This document shows, piece by piece, positions 1 to 64,000 of a DNA stretch of 64,000 nucleotides. Location: positions 986 through 64,985 of the forward strand of contig JBLNEW010000043.1 of NCBI GenBank assembly GCA_050263095.1, in the 5' to 3' direction. The stretch's first letter is position 1; the number at the start of each line of letters is the position of its first letter. Origin of the DNA: Deltaproteobacteria bacterium. GTDB lineage: Bacteria; Desulfobacterota; Deferrimicrobia; Deferrimicrobiales; Deferrimicrobiaceae. The notes under the pieces were generated by a model that saw nothing but the letters and a program-made list of their open reading frames with translations, was not told the DNA's origin and made no database searches. The translations under genes and the position numbers were made by a program.

Positions 1-774
1 CGCTGCCCGCTCAAGGCTTGAGAAAATGTCACCCAGGTACCCCCGATTCCCCTGCCCGAACCCGAAATGCCGGCCTATCCGCTCCGCAAGACCGCGAACC
101 CCCTCCCGCTGGAAATCATGAGCGCCATGCACTTTCTCGAGCAGAGAGGAGATTCTCCGTCTATCGATGGTTCCTTCGATACGCCGCAGTTCTTCGAGGA
201 AGCTTCCGGCGTTGTCCCCCGCGTACCCCTGGGCCAGGCCGAAGGCCGCCGCCTGCTTTCCGTCCATGGTGGAGGCGGTGAGAGCGTAGAACTTGGCCGC
301 CGCCGCGCCCATTCGCTTCGGCAGGAACCAGGTGGCGCCGTTTCCCGGGACGAGGCCGACCTTGACTTCGGGCAGCCGTATCAGGGTGGTCGAGTCGGCG
401 ATCATGAAGTCGGCCGAGGCGGCAAGGCCCAGGGCCGATCCCTCGCATATGCCCCGAACGAGGCTGATCGTAGGTATCCGGAGACCGCGAATCTTGTCGC
501 AAAGGTTTTTTTGATCGGCTAGAAAACGGTACGCAAGGTGCGCGGAGCCGGGATCCAGAAGATGGCGCATGACTTCCGGATAATCCGCGCCGGCCGAGAA
601 GTTATCCCCCCCCGCCAGCGCCAGCGCTCGGACCGCGCTGTTCCCGGCAACGAGATCCACAAGCTCGATGAAGCGGGCGATGTCCTCCAGGCGCGGCGAG
701 TTGAGCCCGTCCGGGCTCTCCATCCGGATGACGGCAACGCCGTCGCTTCCAACGTCCAGATTAACCAGGCTCAT
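1..774 (-). CDS. Enoyl-CoA hydratase/isomerase (crotonase) family protein, 3-hydroxyisobutyryl-CoA hydrolase-like; 3' end runs off the window
   Basis: Not in ORF track (no stop in window). Manual translation from ATG 774: MSLVNLDVGSDGVAVIRM...NFSAGADY...IPTISLVRGICEGSALGLAASADFMIA...RLPEVKVGLVPGNGATWFLPKRMG, crotonase motifs. Confidence 0.85.
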   Translation of the reverse strand, partial: MSLVNLDVGSDGVAVIRMESPDGLNSPRLEDIARFIELVDLVAGNSAVRALALAGGDNFSAGADYPEVMRHLLDPGSAHLAYRFLADQKNLCDKIRGLRIPTISLVRGICEGSALGLAASADFMIADSTTLIRLPEVKVGLVPGNGATWFLPKRMGAAAAKFYALTASTMDGKQAAAFGLAQGYAGDNAGSFLEELRRIEGTIDRRRISSLLEKVHGAHDFQREGVRGLAERIGRHFGFGQGNRGYLGDIFSSLERAA

Positions 775-959
775 CCCGGCCCCGCCCCGTGTCTTCGAGC
801 CTACGTCACCGCAATATGATTCGGCAGGTTTCGCGAAAGATTCCTCCTTCGGCGCGATAGGTCTTGATCGTCGCGGCTTGTTCGCCATAATTTTGTCCTG
901 ATTTGCATCTAACAGGGTGTCCGTCCAGTTTTTCCGCCGCCGGATCCTTAGGGGAGGCA

Positions 960-2084
960 ATGAAACTTGCCGTAACAAGAGAGGTTCGCGAGGGTGAAAG
1001 GCGGGTCGCCCTCGTCCCCGAGTCGTGCAGGAAGATGGTGCAGGCGGGGATCGAGGTTACGGTGGAAAGCGGCGCGGGGGATTCCGCGTTCTTCGCCGAC
1101 GATTCCTACCGGGAAGCCGGCGCCGCGATCGGGAGCGACGTCGCCGTTCTGCTGGGGGGCGCCGACTTCGTCCTCAAGGTGCAGCCTCCTTCGATCCATC
1201 CGGCTTTAGGCGTTCACGAGGCGGACCTGATGCGGGAGGGGGCGATGCTGCTGGGTACGCTCGCTCCGTCGAGATTCCCCGACGTGGTCGAGAAACTTGC
1301 CGCGCGCAGGATCAGCGCGTTCTCCACGGACCGGATTCCGCGAATCTCCCGCGCGCAGTCGATGGATACACTCTCATCGATGGCTAACATCGCAGGATAC
1401 AGGTCGGTGCTGATCGCCGCCAACGCGCTGCCGAGATACTTCCCGATGCTTATGACCGCTGCCGGCACGGTATTTCCCGCGAAGGTATTCGTGATCGGCG
1501 CGGGTGTCGCGGGGCTCCAGGCGATCGCCACGGCCCGGAGGCTGGGGGCCGCGGTGGAAGCCACCGATACCCGCCCCGCCGTGAAGGAGCAGGTGGAAAG
1601 CCTTGGCGCGCGCTTCGTCGGGGTCGAAACCGGGGAGAGCGCGCAGGACGCTTCGGGCTATGCCAGGGAGCTCTCTCCGGAATTCTACCGCAGGCAGGCC
1701 GAGCTCATCGCCGGGCGCTGCGCCGCCGCCGACGCGGTGATCGCGACGGCGCTGATCGGAGGGATCACGGCGCCCAGGCTCATCACCGCGGAGATGGTCC
1801 GCGCGATGAAGCCGGGGTCGGTGATCGTCGACATCGCGGCCGAGGGTGGAGGCAACTGCGTGCTGACGCAGCCCGGCCGTACGGTCGTGGAGGGCGGGGT
1901 GACGATCTTCGGGCCGCTCAACCTTCCGTCCGAAATGCCGTGGCACGCAAGCACCCTGTACTCGCGGAACCTGGCCTCGTTCGTGCTGGCGTTCTGGAAG
2001 GACGGGAAATTCGACATCGACGTCGATGACGAAATCATCCGCGGCGCACTGATCACCCACCAAGGCGAAGCCCGGCGCTCCTGA
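960..2084 (+). CDS. pntA: NAD(P) transhydrogenase subunit alpha, part 1 (NAD-binding domain I)
   Basis: MKLAVTREVREGERRVALVP, RISRAQSMD, GAGVAG Rossmann motif, GGNC; SD GGGGAGG before ATG 960. Confidence 0.95.
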   Translation: MKLAVTREVREGERRVALVPESCRKMVQAGIEVTVESGAGDSAFFADDSYREAGAAIGSDVAVLLGGADFVLKVQPPSIHPALGVHEADLMREGAMLLGTLAPSRFPDVVEKLAARRISAFSTDRIPRISRAQSMDTLSSMANIAGYRSVLIAANALPRYFPMLMTAAGTVFPAKVFVIGAGVAGLQAIATARRLGAAVEATDTRPAVKEQVESLGARFVGVETGESAQDASGYARELSPEFYRRQAELIAGRCAAADAVIATALIGGITAPRLITAEMVRAMKPGSVIVDIAAEGGGNCVLTQPGRTVVEGGVTIFGPLNLPSEMPWHASTLYSRNLASFVLAFWKDGKFDIDVDDEIIRGALITHQGEARRS

Positions 2085-2107
2085 AAAAGGGGGAGGAGAG
2101 CATCCGC

Positions 2108-2404
2108 ATGAGCATGGATCTCGAGCTGGGCCTTTACGTATTCGTCCTTGCGACGTTTCTCGGCTTCCAGGTCATCCGCCGGGTGTCGCCGCTCCTGCAT
2201 ACGCCCCTTATGTCGCTTACCAACGCCATCTCGGCCATCGCGGTCGTGGGCTCCATCCTGGTTGCCGGCGAGCAGAAGACCACCCTGTCCACCGTCCTTG
2301 GGACCCTGGCGGTGACCTGCTCGATGATCAACATCGTCGGCGGCTACCTCATCACCTACCGGATGCTGCGGATGTTCAAGAAGAGCGGCAAGGGCAAGTC
2401 ATGA
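2108..2404 (+). CDS. pntA: NAD(P) transhydrogenase subunit alpha, part 2 (membrane)
   Basis: LHTPLMSLTNAIS motif, hydrophobic helices, lies between pntA1 and pntB. Confidence 0.93.
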   Translation: MSMDLELGLYVFVLATFLGFQVIRRVSPLLHTPLMSLTNAISAIAVVGSILVAGEQKTTLSTVLGTLAVTCSMINIVGGYLITYRMLRMFKKSGKGKS

Positions 2405-3777
2405 TCGATTCGTTCATCCCCCTCATCTACCTTGCCGCGGCGGTTTCGTTCATCCTCGCCTTGATGTGGCTCTCGGCCGTCGCGACGGCGCGCCGCGGAG
2501 TGATCGTGGGCGTGGCGGGGATGGCGCTTGCGGTGGGCGGTACGCTGCTCAAGCCCGAGATCGAAAGCTATCGCTGGATCGCGATCGCGTTCGTCGCGGG
2601 CACGGCCATCGGCATCCCCATGGCGATGATGCCCATGACCGCCGTGCCGCAGCGGACCGCGCTTTCCCACGCATTCGGGGCGCTGGCGGCGGCGCTGGTG
2701 GGCACCGCCGAGTTTTACCTGCGGACGCCGAACCTGGACCGGTTCACCATGGGCGCGCTGTCACTGGAAGTGCTGCTGGGATTTCTCACGTTCACCGCGT
2801 CAATGATGGCGTTCGGCAAGCTGCAGGAGATCCTTCCGACGCGGCCGATCACGTACCGCGGCCAGAATGTCATCAACCTTTCGCTGCTCGGCCTGGCGGC
2901 GGGCGCGGGCGCGTACCTGACGGCGCGTCCGGAAGCCACCTGGCTTTTTCCCGTGTTCGGCGCCCTGGCGCTGGTGTTCGGCGTGCTGCTCATAATTCCA
3001 ATCGGCGGGGCGGACATGCCGACGGTGATCTCGCTGCTGAACTCGTACGCGGGGCTTGCCGCCGCGGCCATGGGATTCGTCCTCAACAACAACCTGCTTA
3101 TCATAGCCGGCGCGCTGGACGGCTCCTCGGGCTTCATACTGTCGGTGATCATGTGCCGCGCGATGAACCGCTCTTTCACGAACGTCCTGTTCGGCGCGTT
3201 CGGCCAGGTGCAGCCGGATGCGTCGGCCGAAAAAGAGCAGCGCGCGGTGCGCAGCGCGACCCCTGAAGAGGCGGCGGGCATACTCCAGGCGGCCGGGCTG
3301 GTCATAGTCGTGCCCGGGTACGGGATGGCGGTCGCCCAGGCGCAGCACAAGGTGCGGGAGCTTTACGACGTGCTGACGAAGGCCGGCATCGAGGTGAAGT
3401 TCGCGATTCACCCGGTGGCCGGCCGCATGCCCGGGCACATGAACGTGCTCCTTGCGGAAGCCGACATCCCGTACGACAAGCTGATGGAGATGGAGGACGT
3501 CAACTCCGAGTTCCCCCAGGCCGACGTCGCGCTCGTGATCGGCGCCAACGACGTCACCAATCCCGCGGCGCGCCACGACCGGGGAAGCCCGATCTACGGC
3601 ATGCCGATCCTGGACGTCGACAGGGCGCGCACCGTGATGGTCGTCAAGCGCAGCATGAGCCCGGGCTTCGCAGGCATCGACAACGATCTTTATTACATGG
3701 ACCGGACGCTCATGGTTTTCGGCGACGCCAAGGGGGTTGTCGGTAATATCGTCAAGGAGCTTTCAGGCGGCAGGTAA
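2401..3777 (+). CDS. pntB: NAD(P) transhydrogenase subunit beta
   Basis: GGADMPTVISLLNSY, PGYGMAVAQAQ, HPVAGRMPGHMNVLLAEA, IGANDVTNP. Confidence 0.97.
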   Translation: MIDSFIPLIYLAAAVSFILALMWLSAVATARRGVIVGVAGMALAVGGTLLKPEIESYRWIAIAFVAGTAIGIPMAMMPMTAVPQRTALSHAFGALAAALVGTAEFYLRTPNLDRFTMGALSLEVLLGFLTFTASMMAFGKLQEILPTRPITYRGQNVINLSLLGLAAGAGAYLTARPEATWLFPVFGALALVFGVLLIIPIGGADMPTVISLLNSYAGLAAAAMGFVLNNNLLIIAGALDGSSGFILSVIMCRAMNRSFTNVLFGAFGQVQPDASAEKEQRAVRSATPEEAAGILQAAGLVIVVPGYGMAVAQAQHKVRELYDVLTKAGIEVKFAIHPVAGRMPGHMNVLLAEADIPYDKLMEMEDVNSEFPQADVALVIGANDVTNPAARHDRGSPIYGMPILDVDRARTVMVVKRSMSPGFAGIDNDLYYMDRTLMVFGDAKGVVGNIVKELSGGR

Positions 3778-3954
3778 CTCTTGTTTGAATACTTTATCCC
3801 CGTAATAAAACATCGATACCCGACTAGCGAGTATTATTAGCGTGAAATGCAAATACTGTAATTATAATAAATAGTTAATTCGTATCTGAAATTATTCCCG
3901 GAATCCGGTTTTTATAAAATCCTGTTTTTTTAGCTGCTTTGTCCCTTCGTGGAT

Positions 3955-3969
3955 TGGCCCGGATATTGC
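3955..3969 (+). promoter_or_regulatory. Putative sigma54 (-24/-12) promoter
   Basis: TGGCCC-GGATA-TTGC, preceded by an AT-rich tract (3778-3940) and ~80 nt upstream of the CDS at 4051. Confidence 0.7.
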
Positions 3970-4050
3970 GGGAAGAGACGGCGTAACAGTGCCGGCACAC
4001 CTGGATCTACTTACCGTGGGCGCAATTTTCAAATGGGGGGAGGAAAGGCG

Positions 4051-4920
4051 ATGAAGACGGGCAAAGGGACTGGAAGCATGGCGAAGAGGGCGGGGTATGC
4101 GGTGCTCGCGTTGTGCCTTTTGGTGTTGCTGACGGGATCCGCATTTTCGGCGGGCGAATCTCCGGGGATTTTGGGCGCCGTGGACGAGATGAGGGCGGGA
4201 GAACTTTCCCATAAGATGGGCAAGGCAGTCACCGTCCCCGCTTTCGGCTGCCCCGACCTTGCGTACACCGACACATTCAAGGCGAAAGATCTGGGGTACA
4301 TCTATTCGGCCGGCTTCGCGGAGGCCATCAACGCCGTCGCAAGCGGCAATTCCGCGTACTCCCCGCCGGAGATTCCCGCGGGGTGGAAGGCGGCCGCGGT
4401 CGAATGGAGAGAATACCTTGAGGCATACCCGGAAGGAGAGGCGGGGCCGTCCCGTCAGCCCGCATTCACGAACCGCGAGGGCAGGTTCGACATAGAGCCT
4501 CTTCTCTCCAAGGAGGCCTGCACGCCCGCCCTTCTCTACCTGGCATCTCTCGATTATCGGTCGAAGCCCGGGAACAAGGGGGTGGCCCCGGTATTTCCGC
4601 GCATAGTGCGAAACGCCGTCATCGACCTTGGAACGCAGGTCGTCGCGAAGAACCGCATGGCGCCGGCATATGCCAGGCGCGCCGCCACGGTCATGGCCAA
4701 GATTACCGAAGCGGAACGGATGGGCGCGAAGGATTGCCAGCCTGACGAGCTCGCGCAGACGAAGGCCGAGCTGAACCGCGCCCGCGCCGATGCGGCCGGA
4801 GTGAGGAAAGGCGTGCAGGAGACCGATGCGGCGTTCGCCAAGGCGGAAAAGGCGGCCGACTCCCTCCTTACCAAAAGGCAGTTCGCGATGCAGAAGGGCT
4901 TCAAGTGCTATCCGGAGTGA
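4051..4920 (+). CDS. Exported hypothetical protein with C-terminal DUF4398-like helical domain
   Basis: SD GGAGG before ATG 4051; signal peptide YAVLALCLLVLLTGSAFSA; C-terminal AERMGAKDCQPDELAQTKAEL resembles DUF4398. Confidence 0.6.
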   Translation: MKTGKGTGSMAKRAGYAVLALCLLVLLTGSAFSAGESPGILGAVDEMRAGELSHKMGKAVTVPAFGCPDLAYTDTFKAKDLGYIYSAGFAEAINAVASGNSAYSPPEIPAGWKAAAVEWREYLEAYPEGEAGPSRQPAFTNREGRFDIEPLLSKEACTPALLYLASLDYRSKPGNKGVAPVFPRIVRNAVIDLGTQVVAKNRMAPAYARRAATVMAKITEAERMGAKDCQPDELAQTKAELNRARADAAGVRKGVQETDAAFAKAEKAADSLLTKRQFAMQKGFKCYPE

Positions 4921-4953
4921 GGTGATTCCGGCTGGCTGGCTGCCGGGGGAGGG

Positions 4954-5637
4954 TCAGGATTCCTTGACGTGGACGTAATCGCGCAGCCGTGCGCGGTCCA
5001 CGATGAGGTTCCTGCCCTCCCTGCGGATGAGGCCGATCTCCTCGAATTTGTGCAGCTGGATGGTGACGGTCTCCCTGGTGGTACCGATCAGGTTTGCAAG
5101 GTCCTCGTGCGTCAGCTTCAGGGCGATCTTCGTCCCGGTCCGGGTGTCCTCGCCGATGTCTTCGGCCAGATGAAGCAGCTCCTTCGCCAGCCTATGGTAT
5201 GCCCACGCGTGAATGAGGCCCGCGAACTCGCGCTCGACCTCCATCAGCCGGCGCGCCAAAAGCCTCGCGTAGTTCGACGCGAATACCGGGCTGGTGCGCA
5301 GGATTTCAAGGAAGTCTTTGCGTGAAAGGACGCCCGCCTGCACATCGGTCAGTGCGATCGCGGAGAAGGGCCGCTGTCCCTGGACCAGCAGAAGCTCCCC
5401 GAATACGTCGTCCGCGCGAACGATGTGAAGGATCGATTCTGTCCCCCTCTCCGAGAGGGACACGAGCTTCACGAGCCCCTTCCTCACTATGAAAAGGGAA
5501 TCCGCCGGGCCCCCTTCGTAAAACAGGGCGGCGTCGCGGTCGTATTTTCTGTCGGCGAACAGTCCGGCGATCCTCCGGGCTTCCTCCTCCGGGATGCCCT
5601 GGAGCAATTCACCAGCGGTCTGAAAGGGCAGCGGCAC
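4954..5637 (-). CDS. Crp/Fnr family transcriptional regulator (paralog 1)
   Basis: cNMP-fold motifs (LFIVRKGLVKL, FGE), HTH LTHEDLANLIGTTRETVT; GTG start. Confidence 0.93.
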   Translation of the reverse strand: MPLPFQTAGELLQGIPEEEARRIAGLFADRKYDRDAALFYEGGPADSLFIVRKGLVKLVSLSERGTESILHIVRADDVFGELLLVQGQRPFSAIALTDVQAGVLSRKDFLEILRTSPVFASNYARLLARRLMEVEREFAGLIHAWAYHRLAKELLHLAEDIGEDTRTGTKIALKLTHEDLANLIGTTRETVTIQLHKFEEIGLIRREGRNLIVDRARLRDYVHVKES

Positions 5638-5705
5638 GCCCTTATTGTAGTCTTACGGCAATCGGTATTCCATCATCCTCAAAGCGGGATTACGGGATAA
5701 AGAGC

Positions 5706-5762
5706 AGGTCCCGGAGCCCCCGGCGCACCGATCCGTCACGGTCCACCCGGAACTCCGAGACC
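5706..5762 (-). terminator. Stem-loop downstream of small gene 5764-5976
   Basis: AGGTC-C-CGGAG...CTCCG-A-GACCT imperfect inverted repeat; no clear U-tract. Confidence 0.35.
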
Positions 5763-5763
5763 T

Positions 5764-5976
5764 TCAGGCGGCAAGCCGAACCCTCTCCCTGGCGGGAGGA
5801 GCGACCTCGACGGTCCCGGGGATCGGCCACTCGGCCCAAAGCAGCCGGATTCCCGCCTTCTCGGCTTCAGCCATGCCGGCAAGGAGAAGGCCCGCCACGA
5901 TGGCGACGAGGAACAGCAGACAGGTGAACGCAACGCCCAATTCCACGGTCAGGGTCTCGAAGTAGATGCCTTCCAT
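5764..5976 (-). CDS. Small membrane protein (70 aa), paralog family member 1
   Basis: SD GGGGGTGA; one TM helix then MAEAEKAGIRLLWAEWP; ends RLAA; similar to 10670-10879 and 12622-12837. Confidence 0.8.
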   Translation of the reverse strand: MEGIYFETLTVELGVAFTCLLFLVAIVAGLLLAGMAEAEKAGIRLLWAEWPIPGTVEVAPPARERVRLAA

Positions 5977-6000
5977 GGTGTTCACCCCCTTTCCGGCTAC

Positions 6001-6044
6001 AGTCTATTTCGCTACGGGGGGCGGGTTCAGTGAGGAAATTCACA
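6001..6044 (-). promoter_or_regulatory. CRP/HcpR-type box with class II promoter geometry
   Basis: Minus strand TGTGA-ATTTCC-TCACT (6044-6029), 22 nt, then -10 TAGACT (6006-6001). Confidence 0.7.
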
Positions 6045-6135
6045 AATTCGAATATGCTGTTGGCAGCGATTCCCGGGGGCACGTTCGAAAACCCGGTTGC
6101 GGGATCGCGACAGTCGTTGAGATAATCGCGAAACA

Positions 6136-7395
6136 ATGGGCGGAAAACGCATCATGTCGGTAACGCGTTCGGCTTGCCTGCTCCTCGCGCTTGGAGCGGT
6201 CCTGTTGGCCGGATGCGCGGCACCCCGGGCGGCGTACAGGGCGGGAGAAGACCTGCCTTACCCGTCGGATGGGCCGCCGGAGGCGGAGGAGATCCGCCAT
6301 ATCCCCACCGGGCTCAAGCTTTCGCTCGAGGCCGCGATGGACATGGTTTCCGCCGCCCGGTTGATCTGCGTCGGTGAAACGCACGACAACATGCATGCCC
6401 ACCGTGTGGAGCTGATGATCCTCCGCGATCTCCACAGGCGTTTCCCCGGGAAAGTGGCCATCGGCATGGAGATGTTCCGGGAGCCGGAGCAGGCGATCCT
6501 GGACCGTTGGACGAACGGCGAGCTTGCGGAGATCGAGTTCCTGAAGGCCGTGAAATGGTACGAGAACTGGGGATCGGATTTCGGCTACTACAGGGACATC
6601 CTCCGGTTCGCCAGGGAGAACCGGATCGACGTCGTGGCCCTGAACCCTTCGAAGGAGCTCCAGCAGGAAGTCAGGACCTCCGGCCTCGACAACGTCCCCG
6701 CGAAGTTCAAGTCGAAGCTCCCCGAGATCGGCCCGCCCGATCCTTATCAGCGCAAGGCGATGAAGGCGGTCTACGGCGCCCATCTTCGCACGGAGGGGAT
6801 GTTCGACGCGTTCTTCCGGGTGCAGCTGCTCTGGGAGGAGACGATGGCCGTGCGGATCGTCGACTACCTGCGGAGCCCGCGGGGAGAGGGAAAGAAGATG
6901 GTGACCTTCACCGGCGGGTGGCACGTCAAGTACGGATTCGGAATCCCGAAGAAGGTGATCCGCAGGATGCCGATGCCGTACGTAGTGGTCCTGCCGGCGG
7001 AGATCAGCATCCCGGAGGAGAAGAAGGACCAGATGATGGATGTGGATCTTCCGCCGATGCCGCTCCTGCCCGCCGACTTCGTCTGGTGGATCCCCTACGA
7101 GGGGCTGGAGGGAAAGCAGGCGGTAATGGGCATCATGATGGCATCGAAGGACAACGAGGTCGTCGTCGAGGGAGTTGCTCCGGGATCCCCCGCGGAGAAG
7201 GCGGGGATCGCGAAGGGAGACCGGATCGTCGCATTCGACGGGGAGCCCGTGTCAGATGTCACCGACGTGTTCCTCCGCGTCAGGGAGAAGAAGCACGGAG
7301 ACGAGGCGTCGGTGGCGGTCATCCGGGGCGGCGGGGAAAAAACGCTTAATGTGAGGTTCTTCCCCATTCCCGGGAAGAAGCCTCACCCGGATTAG
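6136..7395 (+). CDS. ChaN-family (haem-binding uptake/TIKI-like) lipoprotein with C-terminal PDZ domain
   Basis: Lipobox LLAGC; CVGETHDNMHAH, IGMEMF, QLLWEETMA, GGWHV; PDZ motif GSPAEKAGIAKGDRIVAFDG; start may be 6154. Confidence 0.85.
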   Translation: MGGKRIMSVTRSACLLLALGAVLLAGCAAPRAAYRAGEDLPYPSDGPPEAEEIRHIPTGLKLSLEAAMDMVSAARLICVGETHDNMHAHRVELMILRDLHRRFPGKVAIGMEMFREPEQAILDRWTNGELAEIEFLKAVKWYENWGSDFGYYRDILRFARENRIDVVALNPSKELQQEVRTSGLDNVPAKFKSKLPEIGPPDPYQRKAMKAVYGAHLRTEGMFDAFFRVQLLWEETMAVRIVDYLRSPRGEGKKMVTFTGGWHVKYGFGIPKKVIRRMPMPYVVVLPAEISIPEEKKDQMMDVDLPPMPLLPADFVWWIPYEGLEGKQAVMGIMMASKDNEVVVEGVAPGSPAEKAGIAKGDRIVAFDGEPVSDVTDVFLRVREKKHGDEASVAVIRGGGEKTLNVRFFPIPGKKPHPD

Positions 7396-7399
7396 GGCT

Positions 7400-8107
7400 T
7401 CAGCCGGCGCCTGCGCCGCGCATCCGCATCTCGTCGTGGCGGCCGAACTCCTCGAGCCGCTTCCTGTCGACGACGAGGAAGCCTTCCTCGCGTTTCACCA
7501 GCCCCATGCGCCGGAACTTGTTCAGCTGGGTCGTTACCGTTTCCCGAGTGGTCCCGATCAGGTTCGCGATGTCCTCGTGGGTCAGACGCAGGGGGATCAG
7601 GGTCCCCTTCGGGGTCTCCTGCCCGTGCTCGTCGCACAGTTCCAGCAGGACTCTCGAGAGGCGGTGGTAGGACCAGGTGTGCCCGAAGTCCGCGAACTCC
7701 CTTTCCACCTTCGCCAGCCGCCTCGACAGCAGACTGATGAAATTCCTCGATACGATGGGAATGGAGGTCAGCAGCTCCACAAGGCTGCCCTTGGGGATGA
7801 CGGTAACCGCGACGTCGGTGCCCGCGATTGCGGTCAGGGCCCTTCTCTCCTCGGAGAGCAGGAGCTCCCCGAAGATCGCCCCGGACTTCAGGATGTGGAG
7901 GATCGTCTCCGTCCCCTTGTCCGAGAGGGAGAGGATCCTCACCCTCCCGTCCTTGACGATGTAAAGCGAATCGGCCGAATCGCCTTTTGAGAAGATGGTC
8001 GCGCCTTTGCGATACCGCCGCTCGGCGCAAAGCCGTTCTATCCTGTGGGCTTCGGATTCGGTGACCCCCCTGAACAGCTCGGCGGCCGTGTGGAAGGTGA
8101 GCGGCAT
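7400..8107 (-). CDS. Crp/Fnr family transcriptional regulator (paralog 2)
   Basis: LYIVKDGRVRI, FGELLL, HTH LTHEDIANLIGTTRETVT; aligns end to end with 4954-5637. Confidence 0.93.
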   Translation of the reverse strand: MPLTFHTAAELFRGVTESEAHRIERLCAERRYRKGATIFSKGDSADSLYIVKDGRVRILSLSDKGTETILHILKSGAIFGELLLSEERRALTAIAGTDVAVTVIPKGSLVELLTSIPIVSRNFISLLSRRLAKVEREFADFGHTWSYHRLSRVLLELCDEHGQETPKGTLIPLRLTHEDIANLIGTTRETVTTQLNKFRRMGLVKREEGFLVVDRKRLEEFGRHDEMRMRGAGAG

Positions 8108-8113
8108 GACCCT

Positions 8114-8143
8114 ACTTTACAGCCGCCTCCATGGACAGTTCAA
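8114..8143 (-). promoter_or_regulatory. Putative sigma70 promoter of Crp paralog 2 (probably leaderless mRNA)
   Basis: TTGAAC-N18-TAAAGT, then 6 nt to ATG 8107; no SD. Confidence 0.55.
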
Positions 8144-8165
8144 CCGGCCAGGTTCCATTGCGCTC

Positions 8166-8525
8166 TCACGCCGCCTTGCGGTGTGCCGGCGCTCCGTGCG
8201 CTATCTCCTGCTTCCCTTCCGTCCGCGTTTCCTTCGACTCCGCGATGCCGGAACCCCGCCCCCTGCCCCCGATGCGCACGAGCACGATCAAGGCGAGCAG
8301 CCCGGGAAGGAGCGAAAAGGAAGCCGACCGCAGCGCTTCAAGCGGATCGAATGCGGAAAGAACGAACGGCGCGGCTTCGACGGGATACGCGCCCAAAGCG
8401 ACCGGGCCCGCCCACATCAGCCATTCGGGATCCGCCACCAGAAGGAGGAATGCATAGACGACAAAAAAGGTCCCGACGAAAAGTACCTCCGCCGTCGTTC
8501 CCCATTTTCCCTTGAGAGGTTTCAT
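8166..8525 (-). CDS. Small membrane protein (119 aa), hypothetical
   Basis: ATG 8525 after purine-rich RBS; two hydrophobic segments; ends RKAA; preceded by CRP-like box. Confidence 0.6.
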   Translation of the reverse strand: MKPLKGKWGTTAEVLFVGTFFVVYAFLLLVADPEWLMWAGPVALGAYPVEAAPFVLSAFDPLEALRSASFSLLPGLLALIVLVRIGGRGRGSGIAESKETRTEGKQEIAHGAPAHRKAA

Positions 8526-8583
8526 GCCTCTTGCCTCTTTCCCGGCCCTCCTTCCGTGCCGCCTCGTTCCCGGGCCTGTCTTC

Positions 8584-8626
8584 ACGGTAACGGATCGCCG
8601 CAGGGGCTTCCGTGAAAGCTTTTACA
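8584..8626 (-). promoter_or_regulatory. CRP/HcpR-type box with class II promoter geometry
   Basis: Minus strand TGTAA-AAGCTT-TCACG (8626-8611), 21 nt, then -10 TACCGT (8589-8584). Confidence 0.6.
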
Positions 8627-8684
8627 CACGGGAAAACAAGGCACCTCCCGGGGAGGGTGTGGGAGGCTTCACTCCAAACGCAGA

Positions 8685-8713
8685 GCGGGGAGGTTCGACG
8701 AGAACCTCCCCGC
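8685..8713 (-). terminator. Hairpin terminator downstream of MFS gene
   Basis: Perfect 12-bp stem GCGGGGAGGTTC/GAACCTCCCCGC with 5-nt loop. Confidence 0.65.
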
Positions 8714-8748
8714 GGAGCTGTTGCTGTTTCCAGGGATCGGGTCCCTGT

Positions 8749-9990
8749 TCAGGCTGCCGCCTTCGCCGGCTCCATCCTTGTCTCCGCCGGACGCCGGGCG
8801 AGCATCTCGAAGCCCAGCGCGACGAGGCAGATCACGGCGCCGGTGTAGAAGGCGTACTGGTAGTTTCCGTAGATGTCGAACATGCGGCCGCCGATGCGCG
8901 GGCCGATGAGCCCGGCCACGCCCCACGCCGTGAAGAGCAGGCCGTAGTTCACTCCCACGTTCTTGGTGCCCCAGAAGTCGGCCGCCGTGGAAGCGTTCAC
9001 CGAGAGCTGCGTCCCGTAGCACCAGTAAACCGCGAACACGAGGATATACAGTGCCGAGACGCTGGACCCCACATGGTACAGGAGGAACATGGCCACGACC
9101 GAGATCCCGATCATCAGGCGCAAGACGTTCAGGCGGCCGAGGTGGTCGGACATCCAGCCCGAGAGGATCCGGCCCGATGCATTGCCGGCCGCCCCGACGA
9201 AGATCGCCGTCGTCGCCAACGTGAGCGAGTGTCCTTGCGCCTGGGCGAACGGAACGAGCTGGCTGATTACCATGAGGCCCGCCGACGTGCCGAGAGCGTA
9301 CGCCAGCCACAGGAAATAGAAGCCGCGCGTCCTGACCACCTCGGACGGTGTGTACTCATATAGCGTGCCGGCGGCCTTGGTGGCCGGGGACGGCACCCAG
9401 CCGGCCGGTTTGTAGCCTGGTTTCGGATTCTGCAGAAGGTACGTAGCGATCATCCCCATGACGAAGAAGATGATACCGAACGCAAAGAAGGTGGTCCGCC
9501 ATCCGTACGTGGGGATCAGCAAGTTGCCCCCCAGAGGGCCGAAGATCGCCGATCCCCCCCCGTATCCCGCGACCGCCAACCCGACCGCGAGGCCCCTCTT
9601 GTCGGGGAACCACTTGGACATAACGGGGATCGGGGTTGCGTAGCCGAAGCCCTGGCCGGTGGCCGCCACGACGCCCAGCCAGAACACGATCCAGCCGATG
9701 CTGTCGGTGTAGCCGGCCATGAAGAATCCGATTGCGTTCAGGGTGGCGCCGATGAACGACACTTTCGTCGGCCCCAATTTGTCCTGGATCCGCCCGCCTA
9801 CGATGAAGGTGACCCCAAATACCGCGACCAGGACCATGAATATGATCGAAACGTCCGCCCGCGTCCATCCGAACTCCTTCTGTATAGGCGCAACAAAAAT
9901 ACTCCATGCATACACGGCGCCGAGGGCAAGGTTCATCGACAGCCCCCCCACGATGCGCCACCACCGGTTCAATCCCGTCTGCCCATCCAT
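8749..9990 (-). CDS. MFS transporter, oxalate/formate antiporter (OFA) family
   Basis: GAVYAWSIF, GRIQDKLGP, KWFPDKRGLAVG, GRILSGWMSDHLGR, GVNYGLLFTAWG; about 12 TM; SD GGAGG before ATG 9990. Confidence 0.9.
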   Translation of the reverse strand: MDGQTGLNRWWRIVGGLSMNLALGAVYAWSIFVAPIQKEFGWTRADVSIIFMVLVAVFGVTFIVGGRIQDKLGPTKVSFIGATLNAIGFFMAGYTDSIGWIVFWLGVVAATGQGFGYATPIPVMSKWFPDKRGLAVGLAVAGYGGGSAIFGPLGGNLLIPTYGWRTTFFAFGIIFFVMGMIATYLLQNPKPGYKPAGWVPSPATKAAGTLYEYTPSEVVRTRGFYFLWLAYALGTSAGLMVISQLVPFAQAQGHSLTLATTAIFVGAAGNASGRILSGWMSDHLGRLNVLRLMIGISVVAMFLLYHVGSSVSALYILVFAVYWCYGTQLSVNASTAADFWGTKNVGVNYGLLFTAWGVAGLIGPRIGGRMFDIYGNYQYAFYTGAVICLVALGFEMLARRPAETRMEPAKAAA

Positions 9991-10086
9991 GGCCTCCCCT
10001 CCATTTCTCCGCGGCTCGCCGCGGAATGCGTTTAAGAAGCCGACTTCCCCATATTCATCTTTATAGCGGACTCTGCCGGGGAGTTC

Positions 10087-10125
10087 TGTGAAACCTTTCA
10101 CGTTGTCGCTGCGAAAGGTTTCACG
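10087..10125. promoter_or_regulatory. Two tandem CRP/HcpR-type boxes between divergent MFS and DUF488 genes
   Basis: TGTGA-AACCTT-TCACG (10087-10102) and TGCGA-AAGGTT-TCACG (10110-10125); TATAAA lies 21 nt downstream of box 1 on the minus strand. Confidence 0.7.
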
Positions 10126-10247
10126 GAAGCTGGCAGGCGGGCTGGAGGTCCCGGGAGCTGCCGTTGGAACCGGCCGTCCCCTTTTCTTATCTTACGGGGG
10201 TAAAGGAAGGCATCCGGAAAGGCGAGTTCCGTGAAAGGAGGAACGGG

Positions 10248-10601
10248 ATGATTCGTATCAAGCGGGTCTACGAAAAGCCGGACCCTTCCGACGAAATCCG
10301 GATCCTCGTCGATCGCCTTTGGCCCCGGGGAGTGAGCAAGGCCGCTGCCCGGATCGACGAGTGGAGGAAGGACCTCGCCCCGACGGACGCCCTGCGGAAG
10401 TGGTTCAACCACGATCCGCGGAAATGGGAGGAGTTCCGTCTGCGCTACCGCAACGAACTCGATGCATCGAGAAAAATGGAGGATCTTAAAGAACTGGCCG
10501 GACGGGTGAAGACGGAAACCGTGACCCTGCTGTACGCCGCGCACGACAAGACGCGCAACAACGCCGTTGCTCTCAAGAAGATCATCGAGAAGTTCCTGTA
10601 G
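10248..10601 (+). CDS. DUF488 / YeaO family protein
   Basis: MIRIKRVYE...RILVDRLWPRGVSK...WRKDLAPT..LRKWFNHDP.KWEEF..RY; NNAVALK; SD AGGAGG. Confidence 0.9.
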   Translation: MIRIKRVYEKPDPSDEIRILVDRLWPRGVSKAAARIDEWRKDLAPTDALRKWFNHDPRKWEEFRLRYRNELDASRKMEDLKELAGRVKTETVTLLYAAHDKTRNNAVALKKIIEKFL

Positions 10602-10613
10602 GGCCGGTCTGAT

Positions 10614-10650
10614 GGCCGGGAGGTTCCCAGTGAAGGGAATCCCCCCGGCC
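10614..10650. terminator. Hairpin between convergent genes
   Basis: GGCCGGGAGGTTCCC-agtgaa-GGGAATCCCCCCGGCC. Confidence 0.6.
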
Positions 10651-10669
10651 CGCCATGCTTGTGATGCCT

Positions 10670-10879
10670 TCAAGCCGCCAGGCGGATCTCTTCCTCCGTC
10701 TCGGGTTCGTCGGCTTCAGGAAGCGGCCACTCCGCCCAATACAGGCGGTTCCCTCTGCTCTCCTCCTCGGACATGTGCCCGAAAAGGACTGCGCTCACCA
10801 CGATCGCGAGCAGGGCCACTTCGGCCAGGTACGCGAAGCTGGATCCGATGAACTCAGTTCCCAGTGCGAAGATTTCCAT
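10670..10879 (-). CDS. Small membrane protein (69 aa), paralog family member 2
   Basis: SD GGGGGTGA; TM helix then MSEEESRGNRLYWAEWP; ends RLAA. Confidence 0.8.
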   Translation of the reverse strand: MEIFALGTEFIGSSFAYLAEVALLAIVVSAVLFGHMSEEESRGNRLYWAEWPLPEADEPETEEEIRLAA

Positions 10880-10932
10880 GATCTTCACCCCCTTTCCCTC
10901 TGACCGTAAGATAACGTGGAGAGGAGATCGAT

Positions 10933-10966
10933 TGTGAAAGGTCGAACGGAAATGATATTTTTCACG
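10933..10966. promoter_or_regulatory. Two degenerate CRP/HcpR-type boxes
   Basis: TGTGA-AAGGTC-GAACG (10933-10948) and AATGA-TATTTT-TCACG (10951-10966) between divergent small gene and folE. Confidence 0.45.
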
Positions 10967-11009
10967 GAGGGAGCCAAAACAGGTTTCTCCGCCGCTCCCG
11001 GGAGGACCG

Positions 11010-11678
11010 ATGAGTTCGGACGGCGACCATGAGCACAGGAAAATCCTGCCGGGCATGAGTGCGAACCGCCCGCGCGTTCCGGAAGACCGGATTCGTAAGT
11101 TCGAAGGCTACATGGAGGAAATCTTCTCGGCTTTCGGGATGGATCTTGACACCCCGGCCACGCGGGACACCCCGCGGCGGTTTCTCCGGGCGATGCAGGA
11201 CAGCACCGAAGGGTACGAGGGCGACCCGAAGCTGATCACGGTGTTCGATACCGAGTGCCGCGGAGGGCCGGACTGCCGGCTCAGCCAGATCGTGGAAGGT
11301 CCGATTCCGTTCTTCAGCCTCTGCGAGCACCACGCGCTTCCGTTCTACGGCCGCGCCTATGTGGGGTACATCGCCCACGAGCAGATCATCGGCCTGTCGA
11401 AGCTCACGCGGCTCGTGCGCCTCTATGCGAAACGGTTCACCGTGCAGGAGCGGATCGGCCAGCAGATCGCCGACTCCCTGGACGCGATGCTCCGTCCGCA
11501 TGGCGTTGCGGTGTACCTCGACGCTCACCACCTGTGCACCCAGATGAGGGGGGTCCGGGAGACGGCTCCGCTGACACGCACGACGTTCTGGCGCGGGAAT
11601 TACGAAAGCGACCCGGCCCTTCGGACCGAGTTCTACGTGGCATGCGGGCTGCACCGGTTCGAAGCCGGGACCCGGTAG
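11010..11678 (+). CDS. folE: GTP cyclohydrolase I
   Basis: DTPRR, SLCEHHALPFYG, IIGLSKLTRLV, QER, HLCTQMRG zinc ligands. Confidence 0.9.
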   Translation: MSSDGDHEHRKILPGMSANRPRVPEDRIRKFEGYMEEIFSAFGMDLDTPATRDTPRRFLRAMQDSTEGYEGDPKLITVFDTECRGGPDCRLSQIVEGPIPFFSLCEHHALPFYGRAYVGYIAHEQIIGLSKLTRLVRLYAKRFTVQERIGQQIADSLDAMLRPHGVAVYLDAHHLCTQMRGVRETAPLTRTTFWRGNYESDPALRTEFYVACGLHRFEAGTR

Positions 11679-11691
11679 GCGGCGGGATGCG

Positions 11692-12540
11692 ATGCTTCCC
11701 CTGACGCCCCTGGAATCCCTCTTCGAAACGGGGCAGGGGGAGGAGCTTCCCCTCCCCCGCGAACTGTCGGCGCTCTACGGTCCTCTCCGCTTCCCGGCGC
11801 GCAGGGGCCGCAGGTACGTAATAGGCAATTTCGTGACCACGCTTGACGGCGTCGCGTCCCTCTCCGACCCCGTGCTGCCGGGAGGAGGCCCCATCAGCGG
11901 TTCCAACCCGCACGACAGGATGGTGATGGGCCTGCTTCGGGCCGTCGCCGACGCCGTGATCGTCGGCGCCGGTACGCTGCGCTCGGTCCCCCGTCACCTT
12001 TGGACGGCCGAGCACATCTTCCCGGCTCTGGCCGACCCGTACCGCCGGCTTCGGGCCGCGCTGGGGAAGACCGCTCCGCCCTTGAACGTCATCGTAACAG
12101 CGCGCGGCGAAATCGACCCGGGCCTTCCGGTTTTCCGGTCCGGGGACGTAAAGACTCTCGTCGTCACAACGCCGGCAGGCGCCCGGAAGGTCCGTGAAAG
12201 GGGCTTTTCCGGGGCGGTCGGGATCGAGGAAGTGAACGGTGCGGCCGGGGTCGGCGCCCGGGAAATTCTGTCCGCGATCGACCGTGTCCTGCCCGGGAAA
12301 TTATTCCTTGTCGAGGGGGGGCCGCGGTTGATGGGGGATTTCTTCGCCGAGAAATGCCTGGACGAGCTTTTCTTGACGCTAGCTCCGCAGGTTGCCGGCA
12401 GGGACGGGGCCGCAGAGCGTCCTGGATTCGTCTCAGGCAAGCGCTTTGCGCCGGAGCGCCCTCTCTGGGGAACGCTTGCCGGCGCAAAACGCGGCGGCAG
12501 CCATCTGTTTTTAAGGTATGCATTCGCCGCTGAAGAATGA
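11692..12540 (+). CDS. RibD C-terminal / dihydrofolate reductase-fold protein
   Basis: NFVTTLDG, LRAVADAVIVGAGTLR, LVEGGPRL, LDELFLTLAP. Confidence 0.88.
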   Translation: MLPLTPLESLFETGQGEELPLPRELSALYGPLRFPARRGRRYVIGNFVTTLDGVASLSDPVLPGGGPISGSNPHDRMVMGLLRAVADAVIVGAGTLRSVPRHLWTAEHIFPALADPYRRLRAALGKTAPPLNVIVTARGEIDPGLPVFRSGDVKTLVVTTPAGARKVRERGFSGAVGIEEVNGAAGVGAREILSAIDRVLPGKLFLVEGGPRLMGDFFAEKCLDELFLTLAPQVAGRDGAAERPGFVSGKRFAPERPLWGTLAGAKRGGSHLFLRYAFAAEE

Positions 12541-12562
12541 TCTCCCGGCGGGATCCTGCGGG

Positions 12563-12602
12563 AAAAAAACCGGGGGATTGCCCGGTTCGGCAACCCCCCG
12601 GG
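12563..12602 (-). terminator. Intrinsic terminator of small gene 12622-12837
   Basis: CCGGGGGATTGCC/GGCAACCCCCCGG stem with A7 on plus strand (U-tract on minus). Confidence 0.7.
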
Positions 12603-12621
12603 TCGGGGGCGATCGGCAAAG

Positions 12622-12837
12622 TTACGCGGCCTTAGGATACTTGACGCCCTCCACCGGCGCGGATTCGCCGATGTCCGTAAACGGGGATTCTGCCCAGAAG
12701 ACCGGGTTTCCCTTGGATTCCTCGTCGGCCATGTTGCCGAGAAGGATGCCGCACGCCGCGATAACCAACAGCGCAAGCCCGCACAGCGCGGCAATCGGAG
12801 AACCGAACAGTTCGATGTCGAAAAGGATGCCTTCCAT
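12622..12837 (-). CDS. Small membrane protein (71 aa), paralog family member 3
   Basis: SD AGGAGGTGA; TM helix then MADEESKGNPVFWAESP; ends PKAA. Confidence 0.8.
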   Translation of the reverse strand: MEGILFDIELFGSPIAALCGLALLVIAACGILLGNMADEESKGNPVFWAESPFTDIGESAPVEGVKYPKAA

Positions 12838-12865
12838 CTTTCTCACCTCCTTCCTTTCTGATCCC

Positions 12866-12908
12866 ACTATAGGGCCGGGCGCGGAAGTGGTCTGTGCAAC
12901 CTTTCACA
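12866..12908 (-). promoter_or_regulatory. CRP/HcpR-type box with class II promoter geometry
   Basis: Minus strand TGTGA-AAGGTT-GCACA (12908-12893), 21 nt, then -10 TATAGT (12871-12866); also overlaps the -35 region of a divergent promoter (TGcTATTCT at 12922-12930). Confidence 0.75.
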
Positions 12909-12983
12909 TTGCCCCCCCCGGTGCTATTCTCAATCGTTGACTGCACCGGCAAGCTCCGCGCGGGCATGACGGTCCTGGAGGGA

Positions 12984-13325
12984 ATGATGCCGTTCATCGT
13001 CCGGATGGGCGCCAGCGCCATCGCAATCCTGATAATCGCGTACCTGCTCCCGTCGGTGATGTCGGCCGACGGTCCGATGGCGGCGCTGGCTGCCGCTTTC
13101 GTGCTGGGATTGGTCAACGCGATTATCCGGCCGGTTTTCGTCCTCCTCACGCTCCCGGTAACCGTAGCGACTCTCGGGATATTCCTCGTCGTGATAAACG
13201 GACTGCTTCTTTGGCTCGTATCCGCGATCGTCCCCGGCGTCCACGTCAACGGGTTCCTCGGGGCCGTTGCGGGCTCGCTGCTCATCAGCGCAATCTCGTG
13301 GATCCTTACGAGGGTCGTTCCATGA
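12984..13325 (+). CDS. YvlD-like 4-TM membrane protein (phage holin superfamily IV)
   Basis: VLGLVNAIIRPVFVLLTLPVTVATLGIFLVVINGLLLWL. Confidence 0.85.
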   Translation: MMPFIVRMGASAIAILIIAYLLPSVMSADGPMAALAAAFVLGLVNAIIRPVFVLLTLPVTVATLGIFLVVINGLLLWLVSAIVPGVHVNGFLGAVAGSLLISAISWILTRVVP

Positions 13326-14722
13326 GCGTCTCCATCCGGTTTTTGGGCGGCGTGCGCGAGGTGACCGGCTCGTGCATCCTGCTGCAGTCCGGCCGAGCCA
13401 GGTTCCTGGTCGACTGCGGGATGTTCCAGGGCGGGTCGGAGAGCGACCGGAAGAACGCCCGTCCTTTCGCCGTTCCCCCTTCCTCGATCGATTTCGTCCT
13501 TTCCACCCACGCCCATATCGACCATTCCGGGCTGCTCCCCAAGGTAGTGCACGACGGATTCAAGGGGAGGATTTACGCCACTCCGGCGACGGCCGACCTG
13601 TTGAGGGTGATGCTTCCGGATTCCGGACACATCCAGGAGAGGGAGGCGGAGTGGCAGACGCGGAGGGCGATGCGGGCGGGGAATCGCGACGGACGACCTC
13701 TTTACACCGAAGCGGATGCCCTGGCGGTTCTTCCGCGCCTGGAACCGGTTCCTTACGGAAAAGGGTTCGAGCCCGCGCCAGGCATCCGTGTCCGCTTCCT
13801 GGACGCGGGGCATATTCTGGGATCGGCGATCGTGTGCGTCTCGATCAGGGACGGCGGCAGGGACAGGGAACTCGTCTTCACCGGGGACCTCGGCCACCGG
13901 GGCCTTCCCATAGTGCGGGATCCGGCGCCCGTAGAGAAGGCCGACGTCCTCGTCATGGAGTCCACCTACGGGAACCGGGTTCACAAGGGTATGGAGCAGT
14001 CGATAGAAGAGTTCCTGCACGCCGTGACGGACACTCTCGGCCGGAAAGGCGGAAACGTGATCATTCCCGCCTTCGCCGTGGGCCGCGCCCAGGACATACT
14101 TTACCTGTTAGCCGACCTGACCCGCCAGGGAAGGATTTCCGGGATCACGCTGTACATAGACTCGCCGCTGGCGGCGCAGGCCACGCAGATTACCCTTCGC
14201 CACCCGGAATGCTTCGATGACAGCACGCGACGGGCGCTGGCATGGAAGGAGGCGCACCCCGACCGGTTCCGGGTCGTCGTCACCGCGAGCGCCGAGGAGT
14301 CGATGGCGCTTAATTCAATGCGTGGAGGCGGGATCATAATGGCGGGCAGCGGGATGTGCGAGGCCGGGAGGATAAAGCATCACCTCAAGCACAATCTATG
14401 GCGCAAGGAGTCCAGCATCGTCATCGTCGGTTTCCAGGCGGCGGGGACGCTCGGCCGCAAGATAGTCGACGGAGCTAAATATGTCCGTGTTCTTGGGGAA
14501 GACATCGCGGTGGCGGCCGACATCTACACGATCGGAGGGCTGTCGGCGCACGCGGACCGGGACGATCTGCTGGCCTGGGCCGGCGGATTCCGCTCGCCGC
14601 CTGAGCAGGTCTTCGTGGCCCACGGCGAGGAATCCGTTTCCCTTGGTTTCGCGCAGGAGCTGCGCGGCCGCCTCAAGTGGAACGCCGAGGTTCCGGTTCC
14701 AGGGCAGCCGCTGGAGGTCTGA
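13322..14722 (+). CDS. MBL-fold metallo-hydrolase, beta-CASP RNA-processing family
   Basis: EVTGSC, LVDCG, THAHIDHSG, AGHILGSA, ESTYG, PAFAVGR, SAHAD, HGE. Confidence 0.92.
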   Translation: MSVSIRFLGGVREVTGSCILLQSGRARFLVDCGMFQGGSESDRKNARPFAVPPSSIDFVLSTHAHIDHSGLLPKVVHDGFKGRIYATPATADLLRVMLPDSGHIQEREAEWQTRRAMRAGNRDGRPLYTEADALAVLPRLEPVPYGKGFEPAPGIRVRFLDAGHILGSAIVCVSIRDGGRDRELVFTGDLGHRGLPIVRDPAPVEKADVLVMESTYGNRVHKGMEQSIEEFLHAVTDTLGRKGGNVIIPAFAVGRAQDILYLLADLTRQGRISGITLYIDSPLAAQATQITLRHPECFDDSTRRALAWKEAHPDRFRVVVTASAEESMALNSMRGGGIIMAGSGMCEAGRIKHHLKHNLWRKESSIVIVGFQAAGTLGRKIVDGAKYVRVLGEDIAVAADIYTIGGLSAHADRDDLLAWAGGFRSPPEQVFVAHGEESVSLGFAQELRGRLKWNAEVPVPGQPLEV

Positions 14723-14800
14723 AACCTGACGCGCCTCTCCCGGAACCACCGGCAATTCCTTTCATCTCTATCTTGAGATCGAAAGGAAAGGAGATGGGGG

Positions 14801-15316
14801 ATGAAGGCAGCGAAGAAAATGAAGATCGTTCGGGGGATCGAGCCGATCCCCAAGGGATTTCATACAGTTACACCATGCCTGATGGTCCGCGGCGCGGACC
14901 GCGCTTTGGAGTTCTACAGGAAGGCGTTCGGGGCTGAAGTGCTCGACCGACTGACCGGCCCGGACGGCAAGTCGGTCATCCACGCGCAGATCAAGGTCGG
15001 GGACTCGTTCATTTTCCTTGGCGACGAAGTCCCGGGCATGGAGGGCGGCGCCCCCGAGAAATACGGAGGCTCGCCGGCGTCGCTCCACCTGTACGTCGAA
15101 GACGTGGACGCCGCGGTCGAACGGGCGGTGACGGCCGGCGCGCAGGTCCGGATGCCGGTCGCGGACATGTTCTGGGGGGATCGCTACGCCAAGGTCGCCG
15201 ACCCGTTTGGGTACGAATGGGGGCTTGCCACCCGCAAGGAGGACTTGACCCCCGAAGAGATCCGCCGCGGTGCCGAGGAGTTCTTCAAAAAACAATCGGG
15301 CGGCGGCCATCAGTGA
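14801..15316 (+). CDS. VOC/glyoxalase family protein (PhnB-like)
   Basis: PKGFHTVTPCL, FYRKAFGA, LYVEDVDA, DMFWGDRY...DPFGYEW. Confidence 0.9.
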   Translation: MKAAKKMKIVRGIEPIPKGFHTVTPCLMVRGADRALEFYRKAFGAEVLDRLTGPDGKSVIHAQIKVGDSFIFLGDEVPGMEGGAPEKYGGSPASLHLYVEDVDAAVERAVTAGAQVRMPVADMFWGDRYAKVADPFGYEWGLATRKEDLTPEEIRRGAEEFFKKQSGGGHQ

Positions 15317-15362
15317 ACCGCGACGTGCAGTGAATCGCCGAAAGCCGGGCGGCGGGGGCAGG

Positions 15363-16211
15363 GTGGATCGAAAAAGCTTCGTCGCGTTCCTTTTCCTTGC
15401 CTGGTGCGCCGCAACATTCGCCGGGGCGCCCGGCGCGCTGGGTCATGTACGGGAAACCCCGGAAGATATCCTGAAACAGATCGGCGTTGACGAGAATCCG
15501 GGGGGACAGGTTCCCCCCGGACTCGCCTTTCGAAACGAGGAAGGGAAAACGGTCCTGGTCGGGGATTTCTTCGTGAAGGGGCCGGTCGTCCTCACGCTCA
15601 ATTATTACACCTGTCCCATGCTATGTCCCCTGACCCTGCGCAACCTGCTGTCATCTGCGGAAGCAGTGGGCGGGATATCGCTCGAACGCGATTTCCGGAT
15701 CGTGACCGTCAGCATCGATCCCGACGAGATGCCCGAGGCGGCGCGCGCCCGGGCCGACGAAATGCACGGGATGATGAAGTCGGCCGGCCCCCCCGGTGCC
15801 AGATGGGCGTTCCTTTACGGAGGCCGGGAGGAAATCGCGAAGCTGACCGCAGCCGTGGGATTCCGTTACCGGAAGCTGGAAAACGAGTTCGCCCATCCCA
15901 ACGTCGTCGTGGTTCTCACGCAAGGCGGGAAGATTTCCCGGTACCTGTACGGGATCGAGCAGGACCCGCGTGACCTGCGGCTGGCTCTCATCGAGGCGGC
16001 CGGCGGGAGGATAGGGGAGTCGCCGAACGTCAACCGGGCGCTGCTGTACTGCTTCCATTACGACCCGGTCGCGAAAAAATACGCGCTATACGCCAGGAAC
16101 ATCATGAAGGCGGGCGGCATTTTCACTCTTGTCTTGCTGGGGTCTTTGTATTTAGCCTTGTGGAAGCGCCGAAAACCAAGGACCCTTGCGGGTCGATCGG
16201 GGGATGGATGA
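15363..16211 (+). CDS. SCO family copper chaperone for cytochrome c oxidase
   Basis: YYTCPMLC (CxxxC), SIDP, FAH, ISRYLYG, C-terminal TM; GTG start inferred. Confidence 0.88.
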   Translation: MDRKSFVAFLFLAWCAATFAGAPGALGHVRETPEDILKQIGVDENPGGQVPPGLAFRNEEGKTVLVGDFFVKGPVVLTLNYYTCPMLCPLTLRNLLSSAEAVGGISLERDFRIVTVSIDPDEMPEAARARADEMHGMMKSAGPPGARWAFLYGGREEIAKLTAAVGFRYRKLENEFAHPNVVVVLTQGGKISRYLYGIEQDPRDLRLALIEAAGGRIGESPNVNRALLYCFHYDPVAKKYALYARNIMKAGGIFTLVLLGSLYLALWKRRKPRTLAGRSGDG

Positions 16212-17203
16212 CGAACGCGTACGCGTCGGGCGAGGCGGCTTCGCGGTCCGCCCTCCAGATAGACGCCGTCTTTTTCTTCATAACGGCGGTTTCTCTCTTT
16301 TTCTTCTTCCTGGTCGAAGGGCTTCTCATTTATTTCGCCATACGATACCGCAGGAGGAAGGCCTCGGAGGACGCTGCGACCTCGGAGGTCAAGAGTCACC
16401 TCGTACTTGAAATCGTGTGGGTGATCATACCCTCCCTCGTAGTGCTGGCTTTTTTCGCCTACGGATACGTCGTTTATCGGGACGTCACCACGCCGGCCCC
16501 CGGCTCGAGCGACATAAACGTCATGGCCCGCCAGTTCTCGTACGAGTTCAAGTATCCCGACGGCCATACCACCGTCGACCTGCTGCGGCTGCCCGTCGGA
16601 AAGCCGGTCAAGCTGATCATGACCTCGCAGGACGTCCTCCACGGGTTCTTCCTCCCCGACTTCCGGCTCAAGCAGGACGTCGTGCCGGGGCAATACACCT
16701 ACCTTTACCTGCATCCCGACAAGGAGGGGACATACGACATCTTCTGCACGCAATATTGCGGGGTGGGACATTCCACGATGCGGGGCAAGCTCGTCGTGAT
16801 GTCCGCGGTCGATTATGCGAAATGGGCGCAGGCCGCGAAAACCGCGGGGGCCGCCCGGTCGCTTCCCGAGAAGGGGAAGGAACTGCTTTCGAAATCCGGC
16901 TGCCTGGGATGCCATTCCATCGACGGAAGCGTCAAGATCGGTCCGACCTTCAAGGGGCTTTACGGCAGGGAATCGCACCTTGAAGGGGATCGCGAGGTCT
17001 ATGCGGACGAGGAATACATCCGTGAATCGATCTACGACCCGGGAGCCAGGATAGTAAAGGGTTTTCCCAACGTCATGCCGACCTTCAAGGGGCGTCTCTC
17101 CGACGACGACATCGCCGCGATAATCGCATACCTGAAAACGCTTCCGGGCGGGGATTCGGAGCGGGAGAAGGAAAAAAAGGAGAGGGGGGAGAGGAAAAAG
17201 TAA
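16208..17203 (+). CDS. coxB: Cytochrome c oxidase subunit II with C-terminal cytochrome c domain (caa3 type)
   Basis: LEIVWVIIP, DVLHGF, CuA motif CTQYCGVGHSTM, heme motif CLGCH; ATG 16208 overlaps sco stop. Confidence 0.93.
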   Translation: MTNAYASGEAASRSALQIDAVFFFITAVSLFFFFLVEGLLIYFAIRYRRRKASEDAATSEVKSHLVLEIVWVIIPSLVVLAFFAYGYVVYRDVTTPAPGSSDINVMARQFSYEFKYPDGHTTVDLLRLPVGKPVKLIMTSQDVLHGFFLPDFRLKQDVVPGQYTYLYLHPDKEGTYDIFCTQYCGVGHSTMRGKLVVMSAVDYAKWAQAAKTAGAARSLPEKGKELLSKSGCLGCHSIDGSVKIGPTFKGLYGRESHLEGDREVYADEEYIRESIYDPGARIVKGFPNVMPTFKGRLSDDDIAAIIAYLKTLPGGDSEREKEKKERGERKK

Positions 17204-17299
17204 CGAGAAAGGGCGATTAGCCGCCAGCCGGCACGCAACCTTATTGCGCATGACGACATCGCATACGGTGAAAATCGTAATAACGGCGGGAGATGAGGA

Positions 17300-18940
17300 A
17301 TGGCGGAAACCACCGCTGACGGTGCGGCTATCACCCTGAACGGAAACGGGCGATCAAAGGGGTACCTGGAAGAAAAGGGATTCTGGTCCTGGGCCCTGAC
17401 GCTGGATCACAAGCGGATCGGCGTTCTTTACCTGCTGACAACGCTTCTTTTCTTTCTCGTAGGCGGGATTTTCGGCCTCCTGATCCGGATCAAGCTGATG
17501 TATCCCGGGCAGGAGATATTCAGTGCCCACGTCTACAACGTAATTTTCACCCTCCACGGATCGATAATGATATTCCTCTTCGTTATTCCTGCGATTCCGT
17601 CGGGGCTGGGGAACTTCTTCATACCGCTGCTGATCGGGGCCCGGGACGTTGCTTTCCCAAGGCTCAACCTCGCCAGCTACTGGTTCTTCGTCGCGGGGAT
17701 CCTGATCATGGTGTCATCGCTCCTTAGGCCCATGGACACGGGATGGACCTTCTACACCCCCTATTCCGCGAAGACCGCCGCCGACGTCACCCTCCTTTCC
17801 TTCGGCATCTTCCTTATCGGCATGTCGTCGATCCTGACCGGGCTCAACTTCCTCGTCACGATCCACAAGCTCCGGGCGCCCGGGATGGACTGGCACAAGC
17901 TGCCCCTTTTCATCTGGGGGATGTATTCGACGAGCATCATCCAGGTCGTCGCGACTCCCGTGGTGGGGATAACTTTCCTTCTCCTCGCGATGGAGCGGCT
18001 CTTCGGGATCGGTTTCTTCGATCCCGCAAAGGGAGGAGACCCGATCCTGTTCCAGCATTTCTTCTGGTTCTACTCGCACCCGGTGGTCTACGTCATGATC
18101 CTCCCCGCCATGGGAATCATCTCCGAGGTCGTGCCGGTCTTTTCGCGCAAGCCCATCTTCGGGTACAAGGCGATCGCATACTCGTCGCTGGCCATCGCGT
18201 TCATCGGGTTCTTCGTGTGGGGGCACCACATGTTCGTAAGCGGCATGTCCAAGACCGCCAGCATCATCTTCTCGTTCCTCACGTTCTTCGTGGCCGTCCC
18301 CACCGCGGTCAAGGTATTCAACTGGATCGCGACGCTCTACAAGGGGTCCATCACGTTCGAGTCGCCGATGCTGTACGCCCTGACATTCATATTCCTGTTC
18401 ACGTTCGGCGGGCTGACCGGCATGTTCCTTGGCGCTCTTGCGACCAACGTCCATGTGCACGACACGTATTTCGTCGTGGCCCACTTCCACTACACGATGA
18501 TGGGAGGGACGGTGGTGGGATTCCTCGCCGGGCTGCACTACTGGTTCCCCAAGATGACCGGCCGGATGCTCAGCGAGAAGCTTGCAAGGCTGGCGTGGCT
18601 CCTGACGTTCATCGGCTTCAACGTGACGTTCCTTACGCAGTTTTTCCTGGGGTACAAGGGGATGCCGCGGCGGTGGGCCGAGTATCCCGCGCAGTTCCAG
18701 GATCTCAACATCGTGTCCACCGTGGGATCGTGGATCCTCGCCGCTGGCATCCTGATCATGTTCGTCAATTTCATCCGGGGGTATTACGCGGGCGAGCCGG
18801 CGCCGGCCAATCCGTGGAAAAGCCTGACGCTGGAATGGCAGGCGGCATCCCCCCCGTCGACGGAGAATTTCGAGAAGATCCCCGTGGTGACGGATTGGCC
18901 GTACGGCTACTCCAAGAGGAAGCCGGAAGGAAATGAGTGA
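17300..18940 (+). CDS. coxA: Cytochrome c oxidase subunit I, family A2
   Basis: DHKRIG, FPRLN, WFYSHPVVY (YS marks A2), WGHH, K-channel PTAVK, HFHY, MPRR. Confidence 0.97.
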   Translation: MAETTADGAAITLNGNGRSKGYLEEKGFWSWALTLDHKRIGVLYLLTTLLFFLVGGIFGLLIRIKLMYPGQEIFSAHVYNVIFTLHGSIMIFLFVIPAIPSGLGNFFIPLLIGARDVAFPRLNLASYWFFVAGILIMVSSLLRPMDTGWTFYTPYSAKTAADVTLLSFGIFLIGMSSILTGLNFLVTIHKLRAPGMDWHKLPLFIWGMYSTSIIQVVATPVVGITFLLLAMERLFGIGFFDPAKGGDPILFQHFFWFYSHPVVYVMILPAMGIISEVVPVFSRKPIFGYKAIAYSSLAIAFIGFFVWGHHMFVSGMSKTASIIFSFLTFFVAVPTAVKVFNWIATLYKGSITFESPMLYALTFIFLFTFGGLTGMFLGALATNVHVHDTYFVVAHFHYTMMGGTVVGFLAGLHYWFPKMTGRMLSEKLARLAWLLTFIGFNVTFLTQFFLGYKGMPRRWAEYPAQFQDLNIVSTVGSWILAAGILIMFVNFIRGYYAGEPAPANPWKSLTLEWQAASPPSTENFEKIPVVTDWPYGYSKRKPEGNE

Positions 18941-19556
18941 TCATACGGTACACCCGGAAATGGCCGCGGAGGGATCCGGCCACGCGCACATGGATCCGGC
19001 GCAGGCGTACGACGCCGCAAAGCTGGGGATATGGACTTTCCTTGCGACCGAGGTCCTGCTGTTCGGCGGGCTTTTCACGGCTTACATCGTCTTCCGCCTC
19101 AAGTTCCCGGAGATGTTCCGGATCGACCATGCCCACCTGAACCGGATCATGGGAGCGACCAACACGGTCGTCCTCATATGCAGCAGCCTGACCGTGGCGC
19201 TCGGCATCGCGGCCGTACGGAAGGGGAAGCAGGGGCTGCTCAAACTTTATCTTGCCCTGACGATCCTCCTGGCGGCGGTGTTCCTCGGGATAAAGTACGT
19301 GGAGTGGAACGAGAAGTTCGCCCACGGGCTGTTCCCCGACACCGACGTGTTCTTCTCCCTTTACTTCGTGATGACGGGGCTGCACGGTCTCCACGTCCTG
19401 GGAGGCATGCTGGTTCTCGGAGGCGTTCTGGCGCTTGCGTGGCGGGGAAAATTTTCGGAGCGTTATTATACGCCGGTGGAAGTTTCCGGTTTATACTGGC
19501 ACTTCGTGGACCTTGTATGGATCTACCTGTTCCCCCTGTTCTACCTTATAGGGTAG
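18933..19556 (+). CDS. coxC: Cytochrome c oxidase subunit III
   Basis: GIWTFLATEVLLFGGLF, MTGLHGLHV, GLYWHFVDLVWI. Confidence 0.95.
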   Translation: MSDHTVHPEMAAEGSGHAHMDPAQAYDAAKLGIWTFLATEVLLFGGLFTAYIVFRLKFPEMFRIDHAHLNRIMGATNTVVLICSSLTVALGIAAVRKGKQGLLKLYLALTILLAAVFLGIKYVEWNEKFAHGLFPDTDVFFSLYFVMTGLHGLHVLGGMLVLGGVLALAWRGKFSERYYTPVEVSGLYWHFVDLVWIYLFPLFYLIG

Positions 19557-19563
19557 GAGAGCC

Positions 19564-19842
19564 ATGAAGAGCTCGCACGGCACGGGTTACGGAATCTACC
19601 TGGCGGTCTTTGCGGCCCTGCTGGTCTTGACCGGGGCGACCGTCGCGGTATCCTACATCGACCTGGGGGTAATGAACGTCGCCGTCGCCCTGCTCATCGC
19701 GTCGCTCAAGGCCTCTCTCGTCGCGCTGTTCTTCATGCACCTGAAGTTCGAGAACAAGCTCGTCTGGGCGTTTGCGCTGGTCCCGATCTTCTTCCTGGTG
19801 CTCATCGTCGGGGGGACGATCTCGGATACCCTGTACCGCTGA
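19564..19842 (+). CDS. coxD: Cytochrome c oxidase subunit IV
   Basis: ALLIASLKASLVALFFMHLK. Confidence 0.9.
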   Translation: MKSSHGTGYGIYLAVFAALLVLTGATVAVSYIDLGVMNVAVALLIASLKASLVALFFMHLKFENKLVWAFALVPIFFLVLIVGGTISDTLYR

Positions 19843-19860
19843 AAATCCAAGGAGGCAATC

Positions 19861-20721
19861 ATGCTGGGAAGGGCGACCGTCGGCCTGTTCTTCCTGCTCC
19901 TCGTCTGGGGAAACCTGGTGGCGGGTCTCAAGGCGGGCCTCGCATGCCCGGACTGGCCGCTTTGCCACGGGAAGATCCTGCCGCCGTTCCGGATGGACAT
20001 CTACATGGAGTTTCTCCACAGGGTGATCGCCGCCGTGGCGGCCCTGTTCCTGGCGGCCCTTTCGTGGAGCCGGTTCCGGGACTACCGCGGGGCGGCGAGG
20101 GCCGTGCCCATACTGGCCGTGGGCCTGGTCGCCGTGGAGGTGGTTCTCGGGGGTGCGGTGGTCCTTCTGCGCATTCCTGCGCAGCTGACGACGGTCCATT
20201 TCATGATCGGCCTCGTCGTGTTCCTCCTCGCCGTTTACATGGCTTCCTTCGACGGTTTCCGGGAGCCGCCCGCGTTTTCCCTGTCGGGGCGGTCCGCCTT
20301 GTTCTTCGGGGTCGGCGCGCTGGTCTTCATGCTGGCGGCCCTGGGGGCATACGTTCGGCACGCCGACGCGGGACTTGCCTGCACGGATTGGCCGTCCTGT
20401 TTCGGCGGAATCATTCCGACGGTTTTCTCTGGACACGTCCTGATCCACTTCTCGCACCGGGTGCTTGCGGCCCTCGTGTTCCTTACGATTATCGCGCTTT
20501 ATGCGGCGGTCTCCCTTGACAGGCGATACAGGGAGAGCAAGAGGCTCGCCGGGGCCCTCCTGATGCTGGCCGTGGGCCAGGTCTTGATAGGCGGCGCGGT
20601 CGTGCTGACCAAGCTGTATTTCCTCGCGACGGGCCTCCACCTTGCCGTCGCGCTCGGGATGCTGACCGTCCTCTTTCATCTTTGGGCGCGTGAAGTCAAG
20701 CGGGGGGAGGCGATGCCATAG
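19861..20721 (+). CDS. ctaA: Heme A synthase (COX15/CtaA)
   Basis: GLACPDWPLC, EFLHR, second GLACTDWPSC, HFSHR. Confidence 0.9.
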   Translation: MLGRATVGLFFLLLVWGNLVAGLKAGLACPDWPLCHGKILPPFRMDIYMEFLHRVIAAVAALFLAALSWSRFRDYRGAARAVPILAVGLVAVEVVLGGAVVLLRIPAQLTTVHFMIGLVVFLLAVYMASFDGFREPPAFSLSGRSALFFGVGALVFMLAALGAYVRHADAGLACTDWPSCFGGIIPTVFSGHVLIHFSHRVLAALVFLTIIALYAAVSLDRRYRESKRLAGALLMLAVGQVLIGGAVVLTKLYFLATGLHLAVALGMLTVLFHLWAREVKRGEAMP

Positions 20722-20732
20722 AACCGCTGACC

Positions 20733-21638
20733 ATGCCCGGGAAAGCGATGGCGAGGGAATCTCTGCATCCCGCCGGCGGTTTCCTGGCGTCGGCGCTGCT
20801 TATTTCAAGGCCCGGAATCGCCGCCGGCGTGACACTTTCGGGCCTGTCGGGGATGGTTTTGGCGGGGAAGGGCCTGCCGCCGCCGGGCCTGGGGGCGGTG
20901 TGCCTCGCCTGCATCATCATGGCCGCCTGCGGATCGGCAGTGGCAAACGGCCTCCTCGACGCGGACATGGATGCGCGCATGCGCAGGCTCGACGCCAGGG
21001 TATCGGCGCTCGAGAAGGTGGGGAGAAAGGAGGCCCTGGCGATCTCCCTCGCCCTGACCGCGGGCTCGCTTACGCTGTCATTGTTCTTCCTTCCCGCCGC
21101 GGCATCGCTTCTTCTCCTGGCGGCGATCGGAAGCTACACCGCGCTCTACACGATTTATTTCAAACGGCGGTCTCCTTACGGCAGCGTGCCGGGGGGGATC
21201 CCCGGGGCTCTCCCCGTCCTTATAGGGTACGCCGCGGTCGAGCCTCGCCTGGGAGCCGACGGCATTCTCCTTTTCCTGCTGATGCTTCTGTGGCAGCCGC
21301 CCCATTTCTGGGCGCTGGCGCTCAAGCACAAGGAGGATTACCGTTCCGCCGGCTTTCCCGTGATGCCGGTAGCGCTCGGTGAGCCCTACACCAAAATATT
21401 GATCTTCGTATATGCGGCGGCGCTGCTGCCTCTTTCCATGGGCATGTGGTGGCTGGGGTACTGCTCGGCGGCATTCGCTGCGTCCGCGATCGCCCTCGGG
21501 GCTTACTTCCTCTTTTCCTGCTACCGGAACATCGTGGCCTCGCCCAGGTTCGGCCGGGCGTTCGGCGCCTCGATCGTATACATAATGGGGATCCTTCTTG
21601 CGGTCATAGTGGACGTATCCGCACGCTCCATCCGGTAA
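20733..21638 (+). CDS. ctaB: Protoheme IX farnesyltransferase (heme O synthase)
   Basis: N..LDADMDARMRR, YT..FKRR, GGIPGALP.LIGY, WQPPHFWAL, DY.SAGFPVMP. Confidence 0.92.
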   Translation: MPGKAMARESLHPAGGFLASALLISRPGIAAGVTLSGLSGMVLAGKGLPPPGLGAVCLACIIMAACGSAVANGLLDADMDARMRRLDARVSALEKVGRKEALAISLALTAGSLTLSLFFLPAAASLLLLAAIGSYTALYTIYFKRRSPYGSVPGGIPGALPVLIGYAAVEPRLGADGILLFLLMLLWQPPHFWALALKHKEDYRSAGFPVMPVALGEPYTKILIFVYAAALLPLSMGMWWLGYCSAAFAASAIALGAYFLFSCYRNIVASPRFGRAFGASIVYIMGILLAVIVDVSARSIR

Positions 21639-21720
21639 ACCGCGGTCATCTCCACTCGCGGCGGCGGGCGGGATGCGTTATCATTATCAATCAACACGAA
21701 CCTTCCTGGAGAATCCTGCA

Positions 21721-22632
21721 ATGAGCCTTCTTGTCGTCGGTTCGATGGCGTTCGACAGCATAAGGTCACCTTTCGGGGAAGTGGAAAAGGTCGTCGGTGG
21801 GTCTGCCACCTACTTCTCCCTGGCGGCGAGCTACCTGGCGCCTGTAAGGCTTGTGTCGGTGGTCGGGAAGGACTTCCCGCAGCATACCGTCCGGATGCTC
21901 TCCGCGCGGTCGATCGACACGAAGGGGCTGATGGTCGCCGATGGCAAGACGTTCCGCTGGAAGGGGTACTACGAGTACGACCTGAACACGGCCCACACGG
22001 TCGAAACGGAGCTGAACGTGTTCCGGGATTTCGCGCCCGTGCTGCCCGAGGAGTACCGGGACACCCCCTATGTTTTCCTCGGGAACATAGATCCGCGCAT
22101 CCAGATGGACATGCTCTCACAGGTGCGAAATCCCAAGCTTGTCGCCCTGGACACCATGAACTACTGGATCGAGAACAGCCCGGGGCCGCTTCGCGAGGCG
22201 ATCGGAAAGGCGGACATAGTGATATTCAACGAGAGCGAGCTGCGGGAGATATCCGGAGAATACAACCTGGTGAAGGCGGCGCGCGCCGTCATGAGCTGGG
22301 GGCCGACCCGCGTAGTGGTCAAAAGGGGAGAATACGGCGTGCTGCACCTTTCGGACGGCACGATGTTCGCGGCGCCGGCCTATCCGCTCGAAACGATCTT
22401 CGATCCCACCGGCGCCGGCGACAGCTTCGCCGGAGGTTTCATGGGGTACCTCGCCTCCCGCGACGGTTCGGAGCCCACCGAGATGGACTACCGCCTCGCG
22501 ACCATGTTCGGGAGCGCCATAGCTTCATTCACGGTGGAGGCGTTCAGCACCGAGCGGCTGGAGAACCTGTCTCCAGGGGATATCGCCTCGCGGGTCGATG
22601 CCTTCAGGGCGCTTACGGAGTTCCGTGTTTGA
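21721..22632 (+). CDS. PfkB family carbohydrate/nucleoside kinase
   Basis: VVGSMAFDSI, GGSATY, NESE, DPTGAGDSFAGG. Confidence 0.92.
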   Translation: MSLLVVGSMAFDSIRSPFGEVEKVVGGSATYFSLAASYLAPVRLVSVVGKDFPQHTVRMLSARSIDTKGLMVADGKTFRWKGYYEYDLNTAHTVETELNVFRDFAPVLPEEYRDTPYVFLGNIDPRIQMDMLSQVRNPKLVALDTMNYWIENSPGPLREAIGKADIVIFNESELREISGEYNLVKAARAVMSWGPTRVVVKRGEYGVLHLSDGTMFAAPAYPLETIFDPTGAGDSFAGGFMGYLASRDGSEPTEMDYRLATMFGSAIASFTVEAFSTERLENLSPGDIASRVDAFRALTEFRV

Positions 22633-22740
22633 GGGATGGCAAAAGAACAAATTTGTAATGTTTTTTGCACAAGTGGTTTCACATTGTTTTTCTGCATGAA
22701 AAATGTCTTGTAATATCAAGTTGTTTTGACGGTGACCGGA

Positions 22741-22755
22741 TGGCATGATAATTGT
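22741..22755 (+). promoter_or_regulatory. Putative sigma54 promoter
   Basis: TGGCAT-GATAA-TTGT (one mismatch at -12); IHF-like TATCAAGTTGTTT at 22714-22726; AT-rich upstream region. Confidence 0.55.
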
Positions 22756-22766
22756 TTGCAAGAAAT

Positions 22767-22868
22767 GCATCACATGGCCGAAAGGCCGGAAAATTCCCGG
22801 GGCTACCCCTCCCTCGGGGCTTCGACGACGACCCGGCGCACCTCCACGCAGGGTCGTCGTTTCCTTTT
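22767..22868 (+). ncRNA. Candidate ~100-nt small RNA with three stem-loops and its own terminator
   Basis: GGCC-GAAA-GGCC; CCCGGGG-CUACCCCUC-CCUCGGG; ACGACGACCC-G-GCG-CACCUCCA-CGC-A-GGGUCGUCGU followed by UUCCUUUU; starts at the predicted sigma54 +1. Confidence 0.55.
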
Positions 22869-22896
22869 CGATCCGCAACAGGCGAAGCTTTGGTTC

Positions 22897-22927
22897 CTTG
22901 ACCCCGCCGCAGTCAAGGGCATAGAAT
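22897..22927 (+). promoter_or_regulatory. Sigma70 promoter of clp gene overlapped by inverted-repeat operator
   Basis: TTGACC-N18-TAGAAT; CTTGACC-N7-AGTCAAG inverted repeat (22897-22917). Confidence 0.55.
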
Positions 22928-22961
22928 GTTGACCGGTTTTGTTGTTTCGTAGGAGACGATA

Positions 22962-25343
22962 ATGTCAAGACTTTCCGCCGCCGCAGGGCTGGCCTGGCAG
23001 ATAGCCGCATCCGAGGCCGCCACCGCCCGGCATCCCCTCATCGAACGGGAGCATCTGCTGATCGGGATCCTGAGCCTTAACAAGGCGCTGGGATTCCTCC
23101 GCTTCTCAAAGGTCGAGGCGCTTCCAGTCGAGGCTGTGCGCGCCGAAGCGGACGGCATCGAACAGATCCTGGGATCGATGGGAATATCGCCGGTTTCCTT
23201 CCGGCGCGGAGTCCGGTCGAGGCTGCGGCCCGGTTTCGCCCATCCCGCCGAGCAGGTGGTGCACCGAAGCGATGCCTGCAAGGCCATATTCCGCAGGGCG
23301 AACGAGTTTGCCGATCGGGCAAAAGCCGTGGAAACCTGCGCGCAGCACCTGCTGGGAGCCGTTCTCGAGGATCCGGGTCCGGTGATTACGGCGGTTATCG
23401 TCGGGGCGGGGCTGGAGCTGGAGGCATTTCGCAAGGAGGTCCTGTCCGAAAACGCGGCGGCCGGAAGGCAGCGCGTGACCCGCGAGGAAGCGGGTACGGC
23501 GATCCCGATGGAGGAGGAGTCCCGCGTATCGGAAACCCCCCTTCTCGACCGGTATGGACGCGACATAACCCGGGCCGCGCGGGAAGGGCGGCTAATGCCG
23601 TTCGTCGACTCCGAAAGAACGCGAAACACGCTCCGCCAGCTGCTCAAGGTGCTTCTGATGCCGACGAAGAACAACCCGGTTCTCGTCGGAGAGGCGGGGG
23701 TCGGAAAGACCGCGATCGTTGAGGCGCTCGCGGAGCGCATCGCGATGGGGCGGGACAGGCGTGTGCTGGGCGGGAAGCGGCTGGTGGAGCTTTCGATGGC
23801 CGAGCTGGTGGCGGGGACCAAGTACCGGGGGGAGTTCGAGGAACGTCTGACCAGGCTGATCGAGGAGGTCCGCGCCCACCCCGAAGTGATCATGTTCATC
23901 GACGAATTCCACACGGTGGTCGGGGCCGGCCGCGCTGAAGGCGCCCCCATGGACGCGGGGAACATCATGAAGCCTGCGCTCGCGCGAGGTGAGCTCCGCT
24001 GCATCGGCGCGACCACCATCGCCGAGTTCCGCCGCAGCATCGAGAAGGACCCGGCCCTGGAGCGCCGCTTCCAGCCCATACAGGTGATAGAGCCCGCCAG
24101 GGACGAAACGCGGGAAATCCTGATGGGCCTGCGCGCCCACAGGGAGTCGCACTTCGGGGTGACTATCACCGATGAGGCGATAACTGCGGCGGTAGATCTG
24201 TCGATCCGGTTCGACCCGACGCACTTCCTGCCCGACAAGGCGATCGACCTGCTGGACCGCGCATGCGCCGAATGCCGCGTGCCCCTGCTCTCGCTGGCGC
24301 TGGAATCGGACCGCGTCGGCCCCATGGGGGTCGCCGTGGTCAAGCCGGAGGTCGTGGCGCGGGTCGTCGCCGAGAAGATGGGGATCCCCATCGAGGTCGT
24401 CCGCGGGGGAATGGGGGGGCTTACGGAGTCCCGGATCCGCGGCCTGGAGGAATACCTCAACCGCCACATCGTCGGCCAGAAGGACGCCGTCTCCTGGGTG
24501 TGCCGCCGCCTGCTCCTGGCGCACGCCGGCCTGGGGGACCGCCGCCGCCCGCTGGGGGTGTTCCTCTTCCTCGGGCCGTCCGGCGTGGGAAAGACCGAGC
24601 TGGCGCGGCGCATGGCCGCCTACCTGTTCTCGGACGAGCGCTCCTTCATCCGGCTGGACATGTCGGAGTTCCAGGAAGACGCGAGCGTCAGCCGCCTTGT
24701 GGGAGCCTCTCCGGGATACATCGGTTACGACGAGGGGGGACAGCTGACCGGCAGGGTCCGGACGACCCCCTACTCGGTCGTCCTCCTGGACGAGGTGGAC
24801 AAGGCTGCCCCGAGGGTTTTCGACCTGTTTTTGCAGATGTTCGACGAAGGGAAGATTACCGACGGGCAGGGGCGCACCGCGGACGTGCGGAACGTCATAT
24901 TCGTGATGACGGGGAACATACGCGTCGCCAAGGAGATGGGATTCCACGCCGGGAACCGCGCGGCGCTGGCCGCCGGCGCTCTCGCGGAGGCTCGCAAGCG
25001 CTTCCGGCCGGAGTTCCTGAACCGGATCGACGAGCAGATCGTATTCCGGCCGCTTTCCCCCGATGATGTGCGGCAGGTCCTGGACATCCACCTTTCGACG
25101 CTGGTGGAGCACCTTCTGAACATGCACGGCGTAAGGCTCGAGATCGATCCCGAAGCAAAGGAATGGCTCGTCGCCGCCGGCTACAGCGCGGAGTACGGCA
25201 TCCGCGAGCTGGGGAGGATCATAGACAGGCACGTCCGGGGACCTATCGGCGAGATGAGCGCCGACGGCGAGCTTTCCAGGCGGGCCAGGAAGGAGCAGCC
25301 CATTTCGCTCCGTAAGGAGGGTGAAGGCGTCCGCATCCGTTAG
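22962..25343 (+). CDS. ClpA/ClpC-type AAA+ protease ATPase subunit
   Basis: Clp N-domain repeats (EHLLIGIL, QHLLGAVL), NNPVLVGEAGVGKT, FIDEFH, GPSGVGKT, LLDEVDKA, MGF ClpP-docking-like loop, FRPEFLNRID; no long ClpB middle domain. Confidence 0.9.
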   Translation: MSRLSAAAGLAWQIAASEAATARHPLIEREHLLIGILSLNKALGFLRFSKVEALPVEAVRAEADGIEQILGSMGISPVSFRRGVRSRLRPGFAHPAEQVVHRSDACKAIFRRANEFADRAKAVETCAQHLLGAVLEDPGPVITAVIVGAGLELEAFRKEVLSENAAAGRQRVTREEAGTAIPMEEESRVSETPLLDRYGRDITRAAREGRLMPFVDSERTRNTLRQLLKVLLMPTKNNPVLVGEAGVGKTAIVEALAERIAMGRDRRVLGGKRLVELSMAELVAGTKYRGEFEERLTRLIEEVRAHPEVIMFIDEFHTVVGAGRAEGAPMDAGNIMKPALARGELRCIGATTIAEFRRSIEKDPALERRFQPIQVIEPARDETREILMGLRAHRESHFGVTITDEAITAAVDLSIRFDPTHFLPDKAIDLLDRACAECRVPLLSLALESDRVGPMGVAVVKPEVVARVVAEKMGIPIEVVRGGMGGLTESRIRGLEEYLNRHIVGQKDAVSWVCRRLLLAHAGLGDRRRPLGVFLFLGPSGVGKTELARRMAAYLFSDERSFIRLDMSEFQEDASVSRLVGASPGYIGYDEGGQLTGRVRTTPYSVVLLDEVDKAAPRVFDLFLQMFDEGKITDGQGRTADVRNVIFVMTGNIRVAKEMGFHAGNRAALAAGALAEARKRFRPEFLNRIDEQIVFRPLSPDDVRQVLDIHLSTLVEHLLNMHGVRLEIDPEAKEWLVAAGYSAEYGIRELGRIIDRHVRGPIGEMSADGELSRRARKEQPISLRKEGEGVRIR

Positions 25344-25436
25344 CCGCGGGCATAGAACCTTTTTCCCGACGGGGGTATCCTAAAGACAGACGGGATCCCG
25401 CAGCCAACCGTTACGTCCACACGGGAGGTGGGAAAT

Positions 25437-25955
25437 ATGAAAACCATTCTCAGCCGGTTCAGCCCTGCAAGCAGGAAGAACGTGGACCGCGAGACCGATC
25501 CATACATACCCCGCAAGAGCGCTTCGGCGGTCGGAGCCTGCCCTGAATGCCACGCCATCAGGCGAAACAAGCGATGGCACCTTGACGAAAACGAGTACGC
25601 GACCCTCCGGAAGAAGACCGGGACCGTCGTCCTGGAACGCTGCCCGGCGTGCAGAAAGATAGCGGACGGCTTCCCGTCCGGTGTGGTCCAGCTGCGAGGA
25701 GGCTATCTCCTCGAGCACCGGGACGAAATCCTCAAGCTTGTAAGGAACGAGGAAAAAAGAGCCGCCGGGATCAACCCGCTCGAGCGCATCATCTCCGTCA
25801 CGGAAGAAAAAGACAGGATGGAGATCGCCACGACCGACGAGAAGCTCGCCCAGCGTATAGGGCGCGAGCTGCGCAAGGCGTTGAGGGGGACGGTACGGTA
25901 CAAATGGTCGGAGGACTCGAAGCTTCTGCGCGTGAACTGGGCGAGGGAGGCGTGA
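25437..25955 (+). CDS. BCAM0308-family zinc-binding protein
   Basis: CPECHA...W...CPACRKI.DGFPSG, NPLERI, TTDEKLAQRIGR; SD GGAGG. Confidence 0.75.
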   Translation: MKTILSRFSPASRKNVDRETDPYIPRKSASAVGACPECHAIRRNKRWHLDENEYATLRKKTGTVVLERCPACRKIADGFPSGVVQLRGGYLLEHRDEILKLVRNEEKRAAGINPLERIISVTEEKDRMEIATTDEKLAQRIGRELRKALRGTVRYKWSEDSKLLRVNWAREA

Positions 25956-25957
25956 AG

Positions 25958-28021
25958 TCAGAATAGTATCTTGCGCAATACGTTTTCGTTTGCGTCAGTG
26001 AAAAAGACCGTCCCCTCGACGCCGGCGATCCCGGCCGGCGCGTTAAGCAGCGCCTGGGGAGCGTCGCCGTCCCGTGTCGTTGCGGCCTCGAAATTGCCGA
26101 CGAACGTCGTGACGCTGGCTGTGCTGCCGATCCTTCGAACGGCGTGGTTCCCGGTGTCGGCAAGGTAAAGGACCGATCCCACCGCCGTTATCCCGGAGGG
26201 GGAAGAGAACAGCGCGCTCCCTGCGCTGCCGTCCGCGAAACCCGCCGTGCCGGCGGTGCCGGCGAACGTCGTTGCCGTTCCCGAGGCGCCGGAGACGTTC
26301 ACCCTTCTTATCGTGTGGTTCCCCGTGTCGACGACGAAGAGGGTGGTGGCGAGGGTCGCCGCGAGGGCGGCGATCCCCTGGGGCCTGTCGAACCGGGCCA
26401 CGGAGCCGGTTCCGTTAGCGCTTCCCGGATTCCCGGCGAGGCCGGCCAGCGTGGTGACAGTACCGCCGGTCGTCACCCTCCTGACCGTGTGGTTCCCCGT
26501 GTCGGCGACATACAGGTTCGTGCCGTCGGTGGCAATCCCCTGCGGGGAATTGAAGCGGGCCGAGGAACCGGTCCCGTCCACCGAGCCCGCGCTCCCGGCG
26601 AGGCCGGCAAGAGTCGTCACCGTTCCCGCCGCCGTGATGCTCGAGATCGTGTGGTTTACATTGTCGCAGACATACAGTGTGGTCCCGATGGCGGCGATCC
26701 CGACCGGTCCGGCGAACGGTCCCAGGGTCCCCGGGACGATGGTTACGACCCCTGCGGACGTGATCTTCCGGATCGTGCCGTTGCCCGTGTCGGAGACGAA
26801 CACGTTATCCCCGATGACGACGGCGCCCGCAGGCGCGCGGAATCGCGCGGCGGATCCGGTCCCGTCGGCCGCTCCCGCATTGGGCGGGTTTCCCGCCGCG
26901 GTGGTCACCGCCCCCCCGGTCGTGATCCTGCGGACCGTGTGGTTCAGCGTGTCCGCGAGGAACAGGGAAGCGCCGTCGGATCCTATCCCCCTGGGGGTGT
27001 TGAAACCGGCTGACGTTCCCACCGGGTTGTCGGCCGACCCGGGGATCCCGGCGGTGCCGGCCAGGGTCGTCACGAATCCGGACGCGTTTATCCTGCGTAC
27101 GACGTGGTTCCGGCTGTCGGCGACGTATAGGTCGGTCCCGATCGCCGAAAGCGAGGACGGCGAGAAGAACCTGGCGAGCGGCCCGGCGACGTTGTCGGTA
27201 AAGCCGAATATCCCGGCCGCCCCCGCGAACGTGGTCGCTTCGCCGACCGCGCCGGCCGACGGCGTCAGCTTCCGTATCGTGTGGTTGCCCGTATCGGCGA
27301 CGTAGACATCCAACCCGATGACGGCGACGCCTTCGGGCGTCGAGAAGCTTGCGGACGTTCCTACGTTATCGGCGGCGCCAGGGTTTCCCGAGCCGGCGTA
27401 GGTCGTGGTTCCGCCGGAAAGCGACACCCGCCTGATCTTGTGGTTTCCCGAATCCGCCACGTACAGGAAGGTGAGGTCCGTCGCGATTCCCTTCGGAGAG
27501 GAAAACCTCGCCAGAGTCGCAATATCGTTGTCGACGGCCCCCGACGCTCCCGGGGAGCCCGCAAGCGTCGTTACCGAGCCGCTGGTGGAAACAATTCTGC
27601 GGATCGTGTGGTTCCCCGTGTCGCAGACGAACAGTACGGCGCCCAGGGCCACGATTCCCGCCGGCGACCTGAACCGCGCCGCCGCGCCCGTTCCGGCCGG
27701 GTCGTCCGCCGAGCCCGGGACGCCGGCTTTGCCCGCCAGGGTGGTGACGGCGCCGGTGACGGTGTCGATCCGGCGTATTACATGATTCGCGGCGTCGGCG
27801 ACGAAGAGATTGGTGCCGACGGCGGCTACGCCGGAAGGAGACGAGAACCGGACGAGCGCCCCGGTGCCGTCGAAGAATCCCGCTCCCCCCGCGGCGCCTG
27901 CAAGCGTAGCCACGGATTCCGCGGTTTCGGATTCGACGGTTCCGCATCCTGAAAGAACCGTAAGGCATGCGCATGCGAAGATGGCCGCACGGGCAAACGA
28001 TCCAAAGGACGAACGCGGCAT
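25958..28021 (-). CDS. NHL-repeat (beta-propeller) lipoprotein
   Basis: Lipobox LSGC; about 12 repeats of F.SP.GI.....LYVADTGNHTIRR....G.VTTLAG; alternative start 28066. Confidence 0.88.
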   Translation of the reverse strand: MPRSSFGSFARAAIFACACLTVLSGCGTVESETAESVATLAGAAGGAGFFDGTGALVRFSSPSGVAAVGTNLFVADAANHVIRRIDTVTGAVTTLAGKAGVPGSADDPAGTGAAARFRSPAGIVALGAVLFVCDTGNHTIRRIVSTSGSVTTLAGSPGASGAVDNDIATLARFSSPKGIATDLTFLYVADSGNHKIRRVSLSGGTTTYAGSGNPGAADNVGTSASFSTPEGVAVIGLDVYVADTGNHTIRKLTPSAGAVGEATTFAGAAGIFGFTDNVAGPLARFFSPSSLSAIGTDLYVADSRNHVVRRINASGFVTTLAGTAGIPGSADNPVGTSAGFNTPRGIGSDGASLFLADTLNHTVRRITTGGAVTTAAGNPPNAGAADGTGSAARFRAPAGAVVIGDNVFVSDTGNGTIRKITSAGVVTIVPGTLGPFAGPVGIAAIGTTLYVCDNVNHTISSITAAGTVTTLAGLAGSAGSVDGTGSSARFNSPQGIATDGTNLYVADTGNHTVRRVTTGGTVTTLAGLAGNPGSANGTGSVARFDRPQGIAALAATLATTLFVVDTGNHTIRRVNVSGASGTATTFAGTAGTAGFADGSAGSALFSSPSGITAVGSVLYLADTGNHAVRRIGSTASVTTFVGNFEAATTRDGDAPQALLNAPAGIAGVEGTVFFTDANENVLRKILF

Positions 28022-28075
28022 CGCCTTTCTCCCTTCCGCGGCAGCCTGCGACGCGCCGCGGCACATGCGGCTATA

Positions 28076-28612
28076 TTATTCCTTGCCGAGCGCCGATACG
28101 AGCGCTTTTCCGAAGTCGCGCGCCGCCGGAGGCCCGTTGGCGGTCACGATCTTCCCGGAGACCACTACGGGCTTCCCCACGAACACCGCTCCGCCTTTCT
28201 GCATTTCCTTCTTCGATGCCTCGGTCTCGTAGCATGTTGCCTCGACGCCCTTGAGCACGCCCGCTATGGCCAGGGTCGCGCCGGACAGGCAGATCCCTCC
28301 GACGACCTTGCCCGCTGCCTTCGCCTCGCGGAGAAGCCTGTGGAGGTCTTCGTCGTTCCAAAGGTGTTCCGGCGTCCCCCGGCCTCCTATGACGACAACG
28401 GCGTTGTAATCGGATGCCCTGGCATCCCGGATCCTTACGTCGGGATTCTCAACGGCCCCCAGCATCCCCTTGGCGGGCGCCCTCTCGCGGGCCGCTATCG
28501 CGACTCCCGCGCCGGCATCGGCGACCTCCTCGCGCGGGTGAGCCAGCTCCTCGTCCCGGAAGTTCTCCTGGCAAATGACGAACAGCACCTTTTTCCCTTC
28601 CAGCGGCTTCAT
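28076..28612 (-). CDS. DJ-1/PfpI family protein
   Basis: NFRDEEL..P, VVIGG, GICLSG nucleophile elbow, IVTANGP. Confidence 0.9.
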   Translation of the reverse strand: MKPLEGKKVLFVICQENFRDEELAHPREEVADAGAGVAIAARERAPAKGMLGAVENPDVRIRDARASDYNAVVVIGGRGTPEHLWNDEDLHRLLREAKAAGKVVGGICLSGATLAIAGVLKGVEATCYETEASKKEMQKGGAVFVGKPVVVSGKIVTANGPPAARDFGKALVSALGKE

Positions 28613-28736
28613 TCCTGGCCCCTCCTTTCCTGATAAGGATTCGTCGTCGCAGTCTCTTCCATTGTAACTCCGCCGGGAAATCGTCTATCTTTCTCTGAAA
28701 GGATCGGAAAAATCTTCCATGGAAGAGAGGAGCGCG

Positions 28737-29156
28737 ATGAAGGACACGCTGAAAGTCGGATTGACGCACACGCACAAATTCCGCGTGCCGGAGAACAAGA
28801 CGGTGCCGTACCTTTACCCGGAGGCCAAGCCGTTCCAGGAGATGCCCAAGGTGTTCGCCACCGGCTTCATGGTCGGCCTGATGGAGTGGGCATGCATCGA
28901 AGCCATGGCGCCCCACCTGGACCCGGGGGAAGGCAGCGTCGGAACGCTCGTTAACGTGACGCACACCGCCGCGACTCCGCCCGGCATGGAGGTGACGGTC
29001 CTGGTCCGGTGCATCGGCGTGGAAGGCCGGCGGACCGTGTGGGAAATAGAGGCGAAGGACGAGGTCGAGGGGATAGGGAAGGGGACGCACGAGCGGTTCA
29101 CCGTCGACTTCGCCAAGTTCAACGCCCGCGTTGCGAAGAAGGCCGGCGGGGCGTAA
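28737..29156 (+). CDS. Hotdog-fold thioesterase (fluoroacetyl-CoA thioesterase FlK-like)
   Basis: VFATGFMVGLMEWAC, SVGT.VNVTHTAATPPG, GTHER. Confidence 0.88.
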   Translation: MKDTLKVGLTHTHKFRVPENKTVPYLYPEAKPFQEMPKVFATGFMVGLMEWACIEAMAPHLDPGEGSVGTLVNVTHTAATPPGMEVTVLVRCIGVEGRRTVWEIEAKDEVEGIGKGTHERFTVDFAKFNARVAKKAGGA

Positions 29157-29180
29157 TGCCGGCGCGGAAGTAGCCGATAT
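29154..29180 (+). promoter_or_regulatory. Candidate sigma28 promoter upstream of korAB-like operon
   Basis: TAAT-N15-GCCGATAT. Confidence 0.45.
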
Positions 29181-29286
29181 GTAAAACATTGTTTAATGGC
29201 CCCCCTTCAAGCGCGAATGGTGCATGAGGCACGCGGCAACGGAACCGGGACTTGGGCGCAGTCATCAATAAAGCAGGGGGTCCGTT

Positions 29287-31044
29287 ATGGGAACAGACTT
29301 GAACATTCGGATCACCGGCGGCGCGGGGCAGGGCGTCCATACCGTCGGATCGATCGTCTCCCGGATGGCGGTCCTGTGGGGGTATCATTTCCACGCAACC
29401 CAGGACTACATGAGCCGGATAAGGGGCGGTCGCAACTCCTATACCGTGCGGATCGGTTCCGACCCGGTGCGCGCCGGCAGGGAAGAGGCGGACCTCCTGC
29501 TGTGCCTCGACCCGGCTCATCTCGATTATTTCCTATCCAGGCTGTCCAAGGGCGGACTGGCGCTTGCGGACGTTCCGTCCGCGCCTGCGCCGGTCCTTTC
29601 GGTCCCTCTCAAGCAGATGGCCGTTTCGGCCGGTAGTCCCATACTGGCGAACATGGCGGGGGCCGGCATCATCGCGCGCGCCCTGGGAATTCCGCTGGAG
29701 GCGCTGGCCCCGCTCCTGGCCGCCGACTTCAAGGGAGATTTCCTCGAGAAGAACCGGAAGGCGTTCGCCCTGGGGGATGAATGGGCAAATGAGCGCATAG
29801 GGGACCGACTCCGTCTTCCGCGCGCCCCGTTTTCTCCCCGGGTGGTGATGTCCGGCAACGAAGCGATCGCCATCGGAGCGCTTGCCGGAGGCTGCAAGTT
29901 CGCCGCCGGGTACCCCATGACGCCGGGAACGGGGGTCCTGTCCGTGCTGGCGGACAACGGCCCCGCATCCGGGCTGGTATTCGAGCAGGCGGAAGACGAG
30001 ATAGCGGCGCTCAACATGGCGATAGGCGCATCCTACGCCGGCGCGCGCTCCATGGTGGCGACGTCGGGAGGCGGATTCGCACTGATGGTGGAGGCACTCT
30101 CCCTGGCCGGCATGCTGGAGACCCCGGTGGTCCTTTATATAGGGATGCGGCCGGGACCCGCTACCGGCATGCCCACCCGGACCGAGCAGGGCGAGCTCGA
30201 CTTCATCCTGTCCGCGGGGCATGGCGAGTTCCCCAGGCTCGTCCTTACGCCGGGCTCCCCGGAGGAGGCATTCGACCTTGCGCAGCACGCGATGGACCTG
30301 GCCGAGGAGTTCCAGGTCCCGGCCATCCTCCTGTCCGACCAGTACCTGGCGGACACGATACTCGACATGGACCCGGCTTCATTCGAGATTCGACCCGCGC
30401 GCAGGCACGTCGTCAGGGGGGCTGAGATTCGCCGCGGGGCGAACGGAAAGTATCTCAGGTACGCGGCGACCGCTGACGGCGTCTCCCCGATGGCGGTTCC
30501 CGGCGAGCCGGGAATCTCCGTGGTGACGGGCAGCGATGAGCACACGGAAGACGGGCACCTCACGGAGAACCACGGCGTCCGGATCCTGATGGTCGAGAAA
30601 AGGCGGCGGAAGGGAGAGTCGCTTGCGCTGAGAAGGCTCCCCCCGCTGTTGTCCGGATCGCCCAACGGCGATGCCGTCCTGATCGGGTTCGGATCGACGA
30701 AAGACGTGATCGGGGAGACCGTCAGGCTCCTGGCCGCGGACGGGATCGCGGCGGCTGCGGTACACCTGCGGCAGGTGTGGCCCTTCCCCGCGAAGGAGAT
30801 GGCGGAAATCGCGTCCCGCTACGAGGTGGCGCTCACGGTTGAGAACAACATCACGGGCCAGCTCGCCAGGCTGATCAGGAGGGAGTCCGGCGTGGAGGTA
30901 GCGGGAACGATCTCCCGCTACGACGGACTGCCCTTCACTCCCGGGGCGCTGGCGCCGGAAGCGAGGAAAAGGATATGGGAAGCCCGTTCGACACGGACGT
31001 CGAGAACGCGTGGTGCACAGGCTGCGGAAACTTCGGGATCCTGA
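29287..31044 (+). CDS. 2-oxoacid:acceptor (ferredoxin) oxidoreductase subunit alpha (gamma-alpha fusion)
   Basis: GGAGQG, SRIRGG, GNEAIAIGA, AGYPMTP, QAEDEIAA, TSGGGF, RPGPATGMPTRTEQGEL. Confidence 0.93.
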   Translation: MGTDLNIRITGGAGQGVHTVGSIVSRMAVLWGYHFHATQDYMSRIRGGRNSYTVRIGSDPVRAGREEADLLLCLDPAHLDYFLSRLSKGGLALADVPSAPAPVLSVPLKQMAVSAGSPILANMAGAGIIARALGIPLEALAPLLAADFKGDFLEKNRKAFALGDEWANERIGDRLRLPRAPFSPRVVMSGNEAIAIGALAGGCKFAAGYPMTPGTGVLSVLADNGPASGLVFEQAEDEIAALNMAIGASYAGARSMVATSGGGFALMVEALSLAGMLETPVVLYIGMRPGPATGMPTRTEQGELDFILSAGHGEFPRLVLTPGSPEEAFDLAQHAMDLAEEFQVPAILLSDQYLADTILDMDPASFEIRPARRHVVRGAEIRRGANGKYLRYAATADGVSPMAVPGEPGISVVTGSDEHTEDGHLTENHGVRILMVEKRRRKGESLALRRLPPLLSGSPNGDAVLIGFGSTKDVIGETVRLLAADGIAAAAVHLRQVWPFPAKEMAEIASRYEVALTVENNITGQLARLIRRESGVEVAGTISRYDGLPFTPGALAPEARKRIWEARSTRTSRTRGAQAAETSGS

Positions 31045-31835
31045 ACGCGGTAAAAAAGGCGCTGGAGATGCTGGGGCGGGAGAAGCACGAGATCGTGCTC
31101 GTCTCGGGGATCGGGCAGGCCGCGAAGCTTCCCCACTATGTCGACGTCAATGTGTTCGACGGCCTGCACGGCAGGGCGCTGCCTGCGGCCGCCGGCATCA
31201 AGATGTCCAACCCGTCGCTGACCGTCGTCGTGACGAGCGGTGACGGCGACATCTACGGCGAGGGCGGGAACCACTTCATCCACAATATCCGCCGCAACGT
31301 CGACATCGCCTTGTTCGTCCACGACAACCAGGTCTACGGCCTGACCAAGGGGCAGCCGTCTCCTACCAGCGATACCGGATGGACCGGCTCGCTCAACCGG
31401 TCGGGCGTCATTTCGGGGCCGTTCCCACCGCTGGCGGTGGCCGTATCGCTGGGCTGCGGATTCGTGGCGAGGGGATACGCGGCCGACGTGGATTTCACGG
31501 CGGACCTGATGCTGGAGGCGATCCGGTTCAAGGGGTTCGCCCTGGTCGACATACTTCAGCCTTGCGTGACTTTCAACAAGAAGAACACCTACCAGTGGTA
31601 CGGGAGGATGGTATACAAGATCCCGCCGGAGCACGACGCGCGGGACCGGATGAAGGCGTTCGCGCTCGCGCTGGAATGGGAGGAGCGGATTCCCATCGGC
31701 GTCCTGTACCGTGTGGAGCGCCCCGCCTTCGAGGAGCTGCATCCTGCCATAGGGGGACCTCCTCTGCACGCACGGGAAACCTCCGCGGAGACCGTCCGGG
31801 AGATGCTGCGTAAGCGGACCCTGCAGCCGGGCTGA
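30975..31835 (+). CDS. 2-oxoacid:ferredoxin oxidoreductase subunit beta
   Basis: WCTGCGNFGI, SGIG, LHGRALP, TPP motif GDGD...DNQVYGLTKGQ, QPCVTFN. Confidence 0.93.
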   Translation: MGSPFDTDVENAWCTGCGNFGILNAVKKALEMLGREKHEIVLVSGIGQAAKLPHYVDVNVFDGLHGRALPAAAGIKMSNPSLTVVVTSGDGDIYGEGGNHFIHNIRRNVDIALFVHDNQVYGLTKGQPSPTSDTGWTGSLNRSGVISGPFPPLAVAVSLGCGFVARGYAADVDFTADLMLEAIRFKGFALVDILQPCVTFNKKNTYQWYGRMVYKIPPEHDARDRMKAFALALEWEERIPIGVLYRVERPAFEELHPAIGGPPLHARETSAETVREMLRKRTLQPG

Positions 31836-31836
31836 T

Positions 31837-32106
31837 TCAGGTTTTCTTCTTTTTCGTGGAGGCGGGAGCGGGGGTAGGGTAATTTTTCACTTCTTCCTGC
31901 CTGCGACGGTCGGCCTGCGTCCCGAAAAAACCGATGCCCACGATCGTGGCCAGGATGGCTGCCGCGTAGGCCGCCGTCGCCAGGATGGAATCGGCCTGCT
32001 GGAGCCCTTCGCTCAGGTACCGTATGATTCCGTATATCGACAAGCCCACGAAGATCGTCACGCAGAAGTGAAACCCGAAAATTGCAAACGGCTTCGGAAC
32101 CTGCAT
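31837..32106 (-). CDS. Small 2-TM hypothetical membrane protein
   Basis: SD AGGGGG; two hydrophobic helices and basic tail; fills the gap between korB and rmuC. Confidence 0.65.
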   Translation of the reverse strand: MQVPKPFAIFGFHFCVTIFVGLSIYGIIRYLSEGLQQADSILATAAYAAAILATIVGIGFFGTQADRRRQEEVKNYPTPAPASTKKKKT

Positions 32107-32146
32107 GCATCCCCCTTTTCGGTTTTCTTGGTATAGTTATCCTACC

Positions 32147-33244
32147 ATGGAAGCCCTTCCGGTCCTGACGCTGGTCGTCGCGGCGGCGACGCTCCTCGCC
32201 GTTCTGCTGCGCCGGCCGCCTGATTCCCGCGAGCGGATGGACCAGCTGGAAAAAGGCTTCACAGACGCGCTCCGCGCCAGCGCATCCGACCTTGCCCGCG
32301 CGCAGGCCGACTCCTCGGCGCGGATCCGCCAGGAAGTATCGGAGAACCTGCTCAAGGGGATCGACGACATTTCCCGCAGGATAGAGGAACGGCTCTCGGA
32401 AATACGCGTCGAAGTCGCGCGGGAGCTGTCGGAGACGGCCGACCGCAACCTCAAAGGATTCGACCAGGTGGCGGGGCACCTCAAGGAGCTGTCCGCGGCC
32501 ACGGGGCAGGTGGTGCTGCTGTCCCGGGACATCAACCAGCTTAACGTACTGCTCACCCAGCCGAAGGCGCGCGGGGCGTTCGGGGAGCTCACCCTTTCAC
32601 AGATGCTGTCCGACCTGTTCGGGGACCACGCCGACATGTTCGAGCTCCAGTTCCAGATGGAGTGGGGGGAGCGGGCCGACGCGGCCGTATTCGTGAGGCC
32701 GGACCGGAGCCAGTTCGTCTGCGTGGACGCGAAATTCCCGATGTCCAACGCGCAGCCGCTGATGGAAGGGGAGATCGACGAAGCTGCCCGGAGGGACTAT
32801 GAGAAGGCATTCGCCCGCGACGTGCTGATACAGGCCGAATCGATCCGCTCGAAATACATCCGGCCTCCCGTGACGCTGGATTTCGCATTCCTCTTCGTCC
32901 CCGCCGAGTCCGTCTATTACCTCGTCCTTCGCAACCGGGCCCTCCACGAGCAGCTCCTGAAGCTCCAGGTGATCCCCACGTCCCCCAACAGCTTCTACGC
33001 GTATCTGCAGGCGCTTGCGTTCGCCTTCCGGGGATTCAAGATCGAGCAGAAGACCAGGGAGATCCAGGCGCTCCTGGAGCGCGTGGGGAAAGATTTCGAG
33101 AAGTTCGCCGACAACTTCAGGCTCTTCGGGAGGCACCTGGACAACGCCCAGGCCAGGTACATGGAGTCGGTGAGGGACGTGGAGCGGTTCCGGGCGCGGA
33201 TCGGCTCCTTGAGGAGCGGGGAGGGGGAGCTGCCTGAGGGGTGA
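32147..33244 (+). CDS. rmuC: DNA recombination protein RmuC family
   Basis: N-terminal TM plus coiled coil; PKARGAFGELTL, D...VDAKFP, KYI.PP.T.DFAFLFVPAESVY, SPNS. Confidence 0.9.
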   Translation: MEALPVLTLVVAAATLLAVLLRRPPDSRERMDQLEKGFTDALRASASDLARAQADSSARIRQEVSENLLKGIDDISRRIEERLSEIRVEVARELSETADRNLKGFDQVAGHLKELSAATGQVVLLSRDINQLNVLLTQPKARGAFGELTLSQMLSDLFGDHADMFELQFQMEWGERADAAVFVRPDRSQFVCVDAKFPMSNAQPLMEGEIDEAARRDYEKAFARDVLIQAESIRSKYIRPPVTLDFAFLFVPAESVYYLVLRNRALHEQLLKLQVIPTSPNSFYAYLQALAFAFRGFKIEQKTREIQALLERVGKDFEKFADNFRLFGRHLDNAQARYMESVRDVERFRARIGSLRSGEGELPEG

Positions 33245-33260
33245 GGCGGCTCCGCCCCCC

Positions 33261-34022
33261 TTACCGGTCGAGCTGTGCGTGAAGCCTGCCGCGCAGCCGG
33301 AGGACCGCCTGTGCGTGCAGCTGGCAGATGCGCGGTTCACCGAGGCGGAAGATCTCGCTGATCTCGCGCATGGTCAGGTCTTCGTAATAGTAAAGGGCTA
33401 TAAGCTGTTTTTCCCTTTCGGGAAGCGTGTCGATCGACTTGGCCAGCACTTCCTTGAGGTCCCGAAGCAGCTCCTCTTCCCGCGCTTCGTCCTTCGCCGC
33501 CTCGGATAGGTAGTACTGGATGCCCGCGCCGTCCCCGTCCTCCTGGGATTCGTCGTGGGAAAGGACCGACAGCCCCGAGAGCATCGCCAGCTTTTTCCGC
33601 AGCTCGTCCAGCGAGATCCCCAGGTCTGCGGCTACCTCATCTTCCTCGGGGGGGCGGCCGAGAAGTCCTTCGAGCCGGGAGTACGCGTTCTGCAGACGGG
33701 TGGATGACTGGCGTATAGACCGGGGGAACCAGTCCATCTCCCGGAGATAGTCGAGCATGGTTCCGCGGATCCTGAATTCCGCATACGTCTTGAACTTGAT
33801 CCCGCGAGAGGGGTCGAACCGATCGACGGCGTCGAGCAGCCCGACGATTCCCGAGCTTACGAGGTCGTCCATCTCGATGTTCGGCGGGACGCGCATCTTG
33901 ATGCGCGCCGCGTGATATTTGATCGTGGGGATGAATTCGTTTACCAGCGCATCCCTGTCGACCGCCGGAGGTGGGGGCGCCGCCTGACGTCGGCATGCCG
34001 TCACGGCTTCTCTCGGGGCCAT
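33261..34022 (-). CDS. fliA: FliA/WhiG family (sigma28) RNA polymerase sigma factor
   Basis: [50 protein letters not shown]; region 4 [12 protein letters not shown]...RICQLH; SD AGGAG before ATG 34022. Confidence 0.92.
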
Positions 34023-34072
34023 ATCTGCTCCTCTCTTCGAGCGGACGTTCGTGGAATTCGCTCCGAGTAAGA

Positions 34073-34087
34073 GCAACAGGCATGCCA
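34073..34087 (-). promoter_or_regulatory. Sigma54 promoter of fliA
   Basis: Minus strand TGGCAT-GCCTG-TTGC. Confidence 0.8.
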
Positions 34088-34163
34088 AGGATGTAATGGC
34101 CAATATTTTATTGAAATATAATGAGATTATGCTGCTGGAGACCGGGACGACGACGCAAGGGCA

Positions 34164-34196
34164 GTCAAATAATTGACAATAGTTCAGGCGTCTGAC
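34164..34196. promoter_or_regulatory. FleQ-box-like enhancer sites
   Basis: Palindrome GTCAAATAATTGAC (34164-34177) and degenerate TTCAGGCGTCTGAC (34183-34196), about 100-135 bp upstream of the fliA +1. Confidence 0.6.
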
Positions 34197-35575
34197 AATT
34201 CTTGGCAGCCTCGCTGCCTTCGCTTGAGCATCTCGAGAAGGGTAGTCCGCTTCAGCCCCAGGAGGGCGGCGGCCTTGTTCTTGTTGCCCTTGGTAAGGGC
34301 CATGGCGTGTGCGATCAGGTGGTCCTGGAACGCTTCCGTCGTCTTGCGGAAATCGATTCCGTCGACGCCGAATTCCACCCCCGAGGTGATGCGTATCGCG
34401 GCGCTGTCCCGCATGGCGGGAGGGAGGTCGCTCTTTTCCATCCACCCTTCGTTCTTCAGTACGACCAGCCGTTCCACCAGGTTTTCCAGCTCCCTGATGT
34501 TTCCCGGCCAGGAGTATCGCATCATGGCTTCCATCGCCTCCGGGCGGAATCCGGGGTGATGGCGGCCCGTCTTCCGGTTCCACTTGGCGAGGAAATGCCC
34601 GGCCAGGACCGGCACGTCGTCGATGCGCTCGCGCAGGGCGGGAAGGTGGATGGGGATCACGTTCAGCCGGAAGAAGAGGTCCTGGCGGAAACGCCCCGCG
34701 GCGATCTCCTTCTCGAGATCCCTGTTGGTCGCGGCTATGACGCGTACGTCCACGTTCACAGTCTTGGTTCCGCCCACCGGGATGAACGACTGGTCCTGGA
34801 GGACTCTCAAAAGCTTCACCTGCAGGGACGGGCTCATCTCGCCGATCTCATCCAGAAAGATCGTCCCCCGGTTGGCCATTTCGAACCGGCCGCTGCGCTC
34901 GACGTGCGCGCCCGTATAAGCCCCCTTGACGTGGCCGAACAGCTCGCTTTCCAGAAGCTCGGCCGGTATGGCGGAGCAGTTCACGGGCACGAGAATCCGG
35001 TCCGCCCGCTTGCTGTTGTAGTGGACTGCGCGTGCGATCAGCTCCTTTCCTGTCCCGCTCTCGCCCAGGATAAGGATTGTCGAGTCGGTGGCGGCGACCT
35101 TCCGGACCAGGTCCAGCACCTGCCGGATCGGCTCGCTCAAGCCTACTATGTTCTCGAACGTGTAATGCCTTATCGCCTGGGTCTTTAGGTGTACGTTCTC
35201 CTTCCGCACTGCTGTGAACTCCAGCGCCCGCCCGACGAGGTTTGCGACTTCCACCACCTTGAACGGCTTGGTGATGTAGTGGAATGCTCCGAGCTTCATC
35301 GCCTGAACCGCGTTCTCGACTGTGGCGAACGCAGTCATAAGTATGACTTCGCACTTGGGCAGGACCTTCTTTGCGTGGGCAAGGACCGCCAAGCCGTCGA
35401 CACCGGGCATCATGAAGTCGGTCAGGACCACGTCGATGTCGGTCCGGTCGATGATCGAGATCGCCTCGCTGCCGGATTTGGCCAGGTGGAGGCGGATGTC
35501 CGGCGAGGCAAATACTTCCTTCAGAAGGGAAATGGTGTTTTCTTCGTCGTCGGCGATAAGCAGCGTTTTGGGCAT
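34184..35575 (-). CDS. Sigma54-dependent response regulator (REC-AAA+-Fis HTH; NtrC/FleQ-like)
   Basis: Receiver DDE..D..T..KP; GESGTGKE, ESELFGHVKGAYTGA, FLDEIGEM, RVIAATN, WPGNIRELEN, GNKNKAAALLG. Confidence 0.93.
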   Translation of the reverse strand: MPKTLLIADDEENTISLLKEVFASPDIRLHLAKSGSEAISIIDRTDIDVVLTDFMMPGVDGLAVLAHAKKVLPKCEVILMTAFATVENAVQAMKLGAFHYITKPFKVVEVANLVGRALEFTAVRKENVHLKTQAIRHYTFENIVGLSEPIRQVLDLVRKVAATDSTILILGESGTGKELIARAVHYNSKRADRILVPVNCSAIPAELLESELFGHVKGAYTGAHVERSGRFEMANRGTIFLDEIGEMSPSLQVKLLRVLQDQSFIPVGGTKTVNVDVRVIAATNRDLEKEIAAGRFRQDLFFRLNVIPIHLPALRERIDDVPVLAGHFLAKWNRKTGRHHPGFRPEAMEAMMRYSWPGNIRELENLVERLVVLKNEGWMEKSDLPPAMRDSAAIRITSGVEFGVDGIDFRKTTEAFQDHLIAHAMALTKGNKNKAAALLGLKRTTLLEMLKRRQRGCQELSDA

Positions 35576-35599
35576 ATGCCGATTTTACCGCGGTTTGGA

Positions 35600-35627
35600 T
35601 AAAGTTTCGCTACGATTCGGTCGATAT
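35600..35627 (+). promoter_or_regulatory. Sigma28 promoter of flgM
   Basis: TAAAGTTT...GTCGATAT (TAAA-N16-GTCGATAT). Confidence 0.75.
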
Positions 35628-35669
35628 GCACCCTGCAGGCAGAAACTGCCCACCGGAGGCCTATTTCGC

Positions 35670-35897
35670 GTGAAACCCTCGGACCGTAAAGGAAACGGGG
35701 TCGGAAAGACCCCCATGAAGGAAGCGGGAAACAAGCACGTTTCCTCCCCGGACGGCGCGGAAAGGGGGGGGGGCGTCAAGAAAGTGGCTGCCCTCCGTGC
35801 CGCGATGAACAACGGGACGTATCGTGTGGAATCGAAGAAAGTCGCCGACAAGATCGTCAAGGATGCGGTTCGGGATATCCGGAGCCGGCTCCGCTAG
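35670..35897 (+). CDS. flgM: Anti-sigma28 factor FlgM, short form (75 aa; alternative start 35715, 60 aa)
   Basis: C-terminal KVAALRAAMNNGTYRVESKKVADKI matches the FlgM sigma-binding motif; SD GGAGG; sigma28 promoter; close to fliA. Confidence 0.8.
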   Translation: MKPSDRKGNGVGKTPMKEAGNKHVSSPDGAERGGGVKKVAALRAAMNNGTYRVESKKVADKIVKDAVRDIRSRLR

Positions 35898-35974
35898 CCA
35901 TCGTTATCCGATTCCCGGTAATTGGGATAAAATCAAATCGACAGGAAAATTAAAGTGGAGGTGCCAGTTCCTCC

Positions 35975-36343
35975 GTGGTCCGGACCGGCTTCCAGGAGGT
36001 CCTGCGGCAATCGCTGGACGACCTGCCCCGGATGTTCCGGCAGGCGCTCGATAACATTGCGGTCGTGGTGGAGGATTGGCCTCCCGACTGGCTTCTTGAC
36101 GAACTGGAGATCCCGCCCGAAGACACGCTTTACGGGTTCTACCACGGCGTCCCCCTTCCGGAGCGTTCGGTCTCCCTTACGGGAAACCTCCCGGACAAGA
36201 TTTCCATATACCGCGGTCCCCTGATGGAGGATTTTCCGGATCCGGCCGAGCTGCGCCGCCAGATCCGGGTGACGCTGCTCCACGAAATCGGGCACTATTT
36301 CGGCATGGATGAGGAGGAGCTGGCCCGGCTCGGCTTCGAATAG
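35975..36343 (+). CDS. Zincin-like metallopeptidase (Zincin_1 family)
   Basis: LYGFYHGVPL, PDKISIYRGP, VTLLHEIGHYFG. Confidence 0.88.
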   Translation: MVRTGFQEVLRQSLDDLPRMFRQALDNIAVVVEDWPPDWLLDELEIPPEDTLYGFYHGVPLPERSVSLTGNLPDKISIYRGPLMEDFPDPAELRRQIRVTLLHEIGHYFGMDEEELARLGFE

Positions 36344-36476
36344 CCCCGATACGCCCTCACGCGAAGATTTTTCTATCCCCCGGCCCGCGTTTCAGGTATA
36401 CAGTATACAAAAACCGGCAAGCCCTACGGTTGCCCCGGCCTATCTTACGACCGTGCCTTGCGAAAGGGGGATAGGG

Positions 36477-37421
36477 ATGCTTGCACTGCGCCGCGTGTTT
36501 TTCGATGGGGCCGATCACCCGGAGCTTGTCCTTCTCCATTACACCGCGGCACCGGAAGGCTCCCCTGGCGAGGAAACTGCACGGGCCTCCCTCGTCATGC
36601 GGCCGTCCGCGCAGCCCGGGAGAAGGGAAACGCTGGTTTTCCTTCCTTCGCCCCCGCCGGGACGCCGTATCCTTCTGCGGTACTTTTTTTCCACCATAGG
36701 AGGAGGCGCCGAATGGTTTTCACCGGCATACGAAGTGGCCGTGCCGGGGGATGAGGTAGCGGGCGACCTGATGCGGGTCGAGGAAGAAGGGGATGGAAAC
36801 CTGCCGCCGGCCCGAGGGATGGGCGCGTTCCGGCTCATGCTCCCTTTGCGGAACGGGGAGCCGAAATCCGGCCCGGTCCGGTACGGCTTCGGGGCGATGA
36901 GGAAAAAACCGTCCGCGGAGCTTTGCCGCGCCCGGTTCCCCATGGACGGAAACGTGCCGCTGGTGGAGGTCCCCGAAGCGCTCTCGGTGCTCAAGAACAG
37001 GCCGATGCCCTTTTTCCTGTACCACGTCGCAGGCGAGAAGGGCCCCCTGGTCGCCGACAAGATCAACTGCGCGAGGCTGACCTTGAAGGACGACGAGGGC
37101 GAGGTGGTCTGCGCGCGCCTCCTCTGGGGCGATCCCTCGTGGAACGCCCAGAACCTGTCCGTGATGGAGGTAAAGAATTTCGCCTCGGAAGATGCGAAGG
37201 CGCGGGACTACTTTTTCGCGTCCGACAGGGAGGCATTCCTTAAAGCGAGGTCGGCCGCGATCCGCAGGCATCCGGTCCCCAGGACCTTCGAGGCGTTCGT
37301 TTACGGGCCCGCGGACAGCGTCGCCGAGTACTGCTTCCAGGTGCTCATCCGGCACGCCGACGGATCCGTAGCGGCGGCGTGGCGGAACCGCGGCGGAGGC
37401 AACTGGGCGGTCACGCTGTAG
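36477..37421 (+). CDS. Hypothetical beta-rich cytoplasmic protein
   Basis: 314-aa ORF with host-like composition filling the gap; C-terminal WRNRGGGNW. Confidence 0.65.
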   Translation: MLALRRVFFDGADHPELVLLHYTAAPEGSPGEETARASLVMRPSAQPGRRETLVFLPSPPPGRRILLRYFFSTIGGGAEWFSPAYEVAVPGDEVAGDLMRVEEEGDGNLPPARGMGAFRLMLPLRNGEPKSGPVRYGFGAMRKKPSAELCRARFPMDGNVPLVEVPEALSVLKNRPMPFFLYHVAGEKGPLVADKINCARLTLKDDEGEVVCARLLWGDPSWNAQNLSVMEVKNFASEDAKARDYFFASDREAFLKARSAAIRRHPVPRTFEAFVYGPADSVAEYCFQVLIRHADGSVAAAWRNRGGGNWAVTL

Positions 37422-37430
37422 CGCCTTTGC

Positions 37431-38465
37431 CTAAAGCGCCGAAAGCAATTCGTCGATCTCGCCGTCGGTGCCGACCGTGATCCTCAGGCAGCCGGCCAGC
37501 CGCGGAACGTCGAAGTAGCGCACCAGGATCTTCCGGCTCTTAAGCGCCTCGTATATCTTCCGCGCCGGTTTTCCGCCGTTTCTCCGGGCAAGGACGAAGT
37601 TCGATTGCGAAGGGAAGGGAGTGAACCCGGCAGCGGGAAGACAGGCTGTCAGCCGCTCGCGCGTCTTCCGTATCCTTGCCGCGTTGCGCTCCATCCAGGC
37701 CGTGTCCGACAACGCCGCCTCTCCCGCGGCAATGCTCAACCGGCTCATGTTGTAGGAGTCCTTCACCTTGCAGAGCCCCTCCACGATCCGGGGATGGGCG
37801 AACCCGAGCCCGATCCTCATTCCGGCGAGGGAGTACGACTTGGATAGCGTGCGTAGCACGATGACGTTTTCCCGTTCCCGGGCAAGGGACAGGGCGTTTT
37901 CTTCCGCGAAATCCGCGTAGGCCTCGTCGATGACGAGCACGCCTGGCACGCTGTCGGCGAGGCGCGAGAGAGCGTCGAGCGGGACAGCGGTACCCGATGG
38001 GGAGTTGGGGCTGGCCACCACCGTTACGTTGGCGCGGGCACGGAAAATGCCCCGCGGGAGGGAATAGTCGTCGGGGTACGGGATACCTTTAAGCCTTCCC
38101 CCCTGGATCCGCACGAGCGTGTCGTAGAGCGTGTACGTCGGGACGGGGCAGCACAGCGTGTCTTTTTCCCCGACGAATGCGCGGGCGATCATGGCCAGCA
38201 GGTCGTCGGACCCGTTTCCCGCCATAACCTGCGGAAGCTCGAACCCGTAAGTAAGCGCGGCCTGCCGCCGAAGCCGCGTGGCGTCCGGGTCCGGGTACAA
38301 TCGAAGCGAATCGTCGGATTCGGCGAGGATCGCCCGGCGGACCCTCGGCGAGGGGGGATATGGATTCTCGTTCGTGTTGAGCTTGATGTACCCGCCCTCC
38401 TGGGGCTGCTCGCCCGGCTGGTACCCCTGCATGCGGGCGACGTTTCTCCGGAACGCGACGGTCAA
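37431..38465 (-). CDS. hisC: Histidinol-phosphate aminotransferase
   Basis: KLNTNENPY, LYPDP, GNGSDD, PNSPSG, IDEAY, RTLSKSYSLAGMRIG. Confidence 0.93.
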   Translation of the reverse strand: MTVAFRRNVARMQGYQPGEQPQEGGYIKLNTNENPYPPSPRVRRAILAESDDSLRLYPDPDATRLRRQAALTYGFELPQVMAGNGSDDLLAMIARAFVGEKDTLCCPVPTYTLYDTLVRIQGGRLKGIPYPDDYSLPRGIFRARANVTVVASPNSPSGTAVPLDALSRLADSVPGVLVIDEAYADFAEENALSLARERENVIVLRTLSKSYSLAGMRIGLGFAHPRIVEGLCKVKDSYNMSRLSIAAGEAALSDTAWMERNAARIRKTRERLTACLPAAGFTPFPSQSNFVLARRNGGKPARKIYEALKSRKILVRYFDVPRLAGCLRITVGTDGEIDELLSAL

Positions 38466-39664
38466 CTCCGCCCTCCCTTCTTCGCGAAGAAGCGGCTGCC
38501 CAGCCTTTTCCAGGCCGGAAGCGACCGCCCGACCGAGGCCGGGTCCATGCAGTACGCGACCCGGAAATATCCCTTGCGGCCGAAGCCGCTTCCCGGCACG
38601 ACGAGGATGTTTTCCTCCTTAGCCGCGGAGATGAACTTCATCTCGTCCTCGACCGGCGACCGGGGGAACAGGTAGAACGCACCTCCGGGCGGGACTACGG
38701 AAAATCCCGACTCCGTCAGGGTCGAGACGAGCATTTCCCTGTTCCTGCCGTAGACCGACATATCGGCATCGATCCCCTGGAAACCGGCAACCGCCCGCTG
38801 CATGATCGAAGGGGCGTTGACGAACCCCAGCACGCGGTTGCAGAAAACGCATGCGTCGGCCAGCTCCGCGGCGTCGGCCGCGCGCGGGCTGATGGCGAGG
38901 TATCCGATCCTCTCGCCGGCGAGGTTCAGGTCCTTGGAGTGCGAGTATGCAACGAGCGTGTTGCGCAACGCGGCGGCGGGCGGGTAGAAGGACGATCCCG
39001 GATAGACTATTTTCCGGTACGGCTCGTCCGACAGGACGTAGATGGGACCCCCTGCGAGCCTCTCCCCCTCCGAAAGCACGCGGGAAAGTTCGCGCAGCGC
39101 ATCCTTGGGGTAGACCGCCCCGGTCGGGTTGTTGGGAGTGTTGAGCAGGAGGGCCTTCGTCCTGCCCGTGATCGATGCCCTTATCGCTTCCGGGTCGAGC
39201 TGGAAATCTTCGGCGGATTGCGCGACGACGGGTACTCCGCCCGCGTTGCGCACGTAGAAAAGATATTCGACGAAATAGGGGGCGATTACGATCACTTCGT
39301 CGCCGGGGGAGAGGATCGCGCGCAATGCGACGTTCAGCGCGCCCGCGGCCCCGACGCTCATCATCACCAGCCCCGGGGTGAATGCGAGCCCGGTGGATTT
39401 CTCGAGGTCTTCCGCCACACGCTGACGGACGTCGGCGAATCCCGCGTTCGGCATGTACTTGTGAAGGTCCGGCGGCGGGTTCGCCGCGAGCCGGGCAAGC
39501 TCCCGCGCAAGTGGGGGCGGCGGGTCTCCGAACGGGTTCCCGAGGCTGAAATCGAAGACGTTTTCCGCCCCCTTTTTCGCCTTCAGAAACGCGCCTTCCT
39601 CGAACATCCTGCGGATCCACGACCCTTGCCGGATCGCCTCCCGTATTTCGGGGGATGCGGGCAT
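38462..39664 (-). CDS. PLP-dependent class I aminotransferase (aspartate aminotransferase-like)
   Basis: SWIRRMFEEG, FDFSLGNP, NTPNNPTG, SDEPY, SHSKDL.LAGERIGY; SD AAGGAG. Confidence 0.9.
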   Translation of the reverse strand: MPASPEIREAIRQGSWIRRMFEEGAFLKAKKGAENVFDFSLGNPFGDPPPPLARELARLAANPPPDLHKYMPNAGFADVRQRVAEDLEKSTGLAFTPGLVMMSVGAAGALNVALRAILSPGDEVIVIAPYFVEYLFYVRNAGGVPVVAQSAEDFQLDPEAIRASITGRTKALLLNTPNNPTGAVYPKDALRELSRVLSEGERLAGGPIYVLSDEPYRKIVYPGSSFYPPAAALRNTLVAYSHSKDLNLAGERIGYLAISPRAADAAELADACVFCNRVLGFVNAPSIMQRAVAGFQGIDADMSVYGRNREMLVSTLTESGFSVVPPGGAFYLFPRSPVEDEMKFISAAKEENILVVPGSGFGRKGYFRVAYCMDPASVGRSLPAWKRLGSRFFAKKGGRS

Positions 39665-39830
39665 CTTGGCTCCTTTCGGTGCCATTCACGATACGTCAAC
39701 GCAAGACAGGATTTCAAGGCGAAAGGTCCGGATATTCCGTTGAAACATCGGGGCGTATGGCCTAAATTATGGAAGGTCCGCCGGGTTCCCGGCGGCAACC
39801 AATACCATGTTCTTTCGAACGGGAGAAAAC

Positions 39831-40454
39831 GTGAAACTCATCCATCGATCTTGGATTTTTCCGATGTTCCTGCTTGCTGTTCTATCGGGCTGCTCGACGG
39901 GGAATGTCCTGACCATCCCCGGCGGGCTTTCGGGCAAGGCGACGCAGGCTTCCCCCGTCGCGCCGGGCGTACCCGCAGAGGTCGCGGTGCTCGATTTTTC
40001 CTGGACGGCGCCTGTGTCCGGCGAATTGGGGCGGGATTATGTGCATGCCCGTCCGATCGTGTGGAACGGGGACCCGGGCAAGTCGATCGCCGACCTGATA
40101 GCGGGCGCCCTGGCCGATAAGGGAATTCCCGCGGTCCGCGCGGCCGGGGAGGCGGACATCCCGGCGGGCGTCCCCGCCAGGGTTTGGGGCAGCGTTGAGG
40201 AATTCAGCGTAGATCTGAGGTCCTCGGGCATGGTCCACGTTAAGGCTGAAGCGGCGGCAACCCTCAAGCTCCAGGCGACCGGGCCCGGCGTCCCCGCCGG
40301 GTGGAGCGGCTCGGTCTCCTCCTCTTACGGGGACACGGACCTGTACACCACCCCGGAGGGCGTCCAGGAAGTGCTGAACGGCGCGGCCAACGCCGCCGCC
40401 GCGGAAGCGGTACGGCGGATGCTGGAGGCGGGGGTGGTCTCCTCGCCCAAATAA
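39831..40454 (+). CDS. Hypothetical lipoprotein
   Basis: Lipobox VLSGC; SD GGGAG before GTG 39831. Confidence 0.7.
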   Translation: MKLIHRSWIFPMFLLAVLSGCSTGNVLTIPGGLSGKATQASPVAPGVPAEVAVLDFSWTAPVSGELGRDYVHARPIVWNGDPGKSIADLIAGALADKGIPAVRAAGEADIPAGVPARVWGSVEEFSVDLRSSGMVHVKAEAAATLKLQATGPGVPAGWSGSVSSSYGDTDLYTTPEGVQEVLNGAANAAAAEAVRRMLEAGVVSSPK

Positions 40455-40462
40455 ATTTACGG

Positions 40463-41461
40463 ATGGCGCTTCTCATCAAGGAGCGGATCGAGGACGTCTC
40501 CCTCGGCGAGTGGGACGACGTTCTTTCGCGATCGGGCCGTCCATCCCCCTTTCTTTCCCCGCGGTTCCTGATTCCATGGACGAGAACGTTCGCGGCCGGG
40601 CGTCCCGTTCGCATCGCCAGGTGGGAAACGGGGGGCAGGGCAGAGGGGTTCCTTTTCCTGTGCAGGAGCGCGGAAACGGGCGGGTGGGAGCTTCTCGGCG
40701 GCGACCAGGTGTCCGATTCGCTGGACGCCGTGGTGGCGGCGGGGATGGAAGGGGCGTTCTGGGAGGAAATTTTCCGGTCCCCGGGGGAGCTTCTGTCGGA
40801 AGGGCCTCTTCTCCTGCCCAACCTGGTGGAGGGCTCCCGCTCGCTTTCGCTACTGCCCGGCATTTGCAGGGAACGGGGAATCTCCTATGACGCAGAGGAG
40901 GCGGACCGCTCCCCGTTCATCCCGCTGCCCGGGAGCTTCGACCGATACCTGGAACAGCTGGGGGGCAAGGAGCGGCATGAGCTGCGGCGCAAGCTGCGCC
41001 GCGCCTCCGAGGCGGAAGCCGGGCTTTCCTTCCGCGTGACCGGGTCGGCCGTGGAGCTCTCGGGCGATTTCCCCTCCTTCGTGGAGCTGCACCGCAAGAG
41101 CCACCCGGAGAAGCGTATGTTCATGGACGATCGGATGGCGGGATTCTTCCGCGATCTCGCCGACGGGTTCATGGCCGCCGGCCGGCTGCGGCTTGCGTTC
41201 CTGCGCGGCGCCGGGGGAGACGTCGCGTCGGCGTTCCAGATCGAGCACGACGGGGCGCTTCTGCTTTACAACTCCGGGTTCGATCCCGGGGCCGGCGGCG
41301 GCCGCATGAGCCCCGGAGTCGTTCTGCTGGCGCGCTGCGTCGAGGACGCGATCCGGAGCGGATTCCGGGAGTACGATTTTCTCAGAGGACGCGAAAGGTA
41401 CAAGTACGACCTGGGCGGACGGGACCGGATCGTTTACCGCGTTACGATCCGAATGCCGTGA
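40463..41461 (+). CDS. GNAT family acetyltransferase (CelD/BcsL-like, Acetyltransf_6)
   Basis: SPFLS...W, LPGSFDRYL..LGGKERHELRRKLRR, LYNSGFDP, SPGVVL, YDFLRGRERYKYDLG. Confidence 0.85.
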   Translation: MALLIKERIEDVSLGEWDDVLSRSGRPSPFLSPRFLIPWTRTFAAGRPVRIARWETGGRAEGFLFLCRSAETGGWELLGGDQVSDSLDAVVAAGMEGAFWEEIFRSPGELLSEGPLLLPNLVEGSRSLSLLPGICRERGISYDAEEADRSPFIPLPGSFDRYLEQLGGKERHELRRKLRRASEAEAGLSFRVTGSAVELSGDFPSFVELHRKSHPEKRMFMDDRMAGFFRDLADGFMAAGRLRLAFLRGAGGDVASAFQIEHDGALLLYNSGFDPGAGGGRMSPGVVLLARCVEDAIRSGFREYDFLRGRERYKYDLGGRDRIVYRVTIRMP

Positions 41462-42633
41462 ATCACCTTCTTTTCTCCTATCACACATGCCCGATGGAGG
41501 AGCCGGGCACCGGCCTGTCTGGCGGGATGAACATATTCCTGAGGGGCCTTCTCCCGGGGCTGGCGGCAAAAGGATTGAAGACCGACGTGCTCACGCGCGG
41601 AAAAGGGGCGGGAGTGGAAATCACCCGTCCGTTCCCGGGCGTCCGCATCCTCCATGTACCGTGCGGCTGGAAGGATCCTCCTACCCGGGAGTCGGCGCAC
41701 GATTCCCTTTCGCGGTTCGCCCGCGGGGCAAGCCGGCTGCTTGACGCCGGCGGGTATGCCTATGACGCCGTATCGGCCCACTACTGGATGTCCGGGATCG
41801 CGAGCATGGAGGCGGGGATGCGCCCGCTGGCGTTCGCGTATCACACGATCGAGGCGCGCAAGGCTGGTTTCGCCGCGGCGCCTCCCGGGAGCTTATCCTG
41901 CGTCCGCATGGAGGCTGAGAAACGGCTGGCTCTTGAGGTTTCCCGCGTAGTCTGCTTCTCCGCGGATGACCTTGCAGGGACGGTGGGGATCCTCCCCGCC
42001 GTGGAAGGGAAGGGAACTGTCATACCGCCGGGAGTCGACGACGCATTCAGGAACCCGCCGCCGCGCAGGGCTGCGCGGCGCAATTACGGCATCCCCGACG
42101 GCGAGTTCCTGTTCCTGCTTGCGGCCCGCCCGGACCCTGGGAAAAACGTCGCGCTGGCGATCGAGGCGTTCCGGGCCCTGCGGGCGGAGGAAGGCGACCG
42201 GCTGCGGCTCGTCGTCGCGGGGCAGGAGATTCCCGACGAGTCGCTGCCCGGCGGTGCGGCATGCGCCGGGCCGGTGCCCCACGCGGAAATGCCGGCGCTT
42301 TATTCGGCCGCGGACGCTGTCATCTGTCCGTCCTCGTACGAATCGTTCGGGCTGGTTCCCCTGGAAGCCATGGCCGCCGGAACCCCCTTGATCGTGCCGG
42401 GCACGGGATTCTGGGGAAGCACGGTCCGGTCGGAAGGGGGAGGGCTGGCCTACGCGGCGGATTCGGAGTCGGGGCTCGAGGATGCGATGCGGGCCGTCTG
42501 CCGGGATGCGGGCATGCGTGCGCGTCTTTCGGAGGAAGGCAGGCGGATAGCCGCGCGGTTTACGTGGGAGAAATGCACGGAGTCCTGGGCGAGGCTGTTG
42601 TCTGGCCGCGCCATGCCCGATAGTCGGCGATGA
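41458..42633 (+). CDS. GT4 glycosyltransferase, MshA-like
   Basis: SYHTCPMEEPGTGLSGGMNIF, AHYWMSG, YHT, R...GK, PSSYESFGLVPLEAMAAGTP. Confidence 0.8.
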   Translation: MNHLLFSYHTCPMEEPGTGLSGGMNIFLRGLLPGLAAKGLKTDVLTRGKGAGVEITRPFPGVRILHVPCGWKDPPTRESAHDSLSRFARGASRLLDAGGYAYDAVSAHYWMSGIASMEAGMRPLAFAYHTIEARKAGFAAAPPGSLSCVRMEAEKRLALEVSRVVCFSADDLAGTVGILPAVEGKGTVIPPGVDDAFRNPPPRRAARRNYGIPDGEFLFLLAARPDPGKNVALAIEAFRALRAEEGDRLRLVVAGQEIPDESLPGGAACAGPVPHAEMPALYSAADAVICPSSYESFGLVPLEAMAAGTPLIVPGTGFWGSTVRSEGGGLAYAADSESGLEDAMRAVCRDAGMRARLSEEGRRIAARFTWEKCTESWARLLSGRAMPDSRR

Positions 42634-43714
42634 ACTCCTCCAGATCGCGCCGCGCCTCGTCGTCGGGGAGCTGGACGGGCGGGTGCTTCATGAAGTAGGC
42701 CGACGGTGCGAGCAGCGGGCCGGAATGCCCCATGTCCCTGCCGAGCCTGCAGAGCCTGATGGCGTCGATCCCCACGCCGGCGCTGTTCGGCGAGTCGGTC
42801 ACGGACAACCTCAGCTCGACCTCGATCGGAAGCCCGCCGAATCCCTCTCCCTCGATCCGCAGGAAACAGAGCTTGTTGTCCTTCTGCCACGGGACGTAAT
42901 CCGACGGGCCGATGTGGATGTCCTCGTCCGCGATCTGGTGCGTCAGCACCGAGGTCACGGCCTCCGTCTTGGAGATCTTCTTCGACTGGAGCCGCCTGCG
43001 GGACAGCATGTTGAGGAAATCGGTGTTCCCTCCGGTGTTCAGCTGGTAAGTCCGATGGACCCGGATCCCCCGCTCCGAAAAAAGGCGCGCGAGCGCCCGG
43101 TGCACGATGGTTGCGCCCAGCTGCGACTTTATATCGTCCCCGATTATCGGGATCCCCTTTTGCCGGAACCGCTCGCACCACGCAGGATCCGAGGCGATGA
43201 ACGCCGGGATGCAGTTCACGAGGGAGACGCCGGTGGCAAGGCACGCCTCGGCGTAGAAACGGGTGGCATCCTCCGATCCCACGGGAAGGTAGTTTACGAG
43301 GATTTCCGCCCCGGACCCGCGCAGCACCCCTTCCACGTCGCACGGGGGCTCGTCGGCAGGAAGGAAAGTCCTGTCCTCGGGATAGTCGCGCATGTGCGGC
43401 GCAACGCCGTCCAGCACGGGGCCCATGCGTACGACAGGCCCCCCGCCGGGCATTCCGTCGGCGAACTTCATGGTGCAGTTGGGGGCGGCGAAGATCGCTT
43501 CGTTCACCGGGCGCCCCACCTTGCGGCGGTCGATATCGAACGCCGCGACTACCTCGATGTCTCCCGGGAGATACCCGCCTATATCGAAGTTCATGAGTCC
43601 CGGGATGAACGCGCCGGGGACCTTTCCCCCCGCGTTGCGATAATACTCGATTCCCTGCAGCAGGGCGCTGGCGCAGTTCCCCACGCCCGCTACCGCTATG
43701 CGTATCTTATGCAT
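42560..43714 (-). CDS. ino1: myo-Inositol-1-phosphate synthase
   Basis: AGVGNCASALLQG, NYLPVGSE, GDDIKSQLGAT, YQLNTGGNTDFLNM, SKKISKT, DSPNSAG. Confidence 0.93.
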   Translation of the reverse strand: MHKIRIAVAGVGNCASALLQGIEYYRNAGGKVPGAFIPGLMNFDIGGYLPGDIEVVAAFDIDRRKVGRPVNEAIFAAPNCTMKFADGMPGGGPVVRMGPVLDGVAPHMRDYPEDRTFLPADEPPCDVEGVLRGSGAEILVNYLPVGSEDATRFYAEACLATGVSLVNCIPAFIASDPAWCERFRQKGIPIIGDDIKSQLGATIVHRALARLFSERGIRVHRTYQLNTGGNTDFLNMLSRRRLQSKKISKTEAVTSVLTHQIADEDIHIGPSDYVPWQKDNKLCFLRIEGEGFGGLPIEVELRLSVTDSPNSAGVGIDAIRLCRLGRDMGHSGPLLAPSAYFMKHPPVQLPDDEARRDLEEFIADYRAWRGQTTASPRTPCISPT

Positions 43715-43907
43715 TCCCGATGCTCCCTGATTGATTGCCGCGCCGAGCGCCATTGTAGGATTCCGCCGCCCCGGCCGCGGTTTCATTCGCGCCCGGCAGC
43801 ACCTCCCCGCATTTCCAGCAGCGAGGCGGTTCTTTCGCCGCCATGCGTTCCTCGGAGACGAAATTATGCGCGGAACACGCTGCGCAATGGAGCATCATGC
43901 GCGCCAT
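43707..43907 (-). CDS. Small zinc-ribbon protein (66 aa)
   Basis: Hidden at the end of a 939-aa shadow ORF: MARMMLHCAACSAHNFVSEERMAAKEPPRCWKCGEVL; stop overlaps the ino1 start. Confidence 0.65.
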   Translation of the reverse strand: MARMMLHCAACSAHNFVSEERMAAKEPPRCWKCGEVLPGANETAAGAAESYNGARRGNQSGSIGNA

Positions 43908-43928
43908 TTTACCTTTTCCCGCGCCTGT

Positions 43929-43958
43929 TTGACAAAGAAGATTCCCGGCATATAAGAT
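43929..43958 (+). promoter_or_regulatory. Sigma70 promoter of malic enzyme (probably leaderless)
   Basis: TTGACA-N18-TAAGAT, then 6 nt to GTG 43965. Confidence 0.7.
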
Positions 43959-43964
43959 GGGGCG

Positions 43965-45323
43965 GTGCAGATAGAAAAGGGCATCGACAAGATCGTCAAG
44001 ACCATCAGGATGATGATCCTTGACCAGCCCGGATTCCTCGGGAAGGTCGCTTCCGCGATCGGCGCCGCCGGCGGGAACATCGGCGACATCAGGCTGGTCG
44101 GCTTCGGGCTGGAATACAACACCCGCGACCTCACGGTATTCGTCGACGACGACGCCCACCTCCAGGCAGTGCTGGAGGAGGTGGGGAAGGTCGAAGGCGT
44201 CATAATTTCCGACATCATCGACCCCGTCCTCGAGCTGCACAGGGGCGGGAAAATAGCCGTCAAGGCTCGCATGGCGGTAGACAGCATCTCCGTCATGCGC
44301 AAGATATACACGCCCGGCGTGGCGAAGGTGTGCAAGCTCATCCAGCGCAAGCCGGACCTCGCCTACGATTACACCGTCATCGGCAACTCGGTCGCGATCG
44401 TGACAAACGGAACGGCGATCTTGGGCCTCGGGGACATCGGGGCGGTGCCCGGCATGCCGGTCATGGAAGGGAAAGCGGCCCTTTTCGACGCGCTCGTGGG
44501 GATCAACGGCATTCCGATCCTCATCCAGTCGCTGGACACCGAGGAGATCATTCGGACGGTCGCGTCCATCGCGCCGACGTTCGGCGCCATCAAGCTCGAG
44601 GACATCAGGGCGCCCGAGTGCTTCGAGATAGAGGACCGGCTCGACGCCATGCTCGATATACCGGTGCTGCACGACGACCAGCACGGGACCGCGGTCGTCG
44701 TGCTCGCGGCCCTTCTCAACGCGAGCAAGTACGTCGGCATGCAGGTGAAGAACGACACCGTCGGGATGGTGGGGCTGGGCGCCGCCGGGATGGGGATCTC
44801 CAAGCTGCTTATGGCCTACGGCGTCCGCAAGATGCTGGGGACAGACATCAATCCCACGGCGAAGGAGATCTTCGCAAAGGTCGGCGGGAAGCCGGTTACC
44901 CTGCCCCAGATCATGGAATCGTCCGACATAGTCATAGCCACCACGGGGGTCCCCGGGCTGATAAAGAAGGAGATGATCCGCAAGGGCCAGGTGATCCTGG
45001 CCCTGTCCAATCCGAAGCCCGAGATCTTCCCCGATGAGGCGCGCGCCGCCGGGGCATCGTTCGCCGCCGACGGCCGGGGCGCCAACAACGCCCTGGCGTT
45101 CCCCGGAGTCTTCCGGGGGGCGCTGAACGCGCGGGCTCGCAAGATCAACAACCGGATGAAGATCGCGGCCGCGAAGGCGATCAGCTCGTTCGCAGACACG
45201 GGCGAGCTGGTCCCCTCCATACTCAACCTGGAAATGCACGCCAGGGTGGCCGAGGCGGTGGAGCGGGCGGCGTTCGAGTCGGGCGTCGCGCGCACCCGCG
45301 CCGAGGAAATCGAGGAAACCTAG
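43965..45323 (+). CDS. NAD(P)-dependent malic enzyme with N-terminal ACT domain
   Basis: ACT DQPGFLGKVASAIG; YTPGVA, TNGTAILGLGDIG, PVMEGK, LEDI, HDDQHGT, LSNP, NNALAFPG. Confidence 0.93.
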   Translation: MQIEKGIDKIVKTIRMMILDQPGFLGKVASAIGAAGGNIGDIRLVGFGLEYNTRDLTVFVDDDAHLQAVLEEVGKVEGVIISDIIDPVLELHRGGKIAVKARMAVDSISVMRKIYTPGVAKVCKLIQRKPDLAYDYTVIGNSVAIVTNGTAILGLGDIGAVPGMPVMEGKAALFDALVGINGIPILIQSLDTEEIIRTVASIAPTFGAIKLEDIRAPECFEIEDRLDAMLDIPVLHDDQHGTAVVVLAALLNASKYVGMQVKNDTVGMVGLGAAGMGISKLLMAYGVRKMLGTDINPTAKEIFAKVGGKPVTLPQIMESSDIVIATTGVPGLIKKEMIRKGQVILALSNPKPEIFPDEARAAGASFAADGRGANNALAFPGVFRGALNARARKINNRMKIAAAKAISSFADTGELVPSILNLEMHARVAEAVERAAFESGVARTRAEEIEET

Positions 45324-46576
45324 GGCTTCTCCCGGCCCCTCCTGCGGATGATTACAGCCGCTGCAAGCAGGAGGACGACCGCCGCCAGCGCGATCAGGGC
45401 GATCATAGGAACCGGGATCCCTCCCTTCGCTGGTATTACTACGCGCGACACGGGAATCGATATCAGCAGGAGCTCGGGCGCGATGTCGGGCGTGGGGATC
45501 TCGTAGGCAAGCGCAACCTCGGCCGTAGCCGGCTTCCGGTCGACGAACGGGAATACGTGCGTGATCTCCCGCGTCTCCTTCGGCCTGATCCGGCTGTCCT
45601 TCAGCACCTCGCGCGCGGAAGTGAATATAAGCTCCGCCTTCTCCAACGGCTTCCCGGTCCCGTCTCCAAGAACGCGCTCGAAAACCTCCTCCTTGCGCCC
45701 CAGGATCGTTCCGGAGGCGTCGAAGAGCAGCGACGAAAGGCGAAGCCGGTGGGTCGGCATCCCCGACGGCGTCATGTGCCCGACCAGATCGTTCTTCAGC
45801 TGCACGTTTACCCGCGCTTCCCTGCCGGACACCTTGAGGGAGGCCCGCAGCGAGATCGCCTTTGACATACGCTCCCTCGAGTGCCCTCCCGCCATGGAGT
45901 GGTCGAGCGGTCCCTTCCCCTTCCCTCCGGGATCGATGAACCGGGCGTCGAAAAGCTGCGGGAGGTGGCAGAACTGGCAGTGCACCCCTTCCCCGCGATA
46001 GAAGCTGTCTGCCCACTCGCTGTAGGTCGAAAGGACCTTCACCCCGAAATCGTTCCGGAATTCGTGGCACCCCTCGCAGAACTCGGAGGTTATGTGCAGC
46101 CTGGAAAACTTCGTGACGTGGACGCTCTTCCCCGGCTCTCCGCCGCGCGGTCCGAACTTGAACGCGGGATTCGCCTTGAACCTCGGCATCGAGTCTTTGC
46201 GGCCGACCGATTCCACGGAATGGCAGAAATCGCAGGTCACCCCCTCGAGGGCGAATTCCCCGGCGCGAGGGTCGCCGGGGGCGAGGAGGAACCTGACGGG
46301 ATTGTGGCACTGTTCGCAGCCGGCCGCCTTTTCCGGACGGCTTCGACGGATCCGTTCGTACGGAAGCTGGAAGGCGGGGCCGCTGAAGGAGCTTGCGTGT
46401 TTCGAGGAGCGCCACGTGCGGTAGATCTCGGGATGACACTGCGCGCACGCGGTCGCAGGCTGGAACGAAGTCGGATCTCCGGCCGCGGCTGCGCCCCTTC
46501 CTCCCCCCCACGGCGGCAACGGGCATGCCGCAAGGATGAACAGGGCGATGGCGGCCGCATGGGATATGCGGTTCAT
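45320..46576 (-). CDS. Pentaheme c-type cytochrome (c554-like N-domain) with C-terminal membrane anchor
   Basis: Signal peptide; CAQCH, CEQCH, CDFCH, CEGCH, CQFCH; W..SKH; GHMTPSG; C-terminal TM plus basic tail. Confidence 0.88.
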   Translation of the reverse strand: MNRISHAAAIALFILAACPLPPWGGGRGAAAAGDPTSFQPATACAQCHPEIYRTWRSSKHASSFSGPAFQLPYERIRRSRPEKAAGCEQCHNPVRFLLAPGDPRAGEFALEGVTCDFCHSVESVGRKDSMPRFKANPAFKFGPRGGEPGKSVHVTKFSRLHITSEFCEGCHEFRNDFGVKVLSTYSEWADSFYRGEGVHCQFCHLPQLFDARFIDPGGKGKGPLDHSMAGGHSRERMSKAISLRASLKVSGREARVNVQLKNDLVGHMTPSGMPTHRLRLSSLLFDASGTILGRKEEVFERVLGDGTGKPLEKAELIFTSAREVLKDSRIRPKETREITHVFPFVDRKPATAEVALAYEIPTPDIAPELLLISIPVSRVVIPAKGGIPVPMIALIALAAVVLLLAAAVIIRRRGREKP

Positions 46577-46633
46577 CTGCGGTATTTTATCATGTAGTAT
46601 CGGGAGGACCGGGGAAAACACAATGGGGGGCCG

Positions 46634-47260
46634 ATGAACGGATCCTGGATTCTGGGCGGGTCGCTCGTCCTGTTCGGCTACTTCCTGGGTTCGGTTCCCT
46701 TCGGAATCCTCGTGGCGCGGCTGTTCGACCGGAACGTCAACCTGCGGGAAATCGGCTCCGGGAACATCGGCGCGACAAACGTGGCTCGCGCCGCGGGCAG
46801 ATCGGCCGGAATCCTCACGCTCGCGCTGGATGTCGGTAAGGGCATCTTCGTCATGGTGCTCACCTACATGCTCGTAGGCGAAGAGTACCTGTGGCTATCG
46901 CTTGTCGGCGGCGCCGTCTTCCTCGGGCACGTCTTCTCGGTCTACCTGAACTTCAAGGGAGGGAAGGGCGTGGCGACGGCGCTGGGCGTCATCCTGGCGC
47001 TGTCGCCCGTAACGGCCTTCATCCTGGTCGTCCTTTTCACCCTCATGGTCTATTTCACCAGGTACGTTTCGCTCGGTTCCCTGAGCGCGGCGGTGGCGCT
47101 GCCGGTGCTGATGGCGCTGCTGGGGCCTCCATCCCGCGCCTGCGTCACCCTGTCCCTGCTGATCGCCTTCATCGTCGTGTACAACCACCGGGAGAACATC
47201 CATAGGCTGCTCTCCGGCCAGGAGAACAAGCTCGGCGGTTCGAAGGCGGCTTCTTCATGA
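46634..47260 (+). CDS. plsY: Glycerol-3-phosphate acyltransferase PlsY
   Basis: GYFLGSVPFG, GSGNIGATN, DVGKG, GH.FS...FKGGKGVAT, HRENI.RL. Confidence 0.95.
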   Translation: MNGSWILGGSLVLFGYFLGSVPFGILVARLFDRNVNLREIGSGNIGATNVARAAGRSAGILTLALDVGKGIFVMVLTYMLVGEEYLWLSLVGGAVFLGHVFSVYLNFKGGKGVATALGVILALSPVTAFILVVLFTLMVYFTRYVSLGSLSAAVALPVLMALLGPPSRACVTLSLLIAFIVVYNHRENIHRLLSGQENKLGGSKAASS

Positions 47261-47264
47261 CCCG

Positions 47265-47777
47265 CTAAAGCTTCCGCAGGTGTTTTTCCCTTTTTCGCTC
47301 CTGCTTCTTGAGACGGCGCCCCTCGCCCTTCTTTTTCCCCGCGCTTCCGGAACCGGACTCGTCCTCCGGGCCTCCCTTTATTTCCTCCACCCAATCGTCG
47401 AAGAGGCGCGCGGCGAACTCTTCGCAGGATACGACGGCGACGGTGCGTGAGGGCAGGGTGCCCGCAAGGCCTCGGTCGGAAGTGACCACGATCGTTCCGG
47501 GAGACGCACTCCTGGAAAGGTCCCGGATGACGTCATCCGCGGTTTCATGGCGGGAGGAGTAGACGGCCGTCCCCCCCTTGAACGCCTGGCGGGTCCGTTC
47601 CGGATTTCCCGATCCGCGAGCGTCGAAAACGGCCGTCAGGCGAAGCCCTTTTTTCCTGGCGTATGCCGATAGGCGCGAACATAGCGCGTTCCGCTCTTCG
47701 GGGCTTCCGGCTCCCCCCTCGAGGGGGAGCGCCCCGGACCGCGCCAGGTTGTACCCGTCGACGATCAGGTGTCCCAA
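47265..47777 (-). CDS. NYN domain (YacP-like) ribonuclease
   Basis: LIVDGYNL, AVFD, ETADDVI, VVTSDR; TTG start. Confidence 0.85.
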   Translation of the reverse strand: MGHLIVDGYNLARSGALPLEGGAGSPEERNALCSRLSAYARKKGLRLTAVFDARGSGNPERTRQAFKGGTAVYSSRHETADDVIRDLSRSASPGTIVVTSDRGLAGTLPSRTVAVVSCEEFAARLFDDWVEEIKGGPEDESGSGSAGKKKGEGRRLKKQERKREKHLRKL

Positions 47778-47782
47778 TAAAG

Positions 47783-48346
47783 TTATTTCCCGAAGTCGAC
47801 CTTGGGGACTTCCTTGGCGGCACCTTCCGCCTCGAAGAACGGCTTCGCCTTGAACCCGGCAACCCCGGCGACGAGGCTGTTCGGGAATACCCTGATGTCG
47901 GTATTGAACTCGCCCACCGCGGCGTTGTACCTCATCCGCTCCACGGAGATGCGGTTCTCGGTGCCCGCGAGCTCGTCCATCAGGCGGATGAAAGTCTGGT
48001 CGGCCTTCAGCTGCGGGTAGTTTTCCACAACGACCAGGAGGCGGGATAGGGCGGTGGAGACCTCGGCGTTGGCCTTCATCGTCTCTTCAGGGGTCCTGGC
48101 TCCCGCAAGTTTCGCCCGGGCTGCGGCCACGTACTCGAAGACCTCCTTTTCGTGGGCGGCGTACCCCTTCACCGACTGTACCAGGTTGGGAATCAAGTCC
48201 CCGCGGCGCTGAAGCACGTTCTGGACCTGTCCCCACTTCTCGTTCACGGCCACGTCCTTCCGGACGATACCGTTGTATGCGCCGACGCCCTGGAACACCA
48301 TGAGTGCGACCAACGCCACCAAAACGATCCAGATCTTCTTGCTCAT
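47783..48346 (-). CDS. lemA: LemA family protein
   Basis: WGQVQNVLQRRGDLIPNLV, ENYPQLKA, DELAGTENRISVERMRYN. Confidence 0.93.
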   Translation of the reverse strand: MSKKIWIVLVALVALMVFQGVGAYNGIVRKDVAVNEKWGQVQNVLQRRGDLIPNLVQSVKGYAAHEKEVFEYVAAARAKLAGARTPEETMKANAEVSTALSRLLVVVENYPQLKADQTFIRLMDELAGTENRISVERMRYNAAVGEFNTDIRVFPNSLVAGVAGFKAKPFFEAEGAAKEVPKVDFGK

Positions 48347-48395
48347 CGTTTCCCTCCGTTCTTGATCGTATCGTGCCGCGTGGATCCCCTTGGAT

Positions 48396-49151
48396 TTACC
48401 ATCCCCCGCCGGCGCCGCCCCCGCCCGAGGAGCCTCCACCGAACCCGCCGAATCCGCCGCCCCCGCCGAACCCCCCGCCGAATCCGCCGCCTCCGAAACC
48501 GCCGTAGTAGCCCGCGCCCCTGTGCCGCCTGCCTATGCCGAACACGCTGGACAGGATTCCGCGGATGAGAAGGAACGCGCCCACCGCCAGGAAAATGACA
48601 AGGTCCAGCGGAAACGGAAATTTCTTTCGCTTCCTCGTTTCCTTCGGCATGTCCGCCGTTCCGAATCCGAGGGCGCTCCCTACGGCCTTGACGCCCATGA
48701 AGATCCCCTCGCCGTACCGGGACTGCCGAAACAGCGGCCGCAGGACACGGTCGCGTATCTCGCCGACCTTGCCGTCCGGCAGGACTCCTTCCACGCCGTA
48801 TCCGGTCGCGATCCACATCTTGCGGTCGTCGGCGACGACGAGGATGAGAACGCCGTTGTCCTTCCCCTTCTTGCCGATCTTCCATCGGTCGAATACCTGC
48901 TGGGCATACTGCTGCGCGTCGAGCGGGGCGGTGGTCTTCACGGTCAGCACCGCCACTTCGGCGGTCGTCTGCCGCTCGATGTCCCCGCACAGCTTCTCGG
49001 TCCTCGCGGCCCATTCGCCCATGATGCCGGCCGTATCGCTTACGTAACCGGCCGGCTTCGGGATCGCAGGCTCCTGCGCAACGCAGATCGCGGACGCGGC
49101 AAGGAGTACGAGAAGCGCGAAAGACGCGGCGCGCACCTTCGGTAAAAACAT
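48396..49151 (-). CDS. TPM domain membrane protein (YgcG-like)
   Basis: GYVSDTAG, WKIGKKGKDNGVLIL, GYGVEGVLPD, Gly-rich tail ending GGGW. Confidence 0.92.
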   Translation of the reverse strand: MFLPKVRAASFALLVLLAASAICVAQEPAIPKPAGYVSDTAGIMGEWAARTEKLCGDIERQTTAEVAVLTVKTTAPLDAQQYAQQVFDRWKIGKKGKDNGVLILVVADDRKMWIATGYGVEGVLPDGKVGEIRDRVLRPLFRQSRYGEGIFMGVKAVGSALGFGTADMPKETRKRKKFPFPLDLVIFLAVGAFLLIRGILSSVFGIGRRHRGAGYYGGFGGGGFGGGFGGGGGFGGFGGGSSGGGGAGGGW

Positions 49152-49901
49152 CTACCTGGCGGCCTCAGAGCGGTAGCAATCCGCCAGGGAGCAGAGCCGC
49201 TCCACCTCGTCCTGGTACGCGAAGAAGAGTTCCTCGGCCCGCGCCGGCGGGATCTTTTCACCGCTCCTGCCGGCCAACGCTTCCCGGATGGCCGGCAGCG
49301 AGACGCCGAAAAATTTCTCGACAGCGTCGAGAATGTCCGTTTTCTTGTGCGGCGCCTCCCGGTCCGAAAGAAGGAGCAGCCCGCGCGCCACCGAAACGAT
49401 CGGTCCGACCGTGTCGTTCAGGAGCCCCAGCAGCTCCTTGTTGCCGAACGTCCCCATGTACATCCGGCGCAGGGCGAGCAATTTCCCTTTAAGCTCGAAC
49501 TCGACCTGGTGCCGCAGGTTGGCCTGGCCTATGTTCAGCTCCGCCACTACGTCCCTCCCGGAGACGACGCGACGCCGCTCCGCCATCCCGAGGAACTCCA
49601 GCGGGAAGACGTCGGACGAATCCTTGAGGAAGGCTTCGGTGAAGATGGGAGGAGCCGGTATCCCGCGACGGGCGTACCGGTGCGCGATCCCCCGGAAGGC
49701 GGACAGCGCATCCCTCCGCAGGGCGCGCACGACGATCAGGGCGGAAACCTCGGCTCCGGCCTTTTCCGTCTGCTCCGCCGCGTGGCTGCCGTAGACGGTG
49801 AGGGAGACCAGTTCCTCGCCGAAAATCTTTTCCACTTCCGCACGGAACTCTTCCAGAAGGCCCGCGCCCACGGTCCCCTCCTTTGCCTGATAAAAAGGCA
49901 C
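49152..49901 (-). CDS. Nucleotidyltransferase-fold hypothetical protein of the lemA-TPM cluster
   Basis: LVSLTVYGS, SDVFPLEF, LRHQVEFELKGKLL; start may be 49871. Confidence 0.7.
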   Translation of the reverse strand: MPFYQAKEGTVGAGLLEEFRAEVEKIFGEELVSLTVYGSHAAEQTEKAGAEVSALIVVRALRRDALSAFRGIAHRYARRGIPAPPIFTEAFLKDSSDVFPLEFLGMAERRRVVSGRDVVAELNIGQANLRHQVEFELKGKLLALRRMYMGTFGNKELLGLLNDTVGPIVSVARGLLLLSDREAPHKKTDILDAVEKFFGVSLPAIREALAGRSGEKIPPARAEELFFAYQDEVERLCSLADCYRSEAAR

Positions 49902-50041
49902 GACGTGACTGCCGATTGGGCAAACATTCTACCATCGTCCCCGGAAGGGCGCCATCGCGCGAGGCGCAGCCGGGTCCGATCGCCCGGAAAATTCGATATT
50001 TTTCCGCCGCACCCGGGGAAAATGCACGACGGCGGCCGTCT

Positions 50042-50056
50042 TGGTACGGCCGTTGC
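50042..50056 (+). promoter_or_regulatory. Sigma54 promoter of glnB-glnA
   Basis: TGGTAC-GGCCG-TTGC, 28 nt before the glnB ATG. Confidence 0.8.
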
Positions 50057-50081
50057 TCTGATTCCAGGGACGAGGAGGTGA

Positions 50082-50423
<342 letters not shown>

Positions 50424-50463
50424 AGCAGATCGGAATATCCGGACAAACCCCAAGGAGGGATAC

Positions 50464-51876
<1,413 letters not shown>

Positions 51877-51918
51877 GACGCGAATCCTCTGCGGCGGATC
51901 CAGGAGCCCCGAGGAAAA

Positions 51919-52003
51919 GGCGCCAAGGATGGCGCCGGCAGCTTGCCGAGGCGGGTAGCTTCTGTCTGGACGGGATGTCCAGGCAGAAGCGCCCTGCCGT
52001 TTT
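51919..52003 (+). other. Multi-hairpin element after glnA (terminator / REP-like)
   Basis: GGCGCCA-AGGA-TGGCGCC; CGGCA-GCT-TGCCG; GCTTCTGTCTGGAC-GGGAT-GTCCAGGCAGAAGC followed by T-run. Confidence 0.6.
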
Positions 52004-52079
52004 CGAGGCCCGGTTTCGCGGTTTACCCGGGGATACTTCGCCCTTTCATTCAGTGAGCGTTCTTAATATCCTATTTCGC

Positions 52080-53432
52080 ATGCCTTATCGATTCGTTTCC
52101 TTGTCCGTATCCGTATTCCTTATTTTCCTCCTCGCTGTTCCGTGCCGGGCGCAGGTGCAGGACAACGCCGCGTCGTCTCCGGAAGTTTCCTTCGAGGATG
52201 CCGTCCGTACCGCGCTTTCGAACGCCCGGGAGGTGCGGCTGGCGGCGCATGACGTCCGCATACGGACCGAGGGCAGGACCGTGGCGGCGTCGAGGCGGCT
52301 TCCGAGAGTGGACGCGAGCGCGGATTACACCGCGCTCTCGGAGCCGCCGTCTGTTTTCATCCAGGGAAACCCGATACAGACCTCGGACCAGAACGTCTGG
52401 CGCGCGAGGGTCACCGCAGAGCAGACCATCTTCGATTTCGGCAGGACGCGGTCGCGTGTGGACCAGGCCGATGCACGGATCGACAACGCGGTGCGCAACG
52501 AGGGACTGGCGAGGGAGCGGCAGGCGCTGGAAGTGATATCCGCTTTTCTTTCGGCCAAGCGCGCGGAAGAGCTGCGGCAGGTCGCCGAGGAGTCGCTTGC
52601 CACGGCGAAGGACCACCGGCGGGTGGCGGGGGACCAGTACGAGTTCGGCGTCGTGGCGAAGAACGACGTGCTGGCCGCCGACGTCCAGGTGGCGAACGCC
52701 GAGTCCGCGCTCATCGTCGCCGAAAACCAGGCGGAGCTCTCCCGATCGCGCCTGGCCCTGCGCATGGGTTACCCCGGCGACCGGTCTTTTTCGCCTGCCC
52801 CCGGCCCTTTCCCCGTCCCGCCGCCGGCGGTTCCGCCGCTCTCCGAGAGCCTGCGAACTGCCCTGGAGAAAAGAAACGAACTGCGCGCACAGGATGCCGT
52901 GGTCAGGGAAGGCGAGGCCGCCGTCTCGGCGGCGCGGACCGAGTTCGCCCCCACGCTATTCGGGCAGGGGGGCTATTCGTACGAGACCAACGATTTCAAC
53001 CCGAACAAGAGCGTCTTTTCCATTCTCCTCGGCGGGAAGGTGAACCTGTTCTCCGGGTTCGCCGACGACGCGTCGCTTCGCCAGGCGCGCGCAAACGTAA
53101 ATCGCCGCAAGGACGCTCTGGGCAAGTTGCAGGACGAGGTGGCCCTCGACGTGAAGGGTGCGCACCTGTTCGTCGCCGAAGCCGAGAAGAGGAAGGCGGT
53201 GGCAGTGGTCGCCGTCGCCCGCGCGGAGGAGAACCTGCGCATCCAGAACGACCGGTACATGGAGGGGCTTTCCATCTCCACCGAAGTGCTGGACGCCCAG
53301 GCGCTGCTGACGCGCGCGAAGGTCGACAGGCAGAACGCGGTTTACGACCTGTTCGAGGCGCGATACCGCCTGCTGGCGGCACGCGGAGAGCTGCTGGAAT
53401 TCCTGGCTCCTATGATCGTCGCCGGGCGGTAA
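52080..53432 (+). CDS. TolC family outer membrane efflux protein
   Basis: Signal peptide; two OEP repeats (RLPRVD...EQTIFDFG; FAPTL...VNLFSG; RYMEG...EVLDAQ). Confidence 0.9.
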   Translation: MPYRFVSLSVSVFLIFLLAVPCRAQVQDNAASSPEVSFEDAVRTALSNAREVRLAAHDVRIRTEGRTVAASRRLPRVDASADYTALSEPPSVFIQGNPIQTSDQNVWRARVTAEQTIFDFGRTRSRVDQADARIDNAVRNEGLARERQALEVISAFLSAKRAEELRQVAEESLATAKDHRRVAGDQYEFGVVAKNDVLAADVQVANAESALIVAENQAELSRSRLALRMGYPGDRSFSPAPGPFPVPPPAVPPLSESLRTALEKRNELRAQDAVVREGEAAVSAARTEFAPTLFGQGGYSYETNDFNPNKSVFSILLGGKVNLFSGFADDASLRQARANVNRRKDALGKLQDEVALDVKGAHLFVAEAEKRKAVAVVAVARAEENLRIQNDRYMEGLSISTEVLDAQALLTRAKVDRQNAVYDLFEARYRLLAARGELLEFLAPMIVAGR

Positions 53433-53436
53433 CGAA

Positions 53437-54873
53437 ATGTCCGTCCGTTTGCAGCAGCTCTATCTTTCTTCCCTTCTTCTTATCGCCTTGTCGTTTTCCG
53501 CCTGCTCGGTCGTAAGCGACGGCAGCATTTCCATAAAGCTGTCCTTTCCCGGGGACAACGCCGCCTCGACGGCCGCGGCCGGTTCCGCGGCAGAGACGAC
53601 TCAGCCTCTTTATACGAAGCTCCCCGGCAACCGCATACTGATCCGGGTGCTGGCGCCGCACATCGCCGCGCCCATCGAGGCCTGGTTCGACCGGTCAGCG
53701 GGAAGAGGGGAGATCACGGGGATTCCGCCGGGGACCAGGATCGCCGTGGAAGTGGACGAGTACGACAACACCGCGGCGACGCTCCTCGGCCGCGGCTGGG
53801 CGCAGGGGATCGCTCTCTCCGCCGGCGAGCACAAGGAAGTTCCGGTAATCATGTACGACAAGGGTGCGATCGTCCGCGTCTGCGGCGCCCCCCCCGTCTC
53901 CGGCGCAGGCACATCCGGCGACTCCGGCGACGGCGGATTGGCGATCGACGCGCTCCTGGACAACCCGCTCGCGGTCAAGATCGGCCCCGGCGACGAGATC
54001 TTCGTCTCATCCTCCCAGTTCAACCGCATCCGCAAGATCGACCGGTACGGGTACATCTCCCACTACGCGGGGAACGGTTTGCCTGGAACGCTCACGGACG
54101 GTCAACCGGCGGCAACCTCCCCGATAGGCTCCGTATACGACTTGGACATTGGTCCTTCAGGCGATCTCTTCCTGATCACCGGCGACCAGCAGATTGTTAA
54201 GGTGGATTCGTCGACAGGATCGGTAACGGTTAAATACGACGGCCAGAAAGGGATCTTCAATCCTTCGGCGAAACCTGACCTTGCCGTGGCAAACGACAAC
54301 GAGATCTATTACACCAACGGAATGGAGAGCAAGGTCTACCTCGTCCAGGACAACGTCCGTTCCGACTACGTCTGGGACAACGGCACCTCCTCGACCGCCG
54401 AGGGGGCCTTCAAGAACACCTATCCGCTAAGATATCCTTCAAGTGTTTCCTATAATCCCGCAGTTCCAAATCTATACTTTGCGGACCGTGATAATGGTCG
54501 TATCAAATTTGTTGCCATGGGAATTGACACGATCTACACGAAAATTGGGAAGGGAGTATCCGGTTTTTCAGAGGGAATCGATGTTGATAATGTTGCTTTA
54601 ACATTACCTGTCCTTTGTGAATTTCATATAACTTCCAACAATTTATTTTTCAGGGAACGTGATTTTCACGGAATAAGAATCGTACTTCCAACAAACAAAG
54701 TTTATAGTTTCGCTGGCATGGGCACCGCAGGTTATTCCGGCGACGGGCTGGCAGCCACTTCCGCCGCGCTTAACAATCCTTCCGCTGTGGCGGTCGACTC
54801 CCGCGGCAACGTATACATAGCCGACTCCGGCAACCATGCCCTCCGGGTGGTCATCGGCGGCGCCTTGCCTTGA
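53437..54873 (+). CDS. NHL-repeat lipoprotein
   Basis: Lipobox FSAC; GDSGDGGLA..A.LDNP; GYSGDGLAATSAALNNPSAVAVDSRGNVYIADSGNH. Confidence 0.82.
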   Translation: MSVRLQQLYLSSLLLIALSFSACSVVSDGSISIKLSFPGDNAASTAAAGSAAETTQPLYTKLPGNRILIRVLAPHIAAPIEAWFDRSAGRGEITGIPPGTRIAVEVDEYDNTAATLLGRGWAQGIALSAGEHKEVPVIMYDKGAIVRVCGAPPVSGAGTSGDSGDGGLAIDALLDNPLAVKIGPGDEIFVSSSQFNRIRKIDRYGYISHYAGNGLPGTLTDGQPAATSPIGSVYDLDIGPSGDLFLITGDQQIVKVDSSTGSVTVKYDGQKGIFNPSAKPDLAVANDNEIYYTNGMESKVYLVQDNVRSDYVWDNGTSSTAEGAFKNTYPLRYPSSVSYNPAVPNLYFADRDNGRIKFVAMGIDTIYTKIGKGVSGFSEGIDVDNVALTLPVLCEFHITSNNLFFRERDFHGIRIVLPTNKVYSFAGMGTAGYSGDGLAATSAALNNPSAVAVDSRGNVYIADSGNHALRVVIGGALP

Positions 54874-54880
54874 CCCTGCA

Positions 54881-54957
54881 ATAAATTTGGGGGGGGGTTT
54901 TTTAGTTTTTGATGGAGAATCTCCATCAATTATTGAAAATGTACCCCCCCTATTTAT
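54881..54957. repeat. 77-bp imperfect palindrome
   Basis: Symmetric about 54919: perfect core TTGATGGAGA-A-TCTCCATCAA, G-run/C-run, outer ATAAAT/ATTTAT. Confidence 0.75.
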
Positions 54958-54962
54958 ATGTA

Positions 54963-55084
54963 CATCCATAGCCAACTTTTTCCGATTATCTATAGCCAAC
55001 TATTTCCGATGGTCAATCGATAACAATTGCCGATGCACCTGTCGGCAGCTCTTGCCGATGCACATTTCGCGAAATTTATCCGAC
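54963..55084. repeat. Five degenerate tandem units of 24-25 bp
   Basis: CCGA(T/C) at 54982, 55006, 55030, 55055, 55080; units approximate TCGGCA-N5-TGCCGA. Confidence 0.65.
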
Positions 55085-55204
55085 AAAATTCGTTATGTTG
55101 TTTCCCGCATCGAGGCACGCCGATTGCAGATATGTCTAATTAAAATATATTGAAGAAAAAAGACGCTGATGTAGCATCTCCATCAATTTTTCGGCGGTCC
55201 TGCC

Positions 55205-55507
55205 TTGATCAGGAAACTGTTCTCATCCCCGGCGCTCTTCGCGACCATCGCGCTGTTTTTCGATTTCCCCCACGATCCGTTGTTCCCCCGCCTGATTTCC
55301 CGCCAGACCGGGACGGATATCAAAAGCGTTTTGAGGGAACTGAAAAAGCTGCACGAGATCGGCGTCGTCCGTGCCCGCCGCGCCGGAAGGGAGATGCATT
55401 ACCGATTGAACGAGGAGTTTCATTTATATGAGGAACTGGCGGCCGTCTTCGCCAAGACGAGGAAGCAGCGGAAATATGCGTCACAGGATTTGGAATTTTA
55501 TGCTTGA
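55205..55507 (+). CDS. Stand-alone winged helix-turn-helix protein
   Basis: LFSS....IALFF..P...FPRLISRQTG....SVLRELKKL.EIGVV...RAGREMHYRLN....LYEEL..VFAKT; TTG start. Confidence 0.75.
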   Translation: MIRKLFSSPALFATIALFFDFPHDPLFPRLISRQTGTDIKSVLRELKKLHEIGVVRARRAGREMHYRLNEEFHLYEELAAVFAKTRKQRKYASQDLEFYA

Positions 55508-55584
55508 AAGATTTCGCACTCGCAGGGCGCCCCTCCCCCTCACGGGCGGGAGGAAGAGGGGCGCCCGGACCTATGCCTTTGCGG

Positions 55585-56073
55585 CTACCGGCGGCTCCAT
55601 GCGGGCGCGCCGTCCGCGCCCCGGAGCTTGAGGAGGGCATCGCCCTTCTTCACCTCGGCGGCGATGATCGCCGGCTTGCCGCTCTTAAGGGTGATCCGTG
55701 AGCCCTTGACCTCCACCTTGTCCTTCTCCGCTATCTTTACCTCCTGCTTGTCCAGGTACCACGACGGCCCCAGGCTGACGGGGATTTCCTCCTTTTCCGT
55801 CTTCAACAGCAGGTGAACGCCGTAGCCCACTCGCCTGCGGTGGGTTACTTTCTTGACCTGGACCACCTCTCCGCTGATCGACTCGACGGTCTTCGGATCG
55901 TACATGCGCTGGTACCGGTCCCCTACGGCAGGCATCTTGTCTTCAACGGCAGGCGCCTTGTCCCCTACGGCAGGCGCTTTGGGAGCTTCCTCGGCGGCGA
56001 ACGCCGCAACGGAAACCAGAAGACCCAGCGCGGCGAACATGGAGAGCGGCATCAGGAACCTTTCCTTCTTCAT
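55585..56073 (-). CDS. Exported OB-fold-like protein (MamS/MamX-domain-like)
   Basis: Signal peptide; YDPKTVESISGEV, GVHLLLKT, V.LGPSWYL, VEVKGSR, LKLR..DG.P.W; SD AGGAG. Confidence 0.7.
   Translation of the reverse strand: MKKERFLMPLSMFAALGLLVSVAAFAAEEAPKAPAVGDKAPAVEDKMPAVGDRYQRMYDPKTVESISGEVVQVKKVTHRRRVGYGVHLLLKTEKEEIPVSLGPSWYLDKQEVKIAEKDKVEVKGSRITLKSGKPAIIAAEVKKGDALLKLRGADGAPAWSRR
55918..55980 (-). repeat. 3 x 21-bp in-frame tandem repeat (K-A/M-P-A-V-G/E-D)
   Basis: gtcccctacggcaggcatctt / gtcttcaacggcaggcgcctt / gtcccctacggcaggcgcttt. Confidence 0.85.
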
Positions 56074-56177
56074 CGTCCTTCTCCTCCTTGCGGAAATTGC
56101 GATGCTCCTTATGCCGTGTTGAACACCGCGACCCGGCGGAATGTTTCAGAAGGCGAAAAGCGCGTTGAACGGATCGG

Positions 56178-56951
56178 TTATTTCGTGCCGGCCGAGGCGA
56201 TCGACCGGGAGCGAACGATGGAGAAGGCCGCGTATGCGATCAGGATCGCGGAGACGATCTGGGACTCGGAGAACGGCCCCAGAAATCCGCGCGGGTCGTC
56301 GCGGAATATCTCGAGGAAGGAGCGGACGACGCCGTACATTATCATCATGGTCCAGAACAGCATGCCGGGGGTCTTGAACCGGTTCCGCGTCGCGTACAGC
56401 ACTCCGAAAATTGCGAACCCGCCCAGCGATTCGTAGATCTGCGTTGGGTGAAGGTGCACGCCCAGGGGGGCGAGCGAGGCCGGGTCGGTGAAGACGACCG
56501 CCCATGGCACGGTCGTTAGCTTCCCGTAGCAGCACCCCGCGGCCGTGCATCCGATCCGCCCGAACGCAAGCCCCAGCGGGATGCCGAGAGCGGAGGAGTC
56601 TGCCACGGGGAAAAACGGCATGCCATGCCGCTTCAGGAAATAGACGCAAACCGCCACGGCGGCCAGAAAACCCCCGTAGAAGACTAGCCCCCCGTTCCAA
56701 AGCTTGAAGATCTCGGAAGGGGTCGAGCTGTATTGGTCCCAGTAGACGAGCACGTGGAAGAGCCGCGCTCCGACGATGGCCGAGAGCACCACCCAGAAGC
56801 CCATGTCGAAGAACCTGTCCCGGTCGAGCCCCTTGCGGGCGATCTCCCGTCCCGCGACCCAGAGCGCCGCGAGGAACCCGATCGCCACGAAGACGCCGTA
56901 GGAATATATCTTGAGGCTGCCGATTTTAAGAAGTACGGGATGCACTCTCAC
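56178..56951 (-). CDS. lgt: Prolipoprotein diacylglyceryl transferase
   Basis: YSYG, VGARL.HV, WNGGLVFYGG, GRIGC..AGCCYG, HPTQIYE, RSFLEIFR; start may be 56945. Confidence 0.93.
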   Translation of the reverse strand: MRVHPVLLKIGSLKIYSYGVFVAIGFLAALWVAGREIARKGLDRDRFFDMGFWVVLSAIVGARLFHVLVYWDQYSSTPSEIFKLWNGGLVFYGGFLAAVAVCVYFLKRHGMPFFPVADSSALGIPLGLAFGRIGCTAAGCCYGKLTTVPWAVVFTDPASLAPLGVHLHPTQIYESLGGFAIFGVLYATRNRFKTPGMLFWTMMIMYGVVRSFLEIFRDDPRGFLGPFSESQIVSAILIAYAAFSIVRSRSIASAGTK

Positions 56952-57432
56952 TCTCCTTCGACCAGAATAGCATGTCGAGGATGAGCAGGAAGATCCCCAC
57001 GGATATCCCTATGTCGGCAACGTTGAACGCCGGCCAGTGGTGGTGGCGCCAGTGCACGTCGAGGAAGTCGACCACGTAGCCCAGCCGGGCCCGGTCGATC
57101 AGGTTGCCCACCGCTCCTCCCAGGATAAGCCCCAAGCCGCACGGCGCCGGGCCCCGGCCCGGAAGGTAGTGAAGGTACGCGAGGACGGCCGCCACGGCGA
57201 GCACCGTTGCAAGGATAAGGAGCGGGTTGACCCACGAGTGGTTCAGGTTGGAAAGAAATCCGAATGCGACCCCGGTGTTGTGCACGTGGACTATGTGGAA
57301 GTGATCGGGAAAGACGGCGCGGGCCTCGAAGAGCCCGAAGTGGCGCACGATCCATGCCTTGCTCCACTGGTCGGAGACCATGATGACGGCGGCCGCAGTC
57401 AGGGGAGCGGCGAATTTGCGCAGTCGCAGCAA
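56926..57432 (-). CDS. lspA: Lipoprotein signal peptidase II
   Basis: DQWSK, NTGVAFG, GGAVGNLIDR, VVDFL, WPAFNVAD. Confidence 0.95.
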   Translation of the reverse strand: MLRLRKFAAPLTAAAVIMVSDQWSKAWIVRHFGLFEARAVFPDHFHIVHVHNTGVAFGFLSNLNHSWVNPLLILATVLAVAAVLAYLHYLPGRGPAPCGLGLILGGAVGNLIDRARLGYVVDFLDVHWRHHHWPAFNVADIGISVGIFLLILDMLFWSKESESASRTS

Positions 57433-57441
57433 GATGGCGCC

Positions 57442-60225
57442 TTATCCGGCTACGGCCTCGGCGCACCGGCCGCACAATTCCGGGGCGCCGGGGATGGTCC
57501 CGACGGAAGGGTAGTGGTTCCAGCAGCGCTCGCACTTTCCCCACGGGGCCTTTTCGACCTTGGCCTTCAGCCCCGGGAACGCCGCGCTCTCGTAGACATC
57601 CGGGCCCGAAACGTCGCCCGCCTCGATCCCCGAGACGATCAGGACGTCCTGTATTTCACGGGCGTGGGTCCCGAACAGGTCCGCGAACGGGCCCGGCGCC
57701 ACCTTCACGAGCGCGTCCTGGTCGCTGCCGATCGTTTTCTCCTTGCGCGCGGCTTCGAGCGGCTGGGCGATCTCGGCCCTCAAGGCAAGGATCCGCTCCC
57801 ATCGCGCCGCCGTCTCGTCGTCCCCAGGAAGCTCATCGGGCTTCGGAAGGTCGGACAGGAAAACGCTCTGCGGCTTCCCCGGGAACGCGGGCAGATGTCC
57901 CCACGCCTCCTCGGCGGTGAACGACAGCACCGGGGCGAGCAGGGAGAGCAGGCCGCGCGTTATCTCGAAGAGCGCCGTCTGCGCGGACCGCCTGGCCGGA
58001 TCGTCCGCCCTGGAGCAGTACAGTCGGTCCTTCAGCACGTTCAGGTAGAAGCTGGACATGTCCACGGCGCAGAAGTTGTTCACCGCATGGAAGATAAGGT
58101 GGAACTCGTACGTTTCGTATGCGCGCAGCACCTTCTCCGCGAGCCTGCGGAAGAGGATGAGCGCGTAAATATCCATCTCCGGCATGCGGTCGCGCGGGAC
58201 CGAGTCCTTTTCCGGCGAGAAGCCGTCCAGGTTGCCCAGCAGGAAGCGGATCGTGTTGCGTATCTTGCGGTAGGCCTCGGTCAGCCGGTCCAGGATGTCC
58301 TTGGAGAGCCGGACGTCGTCGCGGTAGTCCTCGGCGGAGACCCAGAGCCGCAACAGCTCAGCCCCGTGCTTTTTGATGATCTCCTCGGGCGCGATGACGT
58401 TCCCCTTGGACTTGTGCATCGCCTCGCCCTTGCCGTCCACCACGAAGCCGTGGGTCAGGACGGCCTTGTAGGGGGCCGCCTGGCGCGTGCCGACCGCCGC
58501 CAGGAGCGAGGAGTGGAACCAGCCGCGATGCTGGTCGGATCCCTCGAGGTAAAGGTCGACCGGGACCCCAAGGTTCTCCTTGCCCTCGCAGACGCATGCG
58601 TACGAAACGCCGGAGTCGAACCACACGTCCAGGATGTCGGTCTCCTTTCCGAACTCCCTCCCCCCGCAGGACGGGCAGGCAACGCCCGGCGGGATCAGCT
58701 CGTTTACGTCCCTGTCGAACCAGGCATCGGCGCCTTCCCTCTCGAAGAACCCTGCGACGTGGTCGATGAGCTTCCTGTCGAGAAGGTAGTGCCCGCACCC
58801 CGCGCACTGGAAGATGGCGATCGGGACTCCCCACGACCGCTGGCGGGAGATGCACCAGTCCGGGCGATTGGCGATCATCCCCTCGATCCTTTCCTGACCC
58901 CACGCGGGGATCCAGCGGACCTTTCGGATCTCCGAAAGCGCGTTCGCCCTCAAGCCGGTGTTATCCATGGATATGAACCATTGCTTGGTCGCCCTGAAGA
59001 TCACCGGGTGCTTGCATCGCCAGCAATGGGGGTACGAGTGTGTGACCTTGGCCTCCCGCATAAGGGCGCCGGTTTCGGCCAGCTTGGAGTTGACGCGCGG
59101 GTTCGCGTCGAAGACCTGCATCCCCGCGAAGAAGGGGACGTCCGGGGTGAACCTGCCCGCGTCGTCCAGCGGCGCGTAGATCTCCAGCCCGTATTTAAGC
59201 CCCGTTTCGTAGTCTTCCCGACCGTGGCCGGGCGCCGTGTGGACGCATCCCGTTCCGGCGTCGAGCGTCACGTAGTTGCCGAGGACGAGGATCGAATCGC
59301 GGCCGGCGAAGGGGTGCCCGCAGCGGAGCCGCTCGAGGTGGGCGGCGCCGAACGACGCGAGGCGCTTCGGGGTTTTCAGGCCGACCTCTTCCGCGAACCG
59401 GTCCGCAAGCCCTTCCGCCACCACGTACGCCTCGCCGCCTGACTCCAGCGCGACGTAGGTGAAGTCCGGATGCAGCGCTATCGCCAGGTTCGAAGGGATC
59501 GTCCAGGGGGTAGTGGTCCAGATGACGAAGAACGTCTTCTTCCCCGCGAGGGCGGGGTGGATCTTCTCGGGCGGATCGAGAAAGGGAAACTTCACGTGAA
59601 TTGAAGGCGAGGTGTGGTCGGCATACTCGACCTCGGCCTCGGCCAGGGCTGTCCTGCAAGACAGGCACCAGTAGACGGGCTTTGTGCCCTTGTAGACGGA
59701 GCCCGACCCGACGAATCTGCCGAATTCCCGCAGTATCCCCGCCTCGTAGTCGAAGGACATCGTCCGGTAGGGATTCTCCCAGTCGCCCAGAACGCCCAGC
59801 CGCTTGAACTCCTGCCGCTGGACGTCGATGAACTTGGCCGCGTATTCGCGGCAGAGCTTTCGCTTCTCCCCGGTCGGAATAGCTTCCTTTTTCGCCCCGA
59901 GGTTCTTGTCCACCTGGTGCTCGATCGGCAGCCCGTGGCAGTCCCATCCGGGGACGTACTCCGCCCACCCGCCCGAAAGGCCCCGGTATTTCACTATGAC
60001 GTCCTTGAGGATCTTGTTCAGTGCGTGGCCTATATGTATGTGGCCGTTGGCGTAGGGGGGGCCGTCGTGAAGGACGAACTTGTCGTTCCCCCGCCGGCGA
60101 TCCGCCATTGCTCGGTAGAGGCCCATCTTCTCCCACCCCGCCAGTATCTCGGGCTCGCGCTGCGAGAGGTTCGCCCTCATCGGGAACCCGGTCTGCGGCA
60201 GGTTCAGCGTGTTCTTGTAATCCAT
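57442..60225 (-). CDS. ileS: Isoleucine--tRNA ligase (type 1)
   Basis: HDGPPYANGHIHIGH, PGWDCHGLPIE, WTTTPWT, WCISRQRSWG, EGSDQHRGWF, AMHKS in place of KMSKS, C-terminal CERC/CGRC. Confidence 0.97.
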   Translation of the reverse strand: MDYKNTLNLPQTGFPMRANLSQREPEILAGWEKMGLYRAMADRRRGNDKFVLHDGPPYANGHIHIGHALNKILKDVIVKYRGLSGGWAEYVPGWDCHGLPIEHQVDKNLGAKKEAIPTGEKRKLCREYAAKFIDVQRQEFKRLGVLGDWENPYRTMSFDYEAGILREFGRFVGSGSVYKGTKPVYWCLSCRTALAEAEVEYADHTSPSIHVKFPFLDPPEKIHPALAGKKTFFVIWTTTPWTIPSNLAIALHPDFTYVALESGGEAYVVAEGLADRFAEEVGLKTPKRLASFGAAHLERLRCGHPFAGRDSILVLGNYVTLDAGTGCVHTAPGHGREDYETGLKYGLEIYAPLDDAGRFTPDVPFFAGMQVFDANPRVNSKLAETGALMREAKVTHSYPHCWRCKHPVIFRATKQWFISMDNTGLRANALSEIRKVRWIPAWGQERIEGMIANRPDWCISRQRSWGVPIAIFQCAGCGHYLLDRKLIDHVAGFFEREGADAWFDRDVNELIPPGVACPSCGGREFGKETDILDVWFDSGVSYACVCEGKENLGVPVDLYLEGSDQHRGWFHSSLLAAVGTRQAAPYKAVLTHGFVVDGKGEAMHKSKGNVIAPEEIIKKHGAELLRLWVSAEDYRDDVRLSKDILDRLTEAYRKIRNTIRFLLGNLDGFSPEKDSVPRDRMPEMDIYALILFRRLAEKVLRAYETYEFHLIFHAVNNFCAVDMSSFYLNVLKDRLYCSRADDPARRSAQTALFEITRGLLSLLAPVLSFTAEEAWGHLPAFPGKPQSVFLSDLPKPDELPGDDETAARWERILALRAEIAQPLEAARKEKTIGSDQDALVKVAPGPFADLFGTHAREIQDVLIVSGIEAGDVSGPDVYESAAFPGLKAKVEKAPWGKCERCWNHYPSVGTIPGAPELCGRCAEAVAG

Positions 60226-60270
60226 CGTGACGATCGCTCCGTCGAATCGGTTAAAGCGTTACTTATACCA

Positions 60271-62562
60271 CTATTTGAACAGGTTTCGGAAGAACTCCCC
60301 TATGCCCTGCAGGCCTTTCCGGAACGTGTCGACAAGGGGATGCATGGGATGGAGCGGGCACGTCTCCTGCGGGGCGGTCCCCTCGAGGAAGGCCTCTTCA
60401 AACCGCTCCGGGCAGGCCGATGTGGCGAGGTATCCCGAAGACGGGTCGATCTCCGCGGTTATCACGCCTTGCGGAATCGGCATCGCGGGCGGCCCGGCTG
60501 CCGGGTACACGGCTTTCATGAAACGGGTCCAAATCCGAAGCGCTCCCGCGGCACCCGAAAGGTTCGTATTCCTGCCCGAGTCGGTGCCCACCCAGACGAC
60601 GCACACGATGTCCGGAGTGTACCCCGCGAACCACGAGTCGCGGTAGTCGTCGGTGGTTCCGGTCTTTCCCGAGACCGGGAACAGGATCCCCGCCATGCGG
60701 GCCGAATGCCCGGTGCCACGGTCCATCACTCCTTCCAGCGCATAGGAAACGAGATATGCCGCCCGCGGATCGACCGGATTCCTGGCCTCGGTCAATCCCT
60801 GGAACACCGTTTCACCCTTGGCGCCCATGATCGCGTCGAGCGGGAACGGCTCGTAGCGGGTCCCCCCCGAGGCCAGCGTGGCATAGGCGTAGGCGAGCTC
60901 CACCGGAGTGACCTCGAAGCTTCCCAGGGCAAGCGAGGGGACGGGTGAAAGGGGGCTCGTGATTCCCGCGTCCCGGGCGGCGGAGACGACCTCCGTCAGG
61001 CCGATCTGCGTGGCCAGCCGGACCGTCGCGGTGTTTACCGATTCCTCGATCGCCCGGCGGACGGTTATCGTGCCATACGTTTTTTCCTCGAAATTGGCCG
61101 GCGTCCACGTCCCTTCCGGCGTAGGGATCGATATCGGCTCGCCCGAAACGGTCGTGGCGAGCGTCACCTTTCCTTTTTCCCGCAGGGTCTGCTGCATCGC
61201 GGCCAACAGGACGAACGGCTTGAACGCGCTGCCCGGCTGGCGTTTGGCGTCCGCGGCGCGGTTGAACTGCGTTTCGCCGTACCCGCGCCCCCCCACCATC
61301 GCGGTCAGCTCGCCCGTGCGCGGGTCTACCGCTACCAGCGCGGCCTGCAGGGGCTCGCCGGCTCTCCGGCCGGACCGCTCGATATCGGCCAGGCCCTGGG
61401 CCACCGCGCCTTCCGCGGCTCGCTGGTGGAACGGGTCCAGCGACGTATAGACCCGGAAGCCCGACCGGTAAAGCTTCACGTCACCTATGCGGTCCTCGGC
61501 GTACCTCTGGACGTAGTCCGCGAAGTACTCTCCGCCCCGCACCGGCATGGGCCGGGGATTCGTCCTCACGGGCGAGCGGGAAGCCCGTTCCGATTCCCCC
61601 GGCTTTATCATCCCGAGCTGCGCCATCCTGGAAAGGACCCAGTCCCTGCGCTCCCTGGCCGCCTTCGGCTGCCGCATGGGCGAGTACCTGCTGGGCGATC
61701 GGATGATCCCCGCAAGCAGGGCGGCCTCCTCCAGCGACAGCTCCCCGACGCTCTTGGAGAAGTAGAACCTCGCCGCCTCCTCGGCGCCGTAGATCCCCCT
61801 TGGCCCCTCCTGCCCGAAGTAGATCTTGTTGAAATACGCCTCCAGTATCTCCTTCTTGCTGAACCGGATCTCCATGACGAGGGCCAGTTCCGCCTCGCGT
61901 ATCTTCCGCCATATGCTTTTTTCGGGCGTAAGGAAGAAGTTCTTGGCGAGCTGCTGCGTTATGGTCGACCCTCCCTGGGCGAACCTCATGCGGCGCAGGT
62001 TGGCGACCGCCGCCCGCACGATTCCGGGGATGTCGATGCCGATGTGGGAATAGAAGCGGGCGTCTTCCGCGGCCAGGACCGCGTCCTGGAGGCGTCCGGG
62101 GATCGCCGAGAGAGGCACCATGCGGCGGGACTCTCCGCCCGGCCCGAAAATGCGGCCTGCCTCCTCGGGCTCGAGGAGGAATTCCTCGAGGGGAGCGCCC
62201 GCCGCCGTCGAAAGGGTAGCGATGCGGCCTTCGACGACGCCGATCTCTACCGAGGAGGCGGGCTCCACCCGTTCCCCGCGCCGGAATCCCCTTGCGTGGA
62301 TGCGGATCCTGTCGCCTTCCTCGGACCAGGTCCCTTCCGCGCGCGGCGAACCCGTCACCTTGCGGTAGGAAAGGCGCTTAAGCCTATCGGGAAGACGAAG
62401 GTTGCCGAGCGCATCCCCGGGGCGGACCCTTGCGGGCCGCCCGTACAGGATCGACGGGACCTCCCAGGAGTCCCGCGACATCCCCGCCCCGACCTTGTAA
62501 TAAAGGTAGCCGGCGTGCAGGAGAATGAGCCCGGCGAGCGCGGGGAGAAGAAGCTTCTTCAG
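60271..62562 (-). CDS. mrcB: Class A penicillin-binding protein (PBP1b-like, transglycosylase-transpeptidase)
   Basis: AEDARFYSH.GID, QGGSTITQQLAKN, RKIRE, SAFK, SVN, KTGT; start extended from ATG 62481 to CTG 62562 to include the TM anchor (start uncertain). Confidence 0.85.
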   Translation of the reverse strand: MKKLLLPALAGLILLHAGYLYYKVGAGMSRDSWEVPSILYGRPARVRPGDALGNLRLPDRLKRLSYRKVTGSPRAEGTWSEEGDRIRIHARGFRRGERVEPASSVEIGVVEGRIATLSTAAGAPLEEFLLEPEEAGRIFGPGGESRRMVPLSAIPGRLQDAVLAAEDARFYSHIGIDIPGIVRAAVANLRRMRFAQGGSTITQQLAKNFFLTPEKSIWRKIREAELALVMEIRFSKKEILEAYFNKIYFGQEGPRGIYGAEEAARFYFSKSVGELSLEEAALLAGIIRSPSRYSPMRQPKAARERRDWVLSRMAQLGMIKPGESERASRSPVRTNPRPMPVRGGEYFADYVQRYAEDRIGDVKLYRSGFRVYTSLDPFHQRAAEGAVAQGLADIERSGRRAGEPLQAALVAVDPRTGELTAMVGGRGYGETQFNRAADAKRQPGSAFKPFVLLAAMQQTLREKGKVTLATTVSGEPISIPTPEGTWTPANFEEKTYGTITVRRAIEESVNTATVRLATQIGLTEVVSAARDAGITSPLSPVPSLALGSFEVTPVELAYAYATLASGGTRYEPFPLDAIMGAKGETVFQGLTEARNPVDPRAAYLVSYALEGVMDRGTGHSARMAGILFPVSGKTGTTDDYRDSWFAGYTPDIVCVVWVGTDSGRNTNLSGAAGALRIWTRFMKAVYPAAGPPAMPIPQGVITAEIDPSSGYLATSACPERFEEAFLEGTAPQETCPLHPMHPLVDTFRKGLQGIGEFFRNLFK

Positions 62563-63578
62563 ATCGTTCGCCCCGCGGCGTCGATGAAGGCCTTCAATGA
62601 TTCCATGGTCTCGCGGAACTTCTCGAACGTGAGCGACTGCGGGCCGTCGGACAGCGCCTTTTCCGGCGTGGGGTGCACCTCGATCATCAGCCCGTCGGCG
62701 CCGGCCGCGATGGCGGCGCGGGCCATCGGCGGGACGTACGCCGCGTGCCCCGTCCCGTGCGACGGGTCCACGATGACCGGCAGGTGCGTGCGCTCCCTCA
62801 AGACCGGGATGCAGGACAGGTCGAGCGTATTGCGGGTGGCGTCCTCGAACGTGCGGATCCCCCGCTCGCAGAGGATCACCTGGCGGCTCCCCTCCGACAG
62901 GCAGTATTCCGCGCTCATCAGGTACTCCGTGATCGTCGTCATCATGCCGCGCTTGAGGAGGATGGGCCGCTTCGACTTGCCGATCCGCTTGAGGAGCGAG
63001 AAGTTCTGGACGTTGCGCGCCCCGACCTGCAGGACGTCGGAGTAGTCGGCGACCATCTCCACGTCGATCGGGTTCATCACCTCGGTCACCACGGGCATCC
63101 CGGCCTTCTCCCCCGCGTTTCGCAGGATCTTCAGCCCCTTCTCGGCGAGCCCCTGGAACGCGTAGGGAGAGGTTCGCGGCTTGAACGCCCCCCCGCGGAG
63201 AACGTGCGCACCCGCCGCCTTGACGGCCCGGGCCGTGTCGACCATCTGCTGCTCGCTCTCCACGGAGCAGGGGCCGGCGATTATGAGAAGCTGTCGGTCT
63301 CCGACGGTCACCCCCGGCGCTATCCGGATCACGGTGCGGTCCGGCTTCACCTCCCGGCTGGCCAGCTTGTAGGGCTTGAGGATCGGGACCACCCGCTCCA
63401 CGCCCGGCAGCGACTCGAGGGACTGCAGGACGAACTTCCCCCGCTCGTCGCCTATCGCGCCGATGACCTTCCGGGTTTTTCCGTGGATCGTGTGGGGAGC
63501 GTACCCGAGTTCCTTGATCTTGCTTATGACTGTGCGGATTTCCGCTTTGGAGGCCCGGGCCTCCATGACGATGATCAT
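62559..63578 (-). CDS. aroF: 3-deoxy-7-phosphoheptulonate (DAHP) synthase, class I-beta with N-terminal regulatory domain
   Basis: IAGPCSVES, LRGGAFKPRTSPY.FQGL, QVGARN, LLKRG, ERGIRTFE, VDPSH, EVHP, SDG. Confidence 0.95.
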   Translation of the reverse strand: MIIVMEARASKAEIRTVISKIKELGYAPHTIHGKTRKVIGAIGDERGKFVLQSLESLPGVERVVPILKPYKLASREVKPDRTVIRIAPGVTVGDRQLLIIAGPCSVESEQQMVDTARAVKAAGAHVLRGGAFKPRTSPYAFQGLAEKGLKILRNAGEKAGMPVVTEVMNPIDVEMVADYSDVLQVGARNVQNFSLLKRIGKSKRPILLKRGMMTTITEYLMSAEYCLSEGSRQVILCERGIRTFEDATRNTLDLSCIPVLRERTHLPVIVDPSHGTGHAAYVPPMARAAIAAGADGLMIEVHPTPEKALSDGPQSLTFEKFRETMESLKAFIDAAGRTI

Positions 63579-63711
63579 GAATATCTCCCTTTCTCGGGGC
63601 GTATAGTTCCGGGGGAAGGATACCATTATAGGCGAATCGCCCCCTTTATTTCCATCGGGATGGGGGGTATTCTGGTCTGACGCCCGGACATCCGACAAAA
63701 GGAGGAGGAAG

Positions 63712-64000
63712 ATGAAAAAAAACGCGGCATTGTTCCTCGCAGGGCTCCTCTGCGCGACGGTTTCGTCCACGGCGCTGGGGGCGGATCCGTACGACAGGTA
63801 TGAACGGCGCAGGGAAATCCCTCCACCGCCGCGCGCCGCCGGCGCGCCGCCTCCGCAGCACGCCGTATACGGACAGCCGTATTTCTTCGGGCACATCGGC
63901 CTCTTCGATCCGAACGACAGCGCAACCGGCCTGAGGGGCTACGATTCAGGAGGCAGCTTCGATCTCGGCATCGGGTCGCGCGTATCGCCGATCTTGGCAG
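63712..64000 (+). CDS. Exported protein, probably outer-membrane beta-barrel (partial, runs off window)
   Basis: SD AGGAGGAGG; MKKNAALFLAGLLCATVSSTALG signal peptide; Pro-rich linker; QPYFFGHIGLFDP...FDLGIGSRVSP. Confidence 0.6.
   Translation, partial: MKKNAALFLAGLLCATVSSTALGADPYDRYERRREIPPPPRAAGAPPPQHAVYGQPYFFGHIGLFDPNDSATGLRGYDSGGSFDLGIGSRVSPILA

Follow-up and report, generated by a model that had tools for sequence, protein, structure and literature searches.

A window of 64,000 nucleotides (the whole stretch of DNA analysed here) from an uncultured soil and sediment bacterium carries two closely related Crp/Fnr regulators amid seven CRP-like boxes, which raises the question whether regulators and boxes form a regulon of their own, which genes it would control and which signal it would answer. 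We consider it probable that they do, as a lineage-restricted accessory regulon in which Crp1 and Crp2 would act as class II activators. In our view this regulon is conserved and real, and the design of its switch is familiar. Its proposed repeated unit consists of an operator, a small membrane-protein gene and a Crp/Fnr gene. The genes concerned are:

4954..5637, minus strand: Crp1, Crp/Fnr regulator (PF00027 3e-21, PF13545 2.4e-18), second gene of the sp1-crp1 operon
5764..5976, minus strand: sp1, leading gene of the sp1-crp1 operon, for a 70-aa membrane protein with a single span and the C-terminal end RLAA (alignments A1, A4)
7400..8107, minus strand: Crp2, Crp/Fnr regulator, helix RETVTT, downstream of mp4
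8166..8525, minus strand: mp4, 119-aa membrane protein ending RKAA
8749..9987, minus strand: SfMCT-type MFS monocarboxylate (L-lactate) transporter (NF049980, 388 bits versus a cut-off of 320)
10248..10601, plus strand: DUF488 protein (PF22752, PF04343)
10670..10879, minus strand: sp2, 69-aa paralogue ending RLAA
12622..12837, minus strand: sp3, 71-aa paralogue ending PKAA

Crp1 and Crp2 are 52% identical over 221 residues and, as the original prediction had it, have the stretch GTTRETVT in common and lack an FNR-type Cys cluster, Crp1 containing no Cys and Crp2 two scattered ones. In the alignment to E. coli CRP, Crp2 has T and Crp1 (helix RETVTI) has I where CRP has R185, again as described before. 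Both proteins retain R180 and E181, the Arg-Glu pair of the recognition helix, and are predicted to bind DNA in the manner of CRP; Arg180 corresponds to the G of TGTGA (PMC545781). Since just three Crp/Fnr genes of the genome lie above the PF13545 cut-off and the third has an FNR-type helix (VPETFSR), Crp1 and Crp2 are the likely binders of the boxes. Ownership by a distant global CRP, which had been raised as a caveat, is ruled against: the genome has no other CRP-type regulator, and its best boxes all lie at this locus, so that the regulon is local rather than global.

Each of the seven 16-mers was found exactly at its predicted position (6029, 8611, 10087, 10110, 10933, 10951 and 12893), and all are intergenic when homology-supported starts are applied (MFS ATG at 9987, sp2 ATG at 10879, holin-like gene after 12966). 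The operators, listed without strand, and the promoter elements are:

6001..6006, minus strand: predicted -10 TAGACT of the sp1-crp1 promoter, 22 nt from box 6029
6029..6044: predicted type-1 operator, reading TGTGAATTTCCTCACT towards sp1, its centre 60.5 nt before the sp1 ATG
8584..8589, minus strand: predicted -10 TACCGT of the mp4-crp2 promoter, 21 nt from box 8611, likewise in G001
8611..8626: predicted type-2 operator CGTGAAAGCTTTTACA, PWM score 25.5, third in the genome
10060..10065, minus strand: predicted -10 TATAAA of the MFS promoter, 21 nt from box 10087
10087..10102: predicted type-2 operator TGTGAAACCTTTCACG, PWM score 27.7, best in the genome
10110..10125: predicted type-2 operator TGCGAAAGGTTTCACG, PWM score 23.2, 23 bp centre-to-centre from 10087
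10908..10913, minus strand: predicted -10 TATCTT of sp2, 19 nt from its box; the GACCGTAAGA block is invariant in alignment A2
10933..10948: predicted type-2 operator with one degenerate half, TGTGAAAGGTCGAACG, PWM score 18.3, fifth in the genome
10951..10966: doubtful seventh box, PWM score below 10, conserved solely within the genus
12866..12871, minus strand: predicted -10 TATAGT of sp3, 21 nt from box 12893
12893..12908: predicted type-2 operator TGTGCAACCTTTCACA, PWM score 27.0, second in the genome

For the genome scan that had been proposed, a PWM was trained on 32 sites from 16 loci, exclusively of other genera. The five best matches in 2.46 Mb are all boxes of this locus, in the order 10087, 12893, 8611, 10110 and 10933; the sixth-ranked match scores 15.7, and the reversed genome gave no match scoring 18 or above. 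Sites with at most one mismatch to TGTGAAANNTTTCACA occur twice in 2.46 Mb, both times at this locus (0.06 expected from base composition), and those with at most two mismatches six times in the genome, four of them here (about 1.5 expected). Boxes 6029 and 10951 score below 10 with the matrix from other genera. Within this genome alone box 6029 is not above chance, with 18 matches to the type-1 pattern at up to two mismatches versus 14 in the control; it stands through its conservation upstream of every sp1-crp1 operon, as a variant operator. Box 10951 is the one site of the seven that falls away, as it too is not above chance, and it is more likely the extended -10 (TGaTATTTT) of folE than an operator. 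The tentative naming of folE as a target is likewise doubtful, as the putative extended -10 that 10951 resembles would put box 10933 at about -27.5.

Among relatives, the TGTGAAAG-TCGAAC block of box 10933 is unchanged in 5 genomes of 3 genera, the tandem pair 10087 and 10110 is kept in G001, G002 and G015, box 8611 in G001 and G015, and a conserved box 12893 separates sp3 from the holin-like gene in at least 7 genomes. The flanks diverge across genera around an invariant box, which speaks against mere inheritance of promoter copies by the duplicated sp genes; sp1, sp2 and sp3 are paralogous, so their promoters could share ancestry, but the non-paralogous MFS and mp4 genes carry the same box. 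Nor do the sites suit the third Crp/Fnr protein, whose E--SR helix fits TTGAT boxes, or an unrelated factor, as box and regulator occur in the same genomes. Shared promoter ancestry or ownership by another protein thus appears highly improbable.

The four -10 hexamers originally proposed were confirmed, TAGACT at 22 nt and TACCGT, TATAAA and TATAGT at 21 nt from their boxes, and the class II geometry extends to relatives, in which the box likewise lies 21 nt before a TAnnnT -10; in G001, G002 and G003 the identical TATAGT is found 21 nt from the sp3 box. Of the 37 sp genes that 18 genomes contain, 35 have a core box (at most three mismatches) upstream, and for 30 of these the distance from box centre to ATG is 59-68 nt. 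For sp and mp4 upstream regions together the count is 39 of 42, and a TAnnnT follows 19-23 nt downstream in 32 of the 39 and at exactly 21 nt in 24, the background frequency of TAnnnT being 6% of 7455 positions. At all 23 sp1-type metagenome loci the box lies at 59-62 nt, with a TAnnnT -10 at 21-22 nt. The distance at sp2 of this locus is 19 nt, not 21 (20-21 nt in relatives). On the plus strand, no -10 was found at the class II distance of 21 nt downstream of box 10110, which may be a second MFS site or a class I-like site for DUF488.

Class II sites are centred at -41.5 (PMC5957442). Crp1 and Crp2 would occupy palindromes of 16 bp whose centre is about 41.5 bp ahead of the start site and activate from there, the -35 elements being poor (e.g. 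CGGAAC, CAGACC). The boxes overlap the -35 position at every promoter, and Crp/Fnr proteins are known to repress as well as to activate (PMC545781), so that Crp1 and Crp2 might instead shut these promoters, including their own, by negative autoregulation; the location of box 10933 within the putative folE promoter would agree with this. We regard repression as unlikely, as a spacing of 21 nt in 24 of 39 promoters combined with a poor -35 is the layout of a class II activator, repression does not need exact phasing and, as a weak argument, the genes are covered by RNA-library contigs. Such contigs cover sp1 (one spanning 5370-5972), mp4-crp2 (one spanning 7300-8408), the MFS gene and, in 2 of 3 RNA-seq runs, sp3, which weakly backs the regulon. 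One contig runs into adaptor at 10040, which is 20 nt beyond TATAAA, a weak hint at the start site of the MFS promoter; taken literally as the start site, 10040 would place box 10087 at -54.5.

Where a single operator type had been assumed, two were found. Type 1, TGTGAG-N4-CTCACG, occurs solely upstream of sp1-crp1, with G at position 6 in 20 and C at position 11 in 19 of 23 boxes, and type 2, TGTGAAASSTTTCACA, lies before mp4-crp2, the MFS gene, sp2 and sp3 and near DUF488. Helix position 185 is I or L in 11 of 11 Crp1-type sequences, all of which also have the N-terminus MPLPF, whereas the other 16 sequences all have T, N, H or A there; Crp2 orthologues (52-92% identity) adjoin type-2 boxes in relatives. 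From these patterns we infer that type 1 goes with I/L-185 regulators and type 2 with T/N/H/A-185 regulators. Because each regulator gene sits behind its own box, positive autoregulation of crp1 and crp2 is predicted. Co-inheritance points the same way: of 61 relatives 17 have sp genes, and exactly these 17 also have Crp1/2-like genes (E 1e-58 or better), counts which overstate the support as the relatives are not independent. Of 301 genomes sampled from across the phylum, 2 yielded an sp gene. A Crp1-type gene lies downstream of sp1 in all 18 metagenome loci with room for it.

The small membrane proteins, the MFS transporter and DUF488, all named as members before, are box-linked in several genera. 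The paralogues sp1, sp2 and sp3 represent a new, unnamed family of single-pass membrane proteins of about 70 aa. In all 34 sequences the N-tail is free of Lys and Arg, residues that number 2.3 on average in the C-flank, and the N-terminus is predicted to lie outside and the C-terminus in the cytoplasm. The proteins end in AA in 31 of the 34 sequences and in VA in 3. The main ClpXP determinant is Ala-Ala-COO- (PMC7652416), and ClpX is encoded in the genome; the resemblance of the Ala-Ala end to a ClpXP degron suggests that the sp proteins are short-lived. For mp4 no family match was found, and its orthologues end in RKAA in G001 and G002, not in the distant ones of G009 and G023. The transporter, previously assigned to the OFA family, passes the NCBIfam SfMCT L-lactate MFS model instead; orthologues of at least 58% identity are confined to 7 module genomes, and the gene is a module-specific SfMCT-type paralogue. 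In G002, G013 and G023 the DUF488 gene either has a box ahead of it or shares an operon with the MFS gene, and it is probably a regulon member. The outputs would comprise the three sp proteins, the transporter, mp4 and probably DUF488. Separately, the ChaN-PDZ and holin/beta-CASP genes were considered as module genes and rejected, being core genes that flank the cluster.

As to the signal, Gly71, Glu72, Arg82 and Arg123 of CRP (phosphate and ribose contacts) are retained in the sensor, whereas S83 is replaced by Ala or Pro, T127 by Val and S128 by Glu. With this combination, a small anionic ligand is a likelier effector than an Fe-S cluster or a thiol switch. All 27 sequences of the family compared have the FGE...R and the C-helix Arg known from the cAMP pocket of CRP. 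Ordinary cAMP (or cGMP) receptors of the GlxR/CRP-Mt kind, with the regulon as a carbon-status response, are a possibility to be taken seriously, if clearly the less probable one. The retained contacts, the closest solved structures (GlxR and M. tuberculosis CRP, E 2e-24 to 2e-22), a CHASE2 class III cyclase in the genome and a monocarboxylate transporter among the main targets agree with it, but the three replacements, a CRP equivalog score of 66-77 bits versus a cut-off of 266 and the local regulon do not. PF00211 cyclases occur in 11 of 17 module genomes and 29 of 44 other genomes, which leaves a cyclic-nucleotide effector neither supported nor excluded; the 6 module genomes without a PF00211 match, which count against it, include G009 and G015 (each 97% complete).

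A redox, NO or O2 signal and a link to the caa3 operon, both suggested initially, were not borne out. Pro2 of CooA is a haem ligand, and the invariant MPLPF of Crp1-type proteins is reminiscent of it, but His71 varies across the family. HcpR-, Dnr- or FNR-like sensors serving respiration would match the Desulfovibrio HcpR operator TTGTGA-N6-TCACAA (PMC545781) and the caa3 operon 3 kb away; between 14.7 and 21 kb, however, no PWM match of 10 or above was found, the sole Prismane-family gene has no CRP- or FNR-type box (at most two mismatches) upstream, and the FNR, FixK and FnrL NCBIfam equivalogs all remain far below their cut-offs. Together with the absent Cys cluster and the retained CRP pocket, this makes such sensors quite improbable.

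When compared with known systems, the sp tails resemble SsrA-type ClpXP degrons in ending Ala-Ala-COO- (the organism's own tmRNA tag ends ...AYAA, by eye) and differ in being gene-encoded rather than tmRNA-added, their cytoplasmic location being predicted. Desulfovibrio HcpR is likewise a Crp/Fnr protein of the former Deltaproteobacteria with Arg180 and a similar operator (PMC545781), but what defines HcpR is that it controls hcp and frdX, and hcp is a frequent neighbour of its gene, whereas the Prismane-family gene here is not co-located with the regulators. With E. coli CRP, Crp1 and Crp2 share the two-domain Crp/Fnr fold, identical R180, E181, T182 and V183, the TGTGA-N6-TCACA operator and a site 21-22 nt before the -10, at about -41.5. 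They differ from it in overall sequence (27-28% identity), at R185, S83, T127 and S128, in serving a local and not a global regulon, and in that each of their genes is predicted to share a transcript with the gene of a small membrane protein. Among solved structures, those closest to the pair in sequence are Corynebacterium GlxR and M. tuberculosis CRP (Rv3676). Both of these regulate globally in Actinobacteria and are linked to cAMP, whereas Crp1 and Crp2 differ in the adenine-contact residues and their module shows no co-occurrence with cyclases. The Cmr/CRP-Mt pair offers a parallel for the twin regulators: as described in PMC5758884, one genome holds two paralogues with overlapping motifs distinguished by discriminator bases, and here, too, two paralogues of one genome go with overlapping motifs.

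All seven CRP-like 16-mers named in the original prediction are present in the window, and they are referred to here by their start positions (boxes 6029, 8611, 10087, 10110, 10933, 10951 and 12893). Comparative evidence gives good support to the local Crp-type regulon that had been proposed around them. The gene map covers positions 4954-13325 of the window and contains the following features:

4954-5637, minus strand: Crp1, Crp/Fnr regulator
5764-5976, minus strand: sp1, small single-pass membrane protein of 70 aa
6136-7395, plus strand: ChaN/Tiki-like lipoprotein with a PDZ domain (ChaN-PDZ)
7400-8107, minus strand: Crp2, Crp/Fnr regulator
8166-8525, minus strand: mp4, membrane protein of 119 aa
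8749-9987, minus strand: MFS transporter, SfMCT equivalog
10248-10601, plus strand: DUF488 protein
10670-10879, minus strand: sp2, small membrane protein
11010-11678, plus strand: folE
11692-12540, plus strand: RibD_C-type reductase
12622-12837, minus strand: sp3, small membrane protein
12894-14722, plus strand: gene pair for a PF04020 'holin 4' membrane protein and a beta-CASP RNase
beyond the beta-CASP gene: glyoxalase, SCO1 homologue and then the caa3 oxidase operon (caa3 16160-20721)

Each regulator gene stands downstream of a box (box-sp1-crp1 and box-mp4-crp2), and the regulon is therefore predicted to be autoregulated.

Crp1 and Crp2 are 52% identical to each other and have the helix sequence GTTRETVT in common. 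Both match PF00027 (3e-21 and 8e-22) and PF13545 (2e-18 and 1e-19) above the cut-offs and, with a cNMP-binding-type beta-roll and a Crp-type winged helix-turn-helix, qualify as members of the Crp/Fnr superfamily. In an alignment with E. coli CRP, R180, E181, T182 and V183 are identical in both proteins, and the residue equivalent to R185 is T in Crp2 and I in Crp1, as had been claimed. Arg180 is described as pairing with the G of the TGTGA half-site (PMC545781); the presence of Arg180 and Glu181 in the helix together with TGTGA-type boxes corresponds to a CRP-type DNA specificity. PF13545 is matched above the cut-off by three genes of the genome, namely crp1, crp2 and one on contig C55 with the FNR/Dnr-like helix VPETFSR. 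A distant global CRP, which had been considered as the alternative owner of the sites, is absent from the assembly, a 2.46-Mb draft that is 99% complete. Since the assembly holds no other CRP-type regulator, the sites have no candidate with a suitable helix other than Crp1 and Crp2. The solved structures nearest to them by sequence are GlxR and M. tuberculosis CRP, and both proteins score far below the cut-offs of all NCBIfam equivalogs.

The boxes were then compared with the background of the genome. The motif of the boxes before mp4-crp2, the MFS gene, sp2 and sp3, here called type 2, is longer than TGTGA-N6-TCACA and reads TGTGAAA-SS-TTTCACA. With at most one mismatch the 2.46-Mb draft contains it at two places, both in this cluster (0.06 expected), and with at most two mismatches at six, four of them in the cluster (about 1.5 expected); the count at three mismatches is at chance level (24 versus 21.7 expected). 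A palindromic weight matrix was built from 32 sites of 16 loci and used to scan the genome; it was trained on other genera only in order to avoid circularity. The five best scores of the whole genome all fall on boxes of the original prediction, i.e. 10087 (27.7), 12893 (27.0), 8611 (25.5), 10110 (23.2) and 10933 (18.3), and are followed by a sixth-best score of 15.7. The reversed genome as a control gave no match at 18 or above and one at 16 or above. Boxes 6029 and 10951 score below 10. The remaining window matches of at least 10 are 11426 and 8986, both within coding sequence, and 55503, a weak intergenic match (13.8, TGCTTGAAAGATTTCGCACT) distant from the cluster. Several weak matches (10.1-15.7) also lie within about 6 kb on contig C27 (40-46 kb) of the same genome, which may only mirror local A+T richness. 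Overall, the claim that the boxes stand out from the background holds for six of the seven, the exception being 10951. This sequence is more likely the extended -10 element of folE (TGaTATTTT) than an operator, and the membership of folE in the regulon is doubtful.

The small proteins and the regulators occur strictly together. The sp family was found in 17 of 61 related genomes, with three copies in the source genome that all lie in this cluster, and Crp1/2-like genes (E-value 1e-58 or better) are present in exactly these 17 genomes; two further genomes contain only relatives of 34-37% identity. Neither an sp gene nor a Crp1/2-like gene is present in G004, a 99% complete genome of the same genus, and in an even sample of the phylum the sp family occurs in only 2 of 301 genomes. 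A core box (at most three mismatches) precedes 35 of 37 sp genes from 18 genomes. In 30 cases its centre lies 59-68 nt upstream of the ATG, a count that would be 31 if, for sp2 of the source genome, 10951 had not been taken over 10933 on a tie; four further boxes are centred 120-131 nt before the ATG.

When the mp4 genes are included, 39 of 42 upstream regions contain a core box. In 32 of these 39 regions a TAnnnT hexamer is located 19-23 nt downstream of the box (exactly 21 nt in 24 of them), as compared to 6.0% of random positions in the same upstream sequences, and the would-be -35 hexamers are poor (e.g. CGGAAC, CAGACC); in a class II promoter the activator site overlaps a weak -35. Class II CRP promoters are defined by a site centred at -41.5 (PMC5957442). 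The comparative data give good support to a predicted class II geometry, as 32 of the 39 promoters have a matching distance between box and putative -10. In the spacer between sp2 and folE, five genomes from three genera have TGTGAAAG-TCGAAC and the -10 block without any change, while their flanks diverge. The sequence TTATCTTACGG at 10183-10200, before the DUF488 gene, is a second copy of the -10 block that is conserved in the sp2 promoter, where it lies on the opposite strand at 10904-10914; should it serve the DUF488 gene as its -10 element, box 10110 would be centred near -83.5 in a class I-like position.

The box before every sp1-crp1 operon differs from the A-tract boxes of type 2 and reads TGTGA(G/A)-N4-CTCAC(G/A) (type 1). 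An independent scan of metagenome contigs with an sp family alignment (A4) yielded 23 sp1-type loci, all of which have a box at 59-62 nt and a -10 element at 21-22 nt. A Crp1-type gene comes next in all 18 loci whose downstream sequence extends over 385 nt or more; the five loci without it have at most 149 nt. Position 6 of the type-1 box is G in 20 of the 23 loci and position 11 is C in 19. In an alignment of 27 regulators, the position of R185 is occupied by I or L in all 11 Crp1-type proteins and by T, N, H or A in the 16 others, which adjoin type-2 boxes. From this covariation of helix position 185 with the box type we infer that type 1 would be read by Crp1 and type 2 by Crp2. A comparable division by discriminator bases is described for M. 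tuberculosis Cmr and CRP (PMC5758884). With at most two mismatches the type-1 pattern by itself occurs 18 times in this genome versus 14 times in the control, which is no enrichment, so that box 6029 rests on conservation.

With regard to the content of the regulon, the MFS protein passes the NCBIfam SfMCT L-lactate equivalog NF049980 (388.2 bits, cut-off 320) and is therefore predicted to be an SfMCT-type L-lactate transporter of the MFS; SfMCT is a structurally solved bacterial SLC16 homologue (PMC6573034). Orthologues of at least 58% identity are restricted to seven module genomes, i.e. genomes with the regulators and the sp family, and always lie next to boxes; the next-best MFS matches are 47% identical and widespread. 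The box-linked transporter is a special paralogue. The DUF488 gene lies behind a box or in the MFS operon in G002, G013 and G023. Contigs of 92-99% identity to the window occur in three soil RNA-seq runs of three studies and lie over the MFS gene, sp1 and mp4-crp2, with sp3 represented in two of these runs. ChaN-PDZ, RibD_C and the holin-like gene are uncovered, which does not mean that they are silent, and depth is no basis for ranking genes. Two stretches, 5370-5972 and 7300-8408, are spanned by contigs, which fits a co-transcription of sp1-crp1 and of mp4-crp2 without proving it. One contig ends in the sequencing adaptor at 10040, 53 nt before the ATG of the MFS gene and 20 nt after TATAAA; this end is compatible with, though not decisive for, the class II spacing and a transcript start at 10040 or slightly upstream. 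Contig joints at 10606/10786, 10748/12826 and 5838/12830 probably represent relatives or mis-joined paralogues.

ChaN-PDZ and beta-CASP are core genes. They are found in 33 and 38 of the 61 related genomes, respectively, which rules out beta-CASP as a gene of the module, and ChaN-PDZ is present in many genomes lacking sp. In module-free relatives such as G028 (2304920-2307938), G011 (C4 29971-33036), G021 and G025, ChaN-PDZ adjoins the holin-like/beta-CASP genes. As these flanking genes adjoin there, the Crp2 cluster of about 5.5 kb seems to have been inserted between two core genes, and sp1-crp1 on the far side of ChaN-PDZ. Three loci elsewhere deserve mention. In G016 (90% complete), in which no sp and no Crp1/2-like gene was found, a good type-2 box, which may be a relic, lies between the RibD_C end and the holin-like gene where sp3 is absent (L071, contig C46, 8833-8848). 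A contig labelled as Actinomycetota MAG (L024, 5181-5464, 65% G+C) carries the same sp gene with a box at -63 and the -10 block TATCTTACGGTCAG; a binning error or a transfer of the module may account for this occurrence. In G009 (L058, contig C7, 10956-11108) an sp3-like frame reading MPPGGGCPG..., without MEGI start or box, probably represents a copy in decay; an intact sp2-like gene lies next to it.

Furthermore, the small proteins themselves were analyzed. Database searches found 673 relatives of sp; among the 120 listed, none has a Pfam domain and the sole name is 'hypothetical protein', and Atlas look-ups for sp and mp4 returned unnamed clusters only. In an alignment of 17 sequences (A1), Met1, Glu2, the Glu after the membrane helix, Ala and Pro of a WAEWP motif and the C-terminal Ala-Ala are invariant, and the first Trp of this motif nearly so. 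The C-terminus is AA in 31 of 34 proteins and VA in three, and all 21 complete sp1-type metagenome proteins end in Ala-Ala. Lys and Arg are absent from the N-terminal tail of all 34 proteins, as compared to an average of 2.3 in the 15 residues after the helix, and the positive-inside rule thus predicts a cytoplasmic C-terminal tail. The PDZ domain of ChaN-PDZ was considered as a binder of the Ala-Ala tail and set aside because of the distribution of this gene; the predicted cytoplasmic tail and the location of ChaN-PDZ next to holin/beta-CASP without the module disfavour it further.

Only 31 of 1979 gene calls in this genome (crude calls) end in AA. The genome encodes ClpX, and Rfam detects a tmRNA with the tag ANDYSYAYAA, as read by eye, at C53:6977-7317 (L093); ARAGORN found no tmRNA in the genome, since the gene is cut at the contig end. 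A terminal Ala-Ala carboxylate is described as the main ClpXP determinant, and native proteins with this end as ClpXP substrates (PMC7652416). The rarity of such ends, the tag ending in AYAA, ClpX and this literature together lead us to the reasoned guess that sp proteins would be turned over rapidly via a ClpXP-type degron. They might even be short-lived, membrane-anchored signalling partners of Crp1 and Crp2, made from the same transcript and feeding back the status of membrane or transport. We regard this as improbable; if true, a small membrane protein and a Crp/Fnr protein would form a self-contained two-gene sensory module, which has not been described for the superfamily. A modelled complex of the Crp1 dimer with the sp1 tail (residues 33-70) scored 0.00 without controls and is uninformative either way.

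Residues of E. coli CRP that contact cAMP are G71, E72, R82, S83, R123, T127 and S128. A cAMP receptor protein of the CRP, GlxR or Vfr kind is expected to have the full contact set, and Crp1 and Crp2 keep four of the seven: FGE, the phosphate-loop Arg and the C-helix Arg, equivalent to G71, E72, R82 and R123, are invariant in 27 of 27 regulators, S83 is replaced by A or P, T127 by V and S128 by an invariant Glu. Both proteins fail the NCBIfam CRP equivalog (66.3 and 76.8 bits, cut-off 266). A CHASE2 class III cyclase is present in this genome, and cyclases of the PF00211 class, the only one counted, show no co-occurrence with the module (11 of 17 module genomes, 29 of 44 others). FNR has an N-terminal Cys cluster for [4Fe-4S] and an E--SR helix reading TTGAT, unlike the RETVT helix here; Crp1 has no Cys and Crp2 two scattered ones, and the FNR model gives 41-55 bits (cut-off 228). 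HcpR regulates hcp and is usually encoded next to it, neither of which fits Crp1 or Crp2: the only Prismane-family gene (PF03063, contig C19) has no CRP/FNR-type box with at most two mismatches in the 1.5 kb upstream. Without Cys cluster and without this box, the proposed redox, NO or O2 signal is not borne out, and the suggested link to caa3 lacks support, as its region contains no matrix match of at least 10. The kept FGE and Arg contacts, the changed S83, T127 and S128 positions and the lack of a Cys cluster and a Prismane-gene box make a small anionic ligand our favoured effector.

CooA has haem ligands (Pro2 or amine, and His) and CO-dehydrogenase targets; Pro2 is invariant in Crp1-type proteins, and no CO-dehydrogenase target with a box was found. 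The N-terminus M-P-L-P-F, invariant in 11 of 11 Crp1-type regulators and unusual among Crp N-termini, is reminiscent of the Pro2 haem ligand of CooA and also recalls Gardnerella CRP, in which an N-terminal segment is described as occupying the pocket (PMC11445507). The CooA operator is given as TGTCGGC-type (PMC545781, Table 11), as compared to TGTGA here.

Overall, these genes of uncultured bacteria, the transporter and sp genes among them being covered by soil RNA-library contigs, offer a compact and testable case for the division of DNA sites between paralogous regulators and a handle on the role of a conserved Ala-Ala-tailed micro-protein next to a transcription factor. It is textbook knowledge that Crp/Fnr proteins act from TGTGA-type boxes at -41.5, and the DNA-binding logic is already known. 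New as compared to the known systems are the unnamed family of small membrane proteins; its obligatory coupling to a single Crp/Fnr subfamily, with which it shares all 17 of its genomes among the 61 relatives and, in each of the 18 loci long enough to show it, an operon; and the existence of two operator types, the variants of which follow one helix position of two sister regulators.

Follow-up and report, generated by a model that had tools for sequence, protein, structure and literature searches.

The question raised by this locus is whether three short open reading frames on its minus strand, which the initial annotation had taken for a family of membrane proteins of about 70 residues, are genes at all, and if so what controls them and what becomes of their products. 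They lie in a stretch of DNA of 64,000 nucleotides (the window hereafter) and are listed here with the terminator that accompanies one of them.

Small protein A, 5764..5976, minus strand: 70 aa; A-type clade; a Crp1 ortholog is always directly downstream
Small protein B, 10670..10879, minus strand: 69 aa; B-type clade
Small protein C, 12622..12837, minus strand: 71 aa; C-type clade; WAESPF; YPKAA end; contigs from RNA libraries of three studies
Intrinsic terminator after small C, 12570..12601, minus strand: 13-bp stem with 10 GC pairs, T7 tail

Translation at these coordinates is stop-free and gives proteins of 70, 69 and 71 aa, which match each other by BLASTP with E values of 2e-10, 4e-10 and 7e-16, the two other copies being 41% and 39% identical to copy A. 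They have in common an ME start, a single hydrophobic stretch, residues M35, E39, G42, W47-A48-E49 and P51, and an AA terminus, so that the shared motif and single membrane span first noticed are confirmed; the strong Shine-Dalgarno sequence described for each copy is likewise present, GGGGGTGA or GGAGGTGA being located 6-8 nt 5' of every ATG. The source genome contains exactly three copies.

The family proved to be as unrecognised as it had seemed. Comparison of the small proteins with Pfam and NCBIfam profiles gave 0 families at E<=1, PHROGs returned a single match (E=0.079) that is not usable, PADLOC gave no match, the best hit of a PDB profile search with the family had E=0.9, and the 30 nearest clusters of the ESM Atlas were all without a common Pfam family. 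Relatives are nevertheless numerous: 274 were found at E<=0.01 among 537 candidates, and a search of 1.84 billion proteins gave 73 representatives at E<=1e-3, its matches including none fused to a larger domain. Values of dN/dS ranged from 0.146 to 0.712 in all 25 ortholog pairs compared (at least 60% identity), indicating the purifying selection that retention of the motif had implied, and start, stop and length are kept over 194 family proteins. Copies A, B and C each cluster with other genera in separate clades (support values of the three clades 98/97, 96/90 and 99/96), which supports the view that they are too diverged for a recent duplication. The three ORFs are real genes of a lineage-restricted family of single-pass membrane microproteins, found here in no more than two families of its phylum, which are related to each other and probably belong to Deferrimicrobia; what is new is the family itself and the unusual design of its regulation, not a principle. 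Another identity was considered and rejected, that of a type I toxin, holin or other small lytic membrane peptide, for which tight repression or an antisense RNA, a phage or toxin-antitoxin setting and a basic C-terminus would be expected: the Shine-Dalgarno is strong, the promoter of activator type and the tail acidic, and no usable PHROGs match and no PADLOC or RNA-family match was obtained.

Each copy had been regarded as a monocistronic unit closed by a hairpin, a description that holds in part. The terminator scan called a canonical intrinsic terminator after copy C only (12601-12570); hairpins 3' of A and B can be made out by inspection of the sequence but were not called. A transcript of its own is thus supported for C and plausible for A, given the hairpin and a conserved -10-like element that precedes Crp1, although one RNA-library contig bridges A and Crp1. 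Copies C and A are covered by contigs of RNA libraries (three libraries, three studies), whereas a run that is probably DNA is flat at about 7-12, and RNA-library contigs also cover the MFS gene listed below; contig depth cannot rank genes, and DNA can occur in RNA libraries. The loose contig end at 12858 (X6) disagrees with the adapter-ended contigs at 12841/12842 (X5, X7), and as pointers to a transcription start these ends are hints only.

Regarding the topology, the AlphaFold model shows a helix over residues 2-40 (block-mean pLDDT 88-98) followed by a disordered tail, and the juxtamembrane motif of the family, E-x2-G-x4-W-A-E-[WS]-P, is invariant. The mean number of K/R residues is 0.08 in the N-flank and 2.18 in the C-flank. 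This distribution, together with the presence of the same C-terminal end on an MFS carrier (see below), points to an N-out/C-in protein with a cytoplasmic tail; the C-terminal tail of 12-TM MFS carriers is cytoplasmic by established topology.

A CRP-like box had been noticed upstream of each copy, and further boxes of the same type precede two other genes in between:

CRP-type box A, 6029..6044, no strand: 9/10 consensus bases; start 68 nt upstream of the A start codon (ATG)
ChaN/Tiki-like plus PDZ lipoprotein, 6136..7395, plus strand: divergent from small A
Membrane protein of 119 aa, 8166..8525, minus strand: ORF open to 8585; probable ATG at 8525; RKAA end
CRP-type box of the 119-aa gene, 8611..8626, no strand: upstream of it; PWM 20.9 bits; TACCGT 21 nt downstream
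SfMCT-type L-lactate MFS transporter, 8749..9990, minus strand: NF049980, 387.8 bits (cut-off 320); KAAA end
Two tandem CRP-type boxes of the MFS gene, 10087..10125, no strand: upstream of it; 23.4 and 18.0 bits
CRP-type box B, 10933..10948, no strand: PWM 17.5 bits; between small B and a divergent GTP cyclohydrolase I gene
CRP-type box C, 12893..12908, no strand: PWM 23.1 bits; TATAGT (12871-12866) 21 nt downstream

The consensus of these boxes is the 16-bp palindrome TGTGA-N6-TCACA. Box A sits in the divergent region common to small A and the ChaN-PDZ gene, and the centres of the tandem MFS boxes are 23 bp apart. The 119-aa protein has no family match, and an AAGAGG-like Shine-Dalgarno precedes its probable ATG at 8525. 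When 26 family genes were compared, a box with at least 8/10 consensus bases started at -80..-64 in 16 of them; since 300 shuffles gave 0.09 on average and never more than 1, this is far above chance, and the same threshold was reached in 2 of 1803 other upstream regions of the source genome. With the threshold lowered to 7/10, 22 of the 26 genes have a box that begins at -67..-76 and three of the remaining four, all in sister-family genomes, one at -130..-139, while the fourth exception (L036_11863) has no box above 6/10.

A -10-like hexamer is found 21 nt after the box at small C, the 119-aa gene and the MFS gene (TATAAA, after the proximal box, in the latter), and no -35 element is present at the box promoters, a spacing that would put the box centre near -41. 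Class II CRP/FNR-dependent promoters have their site centred near -41.5, over the -35 position, and the arrangement here, in which a 16-bp palindrome precedes a -10-like hexamer by 21 nt and a -35 is absent, is predicted to be of class-II-like geometry.

Two candidates to act on these boxes are encoded at the same locus:

Crp1, 4954..5637, minus strand: Cys-less CRP-family regulator, cNMP_binding plus HTH_Crp_2; 126 nt downstream of small A
Crp2, 7400..8107, minus strand: Crp1 paralog, 52% identical; downstream of the 119-aa membrane-protein gene

The suspected tie between the microproteins and these neighbouring regulators was upheld. Crp matches above 200 bits were found in 14 of 15 family-positive relatives and in none of 26 family-negative ones, figures that rest on about three within-genus contrasts (g1, g2 and g11), related genomes not being independent. 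For genus g2 the forecast had been set beforehand: the family-positive G334 and G404 have Crp proteins of 48-53% identity beside their family genes, and in the family-negative G280, G308 and G005 the identity is at most 31%. A family gene lies less than 200 nt from a Crp paralog, on the same strand, in 13 of 17 positive genomes. Within the Crp subfamily the recognition helix R-E-T-V-T is invariant, its R-E being shared with CRP proper, and what we take to be the canonical CRP cAMP contact, R-[ST]-A, reads R-P-F-S-A; the nearer relatives of Crp1 with a solved structure include NtcA. From the adjacency, the co-occurrence and the invariant helix we infer that Crp1 and Crp2 in particular are the regulators that bind and activate the boxes. 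A regulator may also stand beside its own target gene with no protein-protein link being required.

A PWM scan of the 2.46 Mb genome gave 25 matches of at least 12 bits, of which the top five and one at 12.9 bits all lie in the window, at 6029-12908. Five other genomes contain nine exact consensus sites, six of which lie next to a family gene, its Crp or the MFS gene, and a reversed control pattern gave 0 sites. Unlike the known class II CRP/FNR systems, the predicted regulon thus seems to extend little beyond the locus of the regulator itself (7 kb), and the microproteins are most likely the principal products of a dedicated regulatory module of CRP type.

The basic-x-AA or KAA end recorded for the three copies is real and extends to the family, since 175 of 194 proteins (~90%) end in AA, against 31 of 1910 ORFs (1.6%) in the genome background. 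Among the 153 carriers of the core motif, 149 have the AA end, 138 of those with K/R at -3 or -4, and [KR]-L-A-A is the commonest family end (71). A [KR]AA(A) end is also present on 7/7 box-linked MFS orthologs versus 2/37 other MFS homologs, and AA on two MFS paralogs of the source genome without a strong box. In relatives the tmRNA tags terminate in QAA, YAA or LAA, and ClpX was found in the source assembly (668.8 bits). In the available text of an E. coli screen (PMC10862746), terminal Ala-Ala is described as critical for ClpXP C-degrons, with the consensus [LFYW]-[LAR]-L-A-A, though not sufficient alone, Pro, His, Gly and short polar residues being disfavoured at -3; the available part of a study of M. 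tuberculosis membrane anti-sigma factors (bioRxiv 10.1101/491043) reports native XXX-Ala-Ala degrons read by ClpX. Copies A and B end in R-L-A-A, which fits the E. coli consensus, and C in P-K-A-A, which is less favourable by preferences that may not be the host's. The [KR]-x-A-A end may be a ClpX-type C-degron through which the microproteins would probably be short-lived, its strength being uncertain given the P-K-A-A end of C and the acidic tails.

We therefore favour, at about even chances, a model in which abundant N-out/C-in microproteins are made by a dedicated Crp module and turned over through a ClpX-type C-degron. A Cys-less Crp paralog (Crp1 or Crp2) would bind the TGTGA-N6-TCACA box in class II activator geometry, and a leader of ~25 nt with a near-perfect Shine-Dalgarno would give high translation. 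The product would be inserted with its short acidic N-terminus outside, one long helix (2-40) carrying the single hydrophobic span, and a disordered acidic tail of ~35 residues would extend into the cytoplasm, with the invariant juxtamembrane motif and then the [KR]-x-Ala-Ala end. This end, which matches the ssrA tag ends of the lineage, would be read by ClpXP as a C-degron, so that the microprotein pool would be short-lived and follow the activity of the regulator. The occurrence of this end on the lactate-type MFS and on the 119-aa protein as well suggests that the whole membrane output of the module, microproteins included, may be built for transience.

Small membrane feedback proteins encoded within a regulon are known from enterobacteria, such as MgrB (PhoQP system), MgtS, AcrZ and PmrR. 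Like the MgrB type, the microproteins are single-pass, below 100 aa and predicted direct targets of a dedicated regulator; MgrB-type proteins work at the membrane, where they target a larger partner. However, there is no sequence relation, the regulator is of the CRP family and not a two-component system, and the microproteins are three ancient paralogs with a long acidic cytoplasmic tail, as predicted, and a conserved AA end.

Such a partner could be the regulator itself: the tail would bind the adjacent Crp paralog, holding it at the membrane or modulating it in the manner of an anti-sigma factor with its sigma, removal by ClpXP through the AA end would reset the switch, and a box-driven microprotein gene beside crp would close a feedback loop. 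We consider this unlikely, but it accounts for several observations. Position beside the regulator and inheritance with it, as expected of an anti-factor, are near-perfect (13/17 and 14/15 versus 0/26, as above), the window contains two such two-gene units (box, small A, Crp1; box, 119-aa protein, Crp2), both membrane proteins having [KR]xAA ends, and the Crp subfamily has a nearly invariant N-terminus, M-P-L-P-F, the microproteins an invariant juxtamembrane motif. There are precedents of two kinds. PipX is soluble and folded; unlike the microproteins it is cyanobacterial and not membrane-bound, and no sequence similarity was detected. In the available texts (PMC11850224, PMC6243067) it is a small co-activator of the CRP-family regulator NtcA, comparable in being a small protein tied to a CRP-superfamily regulator, here by gene linkage. 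The available part of 10.1101/491043 lists anti-sigma factors with ssrA-like ends, the E. coli RseA fragment (VAA) and RsdA, RslA, RskA and RsmA of M. tuberculosis, which are likewise membrane-anchored, beside a transcription factor and provided with a cytoplasmic XXX-Ala-Ala end (predicted for the microproteins); as described there they have a folded sigma-binding domain, the RseA degron is exposed only after intramembrane cleavage, whereas here a protein of 70 aa natively terminates in AA, and the neighbouring factor is a Crp. Against a Crp-binding tail, copies B and C are 2.6-4.5 kb from the nearest Crp gene and the family genes of G009 at least 85 kb from its Crp, and three paralogs for two regulators, very high expression signals and the separate -10-like element of Crp1 fit an output gene better than a stoichiometric partner.

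It is rather improbable that the helix packs as an accessory subunit on the SfMCT-type lactate transporter or another complex, tuning its activity or stability. SLC16 carriers do need single-pass ancillary proteins (basigin, embigin), and here too a single-pass protein goes with an SLC16-like lactate carrier, co-expression being predicted: the MFS gene, an SfMCT equivalog, has the same box and is at the same locus in seven genomes, RNA-library contigs cover both it and small C, and the family consensus has a G-x3-G-like pattern, G-I-L-L-G, at the cytoplasmic end of the predicted helix. There is, however, no homology to basigin or embigin, and MFS orthologs of at least 58% identity are found in seven genomes (G000 included) and missing from 8 of 15 family-positive ones (among them G003, 75% complete), which speaks against an obligate co-occurrence; more distant MFS paralogs are equally present in family-negative genomes, and the conservation of the microproteins lies in the cytoplasmic motif and tail rather than on a helix face. 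Outside close relatives the family has no Cox genes nearby, and no FtsH above the family cut-off was found in the source assembly; the original proposals, that these proteins tune an oxidase, transporter or protease and that WAEWP is an adaptor motif, are conjectural.

An N-in/C-out orientation, with AA as a ligand for the periplasmic PDZ domain of the ChaN/Tiki-PDZ lipoprotein or for a tail-specific protease, seems very unlikely. PDZ domains bind C-termini, Tsp/Prc degrades ssrA-tagged periplasmic proteins, and the lipoprotein gene is divergent from small A in the same box region and recurs at the locus in five other genomes; but 17 loci of other genomes were examined and no more than these 5 have it, the K/R distribution points to a cytoplasmic tail, and the [KR]AA end is also found on the MFS, a 12-TM carrier type whose C-terminus is cytoplasmic. 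Finally, that the conserved units are RNAs or chance ORFs is hardly credible even in high-GC genomes, rich as these are in spurious ORFs, since the best Rfam match to the loci, at 21.6 bits, falls short of the gathering score (70), every copy has its Shine-Dalgarno, start, stop and length are conserved over the 194 proteins, and dN/dS is below 1 in 25/25 pairs.

The three minus-strand open reading frames that the initial annotation had read as single-pass membrane microproteins translate cleanly, and they lie in a locus which also encodes two CRP-family regulators, a lactate carrier and a further membrane protein.

Genes and terminator of the locus
5764-5976, minus strand: small A (copy A), microprotein of 70 aa
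10670-10879, minus strand: small B (copy B), microprotein of 69 aa
12622-12837, minus strand: small C (copy C), microprotein of 71 aa
12601-12570, minus strand: intrinsic terminator after small C (13-bp stem, T7 tail), the sole one called by the scan
4954-5637, minus strand: Crp1, Cys-less CRP-family regulator starting 126 nt downstream of small A
7400-8107, minus strand: Crp2, Cys-less CRP-family regulator downstream of the 119-aa gene
8749-9990, minus strand: MFS carrier, with two tandem boxes at 10087-10125
8166-8585, minus strand: ORF of the 119-aa membrane protein (probable ATG 8525, box 8611-8626, RKAA end)

Copies A, B and C can be aligned over their full length, where 17 columns are invariant, including M1, E2, M35, E39, G42, W47-A48-E49, P51 and the final two alanines, and pairwise BLASTP gives E-values of 2e-10, 4e-10 and 7e-16; a profile search of the entire 2.46-Mb assembly of the source genome (G000) set the copy number at exactly three. 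The strong Shine-Dalgarno site proposed for each gene is present as GGGGGTGA or GGAGGTGA, 6-8 nt ahead of each ATG. Of the downstream hairpins proposed, the one after copy C was called as a terminator by the scan, while the sequence also shows hairpins behind A and B, which went uncalled.

The family, which the initial annotation did not recognise, is absent from every curated library that we checked and from the literature that could be searched. Pfam and NCBIfam gave zero matches at E<=1, and PHROGs, PADLOC and a PDB profile search returned nothing usable, phrog_14690 (PHROGs, E=0.079) and 7zc2 (PDB, E=0.9) being taken as noise; in the ESM Atlas all 30 nearest clusters were unnamed, and literature searches on the family motif and on Deferrimicrobia, by titles and abstract openings, found nothing on these microproteins. 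Of 537 candidates, 274 matched a three-sequence profile at E<=0.01; their labels are hypothetical or unnamed without exception, and a precomputed Pfam domain exists for none. A 122-sequence profile run against 1.84 billion representatives detected 73 proteins at E<=1e-3, 40 of them at E<=1e-10. The seven longer matches listed (105-196 aa) appear to be mis-called starts or frameshifts, apart from one weak match that looks like an unrelated repeat protein, and no fusion to another domain was seen among them.

Counting the source genome, the family was matched in 15 of 41 relatives; with it left out, the figures were 11/24 in family f1, 3/7 in the sister family f2 and 0/9 in nine other families. 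Across the phylum, 4 of 401 evenly sampled genomes were positive (source genome counted), all four in f1 or f2, and the closest named record, L022, shares 97% identity with copy A. A tree of 26 copies placed A, B and C in three separate clades (supports 98/97, 96/90 and 99/96), each of which contains other genera too, thus the paralogy is old and has been retained, as expected from the earlier view that the copies are too diverged for a recent duplication. Selection, previously deduced from retention of the motif, is borne out by dN/dS values of 0.146-0.712 in 25/25 ortholog pairs with at least 60% identity. Contig joints at 10748>12826 and 5838>12830 were read as relatives' contigs or paralog assembly joins, not as rearrangements.

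Among solved structures, M. tuberculosis CRP, a Thermus Crp-family regulator, NtcA and E. coli CAP are some of the nearest relatives of Crp1 and Crp2. All 66 members of their subfamily share the recognition helix R-E-T-V-T, and in the subfamily alignment (A3) the N-terminus reads M-P-L-P-F with hardly any variation and cysteine is absent. Where CRP has its canonical cAMP-contacting motif, R-[ST]-A, these proteins read R-P-F-S/T-A, and their effector may be other than cAMP. Crp1 matches above 200 bits (at least 44% identity) were found in 14/15 family-positive relatives, the exception being G031 (86% complete, with a weak family match only), and in 0/26 family-negative ones, whose best matches reached 160 and 146 bits; related genomes being non-independent, the informative co-occurrence contrasts are those within genera g1, g2 and g11. 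For g2 the prediction was set beforehand: family-positive G334 and G404 have 48-53% identical Crps adjoining family genes, and in family-negative G280, G308 and G005 Crp identity is at most 31%. Moreover, in 13/17 positive genomes a family gene lies less than 200 nt from such a Crp on the same strand, with the A-type gene always before the Crp1 ortholog in f1 and the Crp gene first in f2.

The spacers between small A and Crp1 (5638-5763 and orthologs, alignment A4) share a GC-rich hairpin after the stop codon and a conserved TAGAAT or TGGAAT about 45 nt ahead of the Crp1 start, an element that may be Crp1's own -10. No conserved RNA fold was found between the two genes, since the consensus energy was just -0.55 kcal/mol, and an Rfam scan of 4900-13400 gave no match near a gathering score.

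The CRP-like box noticed earlier upstream of the three genes, a TGTGA-N6-TCACA palindrome, is a property of the family as a whole: it starts 67-76 nt before the ATG in 22/26 family genes with at least 7/10 consensus bases. Three of the other four genes, all from f2, have a perfect box at -130..-139, and L036_11863 has no box scoring above 6/10. A score of at least 8/10 within -80..-64 was reached by 16/26 family genes and by only 2/1803 other upstream regions of the source genome; in a shuffle control (n=300) the count averaged 0.09 genes and never exceeded 1. Using a weight matrix built on 20 distinct family sites, 25 genome sites scored at least 12 bits; the five best, together with a sixth at 12.9 bits, all fall within window positions 6029-12908.

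Box sites within the locus
6029: beside small A
8611: beside the 119-aa membrane-protein gene (8166-8525)
10087 and 10110: beside the MFS gene, as a tandem pair
10933: beside small B
12893: beside small C

In five other genomes (about 13 Mb) the exact consensus occurred nine times and the reversed control pattern zero times. Of the nine exact sites, six lie beside a family gene, the Crp that goes with it or the MFS, two are orthologous and inside a large ORF, and one is ahead of a MetY-like gene. As predicted from these sites, the regulon would be essentially this locus. In copy C the box is followed by 21 nt, TATAGT and a leader of about 25 nt bearing the Shine-Dalgarno site, and the same layout of box, 21 nt and hexamer is found for the MFS gene (TATAAA) and the 119-aa gene (TACCGT), a spacing predicted to be that of class II CRP-dependent promoters. 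A weaker box (14.6 bits, C26:10281 of the source genome) lies 45 nt upstream of an ORF (C26:9736-10236, minus strand) called rubrerythrin-like by its N-terminal sequence alone, this being the sole off-locus site recognised ahead of a gene of known type.

The box-linked carrier is an SfMCT-type L-lactate transporter (NCBIfam NF049980, 387.8 bits, cut-off 320). The 119-aa protein gave no family match, and its orthologs were found only in G001 (85%), G002 (55%) and, weakly, G023; its gene lies immediately ahead of Crp2, an arrangement that repeats that of small A and Crp1. Divergent from small A is a lipoprotein gene (6136-7395, plus strand) with a ChaN/Tiki-like domain and a C-terminal PDZ, a type also present near family genes in G001, G002, G013, G015 and G023.

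AlphaFold2, run on a 122-row alignment, modelled the microprotein as a single long helix (residues 2-40, block-mean pLDDT 88-98) followed by an unstructured tail (residues 41-70, block means 46-68). In 153 core-motif members the 12 residues ahead of the hydrophobic stretch average 0.08 K/R and 2.35 D/E, and the 19 residues past it 2.18 K/R; because K/R are concentrated after the stretch, the positive-inside rule favours an orientation that is probably N-out/C-in. Past the motif the tail runs for 16-47 residues (median 18) and is rich in Glu (19%), Ala (19%) and Pro (9%).

An AA end is found in 175/194 family proteins and in 149/153 core-motif members, 138 of those 149 having K/R at -3 or -4, and the commonest end is [KR]-L-A-A (n=71). 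Against a crude background of 1910 ORFs from the source genome, 31 (1.6%) end in AA and just 10 in [KR]AA or [KR]xAA, the box-linked MFS and the 119-aa protein being among those 10. Orthologs of the 119-aa protein share the RKAA end, and the ChaN-PDZ protein is without an end of the [KR]AA type. The box-linked MFS has orthologs in six other loci (55-98% identical), and every one of them ends in [KR]AA(A), which makes this end specific to the box-linked group (7/7, versus an AA end in 2/37 other complete homologs of relatives, both from G015). Two MFS paralogs of the source genome are also AA-ended, and remaining paralogs elsewhere end in KGA, SRP and similar; a genome-wide tie between AA-ended MFS paralogs and the family was rejected, as in the other family-positive genomes only the two of G015 have this end.

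The tmRNA tags of five relatives end in QAA, YAA or LAA. Tags were taken from relatives because ARAGORN, which found no tmRNA in the whole source assembly, could not read the locus; Rfam placed the gene at the cut end of contig C53, where the tag was unreadable by ARAGORN. ClpX is encoded in the source genome (668.8 bits), and FtsH (TIGR01241) was not above cut-off in this 99% complete assembly, with a best match of 84 bits. For E. coli, PMC10862746 describes a terminal Ala-Ala as critical yet insufficient for strong ClpXP C-degrons, with the consensus [LFYW]-[LAR]-L-A-A, and bioRxiv 10.1101/491043 reports native XXX-Ala-Ala ends read by ClpX on membrane anti-sigma factors of M. tuberculosis.

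Taken together, these results are best fitted by a dedicated CRP-type module of which the microprotein family is the conserved core output. The microprotein genes would be activated from class-II-like promoters and their mRNAs efficiently translated; the tail, predicted to be cytoplasmic, bears a short invariant motif together with a tag-like end, and this probably makes the products ClpXP substrates. A candidate role for the tail motif is the binding of Crp itself, as an anti-activator or a partner switch, which is attractive because a membrane-protein gene followed by crp is a layout present twice in the locus and because the M-P-L-P-F N-terminus is conserved in this Crp subfamily. A broader version, in which a membrane-tethered microprotein binds the CRP-family factor (an "anti-Crp", the CRP-world counterpart of sigma/anti-sigma) and the membrane products of the module all have native ssrA-mimic Ala-Ala ends and are erased by ClpXP, we regard as rather unlikely; if true, ClpXP would erase the whole response once the regulator switches off, because every membrane product (the three microproteins, the lactate carrier and the 119-aa protein) bears the Ala-Ala end. 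That the tail is instead a periplasmic PDZ ligand is disfavoured, as the topology argument points to a cytoplasmic tail; moreover, the C-terminus of 12-TM MFS carriers is cytoplasmic, therefore a common reader of the Ala-Ala motif would be cytoplasmic too, which agrees with that argument and speaks against the periplasmic idea. An obligate subunit of the MFS is ruled out by distribution.

At a minimum identity of 90%, the genes of small C, small A, the MFS, the 119-aa protein and Crp2 were covered by Logan contigs from the RNA-Seq libraries X5, X6 and X7, which come from three studies and carry the label of soil metatranscriptomes.

Contig depth per bin (flat per contig and summing relatives, hence unable to rank genes)
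12568-12851, small C: X5 1190, X6 3757, X7 174
12852-13135, next bin: X5 1.7, X6 0.6, X7 0
5752-6035, small A: X5 19, X6 10, X7 12.5
6036-6319, next bin: X5 0, X6 0, X7 0

Because of these properties of contig depth, and because DNA can occur in RNA libraries, the depths mean that the RNA-library assemblies contain these genes and nothing beyond that. Run X1, probably DNA, was flat at about 7-12 over the same bins; the low depth of the small B bin (3-7) does not count as a sign of silence, and the MFS gene had the largest summed depths of the stretch in the three RNA libraries. A single X6 contig (5370-5972) runs across Crp1 and small A. Adapter-ended contigs stop at 12841/12842 (X5, X7), in the gap that separates the Shine-Dalgarno site of small C from its ATG, and a loose X6 contig end lies at 12858. 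All are near the predicted start at about 12859 and disagree with one another; the ends at 12841-12858 could mark a processing site or a library artefact.

A small membrane protein encoded within a regulon is a known kind of object; the unusual features here are the regulator class, a predicted regulon almost restricted to the regulator's own locus, and one tag-like end on three unrelated membrane proteins of the module. Annotation routinely overlooks small membrane proteins, and the regulatory setting is clear for only a few of them. This unannotated family, from an uncultured soil and sediment lineage, comes with a dedicated CRP-type regulator, an apparently nearly self-contained regulon, soil RNA-library contigs and a conserved C-terminus that imitates the degradation tag of the cell itself. 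Should the degron reading be true, the module would exemplify a natural regulon whose membrane output is transient by design; should the tail bind Crp, a partner-switch layer would be added to CRP-type regulators, for which control by small ligands is the usual view. Family and box together make a compact module whose parts are testable in a surrogate host, and its link to the SfMCT-type carrier suggests monocarboxylate uptake as the relevant physiology.

Other genes lie around the family. In one set (window 10164-10601 and 11010-12540; L027, L031, L036) a DUF488 gene adjoins family genes in three genomes and pterin-related genes are nearby, here GTP cyclohydrolase I and a RibD_C-like reductase and in G024 pterin-4a-carbinolamine dehydratase; both proximities may be coincidence. 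A ClpA/ClpC-like double-AAA+ ATPase of 793 aa is encoded about 10 kb away (22962-25340). Window positions 15270-21635, about 3 kb from small C, hold an SCO1-like ORF and COX1 and COX3 genes, with a UbiA-family prenyltransferase gene (20733-21635) after the cytochrome c oxidase genes, and COX2 and SCO1 genes lie no more than about 3-4 kb from C-type copies in the window's genus and in G015.
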